Of a stretch of DNA of 64,000 nt, positions 1 through 64,000 are shown piece after piece. Both the position numbers and the translations under genes were made by a program. Location: assembly GCA_030295235.1 (NCBI GenBank), contig AP026123.1:2170001-2234000 (forward strand), read 5' to 3'. The notes under the pieces are model-generated. The model was not told the DNA's origin, ran no database searches, and was given only the letters and a program-made list of their open reading frames with translations. This DNA comes from Fistulifera solaris (taxonomy: Eukaryota). Each line of letters begins with the position of its first letter. Positions within the stretch are counted from its first letter, which is position 1.

Positions 1-1564
1 GAGTTTACGTTTCGAAGGGGCACTCCGGCCTGAATCTCCAAGGACGGGGTCAGAAGCAAGCGCCGCACCAACAGCGTCTACATCCAAATCTTGAATCCAC
101 TCGCATAGCACGTCCGTGTGGTCTGCAAGCAACAATGCAGTGCGCTGAAAACTATTTGACGCGCTTTTCAACAGCGCCGATGATGTCAGCGATAGACGTT
201 CGGAAGACGACTCGTTCACGAGATGTTTCGATCCACAATAGAATTGATTGAGGACATAGAGGTTGTCGATAGTGGATCCATTTGAGAATATGTTGCCGAG
301 TGAGTCAAGTACCACGATGTTGCGGTTTCGCCAGAGCTGCCGCTCGAGCCAGAAAAAAGTCGACACGAAACGCATTTACAGCAATTGTACATATCCCTTC
401 ATGCTCCCCCATGGACCTAAAAATATTCTCGAAGTGAATGGCCGAGTCCGAGTCCAATTCCTTGAAGGTGCTTAGATCCAAACAAGACAACTTTGGATTG
501 GCATCAATGGCACGGATCAATGCTTGAGTCACATGCTCTAACATTTCGGAGCTCAGATGATGCCTGAACCAATAATTAGTGCCGATCGATAGTCGTTCAA
601 AATGTCCTAGTTCGGACACTCGACCGAAGAATGATAATAAAAGCTCATCCCACTCGTCGTCCTCCTCTATAATAAATTCCACACTGAGGTCACTGGCCAC
701 AATGCTGAGCGCTTTGAAATCGTCTGGGGCGACGTGATTTGCGCGTATGGTGCAATGCAACGCCTTCACTTTTGCAGCAAACGGAAGAAGGACGCATGTT
801 CTCCCAAGATCAGGAATGCCAAGACTTTCAAAAATATCAAGTTTTAAAAGGCGATCCAAGTTGTAGTGATTCATAGGAGCGCCCCATTCAGGTGCAATAA
901 AGTCAATACGAAGGGATCCAAAGGAGGAATGTCGTTTTTCCAGAGCATTGACAAATTCTGTCCCGCTATCCGTAAAATCAAAACGTGCGTGAAGTTTCAA
1001 CGTAAACGGATAAGGCCTCGATGCCAGAATGGCGGATTGCTCGGGGGTCCATTCCCCGGTGCTCAAAGTCAAAGCGCGTGTCGGATTTGAGTCCAATATC
1101 TGGGCGAGCTGCTCCGGTCGGAGGGCAGCGAAGTCGAAACGGCATCTTATACCATCTTCAGACGGATTGTCAAAGATGCAAAGAAACGACGTCGCATCGT
1201 TTTCCTGTTTCATGGACCAAAAAACCGTGGCAGTCTCCGCAACCGCATAATCCGTTTCCCCGAAAATCGCACCGTTCCACGAATAATTCGCGTCTTTAAT
1301 GTAGAACAAGACACATTTTTGGTAACTTCTCCAAGATGTATGGATTTCTATATTTGTAAAAGTGACGGTGTCATTCTTCCTCCAAATAGCAATCTTGCAA
1401 TACTTCTCCCAGTCAATCTCGTCGAGGCGGTTTAGGTCGCGCCGCAGTTCGTAATGTGTAAAGCACTGTGCTGTACCAGCTTCAATGAATTTTCTTTGCC
1501 GAGCGGTGAGCTCTTCCTCTGGAATGCGTTTCAAAACATTGTCGCTTTCGTTTGTTTCTTCCAT
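1..1564 (-). CDS. Lineage-specific hypothetical protein, paralogue 1 (RNI/LRR-like C-terminal half); 3' end just outside the window
   Basis: ORF 305-1564 aligns along its length with the 546-aa ORF at 3133-4773. Homology continues past an extra A near 355 (AGAAAAAAGTC vs AAGAAAAGTC) to position 1. Confidence 0.85.
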
Positions 1565-2070
1565 GTTTAAGAATAAATAGTTGCAAGCTTATACAAGAGT
1601 TAAAGGCAGAGCGAACAACAAACAGCAATGCGCTGCAACGTTCACAAGAAGCTCACGGCAAAAGTAAGACCGCCGCAAGCCGCGCTCTGTTTTGCTTGAA
1701 GCTAGCCGTAGCATGATGGTGACATGATCGAGAGGTCCCGCCAGGCATGACGTCGTTCGTTCACTGCGGAAGCGAGAAAGACAAGAAGGTCTTTTTGCGT
1801 GTCATCGTTTGTTTCGAGAAAATAAACGCCGTTCGCATTTTTTTCGTTTTCGTCTTTTGTGTTTTGCTCAAATACAATAGAGTTAGGGGTATTTGCTTGC
1901 GTGACCTCCTCCTTACCTGGTATCGTGAGGTGACGAACGACCTCCTCGTGACCCGCCTGACCTGCTGCGCGCCGTTTTGTAGCTCGCGCTTTTGAGACAA
2001 CATACAAAATGCGACGACAATGGGCTTCGTTTGTGTCGCGAAGCGCTTGTATGTTCACTCTGGAGCGATG
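1565..2070. repeat. Duplicated upstream region of paralogue 1
   Basis: Clearly similar to 4774-5270; shared blocks include AAAGGCAGAGCGAACAAC, GAGAGGTCCCGCCAGGCATGACGTCGTTCG and GTGTCGCGAAGCGCTTGTATGTTCACTCTG. Confidence 0.8.
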
Positions 2071-3132
2071 AAGACGTCCGTCTTGACCCTAATCTATCAT
2101 TTACATGCTTCATGTCCTCTTTCTTTCTAAAATTGCGCGTTCAAACCACGGACAATTTTGCATTATGAAGGGGATCGATCCTAGACGGAAGATCGTGGGG
2201 TGATCAAGAACGTGATGGCTGATCTTTCATCTCGTGCAGTAGAGATTGCCTTTCGCTTTGGTCTCGCCTCCCTTCTTCTTCTTCGCCGGCATTCAAGCGG
2301 AGCGAAAAGAAATCATCGCCTCTAGCTGCAACTGCCGTTGGGTTCTTCGTGCTTTCAAGACATCGGAGAACGGAAATTGTTATTGCGACTCGGAGAAACA
2401 ATTGAGGCAGCTATGATAGTAGTCGAATCATAAATAAATGACCAGTTCGTGATGATGACAGTTATGAGAGCATTGGAGACCTTCAATCGATAAGAGGGCG
2501 ACGGGTCACCCCTTTGAATTTTATTCATGTTACAAAAGCACAATGATCAACAACAAGCAATCTATTTCATTCCCTCAACCCGGCTGACAACGAAATTTAC
2601 AAGTAGACGGTTGATTCTGCCGCATCATTTGCATTCATTGTGTCTCCGTTCGAGCGAGTCTATGAACGCACGGGCTTTGTATCGTCGAACACGTACATCG
2701 ATCGTCTCTAAAGGTTTCGAAAGCCAAACGCAATGGAACCTAGGGAACCTGGCGGGTCGGTTGGTTGAAGAGATGCTCACCAAGAGCGAACTGGATGACT
2801 TTCTGACATCGGTGTATTACCCTTACATCGTCACAGCCCAAGAGAGCAATGGAACTGCGGCTTGGTGGGAGTATGTTGTAGCGATGTATGGGTTATAATT
2901 TTTCGACAGAGTGTAGCAAATTGACTATCCAAAGTAGCATTACTACAGTTCATGATAAGAATTACAACCTATGATATCGGTGAATTTGAAAAGATATCCA
3001 TATAGTAATGAAAACACTACTACAAGTGATTACTTTTTCACAATAGCCGCATGATTTACGATCTACGATGTAGATATGACTTGCATAAGAACACGTTTAT
3101 CAAGAAGGAAATATCGGAAGGGCCGCGAATCA

Positions 3133-4773
3133 TCATTCATCTCGAGACGCTTTCTTCGCAAGAGGATAGTCTTGAGCTTCTAGATCACGTTTCGAAGGGG
3201 CGCTCCGTTCCGAATCTCCAAGGACGGGGTCAGAAGCAAGCACCGCACCAGCAGCGTCTACATCCAAATCTTGAATCCACTCGCATAACACGTCCGTGTG
3301 GTCTGCAAGCAACAATGCAGTGCGCTGAAGACTATTCGACGCGCTGTTCAACAACGCCGATGATGTTAGCGATAGACGTTCGGATGACGACTCGTTCACG
3401 AGATTTTTGGATTCACGATAGAATTGATTGAGGACATAGAGGTTGTCGATAGTGGATCCATTTGAGACTCTTTTTCTGGATGAGTCAAGTACCTCGATGT
3501 TGCGGTTTCGCGACAGCTGCTGCTCGAGCCAAGAAAAGTCGACACGAGACGTATTTACGACAATTGTACACATCTCTATGTGCTGCCCCGTGGACCTAAA
3601 AATATTCTCAAAGTGAATAGCCGAGTCCGAGTCCGAGTCCGAGTCCGAGTCCAATTCTCTGAAGTTGCTTAGGTCCAAATACGACAACTTTGGGTTGGCA
3701 TCAATGGCACGGATTAATGCTTGAGCAACAGGATTTACATTCCCGGGACATAGACAATTCCTTAAGGAATATTCGGCGCCAATCGACAGTCGTTCAAAAT
3801 GGCCTAATTCAGCCACTCGATCGAAGAATGAGGTTAAGAGCTCAACCCAATCGTCGTCCCTCCCTATGAAAAATTTCACACTGAGGTCACTGGTCACGAT
3901 GTTGAGCGATTTGAAATCGTCTGGCGCAACGTCTTCTGCGTATATGCTGCAATGCAACACCTTCACCTTTGCAGAAAATGTCAAAATGACACATTCTCCG
4001 TGCGGGTAACGAACATCAAGGTTCTCAAAAACGTCGAGTTTCAAAAGGCGACTCAGGTCGGAGGGCTTTAAACACGTTGTGTCCAAATTGGGATCCATAT
4101 AGTCAATATGAAGGGATCCAAAGGAGGACTGTCGTTTTGCCAGAACATTGACAAATTCTGTCCCGATGTCCATAAATTCAAGAAGTTCACCAAGTTTCAA
4201 CTTCAACGGATAAGGCCTCGATGCAAGAATGGCAGAATGCTCGCGAGTCCATTGTCCGGTGTGAAGTTCAAAGGTCCGTGTCGGGTTTGAGTCCAGTATC
4301 TGCGCGAGCTGCTCAGGTCGGAGGGCAGTGAAGTCGAAATTGCAGTTACTATGATATAGAATCATACATAAGATGCAAAGCAGCGCCTCCGCATCGCTGT
4401 TCTGTTTCATTGACCAGAAAACCGTGGCGGTCTCCGCAACCGCATCAGCAGTTTCTCCGAAAATCGCACCTCTCCATTGATAATTCGTGTCTTTCATGTA
4501 GAAGAAGACACACCTTCGGTAATGTCTCCAAGATGGAGAGAGATCATCCTTAGAACATTCAAAAATGACGGTGTCATTCTTCCTCCAAATAGCAATGTTT
4601 CGACACTTCTCCCGGTCAAACTCGTCAAGGCGGCTTGGGTCGCGCCGCAGTTCGTAGTGTGTAAAGTCCTTCACATTGTCATATTTAAAGAATTCTCGTT
4701 GCCGAGCGGTGAGCTCTTCCTCTGGAATGCCTTTCAAAACATCGTCGCTTTCGTCTGTTTCTTCCATGTTCAA
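3133..4773 (-). CDS. Lineage-specific hypothetical protein, paralogue 2 (intact, 546 aa)
   Basis: Uninterrupted ORF with motifs shared across the family: IAIWRKNDT, GETADAVAETAT, EQLAQILDSNPTR, LGHFERLS, NPKLSYLDLS, WLEQQLSRNRNI. Confidence 0.9.
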   Translation of the reverse strand: MNMEETDESDDVLKGIPEEELTARQREFFKYDNVKDFTHYELRRDPSRLDEFDREKCRNIAIWRKNDTVIFECSKDDLSPSWRHYRRCVFFYMKDTNYQWRGAIFGETADAVAETATVFWSMKQNSDAEALLCILCMILYHSNCNFDFTALRPEQLAQILDSNPTRTFELHTGQWTREHSAILASRPYPLKLKLGELLEFMDIGTEFVNVLAKRQSSFGSLHIDYMDPNLDTTCLKPSDLSRLLKLDVFENLDVRYPHGECVILTFSAKVKVLHCSIYAEDVAPDDFKSLNIVTSDLSVKFFIGRDDDWVELLTSFFDRVAELGHFERLSIGAEYSLRNCLCPGNVNPVAQALIRAIDANPKLSYLDLSNFRELDSDSDSDSDSAIHFENIFRSTGQHIEMCTIVVNTSRVDFSWLEQQLSRNRNIEVLDSSRKRVSNGSTIDNLYVLNQFYRESKNLVNESSSERLSLTSSALLNSASNSLQRTALLLADHTDVLCEWIQDLDVDAAGAVLASDPVLGDSERSAPSKRDLEAQDYPLAKKASRDE

Positions 4774-7191
4774 GAATTTTTATTTGCGAGCTTTCGCTCA
4801 TACAAGAACTAAAGGCAAAGCAAACAATAAACAGCAATGCAGTGTGACGACGTTCACAAGAAACTCAAAGCAAAGGTAAGACCGCCGCAAGGCCGCGCTC
4901 TGTTTTGCTTGAAGCTAACCGTAGCATGATGGTGCATGATCGCGAGAGATCCCGCCAGGCATGACGTCGTTCGTTTGAAGCGAGAAAGACAAGAATGTCT
5001 TTTTTTTTGCGTGTCATCGTTTTTGTCTCGAGAAAAACGCCGGTCGCATTTTTCATTTCGCCTTTTGTGTTTTTAATACAATAGAGTTAGGTATTTGAGT
5101 GCGTGACTCTTTCTCGTGACGACCTCCTCGTGACCCGCTTGACCGCTGTTGCGCTTTTTTTGTCGCTCGGGGCTTTCTGCTTCACAAAAGATTTTCGACC
5201 ATGACGACATGAGACATGACGACGATTGGCTTGTTTGTGTCGCGAAGCGCTTGTATGTTCACTCTGAAACGATGGAGACAAGACGCTGAGGACAACTTTC
5301 GGTGCTGAAGTCATTCCATGATCGACGGAAGATCGTAGAACAGCTCCGTCCCTCTTTTTACTCCAAGGCGGAAATAGGGGCTTGAAAGCGTGAGTTGTTA
5401 AAACGTATGTTTTAGCATGATAAGTAGTCGCAGCAACAGGTTCATGCCGACACAATCAAGCTCTTGTTGCCCCACTTTACTGAACTGCTAAGGTTAAGAG
5501 TGTTTTGAGTTTAAAAGCAACGACGTAACATGCGACGCGCGAAGCATTCATTATATTCATCGCGCCACGGTCAATTATTTTATCACTCTAGCTGACGAGA
5601 CTTCCTTCTTTGCTTTACTTCTTTTCTTCATTTGGAACTGTTTGATCGCCGAAAAGCAGGCGTTTGCGGTACGGGGCGCTCATACTACAGTTTTTCTTCA
5701 TCACTGGCGTCGGCGCGACTTCGCATGTAGACTTGTGAAGCTCTCGAACGCTCGGATAGAAGGCCCACGGTGGATGTCCATACCTCCGGAGATGCCCGCG
5801 GAAATTTCGATGACACTATCAGTGGCGATGAAATGCGAGAAAGGGTGACTGCTTTATCACAGAAGCGGATGGGCGACGAGGACAGTCGAATAAGTATTAC
5901 ATTCATCGTTTGCTAAACTGCATGATATGTCGATCGAACGGGCTCCGCTTTTAGGAAAGATCCGAACGTAGACGGGCTAGCAGAGTCTCATACGTCATCT
6001 GTGAAGAAAGTCTCACGCTTTGAGAGAATGTACAATGAGCTGCATGTTAAAGAGGCAGAGGAGTCGTTCTCAGGAAGTTGTAGTGGATTTCGTCTACGTT
6101 CGGCTTTCATTCGGCGTAATCTTCTCCGGTGACAGAACAGCTAGCGTTCACAAGTACTCGCAGCCGAAGCATTCGCTTTTGATGCGGAAAAAGCACAAAC
6201 CATGTCAATGAAGACCGCGTTTCACGTCGAACTCATACAACGCAACAATCCAATGCTAGCGTTCCTAAACAGCAAGTCTACTCTTGGCAAGAGCCATGAC
6301 GACCCGAGATATGTTTTGCACATTTGCTCAAATACGTGAAAACGACCTCGACTTTCGGACGAATGACTGTTGCAGTGCGACTACACAACTTGCCGTGCGT
6401 GTTTTACGGTGTGCGCTGTCAGGGGTTGTGGCAATCCTGCGCAAGAAAAGTCGTTACGCAGACGATCTGTTACGTCTCGTGGTGCATCGTTTCTTCGTGG
6501 GAAGGCGTGTAATTCTGGCAAGGTTTCCCGCTCATCAATTGCCGCCTTAGGGACTTAGTGTCAACCGGACGAGAAATAATGAACATTCCTGAATGGCATG
6601 AAAGGGACGCGCGTGGTTCCTTTTGAAGGTTATCGCTGGAAACTAGTCAAGGCCGTTTGTTGCAGCAACAAAGAGATTTTGAATGCCGTCCATTGCAAGA
6701 TAGCCACTTACTAGAATACGGTGAAAGCTCATATTCCGATTCTCGAACGGGCTTGTCCATGTACCTGTTGTATCGAACGCCGTCGTCCAAGGGGGAGTGG
6801 CAGCTTGCGAGCCGGACCGGAAACTTCTCTCTGATAAGGCCGATAAAAACTTTGTCGCGGCTCTTTATCGTCACATGGAAGACCTTGAAAAGTTTTATCG
6901 GATACAAAATCGTTCATTGTTTGCGGTGACAGTCACCCGTCAACTGATAGTGAAGACCCGAAAGCAGTGAACTTTTGAAGGCGTTGAGGCCACGCGACGA
7001 AACCAACGAAGATGCCAATCAGTGGATTTGCGTTGAGAAGCGAAAGAGACGAATGCCTGTTACTCTTTGATCGCAGTTTTTACTCAATAGCCGTCCAACC
7101 TCAATAAAGTAAAAGGCACGGAGTACTATGAAGGCACTACGGTTACATGTAAGCTATTTAGAAAAGAAATGAAAACCCAGTCGATCGACGT

Positions 7192-7575
7192 CTAACGTCA
7201 CGCGGGCTTCTTTGCAACAGGTGATGCTTGATCACCCATAGCGTTTCGTTCCTTCAACAACAAAGACAGGCGTGGTACCAACAGCATGTTAATCGAAATT
7301 TTAGATCAACCGGCACATCATGTCGGTGTGGTCTGCAAGCAACAGTGCGGTGCGTTGAAACTTATTCGATGCGCTGTTCACTAACGTCAACAATGCCAGC
7401 AATAGCCGCATGAAGACTCTTTCAGTAGGTCTCTTGATCCACGAAAGACCGAATCAGCGAGTAAAGATTATCGATAGTGCGTCCACTCGACTGGTTCTCG
7501 AGAAGGATTAAAAACCTTGATATTGCGGGTTTTGCGAAGCAATTTCTCCAGCCAGAAATAATCGAACCAGCCTTC
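7192..7575 (-). pseudogene. Degenerate 3' fragment of the same family
   Basis: Sequence such as GTGGTCTGCAAGCAACAGTGCGGTGCGTTGAAA matches the C-termini of paralogues 1 and 2 (FDYFWLEKLLRKTRNI..., TIDNLYSL, PVAKK). The frame is broken and no N-terminal part is present. Confidence 0.7.
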
Positions 7576-7809
7576 CACAACAAAAGAACTGAAAGATAGT
7601 CTTGAAGTTGGTTGATGTGAGATTGTTTGTGAATATGTGCGCCAGAGAACACCAATACTACAAGCAGTAGGCGCCTTAAGGTAACACACAATTCTCTTGT
7701 CAAGTTTGGTAGTTACTTCTGGAGCCACTCCAAGAGTAAAAGAGATACCAAAGGTAGAAAAGTATGCTTTTATATAATATATGTAAACTTTGCAAGATGT
7801 AGTTCGAAA

Positions 7810-9426
7810 CTAGACTGCCTCGTCATTCATCATCGCGAGCCGCCTTCTTGGCAGCACGCAAGAAACCGGAGGAATCGAGACGGACAATGCACCATTCTCC
7901 ACTACGACTGCGGCACCACTAGTTTCAAAATCAACATCCTGCATCCATTCGCAGAATACATCAACGTGAGTCGACAGTAGCAGTGCAGTGAGTTGAAAGT
8001 CGTCCGATGCGCTGTTTACCATCGCCTGTGCCACCAGCAATGGTCGCACCGCGAAAGGCTCACTTATCGAAACTGATGCGCCACGATAGAACCGATTCAG
8101 CAAATAGAGTCTGTCTGTTCCGGGCCCGTACGACCATAGTCCTTGCGAGCAGTCAAGCACCTCGATGTTGCGATTTCGCGAGAGAAGCCGCTCCAACCAC
8201 AAAGAGTCAAACTGGCGAGGATAGTTGGGTGTGTAGCCTTTTTGGCTCGGCCTTGCACAACGAATGTACGCAGTCCCTTGTGCTCCTCCATGGCCCGAAA
8301 AATAGTCTCGAAGTGCTCGGCCCACGGAAATGCCCAGCTGCTGTAGCTCAAATCCAAATATGAAAGCTTGCAATTGGCCTCAATAGCGCGAATCAAGGCA
8401 TTTACCACACGTCTCATGTCGTCAAAAGGTACAACTTGACCCTCCGCTGGATCCGAATCAGAATATTTGTCATTTGACAAAGTCAATCTTTCAAAGTGAC
8501 CTAGCTCCGCCACACGGTTAAAAAGTGAGACCAGGAGCTCGGGTACCTCACCACCACCTCTTATATCCAAGTCGATGTCGCTCGGAACAATATTCAATGC
8601 TTTGAAATTTTCAGGCGAACAACACTCTGCGTGTGTTGACAATTTCAAAGCGTTCACGTTGGCGGCAAAGAGCAGACGGGTACATTCCTTATCAAGGCAT
8701 TCTACACCAAAAACATCCAAAAGATTGAGATTACAGATGCGCTTCAGATGACCGCAAGTAAAAGGAAGCCCATCAGTAATTCCTGTAATACAAAGAGTGC
8801 CAAAGGACGATTGCCTTTTCTCCAGTGTAGCCACATATGCCGCCCCGCCATCTGCAAAGCGAAAGCCATCCTCAAGCTTTAAATTCAAAGGATTAGGCCG
8901 GGATGCAGAACAACGGACTGCTCAGCAGTCCAGGTTCCGGTTACTAAGCTAAGCTCCCGTGTCGGATTCGAATCCAATATCTGGGCAAGCTGCTCGGGAG
9001 AGAGGACAGCTTTGTCGAATTCGACATTCGGCGGGTCATGAAACCATCCGACTTCAAGCATGCTATAGACACGATGATCTTGTTTCAATGACAAAAGAAA
9101 GTGGCCGTCTCCGCAACTGCTGCATCTGTTTCCCCAACAATCGCGCAACACAATGAAAGTTGTCGGCCGGATATCTTAAATACCGCACACTTGCGTTCTT
9201 CCAGCGCCTTGTCCAGTCCATACGGGGAACAAAGAATGACAGTACTGTTGTTCCGCCCTATAGCAGCGTCTTTGTATTTCTTCCAGTCAATCTCGTCGAG
9301 GTGAGTCGGTTCGCGCAACATTTCGTACAAGGGCAAAGGTGTCGGAAGGAGCAATTTTTGCTGCGTCGTAAGCTGCTCCGCTGGAATCAGTTTCAAAATG
9401 TCGTCGTTCTCGTTTGTTTCGTTCAT
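7810..9426 (-). CDS. Lineage-specific hypothetical protein, paralogue 3 (more divergent, frameshifted in this assembly)
   Basis: ORF pieces 9085-9426, 8885-9151, 8097-8888 and 7810-8373 join into a family member (GETDAAVAETAT, EQLAQILDSNPTR, RVAELGHFERL, WLERLLSRNRNI). Confidence 0.75.
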
Positions 9427-9623
9427 ACTGAAAATTGAAGACGTCTTGGGAGCGAAAAAGGTGCGACGAAGCTATAGAATGAATGAATAGCAACGCGCCG
9501 CAGCGAAAGTGCACAAACTAAAAGCCGCCGCTCTGTCTTGCTTGAAGCTAGTCGTAACATAGTGGAGACGAGCGAGAGGTCCCGCGTCCCGCCAGGCATG
9601 ACGTCGGTCACCGCAAGAAGGGC

Positions 9624-9991
9624 TGTTGAATAACCAGTCACGCACGTGTCTACAATAAACGGAAAGACATGTGCACTACATATTACATGATACTGAAAAC
9701 GAGAAGCGAACAGCAATCTACCTAATCCCGAATCCTCGTTATTCAAAGAACTAACAGCTGCCGAAGGAACCTAAACTATTACTGACAAAGAACAATGCCA
9801 GCAGCTTCTGCATATTCTACATGAATCAAATGAGAACAATGAAGAGACAAACAAGAATTCAAATCAATAGGATAACTTCATTTACTAGCTCATAATTTTA
9901 ACAAGCAATCCGTTTGCAGCAATCCGTTTGCACCAAGTTAATTTTGTCAAGCCCAATCCATAGACGGCTCCGGCACCTGTGGATTTCAAGA
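9624..9991 (+). repeat. 5' LTR (TGTTGAA...TTCAAGA)
   Basis: Identical by eye to 15435-15802; contains an internal tandem AGCAATCCGTTTGC x2. Confidence 0.95.
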
Positions 9992-10055
9992 CGCTTCCTC
10001 TGCTTCAAGTGACCATAAAGCTCCGCACTTTATAACAACTACTTCGTTCGACGAA

Positions 10056-11328
10056 ATGGCTGACGCTAACGCCGAACAACGCCAACCAAAACCTCGCTGC
10101 TCCCGTAGCAGTAGCCTTTGCTCTAAGCCCGGCTTGAGCACCCACCATGTCATCGACTTCTCTACTCGCTGAAGGATCTCGCCTCTACGAAATGGCGACC
10201 AAGCAGATTGGAGATGAACGATTCGACTGCGATCCCGGTCGCATGCGCTCTCCTTCATCGAAGGACTTAGCATCCGTGCTAGCAACTTTGGTTGGGGGCC
10301 GATCTTCAACATCCCCGACGATATCGAAGCCATCGAGCCTGTCCAGAACACCACCAACCTCCTCTCCAACTACGGAGACATTACTTTGGAGCACATTCAA
10401 GCTCACGCACGCACATACATCGGTACCCAGACCCGTGCAGCGCCAAGACTCCTACATGGCAGCCAACTGCCTCATTTCCTCTCTAAGCCCAGCCGCCATC
10501 GATCGCATCACGATCTGGCGGGACCAGTACACCTTTGATGGTATCCCCAGCGGGCCTTGCCTGTTCAAAGTCATCATCCGTGAGACTTACATTGACACAA
10601 ATGCAACGGTCACGCATTCGCACGCAGCTCTCCAGTTTGGACCAGTACTTACCTAAGATTCAGCACAACATCACCAAGATGAACCAGCAAGTTAAACAGC
10701 TATTGGAAGGCTTGGCAGCGCGAGGAGAAACCACAAACGATCTTCTTGGCGAATCTCTTTAAGGGTTACAAGGCAGCCTCCGATCGCACCTTTGTCAACT
10801 ACATCCTGAAGAAAGAAGAAGATTACCACGAAGGTCTTCCGATGACACCGGATCACCTCATGAACCTAGCAGATAACAAGTACAAGACCTTGGTACAACT
10901 TTCTCTGTGGAACGCGCCTTCGGAAGAAGAAAAGATTCTCGCATTGGAGGCAAAACTCCAAAAGTTGGAAAGCAAAAGAAGACCGAAAACAAGCCAAAGC
11001 ATCAAGCCAAAAGCAAACCCCAGCGCAACAGAAACACTCCCAAGCCAGACTGGATGTCGGTGCCTCCAAAGGACGACGAACCCAAGCAGAAAACAGTTGA
11101 GGGAAGCGAGTACTTCTGGTGCGAAAAGCATAACTCATGGGGCAAACACAAGACGGTTGATTGTCGCCAAGCCAACATCCGCAGACCGGGAGTCTCCAAA
11201 CCCGGGGCGAAGAAAGAGCGACTCGTCAAAGCGCTAGCTGCACTCCTCAATGACAGCGACAGCGATGAGGACGACAACGTAGATGAGTATTCGGACGCGA
11301 AGTGACAACGGCAAGCGACAGTGAATGA
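10056..11328 (+). CDS. gag: Retrotransposon Gag (frameshifted in this assembly)
   Basis: ATG at 10056, followed by FALSP, GPCLFKVIIRE, NLFKGYKAASD, the knuckle WCEKHNSWGKHKTVDC and an acidic tail. The stop is at 11303-11305 as read, or at 11326-11328 after correcting two single-A insertions. Confidence 0.8.
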
Positions 11329-14300
11329 CTTACCAAGTCTATCTGGCGGTACCTCAGCTTCAGCTGGGACTGGCTTCTTGCCTGCACCGCAACCCTGATC
11401 TACTGCTTGTTCTTTGACCACGTTAATGACATTGCGACTCGCTACATTCCTAAACGACTTCGAAAGGAAACCATTAGTAAGCGATTGAAAACACTTGGTC
11501 AACGGGTCGGCAGTCCAATTCAGACTTACCTGGTCCGCATTCACACAGTATGGATACGAAATTCCACGACCCGAACGGTCCTTCACAAGAGGCGAAAAGC
11601 AGCAAGGCAGGCACTCTACTTTTCTCATACACCACTCATTCGATTCCGCAATCCAATAGCCAGATGGTGGAGACAATGGAAACTGCGTCAAAGGAGATAT
11701 GTGTTAATGATGACAGCGATGTGTTACAGTGCAAACGCGGTCCCACAAGTACTTACCAAGACTTTTGATACCGATTCAGTTCCAATTGGTGTCGACAATA
11801 GATGCTCAGCGTGCATCTCCCATGTCGCGACGGACTTTGTTGGAAAACTACAGGAGACCAACTTGATTATCAAGGCTTTGGCGGTAACCGCACCAGCAAT
11901 GTGATGAAAGGCACTCTGAAATGGTCATGGGAAAATGATGAGGGCAAGATGACATCATTCACGATTCCAAACTCATACTACGTACCAGACGGCAAAGTTC
12001 GACTTCTATCACCGCAACATTGGGCAAAATACACCGGAAACAAACTCTCTGGATGTGATACCACGAGCAAACATGCGATTCTGTATTGGGGCAGCAACAA
12101 GAAAACAATTCCGATTGATCCACGCTCAAACGTTGCAACGTTTTACTCCGCCCCCTGGCTGCCGCGAATTTCAAAACCTTCTGCTTCGAAGCATCGATTC
12201 CTGACGATGAAGACGACAATCCGCTTTGTTTCGATGCAAACACAGTCGACACAACACCTTCAGAGGGAGCGAGCGCAGATTCAGAGGGAGCTGAACCATT
12301 TCGCAGCCGCACAGTTGACTTCGAGTTCGACGGCAATCAACAACAACACAAACCGGTCATACAGGAAAGTGACACAACAACAAGTCAAACAGTTCCAGCA
12401 GCCGAATTGCTCACTTACCATCGTCTTTATGGTCATGCGCCGATGGAGAAGCTTCAGGAATTGGCGAAGCAAGGAGTTATTCCACGCCGACTTGCAACGT
12501 GTCCGACACCGGTGTGCACCGCCCTGTTTTTACGGAAAAGCAACAAAGCGTCAGTGGCGAACGAAACCAGCTAAACAAAGCAAAACCCTTCACAAGCCTA
12601 CTCACCCCGGCGAAGTTGTTGCTGTGGATCAAATGGTATCACCCACGCCCTGGCCTCATTGCGCAGCTCACAGGAATCTTGACGACAAAACGCTATTTGT
12701 ACTAGCCACCGTCTTCGCCGACCTTTATTCCAGCTTGAGTTATGTTCACCTGCAAAAGACACAAAGTGCGAGTGAGACCTTGGAAGCAAAACACGCTTTT
12801 GAACAATACGCTCGAAATTGTGGAGTCGACAAGATCAAACACTATCATGCCGACAATGGAATTTTCAATTCGAACACTTGGGTCAACGATTGCGTAACAA
12901 ACGGTCAGGGACTTTCCTTTGCAGGAGTTGGAGCACATCATCAAAATGGCAAAGCTGAACGCATAGGACAATTGCAAGAACTCACTCGAGCGATGCTGAT
13001 CGATGCACAACACAAGTGGCCGCAAGCCATCACAACTCACCTGTGGCCTTATGCTTTGCGCGCATGGCAAACGATTCCATCAACCACATGCCAAACATGA
13101 AGCACCCTGAGCGCCGTACTCCTTATCAACTCTTCGCCAACACGGATATTCATTCGAATCCAATTCATTGGAAACCATTCGGTTGCCCAGTATTTGTTCT
13201 TGACGCCAGCGCTTCAAGGAGGAAAAAGTCGGATATTTCACAAATGGCGCTCTGCGCTCACATCTCGGAATTTATTTGGGACGTTCTCCAGTACACAGCC
13301 GTTCTGTCGCCCTGGTACTGAACCCAGACACAGGACTCGTCAGTCCCCAGTTTCACGTCAAATTTGATTCGAAATTCCAAACTGTTCCGGACCTTGCGAA
13401 AACATGTTTGTGGCAACTCAAAGCCGGTTTTATTGCCGCTCCAAGCGCAAATCCTCAACAATCCACGCCTACATTGTCGGATACACCTACTACTACACCC
13501 GCCGACCTCTCTCCGTTACCGATGCCGCTGCCGACCGCACCACCTGATGACAATGTTCCGTCCACCGATCGTCAACCTGAACCACTTTCCTCTCCATCGC
13601 CACCACAATCTCAGAGGGAGAGACGCAGCACTCGCCAACGACGTCCCGTTACTCGATTAATAGAGATCATGATCGCAATGTTCGCTAGTGAACTCAGTCA
13701 ATCATCGGCCGACATCAAAGGGGAACTTTTGCTTACGAATCTCTTCAAACCGCCTCAGCAAAACTCAATCCACCGGATCCATTCTATGTTTTCAAAACGA
13801 GCGCCGACCCCGATTCAATGTATTTGCATCAAGCTCGCAAACAACCCGATTGGCCGGAGTTTTCCAAAGGCATGGACGCCGAAATCGAGGATCAAATGGC
13901 AAATGGAAATTTCTCATTGTTTCCAAGGAGTCAAGTTCCAGAGGGAGCAACGATTCTACCAACAGTATGGCAACTTCGCCGCAAACGAGACATTATGACA
14001 CCTTGAAGTCAAGAAGTGGAAAGCGACTGACTATTGATGGGTCACGGATGAAATATGGTCGCTGACTATGAATTGACCTACTCTCCGGTTGCTAATTGGA
14101 CTTCAATCCGCTTGTTACTAGCAATGGTGATCATACATGGTTGGCATACGAAGCAACTCGATTATGTTCAGGCATTTCCTCAGGCTTCGCGCGACAAAGA
14201 AATTTATCTGTCCATTCCGAAAGGATATACAATACACGGAGCATCCCCGGACGATTATGTTCTGAAAGTCCACAAGAATGTTTATGGAGCAAAGGATGCA

Positions 14301-15414
14301 AGTCGAACATGGTTCCTTTATTTGCGAAAGTAACTATTTGAGATCGGTTTCAAGCAATCGGAATACGACGAATGTGTGTTTTACTACAAGAGCACGATGT
14401 ATGTTCTATATACCGACGACAGTATTCTTGGAGGTCCTAATGAAAAGGAAATTGAGGAAATTATTGAAAAGATGAAACAGATCAAACTAGACATTACAGT
14501 TGAGGGAGATTTATCGGATTTTCTGGGAGTTAATATCAACAGGATCGGTGAATCAACAATTGAATTGAAACAGCCACAACTCATCGACCGATAATCAAAG
14601 ACATGAAATTCGACCAGAAGGAAGTTAAAACAAAGGATATTCCAATGGCATCATCGAAGCTACTTTCGCAGCATCCCAAATCGCCGCCATTTGACAAAAG
14701 TTTTCATTACACTTCAGTCATCGGAAAAATGAACTACCTGACGCGAGGATCCAGGCCAGACATCGCCCTATGCGGTACATCAATGCGCACGCTTTGCATC
14801 AAACCCAAGGAAAGAACATGGAGATGCAATGAGATGGCTTACAAAGTATCTGATAGGGACAAGGGACAAAGGAATGATTCTGCACCCAGACGTCTCTAGA
14901 AGCTTGGAAGTTCATGTCGACGCCGATTTCGCAGGCAATTGGGATCCAGAGATCGCTTTTGAGGACCTAAACACAGCTCGCCTCCAGACACGGATTTTTC
15001 ATCACCTATGCCGGAGTATTGTTGCATCACAAGAGTCAACTTCAGACAGAGATTGCATTGAGTTCCACCGAGCTTAATTCACCGGATTGAGCTACGCACT
15101 CAGAGATGCAATTCCTATCATGAACACTTTGAAGGAGATGCAATCACTCGGATTTGATGTGAAAGAGTGGAGGCCAAAAGTCCATTGCAAAGTATTTGAG
15201 GACAACTCGGGAGCTCTGGAAATCGCAAAAGTTCCGAAGGCTCGACCAAGGACGAAGCATTTGAATGTCAAACTGCACCATTTTCGGTCATACGTTGACA
15301 GCGGAGATATAACAATCCACAAAATCGATACTCGAACAAGTTGCGGATATTCTAACGAAACCACTCACATTTGATCTCTTTGCCAAACATCGGAAGGCAA
15401 TTCTCGGATGGTGA
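11329..15414 (+). CDS. pol: Retrotransposon Pol (protease, integrase, reverse transcriptase, RNase H); multiple frameshifts
   Basis: PR: IGVDNRCS. IN: HH-CC region, VAVDQM, YHADNGIF, QNGKAE. RT: DYVQAFPQA, YTDDSI. RH: VHVDADFAG, VFEDNSGA, RTKH. Ends ILGW-stop at 15414. Confidence 0.9.
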
Positions 15415-15434
15415 GATCGCAGTTCGAGAGGGAG

Positions 15435-15802
15435 TGTTGAATAACCAGTCACGCACGTGTCTACAATAAACGGAAAGACATGTGCACTACATATTACATG
15501 ATACTGAAAACGAGAAGCGAACAGCAATCTACCTAATCCCGAATCCTCGTTATTCAAAGAACTAACAGCTGCCGAAGGAACCTAAACTATTACTGACAAA
15601 GAACAATGCCAGCAGCTTCTGCATATTCTACATGAATCAAATGAGAACAATGAAGAGACAAACAAGAATTCAAATCAATAGGATAACTTCATTTACTAGC
15701 TCATAATTTTAACAAGCAATCCGTTTGCAGCAATCCGTTTGCACCAAGTTAATTTTGTCAAGCCCAATCCATAGACGGCTCCGGCACCTGTGGATTTCAA
15801 GA
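15435..15802 (+). repeat. 3' LTR
   Basis: Direct repeat of 9624-9991, preceded by the polypurine tract. Confidence 0.95.
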
Positions 15803-16125
15803 AAGGGCGCCGCTGTCATGATGTAGCAACAAGCATCGTTGCAGCGATGCGATCGCGATGATGATGCGGCAATGAATTGTTTACTGCGGTAGAGTTCAAG
15901 GTATTTTGACAGGGAATCGCTTGAAAGCTCGAACCATAATGAGGCGCGAGGTTCTCACATTTTTGCGCCTCGCATCGTCGCGTTTCGTCGCGTCCGCGAC
16001 AACAACAACAACGCAATCAACAATGCAACTCATAACAATGCAAATAAATCATCACTCGCGCAATCAATCTACTTTTGCGTCCTTGATTGACTTTCTCATT
16101 TGAATGTAGAATAGCAGTTTCAATA

Positions 16126-16670
16126 ATGTATACAAAATGCCGACCGTTGCTGTCGTTGAGACGCCCGATGCTCTCACGCCGCTGCTTCGCGGAAGACGCC
16201 TTTCGCGTCTTTGATTTGCCACTCCGGTTTGCCCTCGATGAAACGGCACTTCGACAGCACTATCGTCAACTCATGGCACAACATCATCCCGATCGAAGTT
16301 TTGGTAACGATGACATGGCTTCGTTGATTACACGATCGTACGACACCTTGCGCTACAAACACCGCCGGGCGATGCATTTGATGGAATTGTTGGGACAGCC
16401 GGTCGATGAATCGTCGTCGGGGGATTTGGTGGGTCCGGGATTTTTATTCGAAATGATGGAAGCGCGAGAAGAGATCGAAGGTGTGGGGAAGATGATCAAT
16501 TGCGGCCCTTGTTGGACGAGAATCGACGGCGCATGGAGGATATGGCGGTTCAACTCGATCAGGCTGTGCAACAGAACGATTTGGAGACGGCGAAACGACT
16601 TACGGCCCGATTGCAGTATTTGAATCGATTAGAAGAAACGATCCGGGAGAAAATGGATACTATAGATTAA
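16126..16670 (+). CDS. HSCB: Fe-S cluster co-chaperone HscB/Jac1 (mitochondrial)
   Basis: J-domain with HPD (QHHPDR) and FLFEMMEAREE. The C-terminal LTARLQYLNRLEETIREK is recovered after a frameshift near 16485. Confidence 0.88.
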
Positions 16671-17830
16671 TTGTAAATTATTTGATCTGAAGTATGGGTG
16701 CCGTGCCCGGTTCGTTCGAAAAGATATAGGAGTGTACATGCTCTTCAAATCACAGATCAGGCTATGTAGCAGTTTTGAGCCTTGCTCTTCTTACGAGCCG
16801 TCATAAGAAGACTAGGCAGTAACCTGCACTAAGATTCGGTTTCCTTTCACACAAAGAATGGCAAAATAGTGAGAAATAGACTGCGTCTTACACAAAAAGA
16901 CCAGTCGAGAACTGTCGTAGGTCATTCCAGGACCATCATGGCTAGAGAAAGCAAGCAAGAAGTCCAACTATATTGACACTTCAGATATTCTAGCAAGCGT
17001 TGTGACCGATCTCAACACGAATATAGAAGCGGAGACCGGAGATACGACTTGCTGGTCCGAATCAATCTTTTTCTTTGCTCCAACTCACCTTTATATCGTC
17101 GAGCGTCGATGCTTGATGAATCATCTAGAAACCGGAAGCTGTCTTTTAGGATCACAAATAAGCGAAACAGAGAAAAAGATCAGAAACCTTTAGCCATTGA
17201 ATATTGATAAAATGTGGAAGATCAATCCAGGACCACGTTGCTATGGACACCTAGCACGGAGTCCCCCTTTAGTGATCTTCCGAAAATTGTCACTCTTGCA
17301 AGATTTAACTATGAACCAGTCTTTACACGGAAACGTAAAGACAGGAGATTCCGCTTGCTTATAGGAGAGTGAACGAAACGTACCTCGATCGCGCCGGGTC
17401 GAGGCCGTTTCCGCCTTCACAAAATATCATTCTCGTCTCATTGTGAAATCAGTTCTCTGGTTAGCATATATGACAAGTTTGCTTGTCAAATCATCGAAAA
17501 AGATGGTAAGATCGTCAAGACGAAATCGTCAACGGCATTTTTGTGTCGACGCGAAAAGATTTTCATCGCGTCTTTTTGTGCGGTTCCGTGTAAGCGCGTG
17601 TGACGGACAAACGAGACTAGAGGTCGATCTTGCCTTGCTTGTTGCTTGTTGCAAAGAGCAATTGCTCTTTGGCTTGTTGCGCTGGATCACACCTCTAGCC
17701 TAGACGATAAGTGCTAATCCTGTAATGCAAATAAACTGAAAAGGAGTAAGCCGCAAACACAACATATAGAATGTCATACTAAACAGGTTTTTGTTCTAAA
17801 TGTTAAGTTTCGAAAAGGCGCACGCCAGGA

Positions 17831-18421
17831 TTATTCTTCTTGATACTCTTCTCCCGCCCCGCCTTGCAAAACTTGCTTCAAAACAACTTTGAGTTCGTGA
17901 ATTTCTTTATTTCCCGTCGTTGTGGAGCTCGATATCGAAACATCGCAATCGAATTGTAACATTTCGAGCATGCCCCGCAACATCCCCGCCAACAATTGAC
18001 TGTACTGCAAATCCTGTCGATCTTCCGGTAACTCCACAAAGACCATGAGCGGATTCTCGTTCATTTTGACAATGTACTGATCGTCCGCACTCGTCACAAT
18101 CTCCACCGTCACTCCCAAAAACAATTTCATGGCCACTTTGACGACATCGACCGTTTCCATGAATTGTTGCGATACTTTCAATTCTGGTGCTTTCGCCAAT
18201 ACTTCTTCAATAAAGCGAATACCAATCGAATGTCCCATACGATCCAATTCAGCCTGAATTTCGGTCGTCTGCTCCAAATCACGCACGAGTTCCGCCACCA
18301 AAGCGCCGTACGTCAAGGCAAAGAATTCCGCATTCGCTTTGGGTTGTTTTTGCCACAGTGCGTTCGCTTGGGCGTTGATCGTTTTGCTGGTAGTTGCCGT
18401 TGTGGAAGTAGAAGATGACAT
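17831..18421 (-). CDS. TRAPPC3: TRAPP complex subunit 3 (Bet3)
   Basis: NAEFFALTYGALV, LDRMGHSIGIR, ENPLMVFVELP, GMLRGMLEM. Confidence 0.93.
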   Translation of the reverse strand: MSSSTSTTATTSKTINAQANALWQKQPKANAEFFALTYGALVAELVRDLEQTTEIQAELDRMGHSIGIRFIEEVLAKAPELKVSQQFMETVDVVKVAMKLFLGVTVEIVTSADDQYIVKMNENPLMVFVELPEDRQDLQYSQLLAGMLRGMLEMLQFDCDVSISSSTTTGNKEIHELKVVLKQVLQGGAGEEYQEE

Positions 18422-18700
18422 GCTACGATGAAAGAGATTTGAAACAATGATAACAGCAGCCTGACTTCAGAGCAATAAGAAATGCGCCTCGCATCGCTTT
18501 TGCGAAGCATCGTCCGTCGTCCGTACCAGGTACTTTGTATTATGGTGGATAGATCGACATAAAGTCGTAGCGGTACACAATGACCGGAAAATGTCCGCGC
18601 GGGAAAACGCACATCGAAAAAGAAAAAGCAACGACCGATGTTTATTTTCCTCTTTATATCAGGCGTTGTAACCCCTCATTCATTCTATCTTTCTAGCACA

Positions 18701-20357
18701 ATGAAATATCCCCGATCACTGTTTTTACGAAAAACTCCGCCACAACAGCGAAAACGGTTCGCCGGTTGGGCTTTCTACATTTCGTTCGGAGGCATTTTGT
18801 GCGTCTCGACCCTTCTTTTACATTCGGTCATGACGACTCGTTGTCGGAAGCTTCACTCAGCGTGTTCTTCAATCCCTCTCAATCAAACAACAATGACATT
18901 GACTGCCCCTTTCGAGATTCTCCTATCTACAAAAAAGTTTACGTCTATCCAAATCACGGGGATGTTGCACAAGGATGGTCGGGAGAGATGTTATCGGAAT
19001 ACGGGAAAGACCCCCAACATCCCCGATGGCCTTTTCTGGACCTCGATATACAAGCGCGCGCCGCTGGAACGGGCCATTACAACATTTTGAGTCAAAATGT
19101 ACAGTACAACACCGAATTGCTCGTGCGAGAAATCATGATTCATCCGCATTCCTGCCTACGAACGTACGATCCCGAAGAAGCCACGTTGTTTTATGTTCCC
19201 TATTTGCCCTCGATTGAACATCACCGTGGTTTGGATGGATTCCGTGACATTGATTATTCAACATCACCGTACGGGCAGGCCATTATGGATATTGTTGACA
19301 AGCAAGACTATACGGGATGGGAACAACATTTTGGATTGACTTCCAAGTATTGGAAGCGTCGAGAAGGAGCCGATCATATTCTGGTCTTTTCGGAACCGAT
19401 GCACGGATTGTACCATCCTCGGAGCAAGAGAGGGAATTTTCATTTCATTCATTCGCAAAAACAATTGACACCGCCCATTGTGATTTCGGTAGAACTCAGT
19501 AAAACCTTTGTGGATATGTATCCCCAATGTGCCGCCAAGAATATTTTAATGCCGTATCCGAATACCGATGGCAATTGGTTCAATGGAAAACTCGAGGCAG
19601 AAGCCTGGCAATTACTGCACGCACAAGGGAATACGACCGTGAGCGAGATCCTGTCGTCGGTTGCATTGCGGGCGGAACAAACATTCACGACTCCCCGTCC
19701 GATCCCTCAATTTTACAGTGCCGGCAATCACGGCACGTGCACCAAACTACGGAAAGCCATGAAACAAGATTATGAAAAATGCACACGTTCCTTTATGACC
19801 TTGTCACAAACACTCCAAGTCAAAAATTACGCGTTGGGCATGCGACTGTCGACCTTTGTCCGTGTCCCGGAGGCGATTCTCCTAGTGCGAAACGTCATTA
19901 CGACGCCCTGATTGCCCAGTGCATTCCCATTATCTTATCGTATGACTTTGTTTGGCCTTTTACAAACGAATTCGATTCGGGCATAACGTTGGATCCGAGT
20001 GTGTTTGCCTTGCGGCTTCCAGCGGAAGAGTACGATACACCTCTTTTGGATCCCAACACGTGTCAACCCGTGAACGAGTCACGGCGGGGACTGCAACACT
20101 ATCTGGAGTCGATATCGCCAGCCGAAATTGAGCGCCTTCGTCAAGGCGCGGAAATGGCGCGGAAACTGTATGCTTGGTACGAATATGATGACAAATTGGT
20201 AGAAAATCCGCTTCGCGAAGGAGTCCTTCCGACAGGTGGTGCCGCCCACCAGCTGGTGAAAATGCTGGCCGAGCGAGCGAATGGAGTTCGGTGGCCGGCT
20301 TGCCGCGAAGAGTTGAAACTTCCTCGTGAGCCGGACGCTACAAAATTCAAATGCTAA
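18701..20357 (+). CDS. Exostosin-family (GT47) glycosyltransferase
   Basis: N-terminal membrane anchor, KKVYVY, CLRTYDPEEATLFYVPY, YWKRREGADH, CPCPGGDSPSAKRHYDALIAQCIP. Frameshifts near 18800 and 19860. Confidence 0.88.
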
Positions 20358-20459
20358 ACTTACGCTGCTGGTAATGATATCTCTTAAATTTTTAAAGTTA
20401 CTATTTGCGACGTAATTAAATTCCCTTCTTGCGAATTCAGCTGCAAAATACGGCTCATT

Positions 20460-23400
20460 TTAACAGTGGTCCTGAAGGCGAAGTCTTGGAAGCACGTTCA
20501 TGGACTGCAACTCTTGGAAAAGTAACTTGCACGCGTACGGCAAGCGGATGTCGGCCACATTTTCACCTGATCTACAATATTGACACCAATTCTCGTACTG
20601 AAGTAGACCACACGTTAAACACACGGTAGCGGAAAATGCATCTGACGAATGCATCAGCCGTTCCATAATCAGGTTCGACGCTCCATAGGCAATCAGGCAA
20701 TCTCTTTCCATCTCACCAAGACGAAGACCACCATCCCGGGATCGCCCTTCAGTGGGTTGCCGAGTAAGTACAGCGCGCGGGCCTCTAGCACGAGCATGGG
20801 CCTTGTCTAGCACCATGTGCTTTAGTTTCTGGTAAAACACGGGCCCGGAAAAGATGTAAGCATCTAAGGGCTCTCCGTTAGTTCCACTATAAAGGATATC
20901 CTTTCCCGTATAATTCAAACCGTTACGAAGAAGCGCTTCAGATGCCGAAACATCCGTATCAGCAGAACCATGCTCTTCTCCGAAGGCAGAAGAGTAAGCC
21001 TGTCGACCTTCATACACACCGGCTTTTCCGACCAATAACTCAAGCAGCTTACCAACAGTCATTCGAGACGGAAAACCATGGGGATTCATGATAAGGTCGG
21101 GACAGTGTCCATGATCGTTGAAGGGCAGATCTTCCTCGGGAACAATCAAGCCACACACGCCTTTCTGACCGTGTCGAGATGCGAACTTGTCTCCAATCTC
21201 AGGTCGACGAACCTGCCTTAACATCACCTTGATCAGGAACTGTTCATTTGCATTTGACGTGATCAATACTTTGTCGACGTAGGAAGGAGCTGGGCCGCGA
21301 TACGGCATAGCAGAAGGTTTGTACTGAACGTTGGGGTTGCCTGTCGCCATACCGAAACCAATATCAGCGCCTACGATGTTTGTTGTGGTGTCAGTTGGTG
21401 ATTCCTTGTTTACCATGATGAACCCGTTGTCCATGGGCTCGCCCACCTTGCAGATACCGTCCAAGTCGATCGCTTGATATTTCATGAACCGTTTGTCTTG
21501 ATCACCGTCGGCGAAGGCAGATGCATCCGTCGGCGGACCTCGAGTACGATCCCTTGTGCCGTTCGCATATCGCCGGACACTGAAAACAGGTGTTTATCAA
21601 ATGGGAGCTGATGATTGTGACGCAATGCGGTCCAAGAAAAGTCTTACCTTGTTTGATGCTTTTTCAGCACCATGCACCGTCCAAAACCTCTATCGATTGA
21701 TGATTTGTTCAGAATGATGGCATCCTCAATATCGTACCCACTATAGCTCATAACAGCGATGCACGCATTTTGTCCACCAGGAATGTTATCGAAATCGACA
21801 AGATCTAGAGTTCGACTCTTGACCATGGGCTTTTGTGGGTAGACTAAACTGTAAAGGAGACCATCCATTCGTACATATTGATTCATCGCCACACAACCCA
21901 TTGCCTGTTTCGCCATTGCCACTGTATAGGTATTTCGTGGACTTTGGTTATGATGAGGATACTGAAATAAGCAGGACCAAAACGCGTGAGCATCGCATGC
22001 AGTCAGTATAAATCGCAAAAGCAAGCCACGAGTATACTCACCGGAATAATGCCTCCTACAACCCCCAGAATCGTGAAAGGATCAATTTCTAGGTGAGTGT
22101 ATCTCATTCTTCGGTTTTCGAGTCCTTGATTGATTGCAACTTCTAAGTCATTCTCCGTAACAGCAATCAGCGTATTATTCTCTTCATTACAGTCGACGTA
22201 TTCAACAACACCTTGACGGAGCAAAGCTTTAATATCCATGATTCCCATGGCTAAAGCCTCTACATGCGCTTGTTTCAGACGAGGCAGTCCTGTGTCATGA
22301 TCGACGATAATCAACGGACGGCATACACGTCCACCATCAGTGGCAATGTGCACTGCCCGCTGTTCTTCATGCAAATATACCGACACAAATTCCCCCGCTA
22401 AGCCTCTGCGCCGCATCTTACGTAGGTCCTCGACAAGCTGTAGGGGGCGAAGATGAATTCCTAGTATCAGTCCATTCAAAAAGACCAAAAAGGCATCCTT
22501 CGAATTTAACTCATTGCCAGACATGCGTCGCACATCTTCGACTCCAAGATCGCGACATAAACGCTCAATGGGATTCGTATCATCTTCGTCAGTGGTAATG
22601 TGGGACAAAAGGGCCAAGTTCTTGACCAAACCGCACGCTTCTCCTTCCGGTGTATCGGCTGGACACAGCATACCCCATTGACTTGGCTGTAACGACCGGG
22701 GTCCCGATACCTTTCGAGTCTTTTCAAACTGCGAATTGATTCTCGTCATCATCCCCAAAGCGGACATGTACGACAGTCGGGATAAAACTTGAGTCACTCC
22801 AGCACGATCCATTCGGAAACGTTTCAAGACCCAGTTTCCTGTCGAAATAGCGTTGATCATACCGTTTGTAATAGTATCGGGTCGGATCGTTTTAACAACA
22901 TCAAATGCTTCCGCCCTATTGGGCTTGGATAAAACCAGATCCGCCTGTCGTTTCAGTTCCTTGTTGAAGATCTTAAACAAATCTTCAAACAACAAACTTA
23001 ACAGATTCCCCGCCAGCTCCAACCGCTTGTTTCCATAATAATCTTTATCGTCCAAAGGCATTTTCCCCAAATGCACTAACAATACGCGTCGCACAATATG
23101 TCCCACAAACATGGCTTTGGCCCGAAAATCGAAATGCACGACGGGCACATGACTCAAAACGACATTGGCCAAGACTTCGCGCGCTTCTTCGGCGGGCGAC
23201 AACGCCTGCCTCCCGCGCGTGCAAACGTATTCCCCGCCGCGGCCGAACGACTCCGAATCTTGGCACCCATGTACGCCAAGGCCTGCTGTTGCGTTTGAAT
23301 GCCGTACCGGTGCGGTTCTTCCAACGACAGCGCCATGGCGTGCACCAATTGCGGAGGATCACAGCCCACGAGTTGCACAATTTCCACATCAGACTCCACG

Positions 23401-24421
23401 CCCATGGCTTTCAAGACAATCACAATGGGAATATCTTCTCCCAACGTATTGTTCTTCAGATAGACCTTGCCGTGTTTGATCAGAATGTACGCTTTCGACT
23501 TGCGTTCCCGCGTCGAAGACGTGATACTCGCACAAACTCCTTTCGCATCTTGTTCGAGAATGACACGATTCTTAGACAATTGTTCTTGTATGAGAATAAC
23601 TTTCTCGACACCCTTGACAATAAAGTAACCGCCGGGATCGTACGGACATTCCTTCATGGCCGCCAAGGCATCGTGTGTCTGATCGCGCAAAAGACACTTT
23701 TTCGATCGCAACATGATGGGAATCCGTCCAATCATGACATTCCGTTTGACGACGGGTTGTCGACCTCGTATGTACCGAACATTGACGTAAATGGGTGCCG
23801 AATAGGTACAATCCCTCAAGCGACATTCGAACGGGGTAATGCTTTTCATCGTATACGAATCTTCTTCAATCGATGGTTCACCGACCCAACACGCTTCATA
23901 TCTTAAGTAGAACTTGGGATCATGTTCGGAACGAATTTCTCTGGCCGAAGCCGATTTGACAATCTGTTGCATTTCCGTTTCGACGAAATAATCAAACGAA
24001 TCAACGTGTTGTCGCAAGAGCGACCGCAATTGTAAAAAGTACGGCAACAATCGCCACTTGTCTTGCACACTGCCGACGGGTGCGTCGTCTATTTGTAAGA
24101 AAGTAGTAGTGTGTGAGAGAAAGGCGGATCCTACAACGATTTTTGTGCATTCTAGTATTTTGACGTACCCGGCGTTTTGGTAGATCCATAGTCACGCCCA
24201 TCTTTCTTTTCTTCTTCATACAAACCCTTCTTTGAATGCCCCAACGGTCGGGAATCGACTTGTTCGATCACGTCTTGTCCGTAAATGTGCTCAAACCCTT
24301 CTTTGGGAAATTGGAGGGGCTCAAAATGATCCTTCCGCCATTGATGCCATTCCTCGCCCCGTGAAGACGTCAAACAAGCCCCCGAAGGAGATGCACGGAC
24401 TTGTCCCCAACGTTCCGTCAT
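20460..24421 (-). CDS. POLR3B: RNA polymerase III second-largest subunit (RPC2), with 3 introns
   Basis: [77 protein letters not shown] introns near 24088-24167, 21963-22040 and 21580-21647; frameshift near 23200. Confidence 0.93.
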
Positions 24422-24860
24422 GCTTGTTTCTTTCTAGTTCTTGTCACCACAAAGCATAACTGCAAAATCAATCAATCGCTAGATAGGAAGATACTATTAT
24501 TCGCACTTCCGTTTCAATCTCCCCCAAACGAAGAAGATATATATTTTGCGGTTTGTCAATCGTCGCAGAAAAAAATTGAGTGGTGCTTATTGCCGAAGGA
24601 GGAGCGTGAGTACCGGTAGGGTCAATCAATCGTTATGTGTAGATCGTCACACAAAAGTAAATACTCCTATTTTATACCGGTACGATCGTTTTGGTTTTCG
24701 AAAGGAGGAGCCGACGAAAGCCGAATGCGGTCTATGCGAAGATTATTCGTTTTATTTCCGAACGAATGATGTGTTATTGTGAGTTGTGACGATGAATCAA
24801 AGAGAATAAGAACGTCCTCTTTCAGTAATTGATTTGAAGGACATTTATCAACTAGATAAG

Positions 24861-26375
24861 ATGATGATGTTCCATCGTCACATTGTTTGCCAGGATGATT
24901 TGAAAGTTAGCTTGAAAAGGCCGCTTCTTGCGACGAACCGGCCGTCACTACTTTATTCTCCTTTACGACAGGTTGTGATAGTAATCATGGCTCTTCTCTT
25001 CGTCGCGAGTTTACACATTAATTCTTTACGCAATAACAAGATAATAACAACGGCAGCTTGCTCACCCAAATACATTCATATGGCTCAACGCAACAATGTG
25101 AACGAACAAGGACGTGTTTCCATGACCCTCTCATTTGCCATCGATCGACAGTGTCATGTGACTCCTCTCATTCATTACGGTCGTTCAAACGAAGACGAGA
25201 CGGTTCTCGTAGTCCAAGAATGGCCTCAACAGTTCAATTACACGTCGACGAACGGAACTTTTTACAGTGATGGTTGGTATCACGTCGAACTGCCAAACCT
25301 GGTGGCAGGGGACGAAGTCTACAGGTATCAAATTGCTATCCCAGGAACGACCCAATCTCCACCGACGACGTTCCGTACACCACACTTACCGGGACAGCCT
25401 ACAGCTTTTGCAGTGGTAGGAGATTGGGGTCAAACGGAACACTCCCTTCGAACGATGCAAAAGATTTTGAATGCGACACAACTCACACAACTCATCGTCG
25501 CGGGTGACATGTCGTACGCGGACTCCGATCCGCAACGATGGTTGTCGTGGTTTGAGCTCATGGAACCTTTGTTGAGGACCTTACCAACGCATGTGGCGGT
25601 CGGAAATCACGAAATCGAATGCGATACAGTGACGCGCGATATCTTTGTACCGTACGAACATTACTTCTACAATCCCAATCGCGTGAAGGACGCTGTTACG
25701 TATCCCATCACGCCCGAGTATACAAATTCGTTGTGGCAAAAGAGTTGTTCGACCCCGAGTGAATTTTTGGGGTACTATGTGTACGGCAATTCCTTTTATG
25801 CCTATCGGCACGGTTCGGTACACATCATTGTCTTGAATTCGTACACTTACTCGGGCGTCGGTTCCGAGCAATACAATTGGTTGCAAGAGGAACTGCAAAC
25901 ACGTTTCGATCGAACCGTCACACCGTGGTTGATGGTCGTCTTTCACTGTCCGTTGTATACCACATTCGAGAGTCATGTCGATGAAGTGCAATCGCGAACG
26001 ATGAAACACGCGATGGAACCTCTGTTTGTCAAATACGGTGTCAACTTTGTGATGTCGGGACACGATCATGCGTATCTACGAACCAAATCCATGAAATACG
26101 GTCACGTCGATTCGACTCAACAGTCTCCCATCTATTTCATTGTCGGTGCCGGTGGCAATCGGGAAGGTCATCCACACGGATACCTTCACAACTATCCCGA
26201 AGTCTGGGTGGCCAAACGAGCCATGGTCGATTGGGGTTACGGACAGTGGTGGTTTCCGAATGCTACGCATGCGCATTTCGCGTGGATTCCGGATGGTTTC
26301 GAGGGAGACGACACGGGGGATGATGTCTGGTTTGTCAATCCACACGTCGTTTCGCAACAAGTGTCTTTTTCGTAG
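24861..26375 (+). CDS. Purple acid phosphatase (metallophosphoesterase)
   Basis: All five PAP motifs are present (GDWG, GDMSY, GNHE, VVFH, GHDH), plus an N-terminal hydrophobic anchor. Confidence 0.92.
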   Translation: MMMFHRHIVCQDDLKVSLKRPLLATNRPSLLYSPLRQVVIVIMALLFVASLHINSLRNNKIITTAACSPKYIHMAQRNNVNEQGRVSMTLSFAIDRQCHVTPLIHYGRSNEDETVLVVQEWPQQFNYTSTNGTFYSDGWYHVELPNLVAGDEVYRYQIAIPGTTQSPPTTFRTPHLPGQPTAFAVVGDWGQTEHSLRTMQKILNATQLTQLIVAGDMSYADSDPQRWLSWFELMEPLLRTLPTHVAVGNHEIECDTVTRDIFVPYEHYFYNPNRVKDAVTYPITPEYTNSLWQKSCSTPSEFLGYYVYGNSFYAYRHGSVHIIVLNSYTYSGVGSEQYNWLQEELQTRFDRTVTPWLMVVFHCPLYTTFESHVDEVQSRTMKHAMEPLFVKYGVNFVMSGHDHAYLRTKSMKYGHVDSTQQSPIYFIVGAGGNREGHPHGYLHNYPEVWVAKRAMVDWGYGQWWFPNATHAHFAWIPDGFEGDDTGDDVWFVNPHVVSQQVSFS

Positions 26376-27200
26376 TGTAGCGAGTGCGGGTTAAGGCAGC
26401 TATCTTATCGAAAACAAGACCTTTCTCGCCCAGAGAGACTGTTATCGAATCAACGGATTTGACGTGTTAAATTCTCAGGGCAAGTCGATTGTACCTCATC
26501 GAGTGGCAAGACTGGGTCAACTTCTACAGGCTTTCCGATCAAGGCATGAGGAAGTAGCTCTTGCATCAATGAAGGAGTCTAACACTAGCAATTGAATTCC
26601 TGGTAAGCTCTCGCTCTAGCTGAAGCGCTTGAATGCGTAACGGCTGGAAACGTCTAAACTACAAAAAAAGGTATAGTAATTTCAACTTCAAGTCACGAGT
26701 GAGGAGGAAATAGGAAAACGCGACTGAAACTGTGAAAGAATGCTCGTCCTCGATCGCGATGAGAAAAGAAAAAAAGCACCACAAAACGCCTAGACTATGC
26801 AATTATTCTTTCATAAAAATTCTTGTTGAGCTCAAAACGCATCGGGTTCGTTCGACAGCCATTCTTTTGCATCAGTTTGCTTAAAAGTTCGCCGGAATCT
26901 TTGAGCTTGTCTACATTGTGCACTGAAAGTGTGTAGGAGCGGGCTTTCGTAGGAGCAAGAAACATCATTCATCGAATCAAGCGCGCTGGTCCCAGAATGC
27001 GGAGAAGGATCAATTGCTTGCGACTAGGGACTTGTTTGTATCATTCATTTGTAACGAACTTTGATCGATTATCTCATTCCGATGAGCTCTAAGCAGACGG
27101 CAAACGTGGAGCCTCGGAAATCACGACGTGTGTCAGCGGAAACGATTCCGTTGGTCACTCCCGCTGCAGGTTCACCCAGCAACGAGGGAGAGCGTCAAAA

Positions 27201-28292
27201 ATGGACCCTGCCCAACCACTGCGCCTACTCCTTCACGCCGCAAAGTGCGAGGACGATCGATGCCCTGATAAAGAGTGCGCCGGAACGAAGCGACTGTGGC
27301 AACACATCGAGGAATGTCAGGAGGAGAATTGTCCTTTCTCGGATTGCGTCGTCTCTCGTCGCGTTTTAAAGCACTATTTACAATGCAAAAATGCGCAGTG
27401 TTTTATATGTGATCGGAAATCCAGTCGTGAGCCAGCGGCCCAAAAGCGGCACCTTTCCACAGAATCCTCGATGCCGCAGCCAGCGGCGAAAAAACGTACT
27501 TTGCAGCAATCCGCCAAAGCTCAGTCCTCGATCCAAGAAGAGGACGGGAAAGGAGATACAATGCCGGATCAACAGCAGCAACCAGTGGAGACCGGAAAAC
27601 AGGCTTCGGTGCATCAAGAACAACCAGCGAAAGAGGAGACTTCTGTCCAAGAAGCCGAGGAAGCCGAAGAGGAAGGCGATTCAATCCATCAACCAGCGAA
27701 AGCGGATGAACAAGAGTCGCTACAACAACAAGCAGCGGAAGCGGAAGGAGATGCGATTCACCAGAAGCAACCGCCATCAAAAGCTGGAAAACAGACTTCG
27801 ATGCAGCTACAGCAACCAGTGACTTCGGATGAAGAGGCCTCGATGCAATCAAAAGCAGCGGAAGCGGAAGGACGTACAACGAAGCAGCAACAATCCGTCG
27901 AAGCTGAAGAACAGTCTTTGCTGCAACAGCCAACGAAAGCACTTGAACAGGATTCGATGACAGAACAGGTAGGGGTGCAGCAGAAACTGATTCAGAAGCC
28001 GGGCGTAAACTGTCAAGCGTGGAATAAAGGCCAAGGGGCAGAACAGGTTCTGATGGAACAAAAACATGCAATGAAACAGGTTCTGATTCAGCAGCAGAGT
28101 TCGGAATGCCAGGTAATGATGCAACAGCAGCAGTTAGCGAAAGCAACACGACAGGCGCTGATGAAACAAGCACAGCATGAAGGAAACCAGGCTTCGATGC
28201 AACGGCTGTATAGTCGTGGCGTTGAGATTGTTGTTGGCCCAGTGCTGATAGAGATTGCGGAGTCAGGCTCAATCAGGATTTCATACCCGTGA
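27201..28292 (+). CDS. TAZ zinc-finger protein with Gln/Glu-rich repeat tail
   Basis: LLLHAAKC...C...C...KRLWQHIEEC...C...C..SRRVLKHYLQC...C..C, followed by about 280 aa of Q/E/A-rich degenerate repeats. Confidence 0.8.
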   Translation: MDPAQPLRLLLHAAKCEDDRCPDKECAGTKRLWQHIEECQEENCPFSDCVVSRRVLKHYLQCKNAQCFICDRKSSREPAAQKRHLSTESSMPQPAAKKRTLQQSAKAQSSIQEEDGKGDTMPDQQQQPVETGKQASVHQEQPAKEETSVQEAEEAEEEGDSIHQPAKADEQESLQQQAAEAEGDAIHQKQPPSKAGKQTSMQLQQPVTSDEEASMQSKAAEAEGRTTKQQQSVEAEEQSLLQQPTKALEQDSMTEQVGVQQKLIQKPGVNCQAWNKGQGAEQVLMEQKHAMKQVLIQQQSSECQVMMQQQQLAKATRQALMKQAQHEGNQASMQRLYSRGVEIVVGPVLIEIAESGSIRISYP

Positions 28293-28471
28293 ATAGCGAT
28301 TGTAGTATCATTTCATATCATTTGTGTATTATCGATTAGGTGTTTGTTTAGTATAATTCATTAAACACAAGAGCATTATCGAAAATGGTACGCATACGAG
28401 CTATGATTTGCTAGCATGTTTCTCTCGTTCTGCGTAGAACACTAATCTACGTCTAGTCCTCTCTAGCATTT

Positions 28472-29978
28472 CTAGCTTTGGTTCGACTCGAAATCTTTGG
28501 GCAACCAATCCATCATTTTGTTGATTGCCTTATTCAAACCATTCTTTTCTACCATACGCTTTTCATCTCCTCGCCACTCGGGATTGCTATCCCATGTAAA
28601 CCACGACACAGCATGGAACCGATCTCCCTGGAACACATCACGTCCGTGTAATGCACGGTAATTATCAACCAGCAATACATCTCCGGGTTCCATCGACAAG
28701 GCGGTAATGTGCTTTTCCGATGCACGTTTGATTTCTTGACAATCCTCCAACGAGAGCGGTTCCATCGTATCCGCATAAAAGACTTCAGTCATACCGACTT
28801 CCGGAACACCACACGGACGTCGATCCCGAAGTTTTCGTGCATGATTGTGAGCATTGTTGAACCATACCGGAAGTCCTGTCACCGGGTGGCGGTTAATGGG
28901 TGATTCGGCAGTTTCGACGGCCTTTACCAATGAAAGAAAACACGTGAGTCAACCAGACCAACAAATCACAAGGCAACTACTATACCATCCAGACACTCAC
29001 CTGCAAACGCCCCGGTTTCCCATCCGCTTCGTAAATCATTTCCAAATCCATATCAAACTTGGGCGCCACCGCCGCATCCACCACACTCTTAAACCCTTCT
29101 TTCACAAATCCCGGCAATGCCGGCGGCAAATCCAAATTACTGACACTGATCCGAATTTGTCGCTCATACAATTTTTCCAACAATTTCGTATCCAATTCGG
29201 CCAAAATGGCGGCTCCGTCCGCCACCAAGAAACGACCACCTCCTTCGGTCGCCTTTTGAAACACACAAAGGCTGCATACGCCGCCGTTCGTTTCGTGGTC
29301 GATTCACAATGCAATCCAATGTAATGCTGTCGCAGACTGGGTTTATTGACTTCTTCGTACAAGGCATCCCGTTCGGAAGCGAATTTGCGCAATCCGGACG
29401 AATGCAAGGGATCCAAGCACGGATCCAAACCGAGGGCTTCGTGCATTTCTCGAAAGCCTGAAACCGATTTCATCAAATCAAAGCCGCGCAACCAAATGGC
29501 GCCGTGTTTGAGTAAGTCGGAACGAATTTGTTCCTTATTGTTCGCAAAATACGCGGCTCCGGCTTGATTGTCGGCGTCCGACGCACGGATTTCGAGGGGA
29601 CAGTGCGGTACTTTGGCGGCTTCTTTTTGAGCTTGCACAATATCGATGCTGCGAAAAGAGTAGATCAGTGAGTAAGAAATGAAGAACGGAAAGAGCAACG
29701 CCATTCGACACGTACTTTTCGGTATTCCATCGCGTCAGAGGACATTCCCACATCCCCGACAAATCAGGCTTGTTCATATCACTCTTCATGAATTCTTCCG
29801 GTAATAATCCGGGTCGATCTTCCCATTCCGGCATGTAACCGGCATCGGGAGCGACGCGTTCGGGGACGATCGTGGTGGCTTGTAAAGAAGTGATGACGGT
29901 CGTTGCACGAGGAACAACAAACGCCGTGACGGCAGGTGCGGTCAAAACAGCGCACAAGGTAGCTAGAGAGTATTTCAT
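28472..29978 (-). CDS. Plastid-targeted TauD/TfdA (clavaminate synthase-like) Fe(II)/2-oxoglutarate dioxygenase, with 2 introns
   Basis: Signal peptide plus VTAFVV cleavage motif; LLKHGAIWLRGF, IGLHCE, PVWFNNAH, GDVLLVDNYRALHGR. Introns near 29650-29714 and 28923-29000. Confidence 0.85.
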
Positions 29979-30293
29979 AGTTGCTATTGTTGTGTTGTTG
30001 AAGAACGAGAGTATTGAATGGAATGAATAAATCAAGAAAGATTTACCCTCGGCTTTTCGTCTTCGTTGTTGTTTTGTTGCCAATCCGATCCGTCGCGAAG
30101 GTTTCGAGTCAGAAATAGCGGGTGAAAGAGTACAAGGACGTCATCCAGTCACCCGGAACTTGAAGTCGAGAGGTATCTCGTAGCAACGACGGACGGACGC
30201 GGATGACAGACCTACGAATAATGTGCGTTGTTGCATCATCGATCGGCATTCGCATCGTTCGTAGGTTCATTCATTCCTATCATACAATTCAAA

Positions 30294-31920
30294 ATGACAC
30301 AACTTTCATCGTTTCGAGAGATGCTGTTGCTATGCGCGCTCCTGTTGGCGACCGGAGACGCCTTTGTCGTGCCGACGACGCGGTTATTGCGACAAACGGC
30401 TTCACAACGGATGATGTTTCCGGAGATGATGGCCGATTTCACACAAGCCGCATCATCGTCCCAGCTCTTATCGTTCACGGATCAAGGCCAAAATCTTGCC
30501 GGAATTTTCTTTCAAGCCTCCTTGTTGCCCTATTTGCTCTTTCTGTATTTTTTTACAATTCCGCGGCAATCGGTTGAATGATACCGCGAATTTGGGCTTT
30601 CAGTACGTGTTGTTGTTTGTGATTAGTACGATTCCGTCCGGCATTGTCAGTCGGGCCGTCTACGGGACATCATTGGCGAATGTCGATTATTTGCACGGGG
30701 GAGCGGAATCGTTATTGACCGTGGCGAATGTTCTCATTGTACGTAATAGAAGGAATGGAGTTTTGATGTTCGTCCGACGATTCTCACCTTCTTTATCAGG
30801 TTCTAGGTCTCAATTCCGCCATGACACAACAAGAAACAAATCACAGCAAATCACGGAACATTGCGTTGGCAATCGCTGCCGCGTTTACGGGATGTTTGGT
30901 GGCCGGCCCGCAATTGTTGTCGGACCCTCATACTCCCTTCTTGGCCGGAATTGGCAATTTACCCACCGAATGGGTGCAGCAGTTGCCCTTTGTCTTTCAC
31001 AATGAACCCGACAATGCACTCTCCATTCCAACGTGGGCGATTCACTTTTCGTCCGTCTTTGAGTACTTGTTCGCCATGAATTTGGTCTGGCAGTACGCGG
31101 AAGTGACGCAGAACGAGAAATGGAAAGGATTGACGTGGGGCATGCTGCCCTTGCACGCGTCCGGTATTTGTGCTTGTACGTATCACTTTTTCTACAACGA
31201 CCCCAGCTTGCAATTTGTCGTGACCAGTCAAGCCGGTTTGACGCTTTTGGGCAACTTGACGTGCATGATTGCGGCCTTTCGCTTGGCCCGCAGCAATGGA
31301 TGGACGGTGGATGAAATCAATCCGTTTCCCAAGAATCCCACGAGTCCGACGGGGTTGGTGGCCGATGGGATTGCCGCTATGCCGCTACAAACCAAACCCA
31401 TTGAACAGTCCAATGTCGAACTGGCGGCCAAATTGGCCGGTGCGACATTAGTGTCGTCATATCTCATGAAATACGGTGAATTGGGATTGGATGTGCCTTT
31501 CACAGTAAATCCGGCTATAGCGACCGCTATGATTGTGGGAATTCCGGCTATTACGGCTTATCAATACTACAGGAAATCGAGTGGCGGGGAAGGATTCAAA
31601 ATGCCGTCGATGGGAGATTCGGGATTGTCGATGCAAGATGTTAAAAAGTACGGCTTGGCGGGGACTCTGGCGTATGTTTTGACCGAGCTCGCCTTTTGGA
31701 TTGTCGCCTTCCCTGTAGCAGGAACAGCATTGTACCAATCCACGGGCCACTGGCCCGATGTGTTCAACGACAACACCGACCGCGCAGCGGTCCTGGCCTT
31801 ATCTTTGCTGGAGCAAATATTGCGAGGGCGTTTGTTCCTGTCCGTCTGGGTGCCGCTTTAGCCTTGGCACCGTGGGTAGATGAAAATATTCTTAGTCGAA
31901 TGAATAAGTCGTCGGATTAA
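30294..31920 (+). CDS. Plastid-targeted membrane protein: DUF3593 + DUF2499 (Ycf49-like) + DUF1279/FAM210-like tail
   Basis: GDAFVVP presequence; SLLPYLLFLY...SLANVDYLHGGAESLLT; NALSIPTWAIHFSSVFEY...ACTYHFFYN; VKKYGLAGTLAY. Intron near 30739-30799; frameshifts near 30555 and 31800. Confidence 0.8.
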
Positions 31921-32482
31921 AATAACGACCAACACTAACGTGGTTGAATACAAAAAAAAATAAAAGCCTTAGTTTTCATTGACACTAGTGCGGGGTCTTT
32001 TTTGGGATGTGGGCAGGCCTTAGAGGCTTAGAGGACTTGAGGCTACAGTAAAGGCTAAGGCTAGTCTACTACTACCTACTACGTACTTTTTACGAACATA
32101 AACATACTACGGAGTACTCCGTACGATTTTTTGATACGACCCATACCAGTATGGCTCCAAAGCCCAAAGGACAAGGCTTCCCTACTCTCTATAATCGCAA
32201 CTTGGCAGTCTCTCTAGCCAAATGGCAAACGGGCTACGGGCTTTGCTCTTGCTGTTTTGCGTTTTTAGCTTTTCATAAATTTTTGGCGTCCGGTCTTCGT
32301 CTTTACGTTAAAAAAGAATACTGTACCTGGTAAGATGAAAAGTTGGTTGCGTTGCTGGTCCCAAGTCCCAAGTCCCAAACTGCAAACTTCGTCCAAGATT
32401 TCCAAAGTCCCAAGCCCGCAAACCGCATACGTATTAGTAGGCAATAAATACGTAGTTAAAATTTAAAATAGTAAAAAGGTTA

Positions 32483-32842
32483 CAGTCTAGTCGCTATAAC
32501 CGGGATAATATTAACCGGGATGTTCGGTATAACCGGGATGAATTCAGGGCGTGCACCCCATTTATCCTGAACCTTAAATCAATAACTAATATCTGTTAAC
32601 TTATCGTAACAACGAGACTGTTTGATCATCAAATATCCACCCAAGCATCATCTAAGTATCTAAATACGCTATAATCAGGCTTAAAAAGGTCACTTTGGTT
32701 CTTCCTAAGCCGGAGTTGACCTTAAACTGACGGGTTGTATGGGGCTCTAACGAGGGACAGACGGGTCGTTATAACCGGGATGGTCTATAACCGGGATAGA
32801 TCCTCGTCTCGCACCCCCGTCCCACTTATACCGACTAGACTG
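32483..32842. mobile_element. 360-bp non-autonomous Tc1/mariner(pogo)-type MITE
   Basis: Terminal inverted repeats CAGTCTAGTCGCTATAA and TTATACCGACTAGACTG (1 mismatch), flanked by TA at 32481-32482 and 32843-32844; internal TAACCGGGAT x5. Confidence 0.85.
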
Positions 32843-33460
32843 TACTCCACCTTTATCCTTTATCCTTTATCTGTCATCCGTCGTCAAGGGTCAATAAGGG
32901 TCAACCGCGAAACGGGAACGCTTTTCTGGCAAGTGACAATAGGGCTTTGTTCTTCATCCTTTGCTCTTTTGCACAAATACGGACAAATTCGAAGTCAAAC
33001 TTTAAGAGCGTACCTGGTACCTGGTAACGGACTCCATACTCCATACTCCATCCGCGACCTATGCCCACGCCCAATGCGCAATGCCCAATTGTCAATTGTC
33101 CATGAGACACCTGTTCGATAGGGTACATGTTACATCTACAGTTCTGTATACTGGTTACATTGATTCGGTGCCTGCTTTTTTTGCTATGGGTTTGTACTTT
33201 GTACACTAAGTTAATAAGCTCGCAAGGCGCAGTGTGATGTGATTGCTTGTAAACTGTGACCAGGCCCAACGGCCCCATGCCGCCACGCCACCACGAAAAA
33301 CCGAAAAAGTGCAAATTTCCCCGTCCATTCCGATTCCGCCCCATTCCGCTGTCAACGCTAAAGTTGTCACACTTTTTTCAGCGCCACTAGCCGCCGAACC
33401 AATTTTGTGATCTTCCATAGACCAATTCAATTTTTATAGAAACAAAAAGACAAAACCAGC

Positions 33461-36400
33461 ATGATTGAAGACAGTGATCACTCGTGGAGCGTCGACTGCG
33501 GCGAGTCGTCGGATGGTGATATTCGCTCTCACGGTACCGATACCCTTGAAAAGGAGAGGGCCGAAGAAGCTGCTGTCGCCGAACTGACTCGTCGTGAGAC
33601 GAGAGGCGTGCAAATGTGGAGAGCTTTCACGTTACTTACTCTAGTTGCCGTATCTGTGGCGGTGTCGACCATCACTTACCGCCTGTTGCAAAATCAGGAC
33701 GTTGAAGAGTTCCAAGACAGCGTAAGTATCCCTTCAGTCCATTAGCGTCGCCATTGCCGACTCCTGTCACCACAGTATTCTCACTTGATCCATGCAGTAC
33801 GTATACTTCGCATCAGCAATCCAGAATGCTATCGAAACACACATTGAAGACGTCTTTAGTGCAGGCGAACTGGTTTCAGTGCAAGTCACCAAGGCGTCGA
33901 TCGAAAAGAATGAAAGTTTCCCGTTCGTCACTTTAGACTTGTTTGAAATCATCGGCAGCCAAGCCAGGAAGCTGTCAGGTGTTGACGAAATCATATGGAG
34001 TCCCATGGTTGCAGCAGAGGACTACGATGCGTGGACGATTTACTCAACAGAGAACATTGGTTGGTATAACGCGTCGATAGGACTATACGTTCCCGAATCG
34101 GAAGATTCCGAGGACTTGGGAAACGAAGAAGAAGATGAGGGCGAAGAAGAGGAAGAAGATGATCGCAAGCTTGAAGGGTACGATTTCTCTGATACCACTT
34201 ACAGTATTTCCAGTCCAGGCGAAGACCAAAATGCTGGGCCTGGTCCGTGGGCGCCCGCGTGGCAAGTATCTCCTCCACCGCCCGGATCACACATCATCAA
34301 TATTGATATGTATGCTTATGGAACGAAAATGGTGGAGGAAGCAGTTGATGAATTGCGTATGGGATTAATGACGGAAGTGATTGCTACCCCCGGCGCAGAG
34401 AACGTACCTCCGCGCTGCGTAGTAGTTGAGCCGGTCTTCGAGCATTTGCTTGACGATTTAACGGCTCCGATCGTGGGCCACATCTACAGCACGTTTTCTT
34501 GGGATTCGTATTTGGTTGGTTTGCTCCCCGAAGGTGTCTCTGGGATCAATGTATTTTTGATGAACACCTGTGGTCAAGCATTCACTTACGCCATCTCTGG
34601 AAAATCGGTACGTCTCGAAGTGGATCCATCGTACAGGCGCTGGTGTATCAGACCAAATCTAAGCACTAACTCCATTGCACCTTTTAAGGTCGAATTCGTT
34701 GGTAACGGTGATATGCACGATGCCCGTTACAATCACATGGAAATTGTTATTCCTTTCTATGATGATGAGGCGGACGACCAAGGAGATATCGATCAAATTG
34801 AAGGGCATTGTGTTTATGATCTACACATCTATCCACCTTGGGCTTTGCCGAACAATACAATACTTCAAACCCACTAAAGGCAACCACAATGCTAGCGTTT
34901 GCGTTTGCATTCATGATAACGGCGTTCATCATGTTCGATACTTTCGTCGTTCGAAGAAACCGCAAACTGTTGATTGCAATGACCCGAACAAACGCGATTG
35001 TGTCGTCGTTGTTTCCCTCCACCGTGCGCGACCGCATCTTCGCCCAGGCCAAACACGAGAACGAGGAAAAGAAGGCGCTGAACGAAAAGAGTCGTTTGAA
35101 GACGTTTCTATCGGATGGAAACGATCGGGACAACGAGATGGGCGAAGGAAACGATGAATACATGTACAAGACAAAACCCATTGCTGATCTTTTCCCAGAA
35201 ACCACAATTTTATTCGCAGGTAGGTACTCAATGTGAGCAGCGTATCATGAAACGAGCAGCACGAGCCTATTCAGTCGAGTCGCTAACAAAACACCTCCTC
35301 CTGTACCTCTCGCAATAACAGATTTGGCAGGTTTCACAGCATGGAGTTCCATGTGAGAGCCGACGCAAGTGTTCATTCTGTTGGAAACTATTTACAAGGC
35401 CATGGATGACATTGCCAAGGCTCGTCGAGTGTTCAAGGTCGAGACTGTGGGCGATTGTTATGTTGCCGTAACCGGTCTACCTGATCCTCGAAAGGACCAC
35501 GCCGTGGCCATGTGTCGTTTCGCAATAGACTGCGTTCAAAAGATGGATGTATTGACACGAAAACTGGAAGTGATTCTCGGTCCCGATACAACAGATCTCA
35601 AGATGCGAGTCGGTTTGCACAGCGGCCCTGTGACGGCCGGTGTTCTCCGTGGTGAGCGTTCGCGGTTCCAGCTGTTTGGTGACACTATGAACACAGCTAG
35701 CCGGATGGAATCCAATGGACTGCCTGGAAAAATCCATATTTCCCAAGAAACTGCGCGGCTTTTAATCGCGGCGGGCAAGGAACATTGGGTGATTCCGCGC
35801 GAGGAGAAAAATTATTGCAAAAGGAAAAGGAGAACTGCAAACATACTCGCTTGTCACCACAAAAGCCTCGAACCATACGCAAAGTGAAACAGCGTCGAGC
35901 GAAACCTCCGGCGAAGTAGGCGGAAGTAATATGCTTGCTGGTGCAGCTTACGATATTGTTATTCCGGAGATAGACGAGAAAACAGATCGACTTGTAAAGT
36001 GGAACGTGGAAGTCCTTGCAGCGCTGCTCAAGAAAGTGATTGCCCGCCGCAAAGATGTCGTGAATACCATAGAATCTGCCCCCAAAACAAATGCTTCCAA
36101 ATTTACATCAACGCCGTTGGAAGAAGTTCAGGAAATCATCCATTTGCCGGTCTTCAATAGAGGAAATGGGGCCGACACGACAGAAGAAGATCTCGGCGAT
36201 GTCGTCATAGAGCAGCTAAGAGAGTATGTTTCTGCGATAGCATCCATGTATCGCAACAACCCGTTCCACAACTTCGAACACGCGTCACACGTCACCATGT
36301 CCGTGGTCAAACTTCTCTCTCGTATCGTGGCACCCGATGTCGACGCGGTCAACAATGATTTGGAATCAACCTTGCACGACTACACATATGGAATCACATC

Positions 36401-37136
36401 CGATCCACTCACGCAGTTTGCTTGCGTACTTTCTGCTCTTATTCATGATGTTGACCACCCCGGTGTACCAAACACACAGTTGGCCGTTGAGAATCCGCAG
36501 CTCGCCAAGTTTTACAGTAGTAAGAGTATTGCAGAACAGAACTCGGTCGACTTGTCGTGGGAGTTGCTTCAAGACAGCACCTTCAATGACTTAAGACTAG
36601 CCATCTGTCCCACGGAGCACGACCGAATCAGATTCCGTCGGCTTGTGGTAAACTCAGTCATGGCGACGGATATCATGGACAAGGACTTGAAAGCTCTCCG
36701 AAATAAACGCTGGGAAAAAGCATTTTCTGGAAAGAATCAAGAGGAGTCAATGAAAGACGCTGTCGATCGTAAAGCGACCATTGTCATCGAGCACTTAATC
36801 CAAGCTTCTGACGTCTCGCACACGATGCAGCACTGGCATATTTACACGAAATGGAACCAGCGATTGTTCGAGGAGATGTACAGTGCTTACATTCAAGGTC
36901 GATCCACAACCGATCCTTCTGAGAACTGGTACAAGGGCGAGATCGGATTCTTCGACTTCTACATCATTCCATTGGCAAAGAAGCTGCGCGAGTGCGGTGT
37001 CTTTGGTGTTTCCAGCGATGAATACTTGAATTATGCCGAGAAAAATCGGCAAGAATGGGAAGCCCGAGGCAGGGAAGTTGTTGCCGGCATGGTGGAGCGG
37101 CGCACAAGAAGTTTGGCGCGAAGTTGGACTAATTAG
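33461..37136 (+). CDS. Receptor-type guanylate/adenylate cyclase-phosphodiesterase fusion, copy 1 (possible pseudogene)
   Basis: Architecture: TM, CHASE-like domain, TM, cyclase (FADLAGFT, KVETVGDCY, LFGDTMNTASRMES), class I PDE (PFHNFEH, IHDVDH). Three introns. In-frame TGA at 35354-35356. Confidence 0.85.
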
Positions 37137-37544
37137 CGAAACGTTATCCTGTATTGAGGCAGGCCGACTGTGTAACACTTGAAGCAAATACCTTGCTTAT
37201 GAACCCTTTTACTAAAAAGAACTACTCTTTCCAAATAATGATAAGCACTTCCATATCACATCGGTGCTCCCTTCGTCGTCGCAGATTCTCTAGATGCTGA
37301 GCCATCCTCATAATGTCAGCGAATAAAGTATACCAAAGCGGTCTCGAATTGACTTCTTTCCCGTTGTCGCTCACTGTATGTTGCGCATTGGATCCCAAAG
37401 CGTTCGTCGGACCTCTGTTTCGCGCTGGCGATGCAATTCGTGGTCAACGAACTCTGCAATCGGCGCCCCAAATCAAACGCGAGGTAACAGTACTCTAAAA
37501 AAGAGCATGTCTTTTCCAGTAGCTCTGTAAATACAAAGCCCTTA

Positions 37545-38536
37545 TTAATTTTCCGCGCTGGCTTCTATAACATCTTCATCGAGATCAGAACAATCCATCA
37601 TCAAATCGTCCGCGAGATAATCAAGCGCCTCGGCAGATGTCGATCCGGCCAATAACCAATATGCCAGCTCAGATTGAGGCAAAAGCTTGAAAACGGCAAG
37701 ATTGATCGTATTGTCTCCTCGCTCAGCTATTTCGCAATGGTGACCGCGTTTGGCCTTCGGTTGGCAATAGAATTAGAAGAGCACCGTCCTCTTACGGCGG
37801 AAAAGATCAGTGAAAAGTTTCCGCCATCGATATAAGTCCATCAATTCTTTTTCTGGAGCAGCTTTTCTTTCCAATGGTTCACAACCAATCAGAGTGTCCT
37901 TCGATAAATGTTCCCCAGGATGGCACTTGAGACGATTCTCCCACTGAATTCCAGCGATGGACGATCCGTGGGCGCACCAGACGACGTAGCAGCCGTGCCG
38001 AATCAGCGATCCCAAAAGTCCACAAATAATAGCCGCCTGGCCGTGATAGTTATCAACGAGCGATGAGGAAACTTTCTGCGGCTGTGTAATCTTCAATTCG
38101 CTCACTGTTCGTCAGGTTTTGATACAAGAAGTCTTTCGAATAAAGTGAGTTTGACTTTAGGCTGTTTTCGCTTCCAGAAGCCAAGGTCTAACCAATTTCC
38201 GGGCTTTCTTGTTTCCTTGTCTTCGTTGCACGAGCCTCTTTGTCGCCTTTAGCATCAACTTTGCGTAGTATGTCCCTCGGCATAACCTCGAGCCGCGCTT
38301 TGACTGTGCATTGTTCGCTGAATCGTTTGCAACTTTCGTTGTGCCTTGCTCTTCGTCCACTTCTGCAGCAAGTTCGCACAAAGTCTCCAGTCCGTGATAT
38401 CGAATTGTAACAGTAATCTCGTCTTTCCGTCTTTGCATGCAACACATGTAAAACCGCCTTCTTCAAAAAAATCTTGTGCTTCCTGGTTGCCAGCCGCTTG
38501 GGGACTGCCGAGTGTTTCATCTGGCTGTTCATTCAT
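37545..38536 (-). pseudogene. Interrupted hypothetical gene of unknown family
   Basis: ORF 37773-38105 continues in the same frame past its stop (…GDNTINLAVFKLLPQSELAYWLLAG…EDVIEASAEN*). An upstream ATG ORF lies at 38255-38536. Confidence 0.4.
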
Positions 38537-40199
38537 ACTCGTTTTTTATTCATCCGTAATAGAAGCAACAGTCTCTTCCGCTCCCCTCTAACTGTTTCCT
38601 ATGGATGAAATAATGTTCTGTCTCTTTCAGTGACGCTGCTGCAATAATCAGTACACTGACCCGTCAGAAACGGCGAATAAACAAGATGCCGACTTCTCTT
38701 CGATTGGAACGGGCGTGGCAGTAGTCGGCGAATTGCAAATACGCTGTTAACTTAGCGATACACAAGATGCGGACGAAGATTGCATTACAAACGTTTGGTA
38801 GACGAACAACAGGTGTTATTGTTGTTGTTGCATGCAATCACCAGTTTGATGTCGCACGACATGCCACTGCGACATCACCATAGGAGAGATTCAAAGTTTT
38901 GCCAAGTTTTCAACAGCTTTTTGTTTGAAAACCTTTTGGCCCGCGCTTCCACCGTTTGTTTTTGACTCGACAAAGAGCCGACGGATAGTTGAACTTACGT
39001 GAAGGGAAGAAGATGAAAATTATATTTCCGTGCCATGTCCACTGCGGAGTGACTGCTCAGTCACGACGCGCTCGTAGTCTTCGCATTCCGCTAGCCGGAT
39101 GCCGAAATGCTTCCAGCTTTCGATATTCGCAAGCGCCCACGAAGTAAATAGTTGTCTTCTCTAGCTACCAGGAAATGTATTAGCTTGGTTGCATAACGAC
39201 ATTAATTGATGGTATCTGCAGTATTGTTGGTCAAATATTGAGATCCTAGAGAGAGGCGTCATAATCAAGAAAATTTCAACCTGATGATGGCTTCCATTAG
39301 CGAAAGGAACAAATTACAGTATCTTGGTTGCTTTTAAGGAACTTCACTAATCATTGATGATCACTCATCAATGGTATCTTTAGTATCCGTACTCCACCAT
39401 AAGTTGGTTGACAGTTGACAGCAGCAAGTCACACCTCTCCACAATCCCAATCCCGAAAACTCCTTAAAATCGCACTTCGCCGCCGCAACCCCGTCCCTCC
39501 GCACCCGTTCCCAAGTAGAAGCTAGAGAGACTCTAGAGACTCTAGAGACTCTAGAGGGTCTAAAGTCTAAAGAGAGATTCTAATGAGTCAGAGAGAGTCG
39601 AGCAGTCCATCAAGAACAAAGGCCGAAGACCGAGGACGAGGACCCTCGTCTCTCTCTAGAAAAAGTCATCGGCGATCGGCGTCGAAAAAATAATACGGAG
39701 TAGCAAGTAGCACAAACTCTAAACACGTGGAACGTGGAATAGTTTACGGAGTATTTTAGTGTTTTCGGTTTTTTCGGGCGTCTTAACATCGAAGTTCTAA
39801 AAGTTCTAAATTACGGCTTGTGACGTTATTTGTGACTTGTGACTTGTGACCATTAACCTATCTTCTGTCTGACGTCTGACGTCTGACATTCCGCCTAAGG
39901 CCTAAGCTACAAAAGGTTATAAAGCGCTCACGAAGGCCAAAGGCCCATGAGTTCATCAACCATAAACCATTAATCAATAACGCCCAAAGCAAAACGAAAA
40001 ACGGACATTTCCTTTGATTTACTACGACCCGGAACTACCTACTACCGTCTTTGTTCATTTTTTTTACTGGGTCGCGTGTCGCGTCTTCCTCTTTTACATC
40101 TCCGGTCTCCGCTCATCGTAAGGATTTTGTGGAACTACAAGAATAAAACAAAAACAGACCGGAATAAGAAAATTGCGTGCACAGACCAAGAAATAAGGA

Positions 40200-43100
40200 A
40201 TGACAACCGACGGCGATTACTCTTGGAGTGTCGATGGCGGCGCGTCATCGTCGGATGGTGAGAACCATCGTTCCTCTGCTATGGACTCTATTGAGGAAGA
40301 AAAGGCCGAAGAAGCTGCTATCGCGGAACTGACACGGCGCGAGACGAGAGGTGTGCAAATGTGGAGAATATTCACCCTACTCACCTTAGTTGCCGTGTCT
40401 GTGGCGGTGTCGATAACTACCTTTCTGCTTCTACGAAACAAGGACGTTGACGAGTTCAATGACAGTGTACGTTTGAATGCCTCGGTTACTCCATATCCTT
40501 TTATCTGCGTTGACATGGATGCTAACTCGTCTGAATATGTTTCAGTACACATTCTTTGCAGCAACAATCCGAAATTCGGTTGAATCCCACGTTCACGATG
40601 TTTTCAGTTCCGGTAAAATGGTTGCAGGACAGATAACCAAAGCAGCGACCGAGAAGGGCGAGAAATTTCCCTTTGTGACAGTTGATTTATTTGAAGTCGT
40701 AAGCAGACAAGCAAGGGAAATGTCAGGTGTGGAAGAAATGATGTGGTGTCCCATAGTCGATGTCGGCGAGTATGATGCATGGACGAACTACTCCACTGAA
40801 AATTTGGGCTGGCTAGACAAATCCATTGCACTTTACGCCATTGAACCTGGACACAGCATTATGGAGGGTGACTTTCAGCGCACCGATACCAACTATTCGA
40901 TATCTAACCCTATTCCTGGCACACCTATTAGCCAAGGCCCTTGGTCTCCAATTTGGCAAATCTCTCCACCACCGACCACCTCATACGTCATCAACGTCGA
41001 TATGTTAGCGTACGAAACAAAAATATTGGTTGAAGCCATTGGAACATTCCGAACAGGCTTGATGTCCAAAGTCATTGCAACGCCGGGTCAAGAGAATGTA
41101 CCTCCACGTTGCGTCGTAGTGCACCCGATTTTCGAGAGTTTGTTCCACAAGGATACCGCAGAGATCGTGGGTCACGTCTACAGTATGTTTCTTTGGGAAG
41201 CGTACCTCGTAAATCTGCTCCCAGAAGGTGTTTCCGGAATAACCGCTGTTTTAACGAATAACTGTGGTCAGTCTTTCACATATAGTTTGAACGGTACTTC
41301 GGTAAGCACCCTGACATGCACTGCGATCGTTGAAGTCCAGAACCGGCTCTTACCTCCTTTCTTTCCCCTCCTCCCCGCCTTCAGGCCACATTTATTGGTT
41401 ACGGTGACAAGCATGATACTCGGTATGATCACATGGAAACAATCGTACCTTTTTACGAGATGGAACGCGATCTCACCAAGGAAGAGCTAACTGCTGTGAA
41501 AGGCCATTGCTTATTTGACCTCCACGTTTACCCTACCAGGGAGTTCGAAAAACAGTACGATTCTTCCAATCCAGTGCAAGCAACCAGTATGCTTGCGTTT
41601 GCCTTCTTATTTATGATAGCAGCGTTCCTTATGTTCGATTGCTTCGTCATTCGACGAAACCGCAAATTAATAATGGCCATGAGCCGAACAAACGCGATTG
41701 TGTCATCAATGTTTCCATCCAACGTGCGCGATCGCATCTTTGCCCAGGCCAAACACGAGAACGAAAAAAAGAAGGCCCTCAATGATAAGAGTCGACTCAA
41801 AACGTTTCTGTCCGATGGATACGAAGGAAGCAACGAAATAGGTGACGGTGGCGATGGAAATGATGAGGTCATGTACAAGACCAAGCCCATCGCTGACCTA
41901 TTTCCAGAAACCACAGTCTTATTCGCAGGTAAGAAACCAAACCGCGACAAGAACGGGTTTCACGGTGTTTGCCGAGTCCCTAACAACTATTCCCACTCTT
42001 GATAATGCTAGATTTGGCAGGATTCACAGCTTGGAGTTCCATGCGTGAGCCGACGCAAGTGTTCATTCTCTTAGAGACCATCTACAAGGCCATGGATGAC
42101 ATTGCCAAAGCACGTCGAGTGTTCAAGGTCGAGACCGTGGGTGATTGTTATGTTGCCGTTACCGGTCTACCCGATCCGCGAAAGGACCACGCCGTCGCCA
42201 TGTGTCGTTTCGCACTCGACTGCGTCCAAAAAATGGATGTCTTGACAAGAAAGCTGGAGGTGATTCTCGGTCCCGATACAACAGATCTCAAGATGCGCGT
42301 TGGTTTGCACAGCGGTCCAGTGACAGCTGGTGTGCTACGCGGTGAGCGTTCGCGGTTCCAGCTGTTCGGTGACACTATGAACACAGCCAGCAGAATGGAA
42401 TCCAATGGACTACCCGGAAAGATTCACATCTCCCAAGAAACGGCACGGCTTTTGATCGCTGCGGGTAAAGAGCATTGGGTAACTCCGCGAGGAGAAAGTT
42501 GTGGCGAAGGGTAAAGGAGAGTTGCAAACGTACTGGCTGGTTACAACAAAAGCCTCGAACCATACACGCAGTGACACCGCTTCAAGTGACAACTCGGGCG
42601 ATCACGACGGAGCGTCGGTGACCGACTTGGCTTTCGACAACAATTTACCAGTGACGGACGAAAAAACCGAACGCCTTGTGCAGTGGAACGTTGAAGTCCT
42701 CGCAGCTCTGCTTAAAAAAGTGATCGCTCGCCGTAAAGATATTGTGAACGCCAAGCAATCGAACCGCCCGGCAAGTGCTTCCAAAGTAACGACGACGCCG
42801 TTGGAAGAAGTGCAAGAGATTATTCGCATGCCGGTGTTTAAAAGGGGTAAAGGAATCGAAATAAAAGAAGAAGACCTCAGCAATGCCGTTCTCGAGCAAC
42901 TCAGAGAATACGTTTCTGCAATTGCCTCCATGTATCGCAACAACCCGTTCCACAACTTCGAGCACGCTTCCCATGTCACCATGTCTGTAGTCAAACTTCT
43001 CTCTCGTATCGTGGCGCCTGACGTCGATGTGGTAAACAGCGACTTGGAGTCCACCTTGCACGATTACACATACGGCATCACATCGGACCCGCTCACGCAG

Positions 43101-43811
43101 TTTGCGTGTGTGTTTTCGGCTCTGATTCACGATGTCGATCATTCAGGTGTACCGAATACACAACTCGCCATCGAGAATCCCCAGCTTGCTAATTATTACA
43201 AAGAAAAGAGTATCGCGGAACAGAATTCGGTCGATTTGTCGTGGGAGTTGCTTCAAGATAGCAATTTCAAAGATTTGAGACTCGCCCTCTGCCCCACCGA
43301 CTATGACCGAATCAGGTTTCGCCAGCTGGTTGTTAACTCCGTCATGGCCACGGATATCATGGATAAAGATTTGAAGAATCTTCGAAACAAACGCTGGGAA
43401 ATAGCTTTTGACAGGAAGAACGTGGAGGAATCCTCAACCGATGCTGTCGATCGCAAGGCCACTATTGTCATCGAGCACTTGATTCAAGCATCGGATGTCT
43501 CGCACACGATGCAGCACTGGCATATTTACAGAAAGTGGAACCAAAGGTTGTTCGAGGAGATGTATAGCGCCTACATTCAGGGCCGCTCGGCGACCGATCC
43601 GTCCGACAACTGGTACAAAGGAGAGATTGGCTTTTTTGACTTTTATATCATTCCCCTGGCAAAGAAGCTGCGCGAGTGCGGTGTATTCGGTGTTTCGAGT
43701 GATGAATATCTGAACTATGCCGAGAAGAATCGTCAGGAATGGGAAGCAAGAGGCATGGAAGTCGTCGCCGGCATGATAGAAACGGCGCACAAAAAGTTCG
43801 GCACGAAGTAG
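40200..43811 (+). CDS. Receptor-type cyclase-phosphodiesterase fusion, copy 2
   Basis: Same architecture and three intron positions as copy 1; one apparent 2-nt deletion near 42490. Confidence 0.92.
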
Positions 43812-46552
43812 GAAATTCTCCTTGTGAACATTTATACCAGTTAAGCATTTACTAATAGTCAAAATCGTTGTTGCAATTGAATAGTACAAGTACCAGGGGT
43901 AATAGCTCATTCTCATTCAAATCATCATCGCATTCGGCGGACCTTTCGCTTCGTCGATCGAGCAGTAGGTTTTTGACATGGTGTTTTTGGCGTCCGTCAG
44001 GCGCACCTCGCAATACACTTCGACCTTTTATTTTCTTCGTCATTATATTTGGCTGCAATAACCAAGCACTACTCTAACTTTATGATGCCTTGATCGACTT
44101 TACGTTTCCCGATTTCTTCAGCAACAACGGACGAACAGCTGCATAGAATGTTGGCGACAGGGTCCTCACAATCGCCGGCTTCCGGTAGGAGTCGGCGGTT
44201 ATTCGATGAAGTCGTAGTAGTCATGGCGATCGAAATTGTGACGTTCAAACAATGTCAAGTGGTTGGCAAACGGAAGCATCGCTGTCCGTCGCGAAGCACG
44301 TCAAATTCGGGTTGTGTGTTTGTGTGTTTGTTACGCTGAGTCCGGCTATTTCGACCGGTATAATGGGACATTTGCTGCTCTTGACTGAACTCGTCCTTTG
44401 AATTTCACGTAGCCCGAGGCGCTGCGCTCTACCGATTTACAGGTTAAGATTTGTTTAATGACGATACCGATCATGTGGCGGTCCTGGCCGTTCTCTCTGT
44501 GCTAAAGCAAGCATTCTTTGAGAGCTTATTTGGGTTGTTGCTACGCCTCGTTGACCTTGCCTCCTATTCCCAAACGAATGAATGAGCAAGCATTGGTTCA
44601 CATCGTTCAACTGAGTAATACAGACGCGACTTGGACTTAAAATTATCATCGACGAATCCGCAACTCGCTTGCACCTGGTCTCGGGGTGCAGACTGACTCT
44701 CAAACCGGCCTCTTTCTTGGGTGTCCCGTGCACTCCAACCAATCTTTGAGAGACGCCGGACTATGAAAGACAACTTACGTAATAAGCGGGGTTTCATCTC
44801 ACACACTCTGACCGAATCAATATACATGTGCCGACGTAAGGAGAAAGTAGCTAGAAACACACTGAACGGAGGCTGAATGATTGACGTCGGCAGAATGGAA
44901 GTCGAGTGGACTATTATACTCTCCTTAGAGTTCTACTTGCCCTTAGCTAAAGGTATTTATTTCAAAGGTGAGTCCGCAGTAAAATTTCTCCCCAGATCAT
45001 GAACTAATAAGAGTGGCCTTGAATGCAACTTTTAATTTTTTTGCATCAGTAGTCTAGTAGAAATACGTAACGGGCTGAATCATCCGCATTCCGTGTTTTG
45101 GAATCCCTCTCTAGTCTCTAGAGAATCTTGAATAAGTGATTTTTGGCTTGTCAAATACGTGACAGACAGCGTGTGCGTGTGAAAGCTTTTAGCTTTTTAG
45201 TTCCCCATGTCATGCACGTCTCATGTCTCATTGGCACGTTTGCACGTTTGGCTTCCGACTTCTGAGCAATCTGCAATAAGGACGTATAAAAATGTACGGA
45301 GGATCTGCAATTGTGAATGTACTCATTCTCCGTTACTGTAGGCAGTAAAGGGTGAAGGGTGAAAGAGTAAGAAGTAAGAAGAATTAAGGATGTGGGAAGA
45401 GGCAAATCGCGGTTGGCGGTTTGAAGTTTCAGATTGCGATTACAAGTAGTAGACTAGTTACAAGTTACAAGTAGACCTATCTAGCCGGAGCCAAAAGCCA
45501 AAAGCCAAAAGTCAAACCAAAGAAATTTATTTCGCGTCTCATGCCGTCGTGTCTCATGCCGTCGTGATCGACGATCAACAATCGACAAAGGAGCCTGGAG
45601 CAGCGCAAGAGTTGAGTGAGAGAGAAGCAAGCATAGTCTAGACTAGAGCTCGCGCTAGCCTTATTTTTTGCTAGGCTCACGGGTCACGCGCACTGCGCAC
45701 TTATCACTTATACCAGGTAGGGACAGTCAGACGTCAGACTTTGTCCTCCATCCATCCTCCGCCATCCGTTATTCGTCTAAAGTCTAAAGCACTATTTCTG
45801 CTATTGCCCTAACATGCCTACAGTACTTGTAAGTAGGGAACAGTGAAAAGGACGAATGACTGTATTGGCCGAAATACCAAATACCAAATAATACCACAAG
45901 TCATTGGCCCCTACGACGTACGACGTAGCATTTACTACGGCAATGATGTCTAATGTCTAATGTCGTCAATATCTGTGATCTGTGCGTACTTTTACACTTT
46001 ACACTTGGGGCTGTGGCTATTGTTTTTCGGTTTTTCGGACACAAAAGTCCAAACCCGTAAAACACGTTGCGCGCAGCGTTTAGCGTGTAGCGCAGTACGT
46101 AGTAGCGCATAGCGCATCATGACTCATGACTCAGACCGCAGACAGCGCATGCAATATGCAATCCCCAATCCCCAATGCGAACGCGTAATAAGTAATAAGT
46201 AACAGCGACCACAAAAGTATTGTACGTACTAGTCTCTACTATCTATGTAATACATATTACATATCGGTAGTAAAAAACGGAAGGCCCTTAGCCCTTAGGC
46301 GACTTAGGCCGAACTTATTTCCTCGTAAAACCTACTCCGAGATGACTGTAGTCTGTAGTTATAAGTACTCGTATGACTCGTATCTCGTATTCATTTTCCG
46401 CCCTTCCCACGAGCCCAGGAGAAAAGCTACCAAAGAGGGGCCGCGGACAAAAGGCGAAATAAACCGAAACAACCAACAGGAATAAGCGACAAGTCCGATT
46501 GCAAAATCATTATCATAAATAAAAATATTTGCGTGCACACGAGAAAGAAAGA

Positions 46553-49500
46553 ATGATGAAAGACGAAGACGATCAATCTTGGAGCGTCGATGGTGGCGAA
46601 TCGTCCGATGGTGAGAATCATCGTCCCTATGGAATGGACACCATCGAGGAAGAAAAGGCCGAAGAAGCTGCTGTCGCCGAGCTGACACGTCGAGAGACGA
46701 GGGGAGTGCAAATGTGGAGAATTTTCACCATGCTCACCTTAGTGGCCGTGTCTGTGGCGGTTTCGACCATCACTTTCCGTCTCCTTCAAGATCAGGATGT
46801 CGACGAATTCAAAGACAGTGTGAGTACATCTCGTCGGTCATACCACTTTCGCTCGTCGCGTCCGACTTCTAACTCTCCTCGGCATGCTTCAGTATACCTT
46901 CTTCGCAGCAGCCATCCGAAACTCTGTTGAATCCCACGTTCGCGACATATTCAGTGCAGGTGAAATGGTTGCAGGACAGGTTACAAAAGCGGCGACGGAG
47001 AAGGGCGAGAAATTTCCCTTTGTGACGGTCAGTTTATTCGAAGTCGTTGGCAGACAAGCGAGGGAGATGTCTGGTGTAAATGAAATGATGTGGAGTCCGA
47101 TGGTGGGCAGTGACCAGTACGATGCATGGACGAACTACTCCGCTGAAAATATCGACTGGATGGAGGAGTCCATTGCACTTTACGCCATTGAGCCTGGTCA
47201 CAATCGGACGCAAGAAGACTATATGCTCTTCGATACCGATTTTTCGATATCTGGCCAAATCCCCGGGACACCTGTCGGTCCAGGCCCATGGTCGCCTATT
47301 TGGCAGATATCTCCACCTCCGAACAACACGTTTGTCATCAACATTGATATGTTGGCGTTTGGAACTCAAATCTTGCATGATGCCGTTGAAATGTTCCGCA
47401 CTGCATTGATGTCTGAAGTCATCGCATCAACTGATTTAATGAAACCGCCAGAATGCGTCGTGGTCCACCCTGTTTATGAAAGCTTGTTCAACAAAGATAC
47501 CGCGAGAGATCGTGGGTCACGTCTACAGCTTGTTTCCTTGGGATGCATACCTAAAAATTTGCTTCCGGAAGGTGTTTCCGGAATCACCGCCGTTCTGAGG
47601 AACAGCTGTGGTCAGTCTTTCACCTATACTTTAGACGGTACTTCGGTAAGCATCTCGAGTTGCACTGCGAGCTGATTTTTGCGCCGACTCTTACCTCCTC
47701 TCTTCTTCTGCTCTTTCTTCAGGCCACATTCATCGGTTACGGCGACAAACATGACACTAACTACGATCACATGGAAACGATTGTCCCTTTTTACGATGTT
47801 GCCCATAGTTATGGCGAGAAAGATCTAAGTGTTGATAAGGGGCACTGCTTGTTTTACCTTCACGTCTATCCCACCAGGGAGTTTGAAGAAAAGTATGATT
47901 CTTCCAATCCAGTGCAAGCGACAACGATGCTTGTGTTTGCCTTTGCTTTCATGATAACAGCGTTCCTGATGTTCGATTGCTTCGTCATTCGAAGAAACCG
48001 CAAGTTGTTGATAGCCATGAGCCGAACAAATGCGATCGTGTCGTCTTTGTTTCCCTCCAATGTACGCGACCGTATTTTCGCCCAAGCCAAACAAGAAAAC
48101 GAAGAAAAGAAAGCCCTGAACGGGAAGAGTCGTCTGAAGACATTCTTGTCTGCTGGAACAGAGCAGGACAACGAAATGGGTGATGGTGGCGACGGGAACG
48201 AGGAATACATGTACAAGACAAAGCCAATTGCCGACCTTTTTCCAGAAACCACTATCTTATTCGCAGGTAGGTGCCGAATGCAAACAGAGTGACCAGACTA
48301 CATGCATTAATCCATTAAGTCAAGTTGCTCACACCGTTTTTCCTTCGTCAAACTCGCGAATTCCAGATTTGGCAGGATTCACAGCCTGGAGTTCCATGCG
48401 TGAGCCGACGCAAGTGTTCATTCTCTTAGAGACCATTTACAAGGCCATGGACGACATTGCCAAGGCTCGTCGAGTATTCAAGGTCGAGACCGTGGGTGAT
48501 TGTTATGTTGCCGTAACCGGTCTACCTGATCCTCGAAAGGACCACGCCGTCGCGATGTGTCGCTTCGCACTGGACTGCGTCCAAAAGATGGATGTATTGA
48601 CAAGAAAGTTGGAGGTGATTCTCGGTCCTGATACGACCGATCTCAAGATGCGCGTTGGTTTGCACAGCGGCCCTGTGACGGCTGGTGTTCTTCGTGGTGA
48701 GCGTTCGCGTTTCCAGCTGTTCGGCGACACCATGAACACAGCTAGCAGAATGGAATCAAATGGACTACCCGGAAAGATTCACATCTCGCAAGAAACTGCA
48801 AGGCTTTTGATCGCTGCGGGTAAAGAGCATTGGGTAACTCCGCGAGAGGAGAAAGTTGTGGCGAAGGGTAAAGGAGAGTTGCAAACGTACTGGCTGGTTA
48901 CAACAAAAGCCTCGAACCATACTCGCAGTGAAACCGCTTCCAGTGACAACTCTGGCGATCACGACGGAGCCTTGGTTGCTGATCTTCCTTTCGACAAAGC
49001 TTCGCCGGCAATGGACGAGAAAACCGATCGACTTGTTAAGTGGAACGTGGAAGTTCTTGCAGCTCTGCTCAAGAAAGTGATTGCTCGCCGTAAAGATATA
49101 GTAAATACCAAGCAGTCGGCCTGCGCGGCAAGTGTTTCCAAAGTAACGACAACACCGTTGGAAGAAGTGCAGGAGATTATTCGCATGCCGGTGTTCAAAC
49201 GGGGCAAAGGAACGGAAATGAAAGAAGAAGACCTCAGCAACGCCGTCGTGGAGCAGTTGAGGGAGTATGTTTCAGCGATTGCCTCCATGTATCGCAACAA
49301 CCCGTTCCACAACTTTGAGCACGCTTCCCATGTCACCATGTCCGTGGTCAAACTCCTCTCCCGTATCGTGGCGCCGGATGTTGACGCCGTCAACAGCGAC
49401 TTAGAGTCCACCTTGCACGATTACACATACGGTATCACTTCAGATCCGCTCACGCAGTTCGCTTGCGTGCTTTCGGCTTTGATTCACGATGTCGACCACC

Positions 49501-50174
49501 CAGGTGTGCCGAATACACAGTTAGCCGTTGAAAACCCCCAGCTCGCCAAGTTTTACAAGGACAAGAGTCTCGCGGAACAGAACTCGGTCGACTTGTCGTG
49601 GGAGTTGCTTCAAGACAGTAACTTCAACGATTTGAGACTCGCCATCTGCCCCACTGAATACGACCGAATCAGGTTCCGCCAGCTGGTTGTAAACTCTGTC
49701 ATGGCGACGGACATCATGGACAAGGATTTGAAGAATCTTCGAAACAAACGCTGGGAGAAGGCCTTTGCTGGGCAGAACCACGAGGAGTCGGTAAATGACG
49801 CTGTCGATCGTAAGGCCACTATTGTCATCGAGCACTTGATTCAAGCATCTGACGTCTCGCACACGATGCAGCACTGGCATATTTACACAAAATGGAACCA
49901 GCGACTATTCGAGGAGATGTACAGCGCTTACATCCAAGGTCGATCTGCAAATGATCCCTCTGAGAACTGGTATAAAGGAGAGATCGGATTCTTCGATTTT
50001 TACATCATTCCTTTGGCAAAGAAGCTGCGCGAGTGCGGTGTGTTCGGGGTTTCAAGTGATGAATACTTGAACTATGCCGAGAAAAATCGTCAGGAATGGG
50101 AAGCCCGAGGCATGGAAGTTGTTGCGAACATGATTGAAACGGCGCACAAGAAGTTCGGCACAAAGTCCGGCTAA
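46553..50174 (+). CDS. Receptor-type cyclase-phosphodiesterase fusion, copy 3
   Basis: Same architecture; cyclase and PDE lie in one open frame (48368-50174), which shows the fusion directly. Small indels near 47505-47550. Confidence 0.93.
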
Positions 50175-50610
50175 AGATCTTCGATCATCGATCACAGCAT
50201 TATAAAGAGAATTGTTAGCTTGTTTACAAAATAAACGGTATCTTTGCTGTTCCTTTCGATGTAATTTTTGAAATAATGATGATGACCAAGTAGAACACGA
50301 TTGTTGCATTGAGTGCTTATTGCTTCTGCTTTAATTTTGGCATCGATGAGCTTAGCAAATACGTCGGATCGGTATTTTTACGGTTTTCGTCGTCATACCC
50401 TGCGTCCGTCCGGCGTGTGTGTGTGTCGTCATTCGTCATATTCAAGCTCTGATTTTTTTTAGAGCGTATCGCGGCGCAGCTTCAACCGAGGTTCAAATAT
50501 CCATTATCGTTTACTATTGTAATTGCGCACTTCATTCAAGCGCTGATAATTGTCCTTAGCCGTGCTATTCTATCTTTTCTCAGCAATAAACTCTTCACTC
50601 CAGTCACATC

Positions 50611-51400
50611 ATGTCACCGATCTTGTCTCTGCTAGTACTGTTGTTAGTCACTTCCACTTCGGCCTTCACGATGACTCCTCCTTCAACAAGAGGATCGTCG
50701 ACGGCACTTACGGCCTACAACAAAGTCTTTGTCGCCGGCGGATCTCGCGGGGTCGGTCGTTGCCTTGTCGATCAGCTGATTGCCTCCGGTCGTCAAGTCG
50801 TAGCTTTGGTGCGCAAAGAAGAAGACGCCGGACTCCTCAATGCCCTCGAAGGATGCACGGCCATTGTCGGTGACGCCTTTGACCAAAAAGACGGTCGAAA
50901 ACGCCATGGATGGCTGCGATGCCGCCATTACGACACTTGGTGGCTCGACGGCCGACCAGGGACAGCGTATTGATTACGATGGAAACAACAATGTGATTGA
51001 GAGTGCGGGGATTTTGGGCGTTACGCGTGTCATTTTGGTCACCAGCATCGGTTGTGGCAGTAGCAAGGAAGCGGCTCCTCCCAATGTCTTTGAAGCACTG
51101 AAGCCTGTACTGCTAGCGAAAGAGAAGGCTGAGAACATTTTGATCAAGTATTACACTAACATGAACTGGACGATTGTGCGACCGGGTGGACTGAAAAGCG
51201 AGCCGGCCACGGGCAAGGCTATTTTGACCGAAGATAACACGGCGATTGGTAGCATCCACCGAGAAGACGTAGCAGCATTGGTGATTCAAGCCTTGGATGC
51301 TGCTAATACTGAAAAGAAGATCTTGAGTGCTGTAGATCCTTCGATTACGAGCTCCGTAAGCATGGAGGGCAAAACAGTCGAAGAGTTTGCTCTAGCTTAA
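50611..51400 (+). CDS. Plastid-targeted NAD(P)-binding Rossmann protein (NAD_binding_10/TIC62-like atypical SDR)
   Basis: Signal peptide plus TSAFTM; KVFVAGGSRGVG, ILVTSIG, WTIVRPGGL, IHREDVA. Frameshift near 50889. Confidence 0.88.
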
Positions 51401-51512
51401 AGTTAAAAGCAGGAGTTTGATTTCGACTTGTAAAAGCATAAATTCCTTAATACATCTCTCTATTGTTTAACTACTATTGGTTGGGGTAAAAGATTTTGAA
51501 AATTCATGACAT

Positions 51513-52118
51513 TTACTTGTCGTTCGCCAGACTGGAAGTCTCCCCCTTGCTTTCTTCCGTTTCATGCTGCTGCTGCAAAAGCTGCTCAAACTTTTCTTTT
51601 CCCAAGAAATCCTCTAAATCAACTTCCAGCACACTTTCAAACTCCGCATTATTTCCACCACTCTGCTCTTGCACTACTTTTTGTATATCCCAATTGTCAT
51701 CAAAATACCCCAACCGATCGGCAATCAAATGTTGACGCGAACATCCCGGACATCGTACAATGACCACTCCTTGCATATACGCCCGTTCGGTGAATTGTTT
51801 GATGCTACGGGTCTCACAAACTCCGCATGTGTACACAATCGCCAGCTGTTTCCCACTCCCTCGTAATACGGTTCCAGGAATTTGTGACTTTGTCGGTTGT
51901 TTCGTCGTCGTTTCATTCAAATCTTTGTCACTGCTCGCAGACAGATATCGTCTTCCGTCAAAGCATGAACACGCGGCATGTCTTGTATGAGGGTGTTCGT
52001 AACGATTGTGCATGACGGAAACTACGGGACGGAAGACGCGGGCTGATGCACCTCTTTGATTGAGGCAACGCGAAGCCAGAATTCGTATTCCTATTGCCGC
52101 GGTTCCGGATAGACTCAT
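51513..52118 (-). CDS. DNLZ: DNL-type zinc finger Hsp70 escort protein (Zim17/Hep1)
   Basis: YTCGVCETR...GVVIVRCPGC...HLIADRLGYF; Arg-rich mitochondrial-type presequence. Confidence 0.9.
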   Translation of the reverse strand: MSLSGTAAIGIRILASRCLNQRGASARVFRPVVSVMHNRYEHPHTRHAACSCFDGRRYLSASSDKDLNETTTKQPTKSQIPGTVLRGSGKQLAIVYTCGVCETRSIKQFTERAYMQGVVIVRCPGCSRQHLIADRLGYFDDNWDIQKVVQEQSGGNNAEFESVLEVDLEDFLGKEKFEQLLQQQHETEESKGETSSLANDK

Positions 52119-52521
52119 GATTGAAGCTCTGGGAGGGACACAAACAATTATGGCTAATCGAAATGGTTATTGTTGTCAGTCGTAGAGAGGGCTAATTATA
52201 ATCGTTCTGTTTTCCTCATTATTTTTCGAGCTTTTCTCCGCCGCATTTTGATGGAGTTGCAATCAGTACCGCACGACATTTATTCATTCTGCAGTTAGGA
52301 GACTGACTTGGCTGACGTAGGTACGTGACTCACTATAAGTCCGGGACTCAGTTGAGAACAGTAGGCGAAGGCCAGACCTCGAGGACGATCTACCATGAAA
52401 TTTTTCTGCGCGGATTTCGGTTTGCGTTTTCTCGCCCACCATGACGCAAACTTTGTGTTTCTGCTTGCTGTTCGTTTATGTATGTAAATAAAAGGCTGTA
52501 CTTAGAGGATAGAGAGGAAAA

Positions 52522-54716
52522 ATGTGGAACCTGCCCGCGCTTTCAAGATTTCAAAAGTTTTTACGGCTCTTACAAACTCGTTCGTGCTCGACGACGCTGC
52601 ACGTTGAAACACAACGTTATCTTTGGCAAACGCTGCTCGTCTCGACTCGACAGCCTCTGGTTTTGGAAAGAAATGACTGGTTGCAACATTTTGAAACGCT
52701 GGGGAAATCAACTGTTGAGAATATTGTAATAGAAACCGATGATAGTGAACAAGTCAGGCGAGTATCCGACATAGACGAAACACATTACATTGCTTCTCAT
52801 TCTTCTTCGAGTCAACCCACACAACGGTGGGACGAATCGAGAGAAGTGAGGACCATCAAACCCCTACCAGGGAAACCGCGTGATATGTCGAAGGCAGCCC
52901 AGTTCCTCAAACAATCAGTATCTTCTGAAATGACGACTACGACTTCCGTCGTGCAGAGCAGCGTGCCTGCTTCTGCTAGTCGACTCGGTGCTATGCTTTC
53001 CTTGTCCCTTTCTACTACACAAACCGAACAACAGCGAGCGCACAGTTTACAACGGGAAATGGACGAATTGCTAAAACAGAAAAATCCCGATCGAGCGTGG
53101 CCCTTGTTTCAGAAGGCCGTGGAAGAAGATCTCGTCATGCACTTTTCGCCAAAAGTAGTCCGTGAACTCTTCTTCAAAGTTTTCCGAAATCCGATTGCGG
53201 GGTATCACGTCTTACAAGCGTACCGCACCATGACGGCGAAGGATTACGGTAACGATATTACTGCGTATGCCGATATGTATCGACAATTGTGCGAGTCAAT
53301 TCAATACCTAAACCACCACAATTGCACGACGCGAGATCGTAATGTTGTAGTGGGAAGTCTCGTCCAAGAGTTGCAGCAAATGGATCGGGCGGGAAAAGAA
53401 TTGTGTATTCCCGTGCTGGTGTCGTCTCTTATGACACAGAAATTCGTTGCGTTGGGGGACTTGGCGGGGAAACTCTATCAGTATATGCGCAGGGAAGAAT
53501 TTCAAGTTGCTCCTGGTTATTGGGGCCATTTGTTGGCGACATCGAAGTACAATCGTCGATCAGAACTGCCTTACGATGAAATTTTTCTGGAGTCGGTGAA
53601 AGTGGGTCGAAGACCAACTGCGAATGTTGTGATGAATGCTCTGCAAAACTACTTTCCTTATACTGATGATATTGCTGCCGTCCAGCGGATTGTACAGGGA
53701 GTAGCCTTGTTGCAGCAGTCGTCTACGGTACCCGGCGTAGAGTATCCAGTAGATATGGCGATGCTGGAAGCCCTTTCGACATCAGCTGCCCAGACTGGAA
53801 TGAGTGACTTGATTATGCCGATCTGGGATATAATAACCATTCTTGGACTGGAGCCATCTGTTGCAATTTACGAAAATACGATCGTGACCTTTTGCGCCCG
53901 ACCGGCAATGTACAAACAGGCATTTATCGTTTTGGATGAGATGCAACAAAAGGGTCACATTGTCTCCAGAGCGCTTTTAAGGAGCATGTCCGCGCAGCTG
54001 AGGTAAGAATTGAGGTTACTGACTTACTTTTTGGCCTGTTCTATGAGTGTGCATGCTCTAATGCTATGTTGCTCTCTGTAGGAGTTCTCCGCGAAATATC
54101 GATATCGCCTTAAATGAATTGAACATACTTGAAGTAGAGGGCTGTCCCACGTCACAGGCTGCCATAAATGCGGTTCTATCAGCTGCTGCTGAGAGAGGAG
54201 ACTTAGATGCAACATTGTCTATCGCGGAAGAGGTCATTCCGCGATTTAATTCTACAGATGGACAGTGACAGCTTTAGCTTTGCGATGGAGGCCGTTGGTA
54301 AACATCTTAGTCGAAGGACTCAGGCTGGAACTAGCGAAGAGATTATTCAAAAAGTTCTGACTGCCGCAGACACAATCCTTTCTGATATGGAACGTCAAGG
54401 AATTCCTCCGACACAATATATTCTTCGCGACTACGTTGAAATGCTATGTTGCGCAAAGGAGGTCGATACGGCCACGACGGTAGTCAGAGAACTCGCCCAA
54501 AGTGCTGAAAAGGGACTCTTGAACAGCAAGATTATTTATTGCGTGGCCATTGCGAATGTCAAGCTAGGGAACTTTGAGGTAGCAGAGGAGATTGCAAATG
54601 CTAGCCCTGAACCGATGCCTTTGATTCGCTCGGCCATCAAAAAGAAATTGAGATCACGTGGCATGGGAAACTTTTCATTGGATTTTACGAGCACAGGTCA
54701 AGAAGTTGAAACATGA
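52522..54716 (+). CDS. PPR-like helical-repeat protein (probably organellar)
   Basis: PPR-like segments (LGLEPSVAIYENTI, VLDEMQQKG, MERQGIPPT). Intron near 54003-54081; frameshift near 54230. Confidence 0.65.
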
Positions 54717-55883
54717 TGCAAGCTTGGTGTTAGGTTGATCAAAGAAACAGGAATCAAGCGACGCTTGAAAAGATGAAGACGAAGAGGCATGTATTTGGAT
54801 ACCAAAGGGTCCGTTGTGGTCCTGGCTCCGTTGTGTGTTTCTATCATTGGTACGCTTGCAGACCGCTTCGAAGGGAGAATGTAGAATGTACAAGTATTTT
54901 CATGGAGCGGGGCGCAAGCAAACTTATTAAGTACTATAGAGCTAGACGGTCGCTTAAACATGTGTTATCATTCAAAACTCCGTCTTTTCTCCTGCGCTCA
55001 TGGACAGTTTGTCGAATTGAAAAAAGCTGTAGCAACACGCCTGGACGGAGCTATAAATCGAGTAGCGTCTTTAGTCTCTAAAGGACAACAAAACGCCTTC
55101 GTAACTGACCTTGGCGAATTTTGTAAGCAATATGACAGAATAAAGTGTTGCATTTCAACGACTGATTTGTTTTAAGGCGCATTATGTTGTCATTCATCCA
55201 GGTGCTATAGTATAGAAGTTACGGGTAGGGCCTCTAGCTAGAGGTAGCGAGGCAGCAATCTGCCCCTAGTTTTTCCGCTCTCGAAATAATGGTCAAAGGA
55301 GTCACGTTCAGTGTGTAGAATTCGTCTTCATCAAGAGCTACAGTGGAAGCATTACTGTTCTCTAGAATGTAGAACTGGCCTCTTCTCCCTTGTTCTTTTC
55401 TCCTTTCTACGTCAGGTTTTCCTGTCGCACTGGCATGGTTGTCAGTTGTCAATGTACTTTCTTTTTAAACAGTGGGGGAGAAGCTTTCTGGATTTCGAGG
55501 ATTTGAGTACTTTTTGAGCTTATACCGAGGTGCCAAGATGGCCCCCTCCTTGTCCATGGACGAAACGAGAAACGAAGGCTTTTCGCCTTCTTCCTGAAAT
55601 TTCTTGACACGAAAGATCGAAGTGTCGTTGAAAGACCAGCAATTTTCCTCCTTGGACAGAAGTTTCATCATTTGGATTGCGAAACATTCTTCCACCCTCG
55701 AAGATCATACACAAGCCCATCGAGCATATCCTATTCATCGTCAGGACTTACCGCTTGCTCTCGTTATTCATTGAAGGTCAGCGGTGCTCTACGATCATCT
55801 CTTTCTCACTATAAAAACCAATTACCGAACGCCTCGCTAATGCAAGGTTGTCGGCATTCATCCAAGAATATCACTCGGCTACC

Positions 55884-57098
55884 ATGGCTACTCCTCTTCA
55901 CGCAGAACATATCCACTCACTGAAAACAATGACTTCACCATCAATGATCTATTCTTCTTCTCCCGCGCTCATCGGAAACGAAAGAAATAGCTACTACCCT
56001 CTCGGTTCGCCACTTCAATCCCCGCTCGCTGCCCCAGAAAATCCTTCCAGAGACGCGAAACTCGCAATGCAGGAGATTGCTAAAGAGGCTCTCCGCTTGA
56101 CAAAGCAAACGCTTGCTCAGGATTGTGCCAAACTCGATAAAGGTGCGTATTTCGACCATTTTTCGCCATGGTGAAGAACACGGGAAAGAAAGTTGAATGA
56201 GAATTATTGGTTGGGTCACGAGTTGTCTGTGGTGGGGACATTCGCGATGGGAGCGCGGCGAAAAAGTGTACATACCGGTTGAAGGACGAACGTTTCTGTT
56301 CTATGTATGCTTCTTATCTTCGATGGTTCCAGCCTTCTCACACAATCATACACTACCTTCTTTCAGACTTATGTCTTCCACCTCCGAGCAAAGCACCGAT
56401 CCAACAAAGCACCTCCTCGGGATCCGCTTCCCGTCTCAACAAATTCGTTCGCCGCCTCCACGACATGCTTTTTGGCGGAAAAAGGTTCCGGCATCGTAGA
56501 ATGGCGTCGCGGGTTACTCGTCCTTCACAGCACGGACTTGTTTGCTAAAAATATTCTCCCGCAGTATTTCAACACAAGAAATTTCAAGACCTTTCGTCGT
56601 CAGCTCAACTATTATGGATTCGTTCACGTCCGTTCTTTCAGTACCACTGGAACAGCTACGACAGCATTGTGGGTGAACCGGGATCTGGCACAGATCGCTT
56701 CGGATGAAATTTCTTCTGTTCTTCTTCTCCGTCGCGTGGAACCTTGTGAATCTGCAAAAACATCGGAAGGTCGCCGTGAACGTAAAGAACTTGCTATTCA
56801 CACTGTGGAGGAAGACTTGGGCGTCTCTGCTAAAACTCTTCAGAAAGAGCAGATTCGTACCTTGGTGGAGCGCGGATGTGCAGATGAGTCATTCGATAGC
56901 ATTACTGTGCCTCCGGTTCTACGCTTTCCGGATCTAAAAAGTACTTCCTGCCCTCGTCGTGTGAGCTCCACTAGTTCGTCTTCCCATCCAGTTTCTAACG
57001 ACGAAGGTGACAAGGGCGTGACATGCATTGATTCATCTTCGGACGAGGAAGGCGCTGCTACGTTATTACTCAGGCTATCGAAAGTTGGTCGTTACTAA
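55884..57098 (+). CDS. Heat shock transcription factor (HSF DNA-binding domain), with 1 intron
   Basis: KFVRRLHDM...IVEW...FAKNILPQYFNTRNFKTFRRQLNYYGF. A GT-AG intron at 56143-56366 joins the upstream ORF in frame; frameshift in a T-run near 56470. Confidence 0.85.
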
Positions 57099-57375
57099 GA
57101 CTATGGGGAATCAACGCTGTGATTCTCTGCTCTTGCGCACTAAATAGTTGCTCTGTCTTGTGCTTTCAGTGTCCATAAATTGATCACTCGGAAACATCGA
57201 TCATCAACCACCTTTATATTGTTACATTTCAAATACCAGATATCTTGTTTACTAGTACACGTATTGTATGCTATTTATCTTTTAGCTGTGTTTGTTTTTC
57301 AATAACGTGGCAGTAATAACACGTCTCACAAACCTTGCTCCTGTCTATCTGTGAAGAGGACGACTCGAAATTGTT

Positions 57376-58638
57376 TCAATAATTTTCAATCTTTTCATAC
57401 CAAAACCCGACAGCCAGCATGATGTACGTCGTTATTAACAAAGATCCTTCTAGCCAGTTGCAAGTTGGATTCGACAAAACGATGGAAACTGTGAAAATGG
57501 ACAAAATGTAGAGGGCAATCTCAAAATGCGGAAAATTGAGCGTCATGTCAACTCCAGCGACCCATCCGACGATAACAGTGAGCGGTACAACCAGCAGCGA
57601 TATCTGCGTACTACTACCGAGCGCAATGCCCATCGCCAGGTCCATTTTGTTCTTCATGGCCACAGTGACTGCCGTTATGTGTTCCACAGCATTGCCAACG
57701 ATTGGTATCAACACAATACCAACGAACGTTCGACTGATGCCGCTGGCTTCTGTAAAACCATCGATAGAATCGACTAAAAAATTGGAAAAGAGCGCCACTA
57801 GTAGTGTGGTCACTAATAAGCCAAACACGGCGACTGTCATGGAAATTTTGGCCGATTGTTCGTCTTCTCCTTCCTCGTTTTGAAACATGTTCGTATGCGT
57901 ATGTAGTTGAAAGACCAAAAGTTGTGCGTACATGCAAAGAAGAAAGACAGCAGCTAGTCGACTGACCATGAGTACTTGCTCATCGTGCAACTCATAATAC
58001 TCTGCAAACGGTGTCGGTAAGACGAGAGCGATACTACTAAGTGCTAGTAGACCCATATTCGCCGACGCAGCGGTAGCATTGAAGCTTTGTTCTTGATGCC
58101 GAAGACCGCCAAAGAAAAAACAGGACCCGAGGACGAGAAGTAAATTGGAAAAGATGGAACCAAGCAAGGAGCCTTGTACGACTCGGATCTCCCCCGCCAG
58201 TAACGCATTGATGGCGACAACAACCTCGACGGCATTGCCGAAGGAAGCATTGATTAGCCCGCCGATGGTGTCGTTGGTATGTAAAGCCAACTCTTCGGTG
58301 AAGTCACCCAATATTGACGCTAAAGGTATCATTGTGATAAAATTTAACCAGAACACCCATGTCGCACCCATTCGAAAATAAAACGACAATAACGCAAAGG
58401 GCGCACAGGCGAGACACCAGCTGATCGGGCCTTTCCCAAGCACAGTTTCTCTCAGAACTTGTGCAACAGATGACGGCTCATAACTCACGTCACCGATCGT
58501 CTCCGGCTCTGTGTCATTTACGTGAAAGAAGCTCATGCGCTCGCCCGGAGCCCGTTCAGCATCGTCCTCCGGTCCCACGCTGACGAGGCGCCTCGCCGGT
58601 TGGCGAGAATTAGTAATAATTGGCCGCAAATCTGACAT
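57376..58638 (-). CDS. CAX: Ca2+/H+ exchanger (CAX family), copy 1
   Basis: Alpha-1 GLINASFGNAVE, alpha-2 PIVGNAVEH, GSSTQISL, CNWLEG; many transmembrane segments. Confidence 0.95.
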   Translation of the reverse strand: MSDLRPIITNSRQPARRLVSVGPEDDAERAPGERMSFFHVNDTEPETIGDVSYEPSSVAQVLRETVLGKGPISWCLACAPFALLSFYFRMGATWVFWLNFITMIPLASILGDFTEELALHTNDTIGGLINASFGNAVEVVVAINALLAGEIRVVQGSLLGSIFSNLLLVLGSCFFFGGLRHQEQSFNATAASANMGLLALSSIALVLPTPFAEYYELHDEQVLMVSRLAAVFLLCMYAQLLVFQLHTHTNMFQNEEGEDEQSAKISMTVAVFGLLVTTLLVALFSNFLVDSIDGFTEASGISRTFVGIVLIPIVGNAVEHITAVTVAMKNKMDLAMGIALGSSTQISLLVVPLTVIVGWVAGVDMTLNFPHFEIALYILSIFTVSIVLSNPTCNWLEGSLLITTYIMLAVGFWYEKIENY

Positions 58639-58719
58639 TTCGTAACGCCCAACTAGCAGCTGATTGACAGTCGTTTGAAAGTTTTATTGTTCGGTGAGTT
58701 GCCGTCGTTATTATTATTT

Positions 58720-59159
<440 letters not shown>

Positions 59160-59437
59160 CCGATGAAAAAGTCTTTCGGTTGCTTGTGTCTTGTGTTTTG
59201 GTTTCTGACTGTGACGTCAGCTTTCGCTTGTTAAAGGAGCAGAAAGTACGCAAGACTGAATTCATTATACTTAAAACCGTATACTCCACAAACATTAGTG
59301 ATTGAAACTAGGTGATGAGTGGTGCAGTGGTGAGACAAGACATTCAAATTTTAAAATACTTTAACGTAAAATCTATTCAAGAGCTCAACTCTCATAAAGC
59401 AAAGTGTTTTAACTTCCAAGGCATGTACATCATGCGT

Positions 59438-60833
59438 CTAATAGTTTTTGATTTTCTCAAACCAGAACCCAACGGCTATCATGAAGTACGTCGTAATTAA
59501 AAGCGAGCCTTCGAGCCAGTTGCAGGTCGGATTGGACAAGACGATGGAGACGGTCAGAATCGACAAGACGTACATGATAATTTCAAAGTGGGGGAAGTTC
59601 AACGTCATGTCCACCCCGACGATCCATCCGACGAGAACCGTCAGTGGGACCACCAAGAGGGAAATCTGTGTGCTACTCCCCAACGCAATACCCATCGCCA
59701 AATCCATCTTGTCCTTCATGGCCACAGTAACTGCCGTGACGTGTTCCACAGCATTCCCGACAATCGGCAACAAGATAATACCCACAAACGTTCGACTGAT
59801 ACCACTGGCTTCCGTAAAACCATCGATCGATTCGACCAAGAAATCGGAAAAGAACGCCACCAACAGAGTGGTAGTCAAGAGGCCCGCAAGAGCCACTGGC
59901 ATGGAAATTCTTGTAAACGGCGCATCATCTCCATCATTCTCGAAAATATCCGCATGCGTGTGCAATTGAAACACCAAGAGCTGTGCGTACATGAACAAAA
60001 GAAAGATTGCTGCTAGACGACTGATGAGCAGGACTTCGGAATCGTGTAGATTGTAGTACTGTGCAAACGGCGTCGGCAGGGCGAGTGCAATACTACTCAG
60101 AGCCAGTAGACCCATATTGGCCGTCGCAGAAGTAGCATTGAACTTTTGTTCTTTATGTTTGAGACCGCCGAAGAAAAAGCAGCACCCCAGCACGAGGAGT
60201 AAGTTGGAAAAGATAGAGCCTAGCAAGGAACCTTGCACGACGCGAATCTCTCCTGCGAGCAGGGCATTGATGGCGACGACAACTTCCACAGCATTTCCGA
60301 ACGACGCATTGATGAGACCACCAATGGTTTCGTTCGTATGAAGAGCCAATTCTTCGGTAAAGTCTCCCAATATAGAGGCAAATGGAATCAGTGTCATGAA
60401 ATTCAACCAAAAGACCCAGGTGGCGCCCCAATGGAAGTACACCGACACTAGAGCCAAGGGCGCGCACGCCAAACACCAGCTGATCACTCCTTTGCCTAAC
60501 ACAATTTCGATCAAAGCCTCGAGTACCGTTGGTTGCTCCATAGGTTTCGAAGTATCATCTTTCTCCGTGCCCCGAAACAGATCTCGAGAATCTTGGATCA
60601 GCGGTGCATGCTCGCCATCTTTCCGAGCGCTCTTCGTGTGACGCGTCTGCTGTCGCTCCAGTCGACGCAACTTTTGTACCTTTTGACGGCTTGAAAAAGT
60701 TCATCTTGTCATGCGGACTGGAATCGACACCAGCATCGTCTCCTTTGTCCGAAGATTCACTAAACGTGACGACACGGTCCGGTGTACCGTTGTTCTGCTG
60801 ATACGAGTCGATGGGTTGCCAATTTGACGACAT
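59438..60833 (-). CDS. CAX: Ca2+/H+ exchanger (CAX family), copy 2
   Basis: Same motifs as copy 1. The N-terminus MSSNWQPID (ATG 60833) is linked through a frameshift near 60665. Confidence 0.92.
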
Positions 60834-61216
60834 GACGTTCGTGGATATCGTTTTATAGTGAATAACTGACAATTTATATAACTTGCACTACAACAAGAAT
60901 GCTGTATAAGAAAGAAGATCTTCAATCGAAACACTCTTTTTTACGCTTGCACGCCATTTCTTTTTTGTCATCGGCGTGTCACTCGTTTTTTTGGTGACGT
61001 GAAGATATCCGGCTCGATCGAGTACCGGTCCGATTAATCCTCGAAAATTTCGGGCGGCTCACGGACGGACCGTCGTCTCGAATAACGACGAAACGACGAC
61101 ATATAAACGACGCACATCGCACGCTTCATCTTGTTGCTTCTAAAGTCAAAACGAAGAAGAAGACGTCTCTATTTGAAAGCAATAACCGCATCTTGAAGGA
61201 AAAGCGTTATTTAATT

Positions 61217-61735
61217 ATGGTGTTTTATGAGTGCGTAGTAACGGCGAAAAATACAGCTCGTACGTTGCATCATCGTTCGTCGTTCTCGTCGGGCCGGCAC
61301 CCTTCCATTCTGACAATCCGTTCTTTATATTGTTTAGACTTTCATACATTAACCAATCTCGTCAAGCTGGTTTCGCACGAGATTGTAGAAGGAGGCGGTA
61401 TTGTTCGGGCCGTACACAATCACGGGATTCGAACCTTGCCGCATCGTTTCAAGGCCACCTATCCGGATCGAGAGGGCAACCGCTACTATTCTAAGGGGCG
61501 ATTCTTTTCCATCTATTACGATGCGAATCCGGATACGATGAGTCAAGTGGATACGATACTGAAAATGGATGAAGAGGTGCTGCGTAGCACGCATTTGCGG
61601 GCGCGGAGTACGCTGGATTTTATCAATCTGCGCGAAGACCGCAATCCGTATATTCAACAAGTACTGCGCGAGGAGGAAAAGGCAGCTGACAAAGAAAGCA
61701 ATAAAAACACGGAGCAAAATATCGAGGGAGTATAA
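61217..61735 (+). CDS. MRPS6: Mitochondrial ribosomal protein bS6m, with 1 intron
   Basis: MVFYECV...GGGIVRAVHNHGIRTLPHRF...GRFFSIYYDANP...DEEVLR; intron at 61260-61337. Confidence 0.8.
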   Translation: MVFYECVVTAKNTARTLHHRSSFSSGRHPSILTIRSLYCLDFHTLTNLVKLVSHEIVEGGGIVRAVHNHGIRTLPHRFKATYPDREGNRYYSKGRFFSIYYDANPDTMSQVDTILKMDEEVLRSTHLRARSTLDFINLREDRNPYIQQVLREEEKAADKESNKNTEQNIEGV

Positions 61736-61916
61736 TTAGTAAACTATGAGTTATAGTTGTACATGTTCAGATAATATAACGAACCTTTTACAACTCTATC
61801 GAGTCAATGAGACAATTTGAGTTCACAACTGAAAGATATCAGCCCATTGTATGGGTCACAATGATATAAGTCGTTTTTGGTTCGTTAAAATGTAAAAGCT
61901 TTTTGTTAAGGAATAA

Positions 61917-62699
61917 TTATACTAACAGGACGGCATTTACACAACCGTCGAGCTCGGGATTGTTTGTGACCTGCGCCATTTTACCCCATGCAACTTTACC
62001 CGATGTTGTCACAAGACCTAATTCGCTCACATTTACCTCTAAAATAGTTCCCTTGGTCAGTACACCCAAATTCGTGTACAAGGCAGACGACGGGTTCTTC
62101 TTGACGCCCAAAATATCCAATTGAAAGGTTGTTTTCAGTTCCGGATGCGTGACGTTCGCCTTCTTCATTCGCAGTCCACTGGGCCGAATGAATCGTTCGT
62201 ATTTCGGGTTCTTTCGAGTAAACGAGTCACCGACGAATGTGCACTTGGTCACCATACGCTTCCAAGCTTTATTTCGCTTCTTACCCGTTCGTAACGTCTT
62301 GAACATTTCATCGTCGGCCACCGGTTTGACTTTTGGGGATGGGGACCTCCCATTTACCGGCCTTTTCTTTGCGTTTCTGTTTGATGGTATTCGACAACAC
62401 CTTGGCGCGACTCACTCCCTGTCGATCGAGCAAGTACGCCGGGACGGCACCTTCCGCCACAGCGTCATCGTCGGCGTGCTTGTTGTTGCGTTGATTGTGC
62501 TGCGCGATCGTTTTGCGTAACGTAGCCTTTTCTTTAAAACGGCGTTTCTGATATAATTTGGCTCGAATACCGTGTACTTTCTGGGCGAATTCGGATCGTT
62601 TGTGAGCCAGACGTGCTTCTTTTTGCGCTCTTTTTCTTCCGCATCGAACCGCCGTCCATGCAGCTTCGCATGCCGTTCCATATGTTCGTGTTGCGGCAT
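61917..62699 (-). CDS. NSA2: Ribosome biogenesis protein NSA2
   Basis: [10 protein letters not shown]...HGRRFD at the start; [14 protein letters not shown]...[11 protein letters not shown]...[16 protein letters not shown] at the end. Several frameshifts in between. Confidence 0.93.
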
Positions 62700-63298
62700 T
62701 CTAATGTGTCTGTGTCTTTTATACCTAGCAAAATGGGTTTTGACTGTTCTTGAGTTTACGAGAAGGTTTGATAGAACAATAACAGGAAAGGCACTTATTG
62801 CGATAAAGAAAACGCTTTGCGTCGCATGCTCGCTGGCAGAAGTAAACAAAACAAACGTGCGACGAGATTGGTGGCGAAGACAGGTTATGAGCTTCAACAA
62901 AGTGAGACTGATGCAGTGACAGACATCATTATATACGTAGTATGTACGTAGTAACCAAGGAACTTATTTTATACCATGTCGTGATAACTGTTATTTGTCG
63001 TTTCGTTAATAAAAAATAGCGTGTAGGCGGACGAGAAAAAATGTGATGCACAAAGGCGGCCGCATGCGATGACCATGATGATGGCGACAACGATGATTGA
63101 TAACAAAATCAAAATTTGAGATGATTCAACGTTTACTTGCAAAGAGTAAATCAAGGAAGTCGAAATGACACTATCAAAAGGTTTCAATAGAAGCAAAAAG
63201 TTGAAGAATTGAAGGAACCAAAGTTAGTGAGCTCCCATTGAAAATTTGGTTTCACCAAAAACGAGTCACAACAACACTACAGCTGCGGACACTTCAAA

Positions 63299-64000
63299 AT
63301 GAATGCTGACGGGACTGATGCTGCCATATCGTCCTCAAATAATTACCTTTGGACCACCAAGGAGCGGTTAACTGTCCCCAACCAGCTATCATCGATAAAC
63401 GCAAGGAATGAAGCGGAGAGAAAAGATCGGTTCTACAAGGAGGCGACCGTAGATTACGTTCGACAGGAAGGCAATGCGCACAAGCAAGTGCGTTACGTTT
63501 GTCCTTTATGTGTTCTGGACGGGAAGAACGAATTGGCGCACGCGGTCCATTTTAGCTTGGATTTCTACCGAGATCCGTCCGATCAAAGTTATGATCCCGA
63601 CAACGATCCGATGCTGGAACGTGGCTCGAAGTTTTACTTTCATAACGACCAGTACAGACTACCTATACCATCGCGGAAGATGAACAATGCGAACGACGAA
63701 AAGATCAGGAAGGTCGCCTTAGGAAAACGTACTAAACTTAGAGCTCATGTACGAGATGTGCATGGAGAAGGAGTCATGCCCTTTGCGTTGACCTTGGAGT
63801 CAGATTACGAGCCAATTAGCGAGGAACTGACAGCTATCTTTGTCGAATGAAGAATGTACCCATGGTTTCAGCAGAGGAGGATCCCGATGCGTACAAAGAG
63901 TTGAAGCAAAAGGTTGCTAATTGGCGCTCGACGGAGAAGCTCAAGCGTGATCCGAATGGTGAAGCAGCAAAAACAAGGAGAGAAAGTAAGACAAAGACCA
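63299..64000 (+). CDS. Hypothetical protein with a split C2H2-like motif; probably continues past the window end
   Basis: 183-aa ORF with YVCPLC...LRAHVRDVH. A shifted frame continues (RMKNVPMVSAEEDPDAYKELK...) to 64000. Confidence 0.5.

Follow-up and report, generated by a model that had tools for sequence, protein, structure and literature searches.

How does a Copia retrotransposon obtain its enzymes when a stop codon separates gag from pol? The question is raised by a TGA at 11326-11328 of the window, the 64-kb stretch of Fistulifera solaris DNA analysed here. In most Copia elements the Gag:Pol ratio is set by a single ORF combined with splicing or degradation, or by frameshifting. Among Copia elements, stop-codon readthrough is to our knowledge discussed only as an oddity of Tca2 in Candida, where its mechanism is still unclear. 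A sequence-only reading of this locus had proposed that Pol is expressed by readthrough of the UGA. Having compared the locus with its relatives and with short-read contigs, we consider it likely that it represents the gag-pol boundary of a recent Copia element, from a lineage in which gag and pol share one frame split by UGA; that Pol is produced by readthrough; that the stop concerned is TGA 11326-11328; and that the misframe of the assembled copy stems from errors.

A Ty1/Copia element with reading frames broken in the assembly

The element occupies 9624-15802 (6.2 kb), and all of its features described below are on the + strand. Its 5' LTR (9624-9991, 368 nt, beginning with TG) is 100% identical over 368 nt to the 3' LTR (15435-15802), and the two are flanked by a 6-bp target site duplication, AAGGGC, found at 9618-9623 and again at 15803-15808 (unstranded). 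The 3' LTR is abutted by GAGAGGGAG (15426-15434), which from its position would serve as the polypurine tract. A Copia-type reverse transcriptase (Pfam RVT_2) spans 14052-14594 and is interrupted by an assembled stop at 14331, so that PF07727 matches in two parts, at 14052-14333 (E = 5.6e-16) and 14334-14594 (E = 3.4e-06). Upstream of it lies an integrase ORF (11802-13100) homologous to those of relatives. In the intact relatives L017 and L002 the order is gag_pre-integrs (residues ~410-460), a retroviral SH3-like domain (~660-735) and RVT_2 (~946-1188, E = 1e-41). LTRs with a target site duplication, RVT_2, and an integrase preceding the reverse transcriptase identify the element as Ty1/Copia. 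Judged by the identical LTRs and the intact duplication, the insertion of this copy is recent. The only named relatives are two proteins of the diatom Fragilaria crotonensis, at 37-38% identity. A TRAPP gene neighbours the element in the window.

As assembled, the coding region is heavily broken, with at least 13 frame changes over the whole copy. Gag (ORF1) extends over 10147-11325, its presumed start being the first ATG of the ORF at 10138-10656, and contains at least four of these changes. A gag HMM made from relatives matched 10248-11272 with profile positions 67-432 of 438, passing through frames 0, 1, 2, 0 and 2, and the gag of the relative P0026 aligns to 10356-11006. This HMM was built from upstream ORFs in the same frame as pol, so that the detection of gag partly depends on the result, while frames and stop identities are independent of it. 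Neither the window pieces nor three intact relatives matched a Pfam family in gag, and none of 12 candidates reached E <= 0.001 when proteins of near length were searched with the C-terminal part of gag (10877-11305).

Pol, encoding protease, integrase, reverse transcriptase and RNase H and recognised by tblastn with 120 relatives, extends over 11329-15414 and ends in a TGA at 15412-15414; as assembled it has at least seven frame changes and two in-frame stops. Its N-terminus carries a hydrophobic segment, WDWLLACTATLIYCLFF (11365-11415), with a hydrophobic stretch at the equivalent place in relatives, followed by YIPKRLR (11443-11463) and, in the protease region, DNRCSACI (11794-11817). The last is invariant in alignment A1 and served as the pattern for locus scanning; the former has the conserved form [YFH]xPKxxR, which is present in 22 of 39 cluster representatives and whose Y, P, K and R columns are invariant in A1. 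Since the hydrophobic segment and the stretches ND..RYxPKxxR and FDTDSxxIGxDNRCSxCIS align to the N-termini of relatives' Pol, the region behind the TGA genuinely codes for protein.

The TGA itself stands in the context GAA TGA CTT ACC AAG. The sequence-only reading had described GAA TGA CTT at 11323-11331 with the Pol frame (mod 3 = 1) open directly behind it and long devoid of ATG, and we find the same: this frame has no stop between 11329 and 11904, and its first Met is codon 127 after the stop. The 16 nt around the stop (CGACAGTGAATGACTT) are identical to those of L017, the frame-1 reading SDSE-TGA-L matches DSE-TGA-L in L017, L002 and others, and the position coincides with the gag terminator of all relatives examined. 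Such identity and shared position place the stop site, on sequence comparison, far beyond chance, and by these alignments TGA 11326-11328 is the terminator that ends gag in the window copy. Another TGA, at 11303-11305, closes the assembled gag frame (mod 3 = 2). It adjoins an interval in which short-read contigs disagree with the window in length, and is most likely an assembly artefact, the real gag terminator being elsewhere. We rejected programmed -1 frameshifting for the assembled sequence, as the 11326 TGA of the pol frame is downstream of the gag stop at 11303 and the two frames thus have no overlap.

The disagreement in length was deduced from contigs of four public short-read runs (X1, X2, X3 and X5), the RNA or DNA origin of which is uncertain and from which rare variants are dropped. 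Gap figures in this comparison count gap letters, as verified on X1 record 5 and X2 record 13. X1 record 2 (10802-11538) has six letters in and one out and X5 record 26 (10701-11091) four in and one out; X5 record 27 (11062-11298) and X3 record 19 (11339-11561) are gapless. Subtraction of gap letters, using X1 records 1-2, X2 record 10, X3 records 18-19 and X5 records 26-27, suggests that between 11299 and 11338 the contigs have about two letters more and one fewer than the window, a net +1. A net +1 within this interval brings gag and pol into one frame; for the frame it amounts to a net -2, the tail being one codon longer. We therefore infer, from gap arithmetic and homology, that gag and pol of the window copy share a frame, and do so only after this correction. 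The earlier reading had reached a common frame by a different repair, the removal of two single-A insertions; taking out an A at 11300/11301 and another at 11313/11314 does give DEYSDA-SDNG-SDSE-TGA-LTKSIWR. Its outcome for the frame is the same, with different exact changes: the repair probably consists of one surplus letter and two missing ones rather than two surplus As.

A recurrent in-frame TGA in the lineage

A metagenome scan yielded 76 loci, and in 56 of them the gag C-terminus and the protease motif are both present. Gag and pol are in the same frame in 51 of the 56, and in all 51 the first stop after gag is TGA. Exactly one stop separates the two genes in 47 of the 56, a TGA every time; four same-frame relatives have two or three stops, the first of which is again TGA. 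In the remaining five, an indel elsewhere in the copy has put the two genes out of frame with each other. Four of these make up a clade with a GGYETE tail, and there the ...E-TGA tail and a same-frame continuation can be recognised; in the fifth, L020, gag ends at a TGA after ...GYSS. When the 51 same-frame relatives are grouped at 80% nucleotide identity they form 39 clusters, and TGA is present in 39/39. As a control, the terminators of pol at the 15 loci with full-length pol are TAA (7), TAG (7) and TGA (1).

In this lineage gag measures about 420-510 codons and pol about 1370-1540. Among cluster representatives the frame is open for 61-254 codons from the TGA to the protease motif. The first Met after the stop falls anywhere from codon 3 to codon 133 (median 19), with no conserved position. 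Scanning of genome contigs gave three loci. One, L077, is a true relative and adds a case of GAA TGA CGG after a 507-codon gag, on a contig assigned to a cyanobacterial MAG; the other two (E = 3e-4 and 4e-4) have no gag, look unrelated and were rejected. In viral contigs, none of 33 pattern matches was confirmed as a relative, and the exact 25-nt pattern at 11340-11364 was absent from the genome contigs and viral contigs searched.

Sequence and structure around the stop

GAA precedes the stop in 23 of the 39 clusters and GAG in three. The base at +4 is C in 22, T in 10, G in four and A in three, and is thus other than C in 17; positions +4 to +6 read CGN in eight, CUN in eight and UGG in six, and +12 is G in 28. 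The window, with GAA UGA CUU, has A at -1 and C at +4, the classical CGG or CUA being absent.

The RNA 3' of the stop also departs from control regions. Over the 100 nt that follow it the mean folding z is -1.71, compared with -0.22 to -0.96 at seven control offsets; upstream control windows, with a mean z near -0.9, are themselves a little more stable than shuffles. A first helix of at least 5 bp begins between +8 and +14 in 21 of 39 clusters, versus 87 of 366 controls (Fisher p = 1.8e-4), and six chosen relatives have fold z values of -1.9 to -3.75. In a seven-sequence clade alignment the hairpin is kept and four pairs are changed on both sides. In a second clade (L048, L052, L056, L051, L064 and L070) the consensus fold was only a trivial hairpin of five pairs, loops of variable length having defeated the MAFFT alignment. 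Since these loops could not be aligned, an alignment-free duplex test was adopted, in which the segment +9 to +26 is paired with its own downstream region or with those of other elements. Own pairing averaged -14.4 kcal/mol and pairing with other elements -10.4 (mean z -1.29, Wilcoxon p = 7e-6), and the same test at nine control anchors gave p >= 0.098. These statistics support an element-specific 3' stem in the lineage, predicted to start about 8-11 nt after the stop. The window has a weak predicted hairpin at 11345-11407, behind a 16-nt spacer, which is itself below significance (z = -1.28; 21 of 200 shuffles fold as well), and its own-versus-other duplex z is -0.2 to -1.5.

The uniform TGA in same-frame relatives and the structural signal behind it lend the proposal of Pol expression by UGA readthrough support at the level of the lineage. 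Occasional readthrough of the gag UGA is most likely the way in which the enzymes would be made, which would add a new, supported example to a known type of recoding, stop-codon readthrough of gag-pol.

The proposed readthrough, its alternatives and known systems

The window copy might be truly dead and frameshifted, the stop at 11303 and the other breaks being real mutations, in which case no Pol is made from it whatever its relatives do. Its frame changes and two in-frame stops are what such a copy would show, and the failure of contigs to contain the window version proves nothing when rare variants are dropped. Random error at the observed rate, about 0.8%, would moreover make two LTRs without a difference unlikely; identical LTRs amid many indels call for systematic errors, or else speak for a copy that is really defective. 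However, identical 368-nt LTRs and an intact target site duplication make the insertion too recent for 40-odd indels. The main contigs of X1 differ from the window by 29 gap letters and only 13 substitutions, the opposite of natural decay, and doublet differences such as TT for GC recur, many differing sites being in CGC-type contexts, which fits systematic base-calling error. The contigs of all four runs agree against the window at each of the 12 indel places listed, out of 42, none of those 12 being at the junction, and every covering contig of X1, X2 and X3 has A for T at 14331, which removes the in-frame stop. Most likely, then, the many small indels of the window copy are assembly or base-calling errors, and we hold a dead copy to be unlikely. 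As this case shows, indel errors can cluster within transposons in long-read assemblies, so frame relations taken from one assembled copy are not to be trusted.

The three other alternatives concern the lineage as a whole. Pol might be translated separately, from an internal promoter, an internal ribosome entry site or by reinitiation, the shared frame being incidental. A Met does occur within 10 codons of the stop in 7 of 38 relatives, and gene callers place Met starts just upstream of the hydrophobic segment in several. Tca2 offers a precedent: as far as the available text of Forbes et al. (2007, PMC2194720) goes, a minor internal promoter was found at its junction and the junction alone gave no readthrough in S. 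cerevisiae, so that Tca2 is not the established case of simple readthrough for which the sequence-only reading had taken it. Against separate translation, the first Met has no conserved position, is codon 127 in the window and lies beyond the conserved YxPKxxR in 4 of 22 relatives. A separate Pol would also leave frame and stop identity free, which is at odds with the shared frame, the invariable TGA after gag and the mostly TAA or TAG ends of pol, and we regard it as improbable. Alternatively, a short intron or other RNA processing could remove the stop and give a spliced mRNA for Gag-Pol, as splicing regulates the gag:pol ratio in Drosophila copia. Coding conservation, however, reaches the -1 codon (an acidic tail ending in GAA) and restarts at +1, and the four runs, whether of RNA or DNA, contain no contig that skips the junction, the only joint listed being LTR-type, from 15400 to 10006; this explanation has a very small probability. 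The slightest of all belongs to UGA as a sense codon, for selenocysteine or in a reassigned code, for which the in-frame TGA itself speaks and nothing more. Intact relatives have a single in-frame TGA per roughly 1,800-2,000 gag and pol codons, where a reassigned codon would recur, and on this ground selenocysteine and a variant code were rejected; the relatives also come from many samples, presumably many hosts.

With readthrough as the preferred explanation, one may picture its course as follows. Most ribosomes would terminate at the UGA and yield Gag; in a minority, a near-cognate tRNA would decode the UGA and translation would continue into Pol, resulting in a Gag-Pol fusion at a low ratio to Gag. 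The signal would resemble the viral 'type II': A before the stop, mostly as GAA, then UGA, usually with C at +4, a G near +10 to +12, and a stem-loop whose 5' arm would begin about 6-11 nt past the stop. Going further, we rate it somewhat better than even that alphavirus-like UGA readthrough is the obligatory route to Gag-Pol in a large Ty1/Copia clade, probably of diatoms, that abounds in metagenomes from marine and fresh waters. The readthrough signal would then consist of A-UGA-C, a G close to +12 and an extended 3' stem-loop particular to each element. In the Copia superfamily no earlier case would span a whole lineage, and the hydrophobic, membrane-anchor-like segment, first after the stop, would exist in the readthrough product only.

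If the in-frame UGA is strictly conserved across a lineage, that lineage would provide dozens of divergent readthrough signals, with viral-type context and a co-varying 3' stem, and could test whether the 'extended 3' structure' rule of RNA viruses applies to a cellular retroelement. For annotation, the rule would be to join gag and pol across the TGA in this Copia lineage, and the junction is a candidate readthrough cassette for diatom genetics. UGA readthrough in this lineage is not described in the diatom retrotransposon literature found in a search that lay outside most subscription journals. The available text of Maumus et al. (2009, PMC2806351) contains no 'readthrough' and no stop identity, context or structure; the CoDi elements described there are diatom Ty1/Copia elements too, in which ORF1 precedes an ORF2 that encodes a polyprotein.

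Tca2 (pCal) of Candida albicans is, in the accessible part of its description, likewise of Copia type, with a UGA between gag and pol, a common frame for both and a predicted 3' RNA structure (PMC2194720). It differs in its fungal host, its unrelated Copia lineage and a 3' element proposed to be a pseudoknot, and its bypass was termed non-canonical (PMC2194720), whereas the signal of the lineage studied here resembles viral type II and is conserved over 39 clusters. For viral UGA readthrough, the text available of Firth et al. (2011, PMC3159437) gives xxA-stop-CGx-xxx-xxG, an 8-nt spacer and an extended stem. The type II signals of alphaviruses, tobraviruses, furoviruses and coltiviruses (UGA-CGG or UGA-CUA with an extended 3' stem-loop), as far as described there, share with the lineage the UGA, A at -1, C at +4, G at the third base of codon +3, a spacer of about 7-12 nt, stem arms up to about 100 nt apart, and a stem that varies in sequence while its pairing is kept (PMC3159437). 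Unlike the Copia lineage, they serve replicase or coat-extension genes of RNA viruses and not a retrotransposon gag-pol (PMC3159437); in the lineage, known here from sequences, +4 to +6 are variable and the hairpin of some members is no more than short and local. The gammaretrovirus MuLV, by the same partial account, also makes Gag-Pol by suppression of the gag terminator with a structure about 8 nt downstream (PMC3159437); it belongs to another retroelement family and uses UAG with a compact pseudoknot, in contrast to the UGA and extended hairpin of the Copia lineage.

An open coding frame within a Copia element

The TGA at 11326-11328 is enclosed by a 6.2 kb LTR retrotransposon, whose LTRs (9624-9991 and 15435-15802, 368 nt each) are 100% identical and carry a six-letter target-site duplication, AAGGGC, on their outer sides. 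The interior holds a gag-like ORF1 and then a pol whose Copia-type reverse transcriptase (RT; 14052-14594, Pfam RVT_2) follows the integrase. Two intact relatives from a metagenome scan (L017 and L002) bear this order out: in both, Pfam places gag_pre-integrs and a retroviral SH3-like domain upstream of RVT_2. Given the LTRs with their AAGGGC flanks, the RVT_2 match and the integrase-before-RT order, the element is Ty1/Copia. Its host is a eukaryote, and relatives with a species name come solely from the diatom Fragilaria crotonensis.

The sequence-only reading described a Pol frame that is open directly after GAA TGA CTT and lacks an ATG for about 125 codons. Both points hold: GAA TGA CTT occupies 11323-11331, no further stop occurs until 11904, and the first Met is codon 127 after the TGA. 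The frame 3' of this TGA is truly coding. From ~11353 onward it can be aligned with the Pol proteins of relatives, and the shared features are FDTDSxxIGxDNRCSxCIS, an ND..RYxPKxxR motif and a hydrophobic segment.

The hydrophobic segment is transmembrane-like and is followed by the conserved ND..[YFH]xPKxxR motif; together they span 11365-11463 in the window, and in relatives' Pol N-termini too they fall within the first 30-90 residues after the stop. Neither corresponds to any Copia Pol domain already known, and only the readthrough product would carry them. The protease region (11770-11830) reads FDTDSVPIGVDNRCSACISH; here the lineage keeps DTD[SA] and DNRCS, not an obvious D-T/S-G-A retropepsin motif, and Pfam found no protease family in this region.

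Sequences just outside the element were also noted. The stretch 5' of the 5' LTR (9357-9609) is another dispersed repeat, with 76-80% similar copies at 1495-1758 and 4889-4972. On the plus strand at 16087-16670, a host J-domain/HscB-like gene is split over two frames (16087-16623 and 16410-16670), reflecting either an intron or another assembly frameshift.

Probable assembly errors and the frame of the junction

As assembled, gag terminates earlier, at TGA 11303-11305, in frame 2 (window position modulo 3), while pol is in frame 1. Over gag and pol, the gag HMM and tblastn of relatives revealed that the frame changes 13 times or more and is interrupted by two in-frame stops. Logan contigs from four public runs (one labelled with an organism, the others wetland, sediment and freshwater metagenomes) were aligned on 10000-15400. 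At all 12 indel places listed, out of 42 and none of them at the junction, every covering contig differs from the window and the runs agree with one another; the same is true of the in-frame stop at 14331. Against the main contigs of run X1 the window shows 29 gap letters and only 13 substitutions, and several of the substitutions affect two adjacent letters, for example TT for GC. Because the LTRs are identical, the duplication is intact and the differences are of this indel and doublet kind, systematic assembly or base-calling error fits better than decay. Rare variants get dropped from contigs, which would leave room for a real defective copy; however, the same LTRs and duplication, and the excess of gap letters over substitutions, make this unlikely.

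Among the 25 listed differing sites, the flagged C is immediately 3' of CG in seven, and a CG lies within 6 nt of 17, compared with 51% of background 12-mers. Small indels and doublet changes, many of them in such CGC-type contexts, look like systematic long-read base-calling error, perhaps tied to methylated sites in a silenced transposon.

The sequence-only reading had brought gag and pol into one frame by removing two single-A insertions. Its arithmetic is correct, as taking one A out at ~11300 and one at ~11313 yields DEYSDA-SDNG-SDSE-stop-LTKSIWR. We estimated the correction at 11299-11338 by subtracting the gap letters of overlapping contig alignments, the gaps column being letter counts (6 = 3 + 2 + 1 in both X1 record 5 and X2 record 13). 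The alignments were X1 record 1 (10450-10831; 2 letters in, 1 out), X2 record 10 (10562-10943; 5 in, 1 out), X3 record 18 (10625-11039; 4 in, 1 out), X5 record 26 (10701-11091; 4 in, 1 out) and X1 record 2 (10802-11538; 6 in, 1 out), together with X5 record 27 (11062-11298) and X3 record 19 (11339-11561), which have no gap letters. From these counts we infer about 2 letters in and 1 out, a net +1 that shifts pol into the frame of gag. This agrees with the three short readings before the stop (DEYSDA, SDNG and SDSE, in frames 2, 0 and 1 respectively), each of which is acidic and serine-rich as in relatives' gag tails. The same-frame outcome is therefore probably right, but the gap counts suggest that the window more likely has one extra letter and two missing ones.

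A conserved in-frame UGA in relatives

An alignment of relatives' Pol N-termini (A1), used with the peptide pattern DNRCS[AG]CI to scan metagenome contigs from JGI and ENA, gave 76 loci. When the pol frame was followed upstream of the protease motif, the contig ended before any stop in nine; the first stop was TGA in 57 of the 67 others. A gag HMM, built from 32 upstream ORFs that were each 400 residues or longer, identified 56 loci with both a gag C-terminus and the protease motif. Gag and pol share a frame in 51 of these (39 clusters at 80% nucleotide identity); 47 have exactly one gag-pol stop, always TGA, and the remaining four have 2-3 stops with TGA first. The five loci in which gag and pol differ in frame carry an indel at another place in the copy: in four, a GGYETE-tail clade, the ...E-TGA tail and in-frame continuation are still recognisable, and in L020 gag terminates at TGA after ...GYSS. 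As a control, full-length pol in 15 loci ends in TAA (7), TAG (7) or TGA (1). A gag-pol fusion without a stop occurs in only one of 268 relative proteins (P0026), and another in-frame example, GAA-TGA-CGG, comes from a contig catalogued with a cyanobacterial MAG.

In P0026 (1878 aa) the gag tail is short and a Cys stands close to the expected stop position, so a TGA-to-TGY change or a deletion may account for it. In locus L069 (454-471) the TGA is followed four codons on by an in-frame TAG (TGA CTC ATT GCG GCT TAG) with pol intact over 1365 codons, so that either two readthrough events are needed or the mutation is recent.

Stop context, RNA structure and the route to Pol

Conservation of an in-frame GAA-TGA-CTN had been proposed as a check. 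The TGA is conserved in all 51 same-frame relatives, but its surroundings are not universal: among the 39 cluster representatives, GAA precedes the stop in 23 and GAG in 3, and position +4 is C in 22, T in 10, G in 4 and A in 3. A G stands at +12 in 28 of them. With GAA-UGA-CUU-ACC-AAG at this site, the window is identical to L017 over 16 nucleotides around the stop. For viral UGA readthrough, Firth et al. (2011, PMC3159437) describe xxA-stop-CGx-xxx-xxG, a 7-12-nt spacer and an extended stem-loop.

The 100 nt 3' of the stop have a mean folding z of -1.71 against shuffles; seven control offsets gave -0.22 to -0.96. In 21/39 representatives, versus 87/366 control anchors, the first helix of 5 bp or more begins at +8 to +14 (p = 1.8e-4). 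In an alignment-free comparison, +9 to +26 pairs far better with its own +33 to +135 than with that of other elements (mean z = -1.29, p = 7e-6), the effect being non-significant at nine control anchors. A seven-sequence clade retains a hairpin from +10 with four pairs altered on both sides, and six selected relatives reach z = -1.9 to -3.75; the hairpin of the window copy, at 11345-11407 with a spacer of 16 nt, is non-significant at z = -1.28.

Programmed UGA readthrough producing Gag-Pol, as the sequence-only reading proposed, is the likely arrangement in this lineage, and the comparative evidence for it (51/56 loci in one frame, UGA only) is strong. It would explain the strict in-frame layout, the exclusive use of UGA when most pol terminators are TAA or TAG, the context and structure resembling those of viruses, and a frame that is open with no Met at a conserved position. 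In relatives, 61-254 open codons separate the stop from the protease motif, and the first Met falls anywhere from codon 3 to 133. Separate initiation of Pol is improbable, removal of the stop by splicing considerably more so, and decoding of UGA as a sense codon least probable of all, each being less consistent with the constraints on frame, stop identity, Met position, and context and structure.

The Candida element Tca2, invoked as a precedent for readthrough, serves as one in part. As Forbes et al. (2007, PMC2194720) showed, its pol derives from an RNA organised as gag-UGA-pol, but the junction by itself gave no readthrough in S. cerevisiae; as a precedent, Tca2 counsels caution. Maumus et al. 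(2009, PMC2806351), on the Copia-like CoDi elements of diatoms, in which ORF1 precedes a polyprotein ORF2, do not mention readthrough in their main text; their Additional file 1 may list these stops. In full-text literature searches that covered few subscription journals, no account of UGA readthrough in retrotransposons of diatoms came up.

Finally, an X3 contig joins 15400 to 10006, so that the element's internal sequence runs from its 3' end back into its 5' start, and gag lies downstream of pol on the contigs of two relatives (L031, 4162-5157; L071, 4235-5098). All three are circularly permuted, a form to be expected if copies stand in tandem, if one-LTR circles exist or if the assembly collapsed multiple copies.

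Follow-up and report, generated by a model that had tools for sequence, protein, structure and literature searches.

What process has written dozens of unrelated 7-bp duplications into the DNA in front of three related genes of the diatom Fistulifera solaris? The genes lie on the plus strand of the window, the 64-kb stretch of contig AP026123.1 analysed here, and have their ATGs at 33461, 40200 and 46553. Proteins encoded nearby fall into a 90%-identity cluster with a named protein of this species. Copies 1 (33461..37136) and 2 (40200..43811) were assigned as cyclase-phosphodiesterase (cyclase-PDE) genes by Pfam match and gene structure. Copy 3 (46553..50174), which has an intron, encodes a membrane-anchored guanylate/adenylate cyclase-phosphodiesterase matching PF00211 and PF00233, and no 7-bp duplications lie inside it. 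The unstranded tract upstream of it (tract 3, 45108..46390) comprises 25 perfect 7-bp duplications, one of them a triple, together with six one-mismatch doublets and one 15-bp duplication, the starts falling 176-1445 bases upstream of the ATG. All 14 duplications listed in a preliminary description of this DNA are found where it placed them, some arrays reaching one base further to the left.

How narrow is the preference for seven bases? When counted by unit length against 300 dinucleotide shuffles, the interval 45100-46400 has the spike at 7 that the preliminary description led one to expect: 25 perfect primitive arrays, which take up 30% of the bases, against a mean of 0.10 and a maximum of 2 by chance. 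Unit lengths from 3 to 15 are represented in this interval by 23, 7, 1, 1, 25, 2, 0, 0, 0, 0, 0, 0 and 1 arrays, and its autocorrelation is 0.427 at lag 7 and 0.22-0.31 at the remaining lags from 1 to 22 (0.305 at lag 14). When runs of at least seven matches are counted in all three upstream tracts, minus a miniature element (MITE) in the first, there are 43 at lag 7 and 4, 3, 5 and 3 at lags 6, 8, 9 and 10.

Similar tracts had been noted before copies 1 and 2, and both hold nine perfect arrays. Tract 1 (32069..33204, unstranded) includes three triples, with the MITE in between, and its arrays start 270-1392 bases upstream of copy 1; 0.04 arrays are expected by chance in the interval 32000-33250. 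Tract 2 (39407..40084, unstranded) includes two triples and starts 129-793 bases upstream of copy 2, with 0.05 expected in 39350-40150. The tracts are non-homologous by blastn, as had been claimed, save for approximately the last 40 bases before the ATGs of copies 2 and 3. Across the full window there are 55 perfect 7-bp arrays against 2.9 expected (15 shuffles); 43 of these 55 fall in the three tracts and none in the three cyclase genes, and the tract arrays occupy 5' non-coding DNA, their starts lying 129-1445 bases 5' of the cyclase-PDE ATGs. The half of the spacer between copies 2 and 3 that follows the copy 2 stop (43812-45099) contains zero arrays. Two other spacers had been described as apparently free of duplications, which is true of 26400-27000, with none, and not of 16700-17800, which holds one array of a low-complexity unit. 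A weaker signal is found 5' of an HSF gene (3 in 1480 bases) and of an NAD-binding gene (2 in 375), and the short housekeeping promoters of the window (Rpb2, ribosomal proteins) contain zero 7-bp arrays.

Are the arrays members of a repeat family? The units of the tracts are unrelated and are present in two to three copies each, alike in length and not in sequence as first described; they are not one satellite or microsatellite unit in many copies. A long repeat family was looked for in the tract and none was found. The best reading is that the duplications are mutational scars rather than a repeat family. The three tracts also contain 17 one-mismatch 7-bp doublets where 2.6 are expected, and the process must therefore be old enough for copies to have decayed. 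Longer units occur in the tracts as well, namely a palindromic 9-bp unit in 3.4 copies (39526-39556) and the perfect 15-bp duplication (45536-45566).

Other duplications in the window are of a different kind. The cyclase domains of copies 2 and 3 (42011-42496 and 48366-48851) share 99% protein identity and their N-terminal parts 67-78%, which suggests gene conversion between the two copies. On the minus strand, 305-9750 is occupied by at least three diverged members of a tandem family, genes or their remnants of about 420-550 aa, that have no Pfam match. Two Ca2+:H+ antiporter paralogs are separated by a 164-bp direct duplication (88%) at 58706-59032, where there is also a 34-bp exact repeat.

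Could the tracts have been produced by sequencing or assembly? Small indel errors of assembly do occur elsewhere, at 1-3 gap letters per contig of a run here called X1. Against this, the X1 contig over 43501-46276 is identical to the window save for 3 gap letters, with 0 substitutions, though X1 may be the source of the assembly. A second contig, X2, comes from a wetland metagenome of a separate study; over 43724-46645 it differs from the window by 27 substitutions and 42 gap letters. A further run, X3, which may or may not be of RNA, gives no cover over the tract, and this speaks neither for nor against. From the length of this contig, the gap letters divide into 24 left out and 18 put in; therefore, clean deletions could deprive it of no more than 3 of the 25 duplications. 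Tract 3 is thus carried by independent DNA, and the same spike at 7 is present in unrelated assemblies. The artefact reading is already refuted by X2, and the probability that we would still give it is negligible. The gap load of X2 is high for a divergence of 0.9% and would fit a few 7-bp indels. Among the indels of 10 aligned pairs of up to 4 kb, a before/after pair for a 7-bp indel did not appear (0 cases). Orthologous Fistulifera DNA was not found among 79 metagenome loci or prokaryote genomes, and viral contigs gave one weak match (L080), which was left unused. Judging from single-base gaps relative to X1 and X2 at 31798, 34938-36521 and 42488, some of the frameshifts seen in a DUF2499 gene and in cyclase copies 1 and 2 seem to be due to errors of assembly.

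Is the process aimed at the cyclase-PDE signalling family, as was proposed at first? Among the best 120 of 2460 cyclase relatives, the species names, where given (most rows have none), are all those of raphid pennate diatoms: Fistulifera, Amphora, Mayamaea, Phaeodactylum, Seminavis and one incomplete 'Amphip'. The 79 metagenome loci around cyclase relatives are presumed to be from pennate diatoms on account of this family range, not by per-locus assignment. Unit counts were made on 72 non-redundant loci, with the near-duplicates L010, L013, L021, L033, L040, L045 and L054 dropped and the overlapping pair L035/L067 retained, and coding DNA was hidden by crudely masking ORFs of 360 bases from stop to stop, which takes some non-coding DNA along with it. 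The non-ORF DNA contains 54, 47, 11 and 5 arrays of lengths 6, 7, 8 and 9, where chance gives about 18.5, 4.8, 1.3 and 0.3; an excess at 7 is there, but it stands out less than in the window, where the same lengths number 8, 45, 4 and 2. One locus, L015, has two tandem cyclase genes, each preceded by a tract (8 and 3 arrays). In other loci, duplication clusters are also found 5' of unrelated genes: six arrays between a divergent amidotransferase gene and a gene of no known type (L001), five before an ABC transporter (L041), and four before two other genes (L020). In 37 of the 79 loci, the DNA upstream of cyclase-PDE genes carries 15 arrays in 22.2 kb (6 in 17.4 kb when L015 is set aside), and the remaining non-coding DNA carries 29 in 41.3 kb. 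Thus, specificity for cyclase genes, and with it the proposed aim at this family, is not supported.

The same counts bear on the idea that the doublets are selected cis-regulatory repeats, such as paired binding sites, of the cyclase promoters. This idea would account for the fact that 43 of the 55 window arrays lie 5' of three paralogs, and in Seminavis robusta the cGMP-synthesis family ranks with the most condition-responsive ones, according to the portion of PMC7335047 that was available. However, the units are unrelated, the paralogs share none of them except for one 7-mer in tracts 2 and 3, the units decay (the excess of one-mismatch doublets given above), and other lineages are without enrichment upstream of cyclases. 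Selection of paired sites is therefore a very improbable origin for the duplications.

What do the duplicated units have in common apart from their length? Of the 43 arrays, 23 have an unambiguous register, that is, no extra base matches on either side and there is no flanking microhomology. These units share a palindromic bias, nTnnnAn: T is at position 2 (T2) in 14 of 23, A at position 6 (A6) in 15, and both in 10. The null taken from the same tracts is 28% for T2, 29% for A6 and 8.3% for both (1.9 expected of 23), giving a P of 6e-6 for the combination. The best strand-symmetric class scores 29 of 46, which was matched in 0 of 3000 resamples, and this covers the search over positions. Both bases are present in 4 of 6, 2 of 6 and 4 of 11 units of the three tracts. 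Among the ambiguous arrays, an nTnnnAn register is available in 9 of 20 against 4.3 expected (P 0.014).

The motif was recognised post hoc in a set of 23 units, and it replicates modestly and to an extent that varies with the subset. Out of sample, in non-ORF units of the other presumed diatoms, T2 is found in 10, A6 in 14 and both in 7 of 27 (P 0.007 and 0.004). The clustered units in related loci give 8, 10 and 4 of 23, and all units there give 18, 22 and 7 of 59, which singly are not significant. Duplications of 6 bases, used as a control, lack the bias (42, 39 and 10 of 159), and among the unambiguous window events outside the tracts both bases occur in 0 of 8. A rule that units start with GT and end with AC was tried and dropped in favour of T2/A6, since it gave 7, 5 and both in 2 of 31.

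Do the two halves of the motif act together or apart? The unit split is 10 with both bases, 9 with one and 4 with neither. When a two-sided preference is set against a one-sided mixture, the likelihood ratio is about 15 in favour of preferences that act independently on the two strands. This matters for the view that the scars come from a one-strand error with an intrinsic 7-nt length, either by nick, strand displacement and flap ligation or by microhomology-mediated duplication and slippage. Such an error predicts few units with neither base and fewer with both than are observed, so the ratio of about 15 counts against it, and so do the 23 of 43 arrays without microhomology. We know of no one-strand pathway with one fixed length, and none was met in the literature searched. 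In its favour, yeast that has lost the flap endonuclease shows a 7-10-fold rise in tandem duplications, as stated in the available text of PMC13167724. The anatomy of the arrays also lends it something: arrays of 17-20 bases, with 3-6 extra matching bases, number 7 against 2.0 in a forward simulation on shuffled tracts (0 of 200 simulations reach this), and triples number 6 against 2.9 (P 0.08). The excess of long arrays and triples implies that part of the set arose when units were doubled again in register, through a new cut at a preferred site or through slippage. Microhomology or slippage therefore contributes to part of the arrays; microhomology-mediated duplication may account for part of the long ones and is unable to explain the 23 without arms. 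As the origin of the set as a whole, a one-strand error seems to us rather unlikely.

Might the duplications instead be true transposon footprints? On this account, a cut-and-paste family with a 7-bp target (P/Galileo/1360-like) inserts into 5' DNA and excises flush, so that both target copies remain; repeated insertion and excision had also been suggested in the preliminary description. The length and the T2/A6 bias agree with the targets of Galileo and 1360 as far as the available parts of the sources describe them, and the tracts do receive transposons, as is seen from the TA-flanked MITE in tract 1. TpA is at 0.99 of expectation in the tracts and at 0.56-0.68 in four control spacers, and quasi-palindromic TA-N5-TA words, such as TACC(A/T)GGTA and TACGGAGTA/TACTCCGTA, number 8 in the 3 kb of tracts against 2 in the other 61 kb. 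However, the 64-kb window and the 79 loci (490 kb) yielded no inverted-ended element flanked by a 7-bp duplication, nor a TE family with 7-bp target-site duplications, which the preliminary description had thought might exist. The inverted-repeat scan used an 8-nt exact seed and is relied on only for duplications of at least 5 bases; its sole two hits with a 7-bp duplication sit in a microsatellite-like word of L015, and its TA-flanked hits, at least 179, are mostly due to chance, the scan being too loose for them. There is no excess of copies at a constant spacer, and the few repeats at lags 8-12 have no spacer in common. P elements leave end residues on excision; residues of this type between target copies were looked for at lags 8-12 and not met. 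A clean doublet is also rare on known excision: about 90% of Muta1 excisions restore a single target copy, according to the accessible portion of PMC5225508. Insertion and excision stay among the candidate origins, with neither a resident 7-bp-target element nor element-end residues found, and we regard true footprints as a less likely source.

An even smaller chance attaches to footprints of hAT hairpin excision, in which 8-bp targets (nTnnnnAn) are trimmed to a net 7 bases. The hobo target NTNNNNAN, as given in the part of its source available, is similar. Hairpin chemistry would pair T2 with A7 or T1 with A6 and leave scars that are for the most part imperfect. Yet T2 with A7 occurs once, T1 with A6 five times and T2 with A6 ten times in 23 units, imperfect scars are few (9 runs of exactly 6 at lag 7, compared with 43 perfect arrays), and there are only 4 runs of at least 6 at lag 8. 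These counts largely refute the hairpin reading, which we consider highly improbable. Topoisomerase, also named at first as a possible cutter, is an improbable one, the stagger of type II enzymes being 4 nt.

The window does contain transposable elements of other types. The MITE in tract 1 (32483..32842, unstranded) is 360 bp long, TA-flanked, and has 25-nt terminal inverted repeats (88% complementary) starting CAGT; from the TA duplication and the end sequence we take it to be Tc1/mariner-like. It holds 0 of the 7-bp duplications against 3.7-5.2 expected (P 0.006-0.026). X1 and X2 carry a second version of it that is about 8% different, which may belong either to a dispersed family or to the other subgenome. 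TpA is undepleted in tracts 1 and 3 (observed/expected about 1.0) and is at 0.5-0.8 in most other spacers. The word TACC(A/T)GGTA saturates the region upstream of an L015 cyclase gene (L015 6600-7950), and this word and TACGGAGTA/TACTCCGTA may be either mariner-type footprints or a shared cis-element. A general origin of the scars from mariner footprints was considered and rejected: TA-N5-TA is found 59 times against 16.9, but after the duplications are masked TA recurs at lag 7 in 13 of 102 cases, which is like other lags. A degenerate copia-like LTR element lies at about 9624-15802, with LTRs that are 99% identical over 376 bases and a 14-bp tandem duplication in each LTR. Its target duplication is 6 bp, and its integrase therefore does not fit the 7-bp scars.

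Which enzyme, then, might write seven bases twice? A fixed duplication length is the product of transposases and LTR integrases, whose target motifs are palindromic. One example is element 1360, which has a 7-bp target duplication at 274 of 279 sites and the motif GTTNAAC or KTNBWAB (PMC3276498, available in part); another is Galileo, with the target GTANTAC (PMC4168063, likewise in part). Filling in both overhangs of a staggered break and rejoining the ends gives an exact tandem copy, according to the portion of PMC8355091 at hand. Here, a fixed length combined with a palindromic preference points to a protein of two-fold symmetry whose points of attack, one on each strand, lie a constant distance apart. 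We therefore think it probable that the scars were made by a 7-nt staggered cut of a transposase-like dimer, followed by fill-in and end joining, whether or not a transposon was inserted; the footprint account shares this staggered-cut core and is counted within that judgement. The spike at 7, the 23 of 43 arrays without microhomology and the two-sided palindromic bias all support the localised fixed-length staggered breaks with fill-in that the preliminary description had proposed. We infer the staggered cut, the enzyme class, the end joining and the role of accessibility.

The absence of a constant spacer and of a resident 7-bp-target element argues for no lasting insertion. Our leading, if still tentative, version is accordingly a staggered cut by a two-fold symmetric DDE-type enzyme, with fill-in and rejoining and no element inserted for good. 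It is slightly favoured over footprints because there is no 7-bp-flanked element, no shared spacer is seen, and clean doublets are unusual on excision. The enzyme would be of the DDE transposase/integrase type, either an active transposase acting abortively or a derivative kept by the host; none of the 136 ORFs scanned matches a DDE transposase family. It would bind accessible 5' non-coding DNA, with 5'-nTnnnAn-3' as the preferred site, and cut the two strands 7 nt apart, leaving no element behind. Both overhangs would be filled in and the ends rejoined, so that the 7 bases are written twice. The doubled site would again be a preferred target and also prone to slippage, giving rise to triples. 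Scars would last where the 5' DNA is long and tolerant, while selection would remove them from coding DNA. It is conceivable, though we would hold it to be on the speculative side, that the agent is a two-fold symmetric nuclease encoded by raphid pennate diatoms themselves, which may be a domesticated transposase and would break accessible 5' DNA with a 7-nt stagger, without any element taking part. Such a nuclease would be a standing promoter mutator, adding 0.2-0.6 events per substitution locally and speeding up the regulatory turnover of condition-responsive genes.

How fast would such a process be? With 43 perfect arrays in 2989 bases, each lost on a change in one of 14 bases, the local rate is at least 0.2 per substitution, and a steady-state model in which the ratio of one-mismatch to perfect arrays is 0.33 gives about 0.6; both figures are rough and depend on a simple decay model. 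For the divergence seen between the contigs, the model predicts about 2-7 gains. If the process does run at 0.2-0.6 of the substitution rate, it would be a main route of promoter evolution in major primary producers, and if a host nuclease is indeed a promoter mutator, the regulatory DNA of condition-responsive genes would turn over fast. The combination of a single length with a palindromic bias points to one enzyme that rewrites non-coding DNA, and its scars would form a fossil map of accessible DNA. The nTnnnAn bias provides a handle for the search for this enzyme and separates double-strand cutting from replication errors.

Do these duplications belong to any system already described? Heptamer simple-sequence repeats such as that of the Haemophilus hmw1A promoter (PMC8262952, seen in part) also have a 7-bp promoter unit, but there one unit is present in many copies and changes by slippage, whereas here dozens of unrelated units have two to three copies each. 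Microhomology-mediated tandem duplication, in the available sections of PMC13167724, likewise turns a single copy into a doublet, can expand and is depleted from coding DNA; however, it is defined by its arms, which 23 of 43 arrays here are without, and those sections describe no fixed 7-bp length. The staggered-break fill-in duplications of PMC8355091, to the extent that the source was accessible, are exact, adjacent and free of microhomology, with both overhangs filled, as read here. Their length varies with the distance between two nicks, in contrast to the one length, the sequence preference and the concentration in 5' non-coding DNA of the present set. There is also a likeness to the P-superfamily elements Galileo (PMC4168063) and 1360 (PMC3276498), which in the portions available have a fixed 7-bp target with palindromic T2 and A6, as here. 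In contrast to both, the copies in the diatom stand side by side, with neither an element nor end residues in the middle, and no such element or transposase was found in the window and loci; relative to Galileo, the bias is weaker and position 7 leans to T and not to C. Published descriptions of a 7-bp duplication signature were not met in the literature searched, which took in few subscription journals and no supplements, and the accessible part of bioRxiv 10.1101/2025.10.24.684338 has nothing on 7-bp duplications. P-type footprints, hAT footprints and microhomology-mediated duplication each fail to fit in one defining feature. The components, target-site duplication and the fill-in of staggered breaks, are known, and the signature in the 5' DNA of diatoms, with its single length and its palindromic bias, would be a variation on them. 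This locus contributes the nTnnnAn bias, a test of family specificity and an estimate of the rate.
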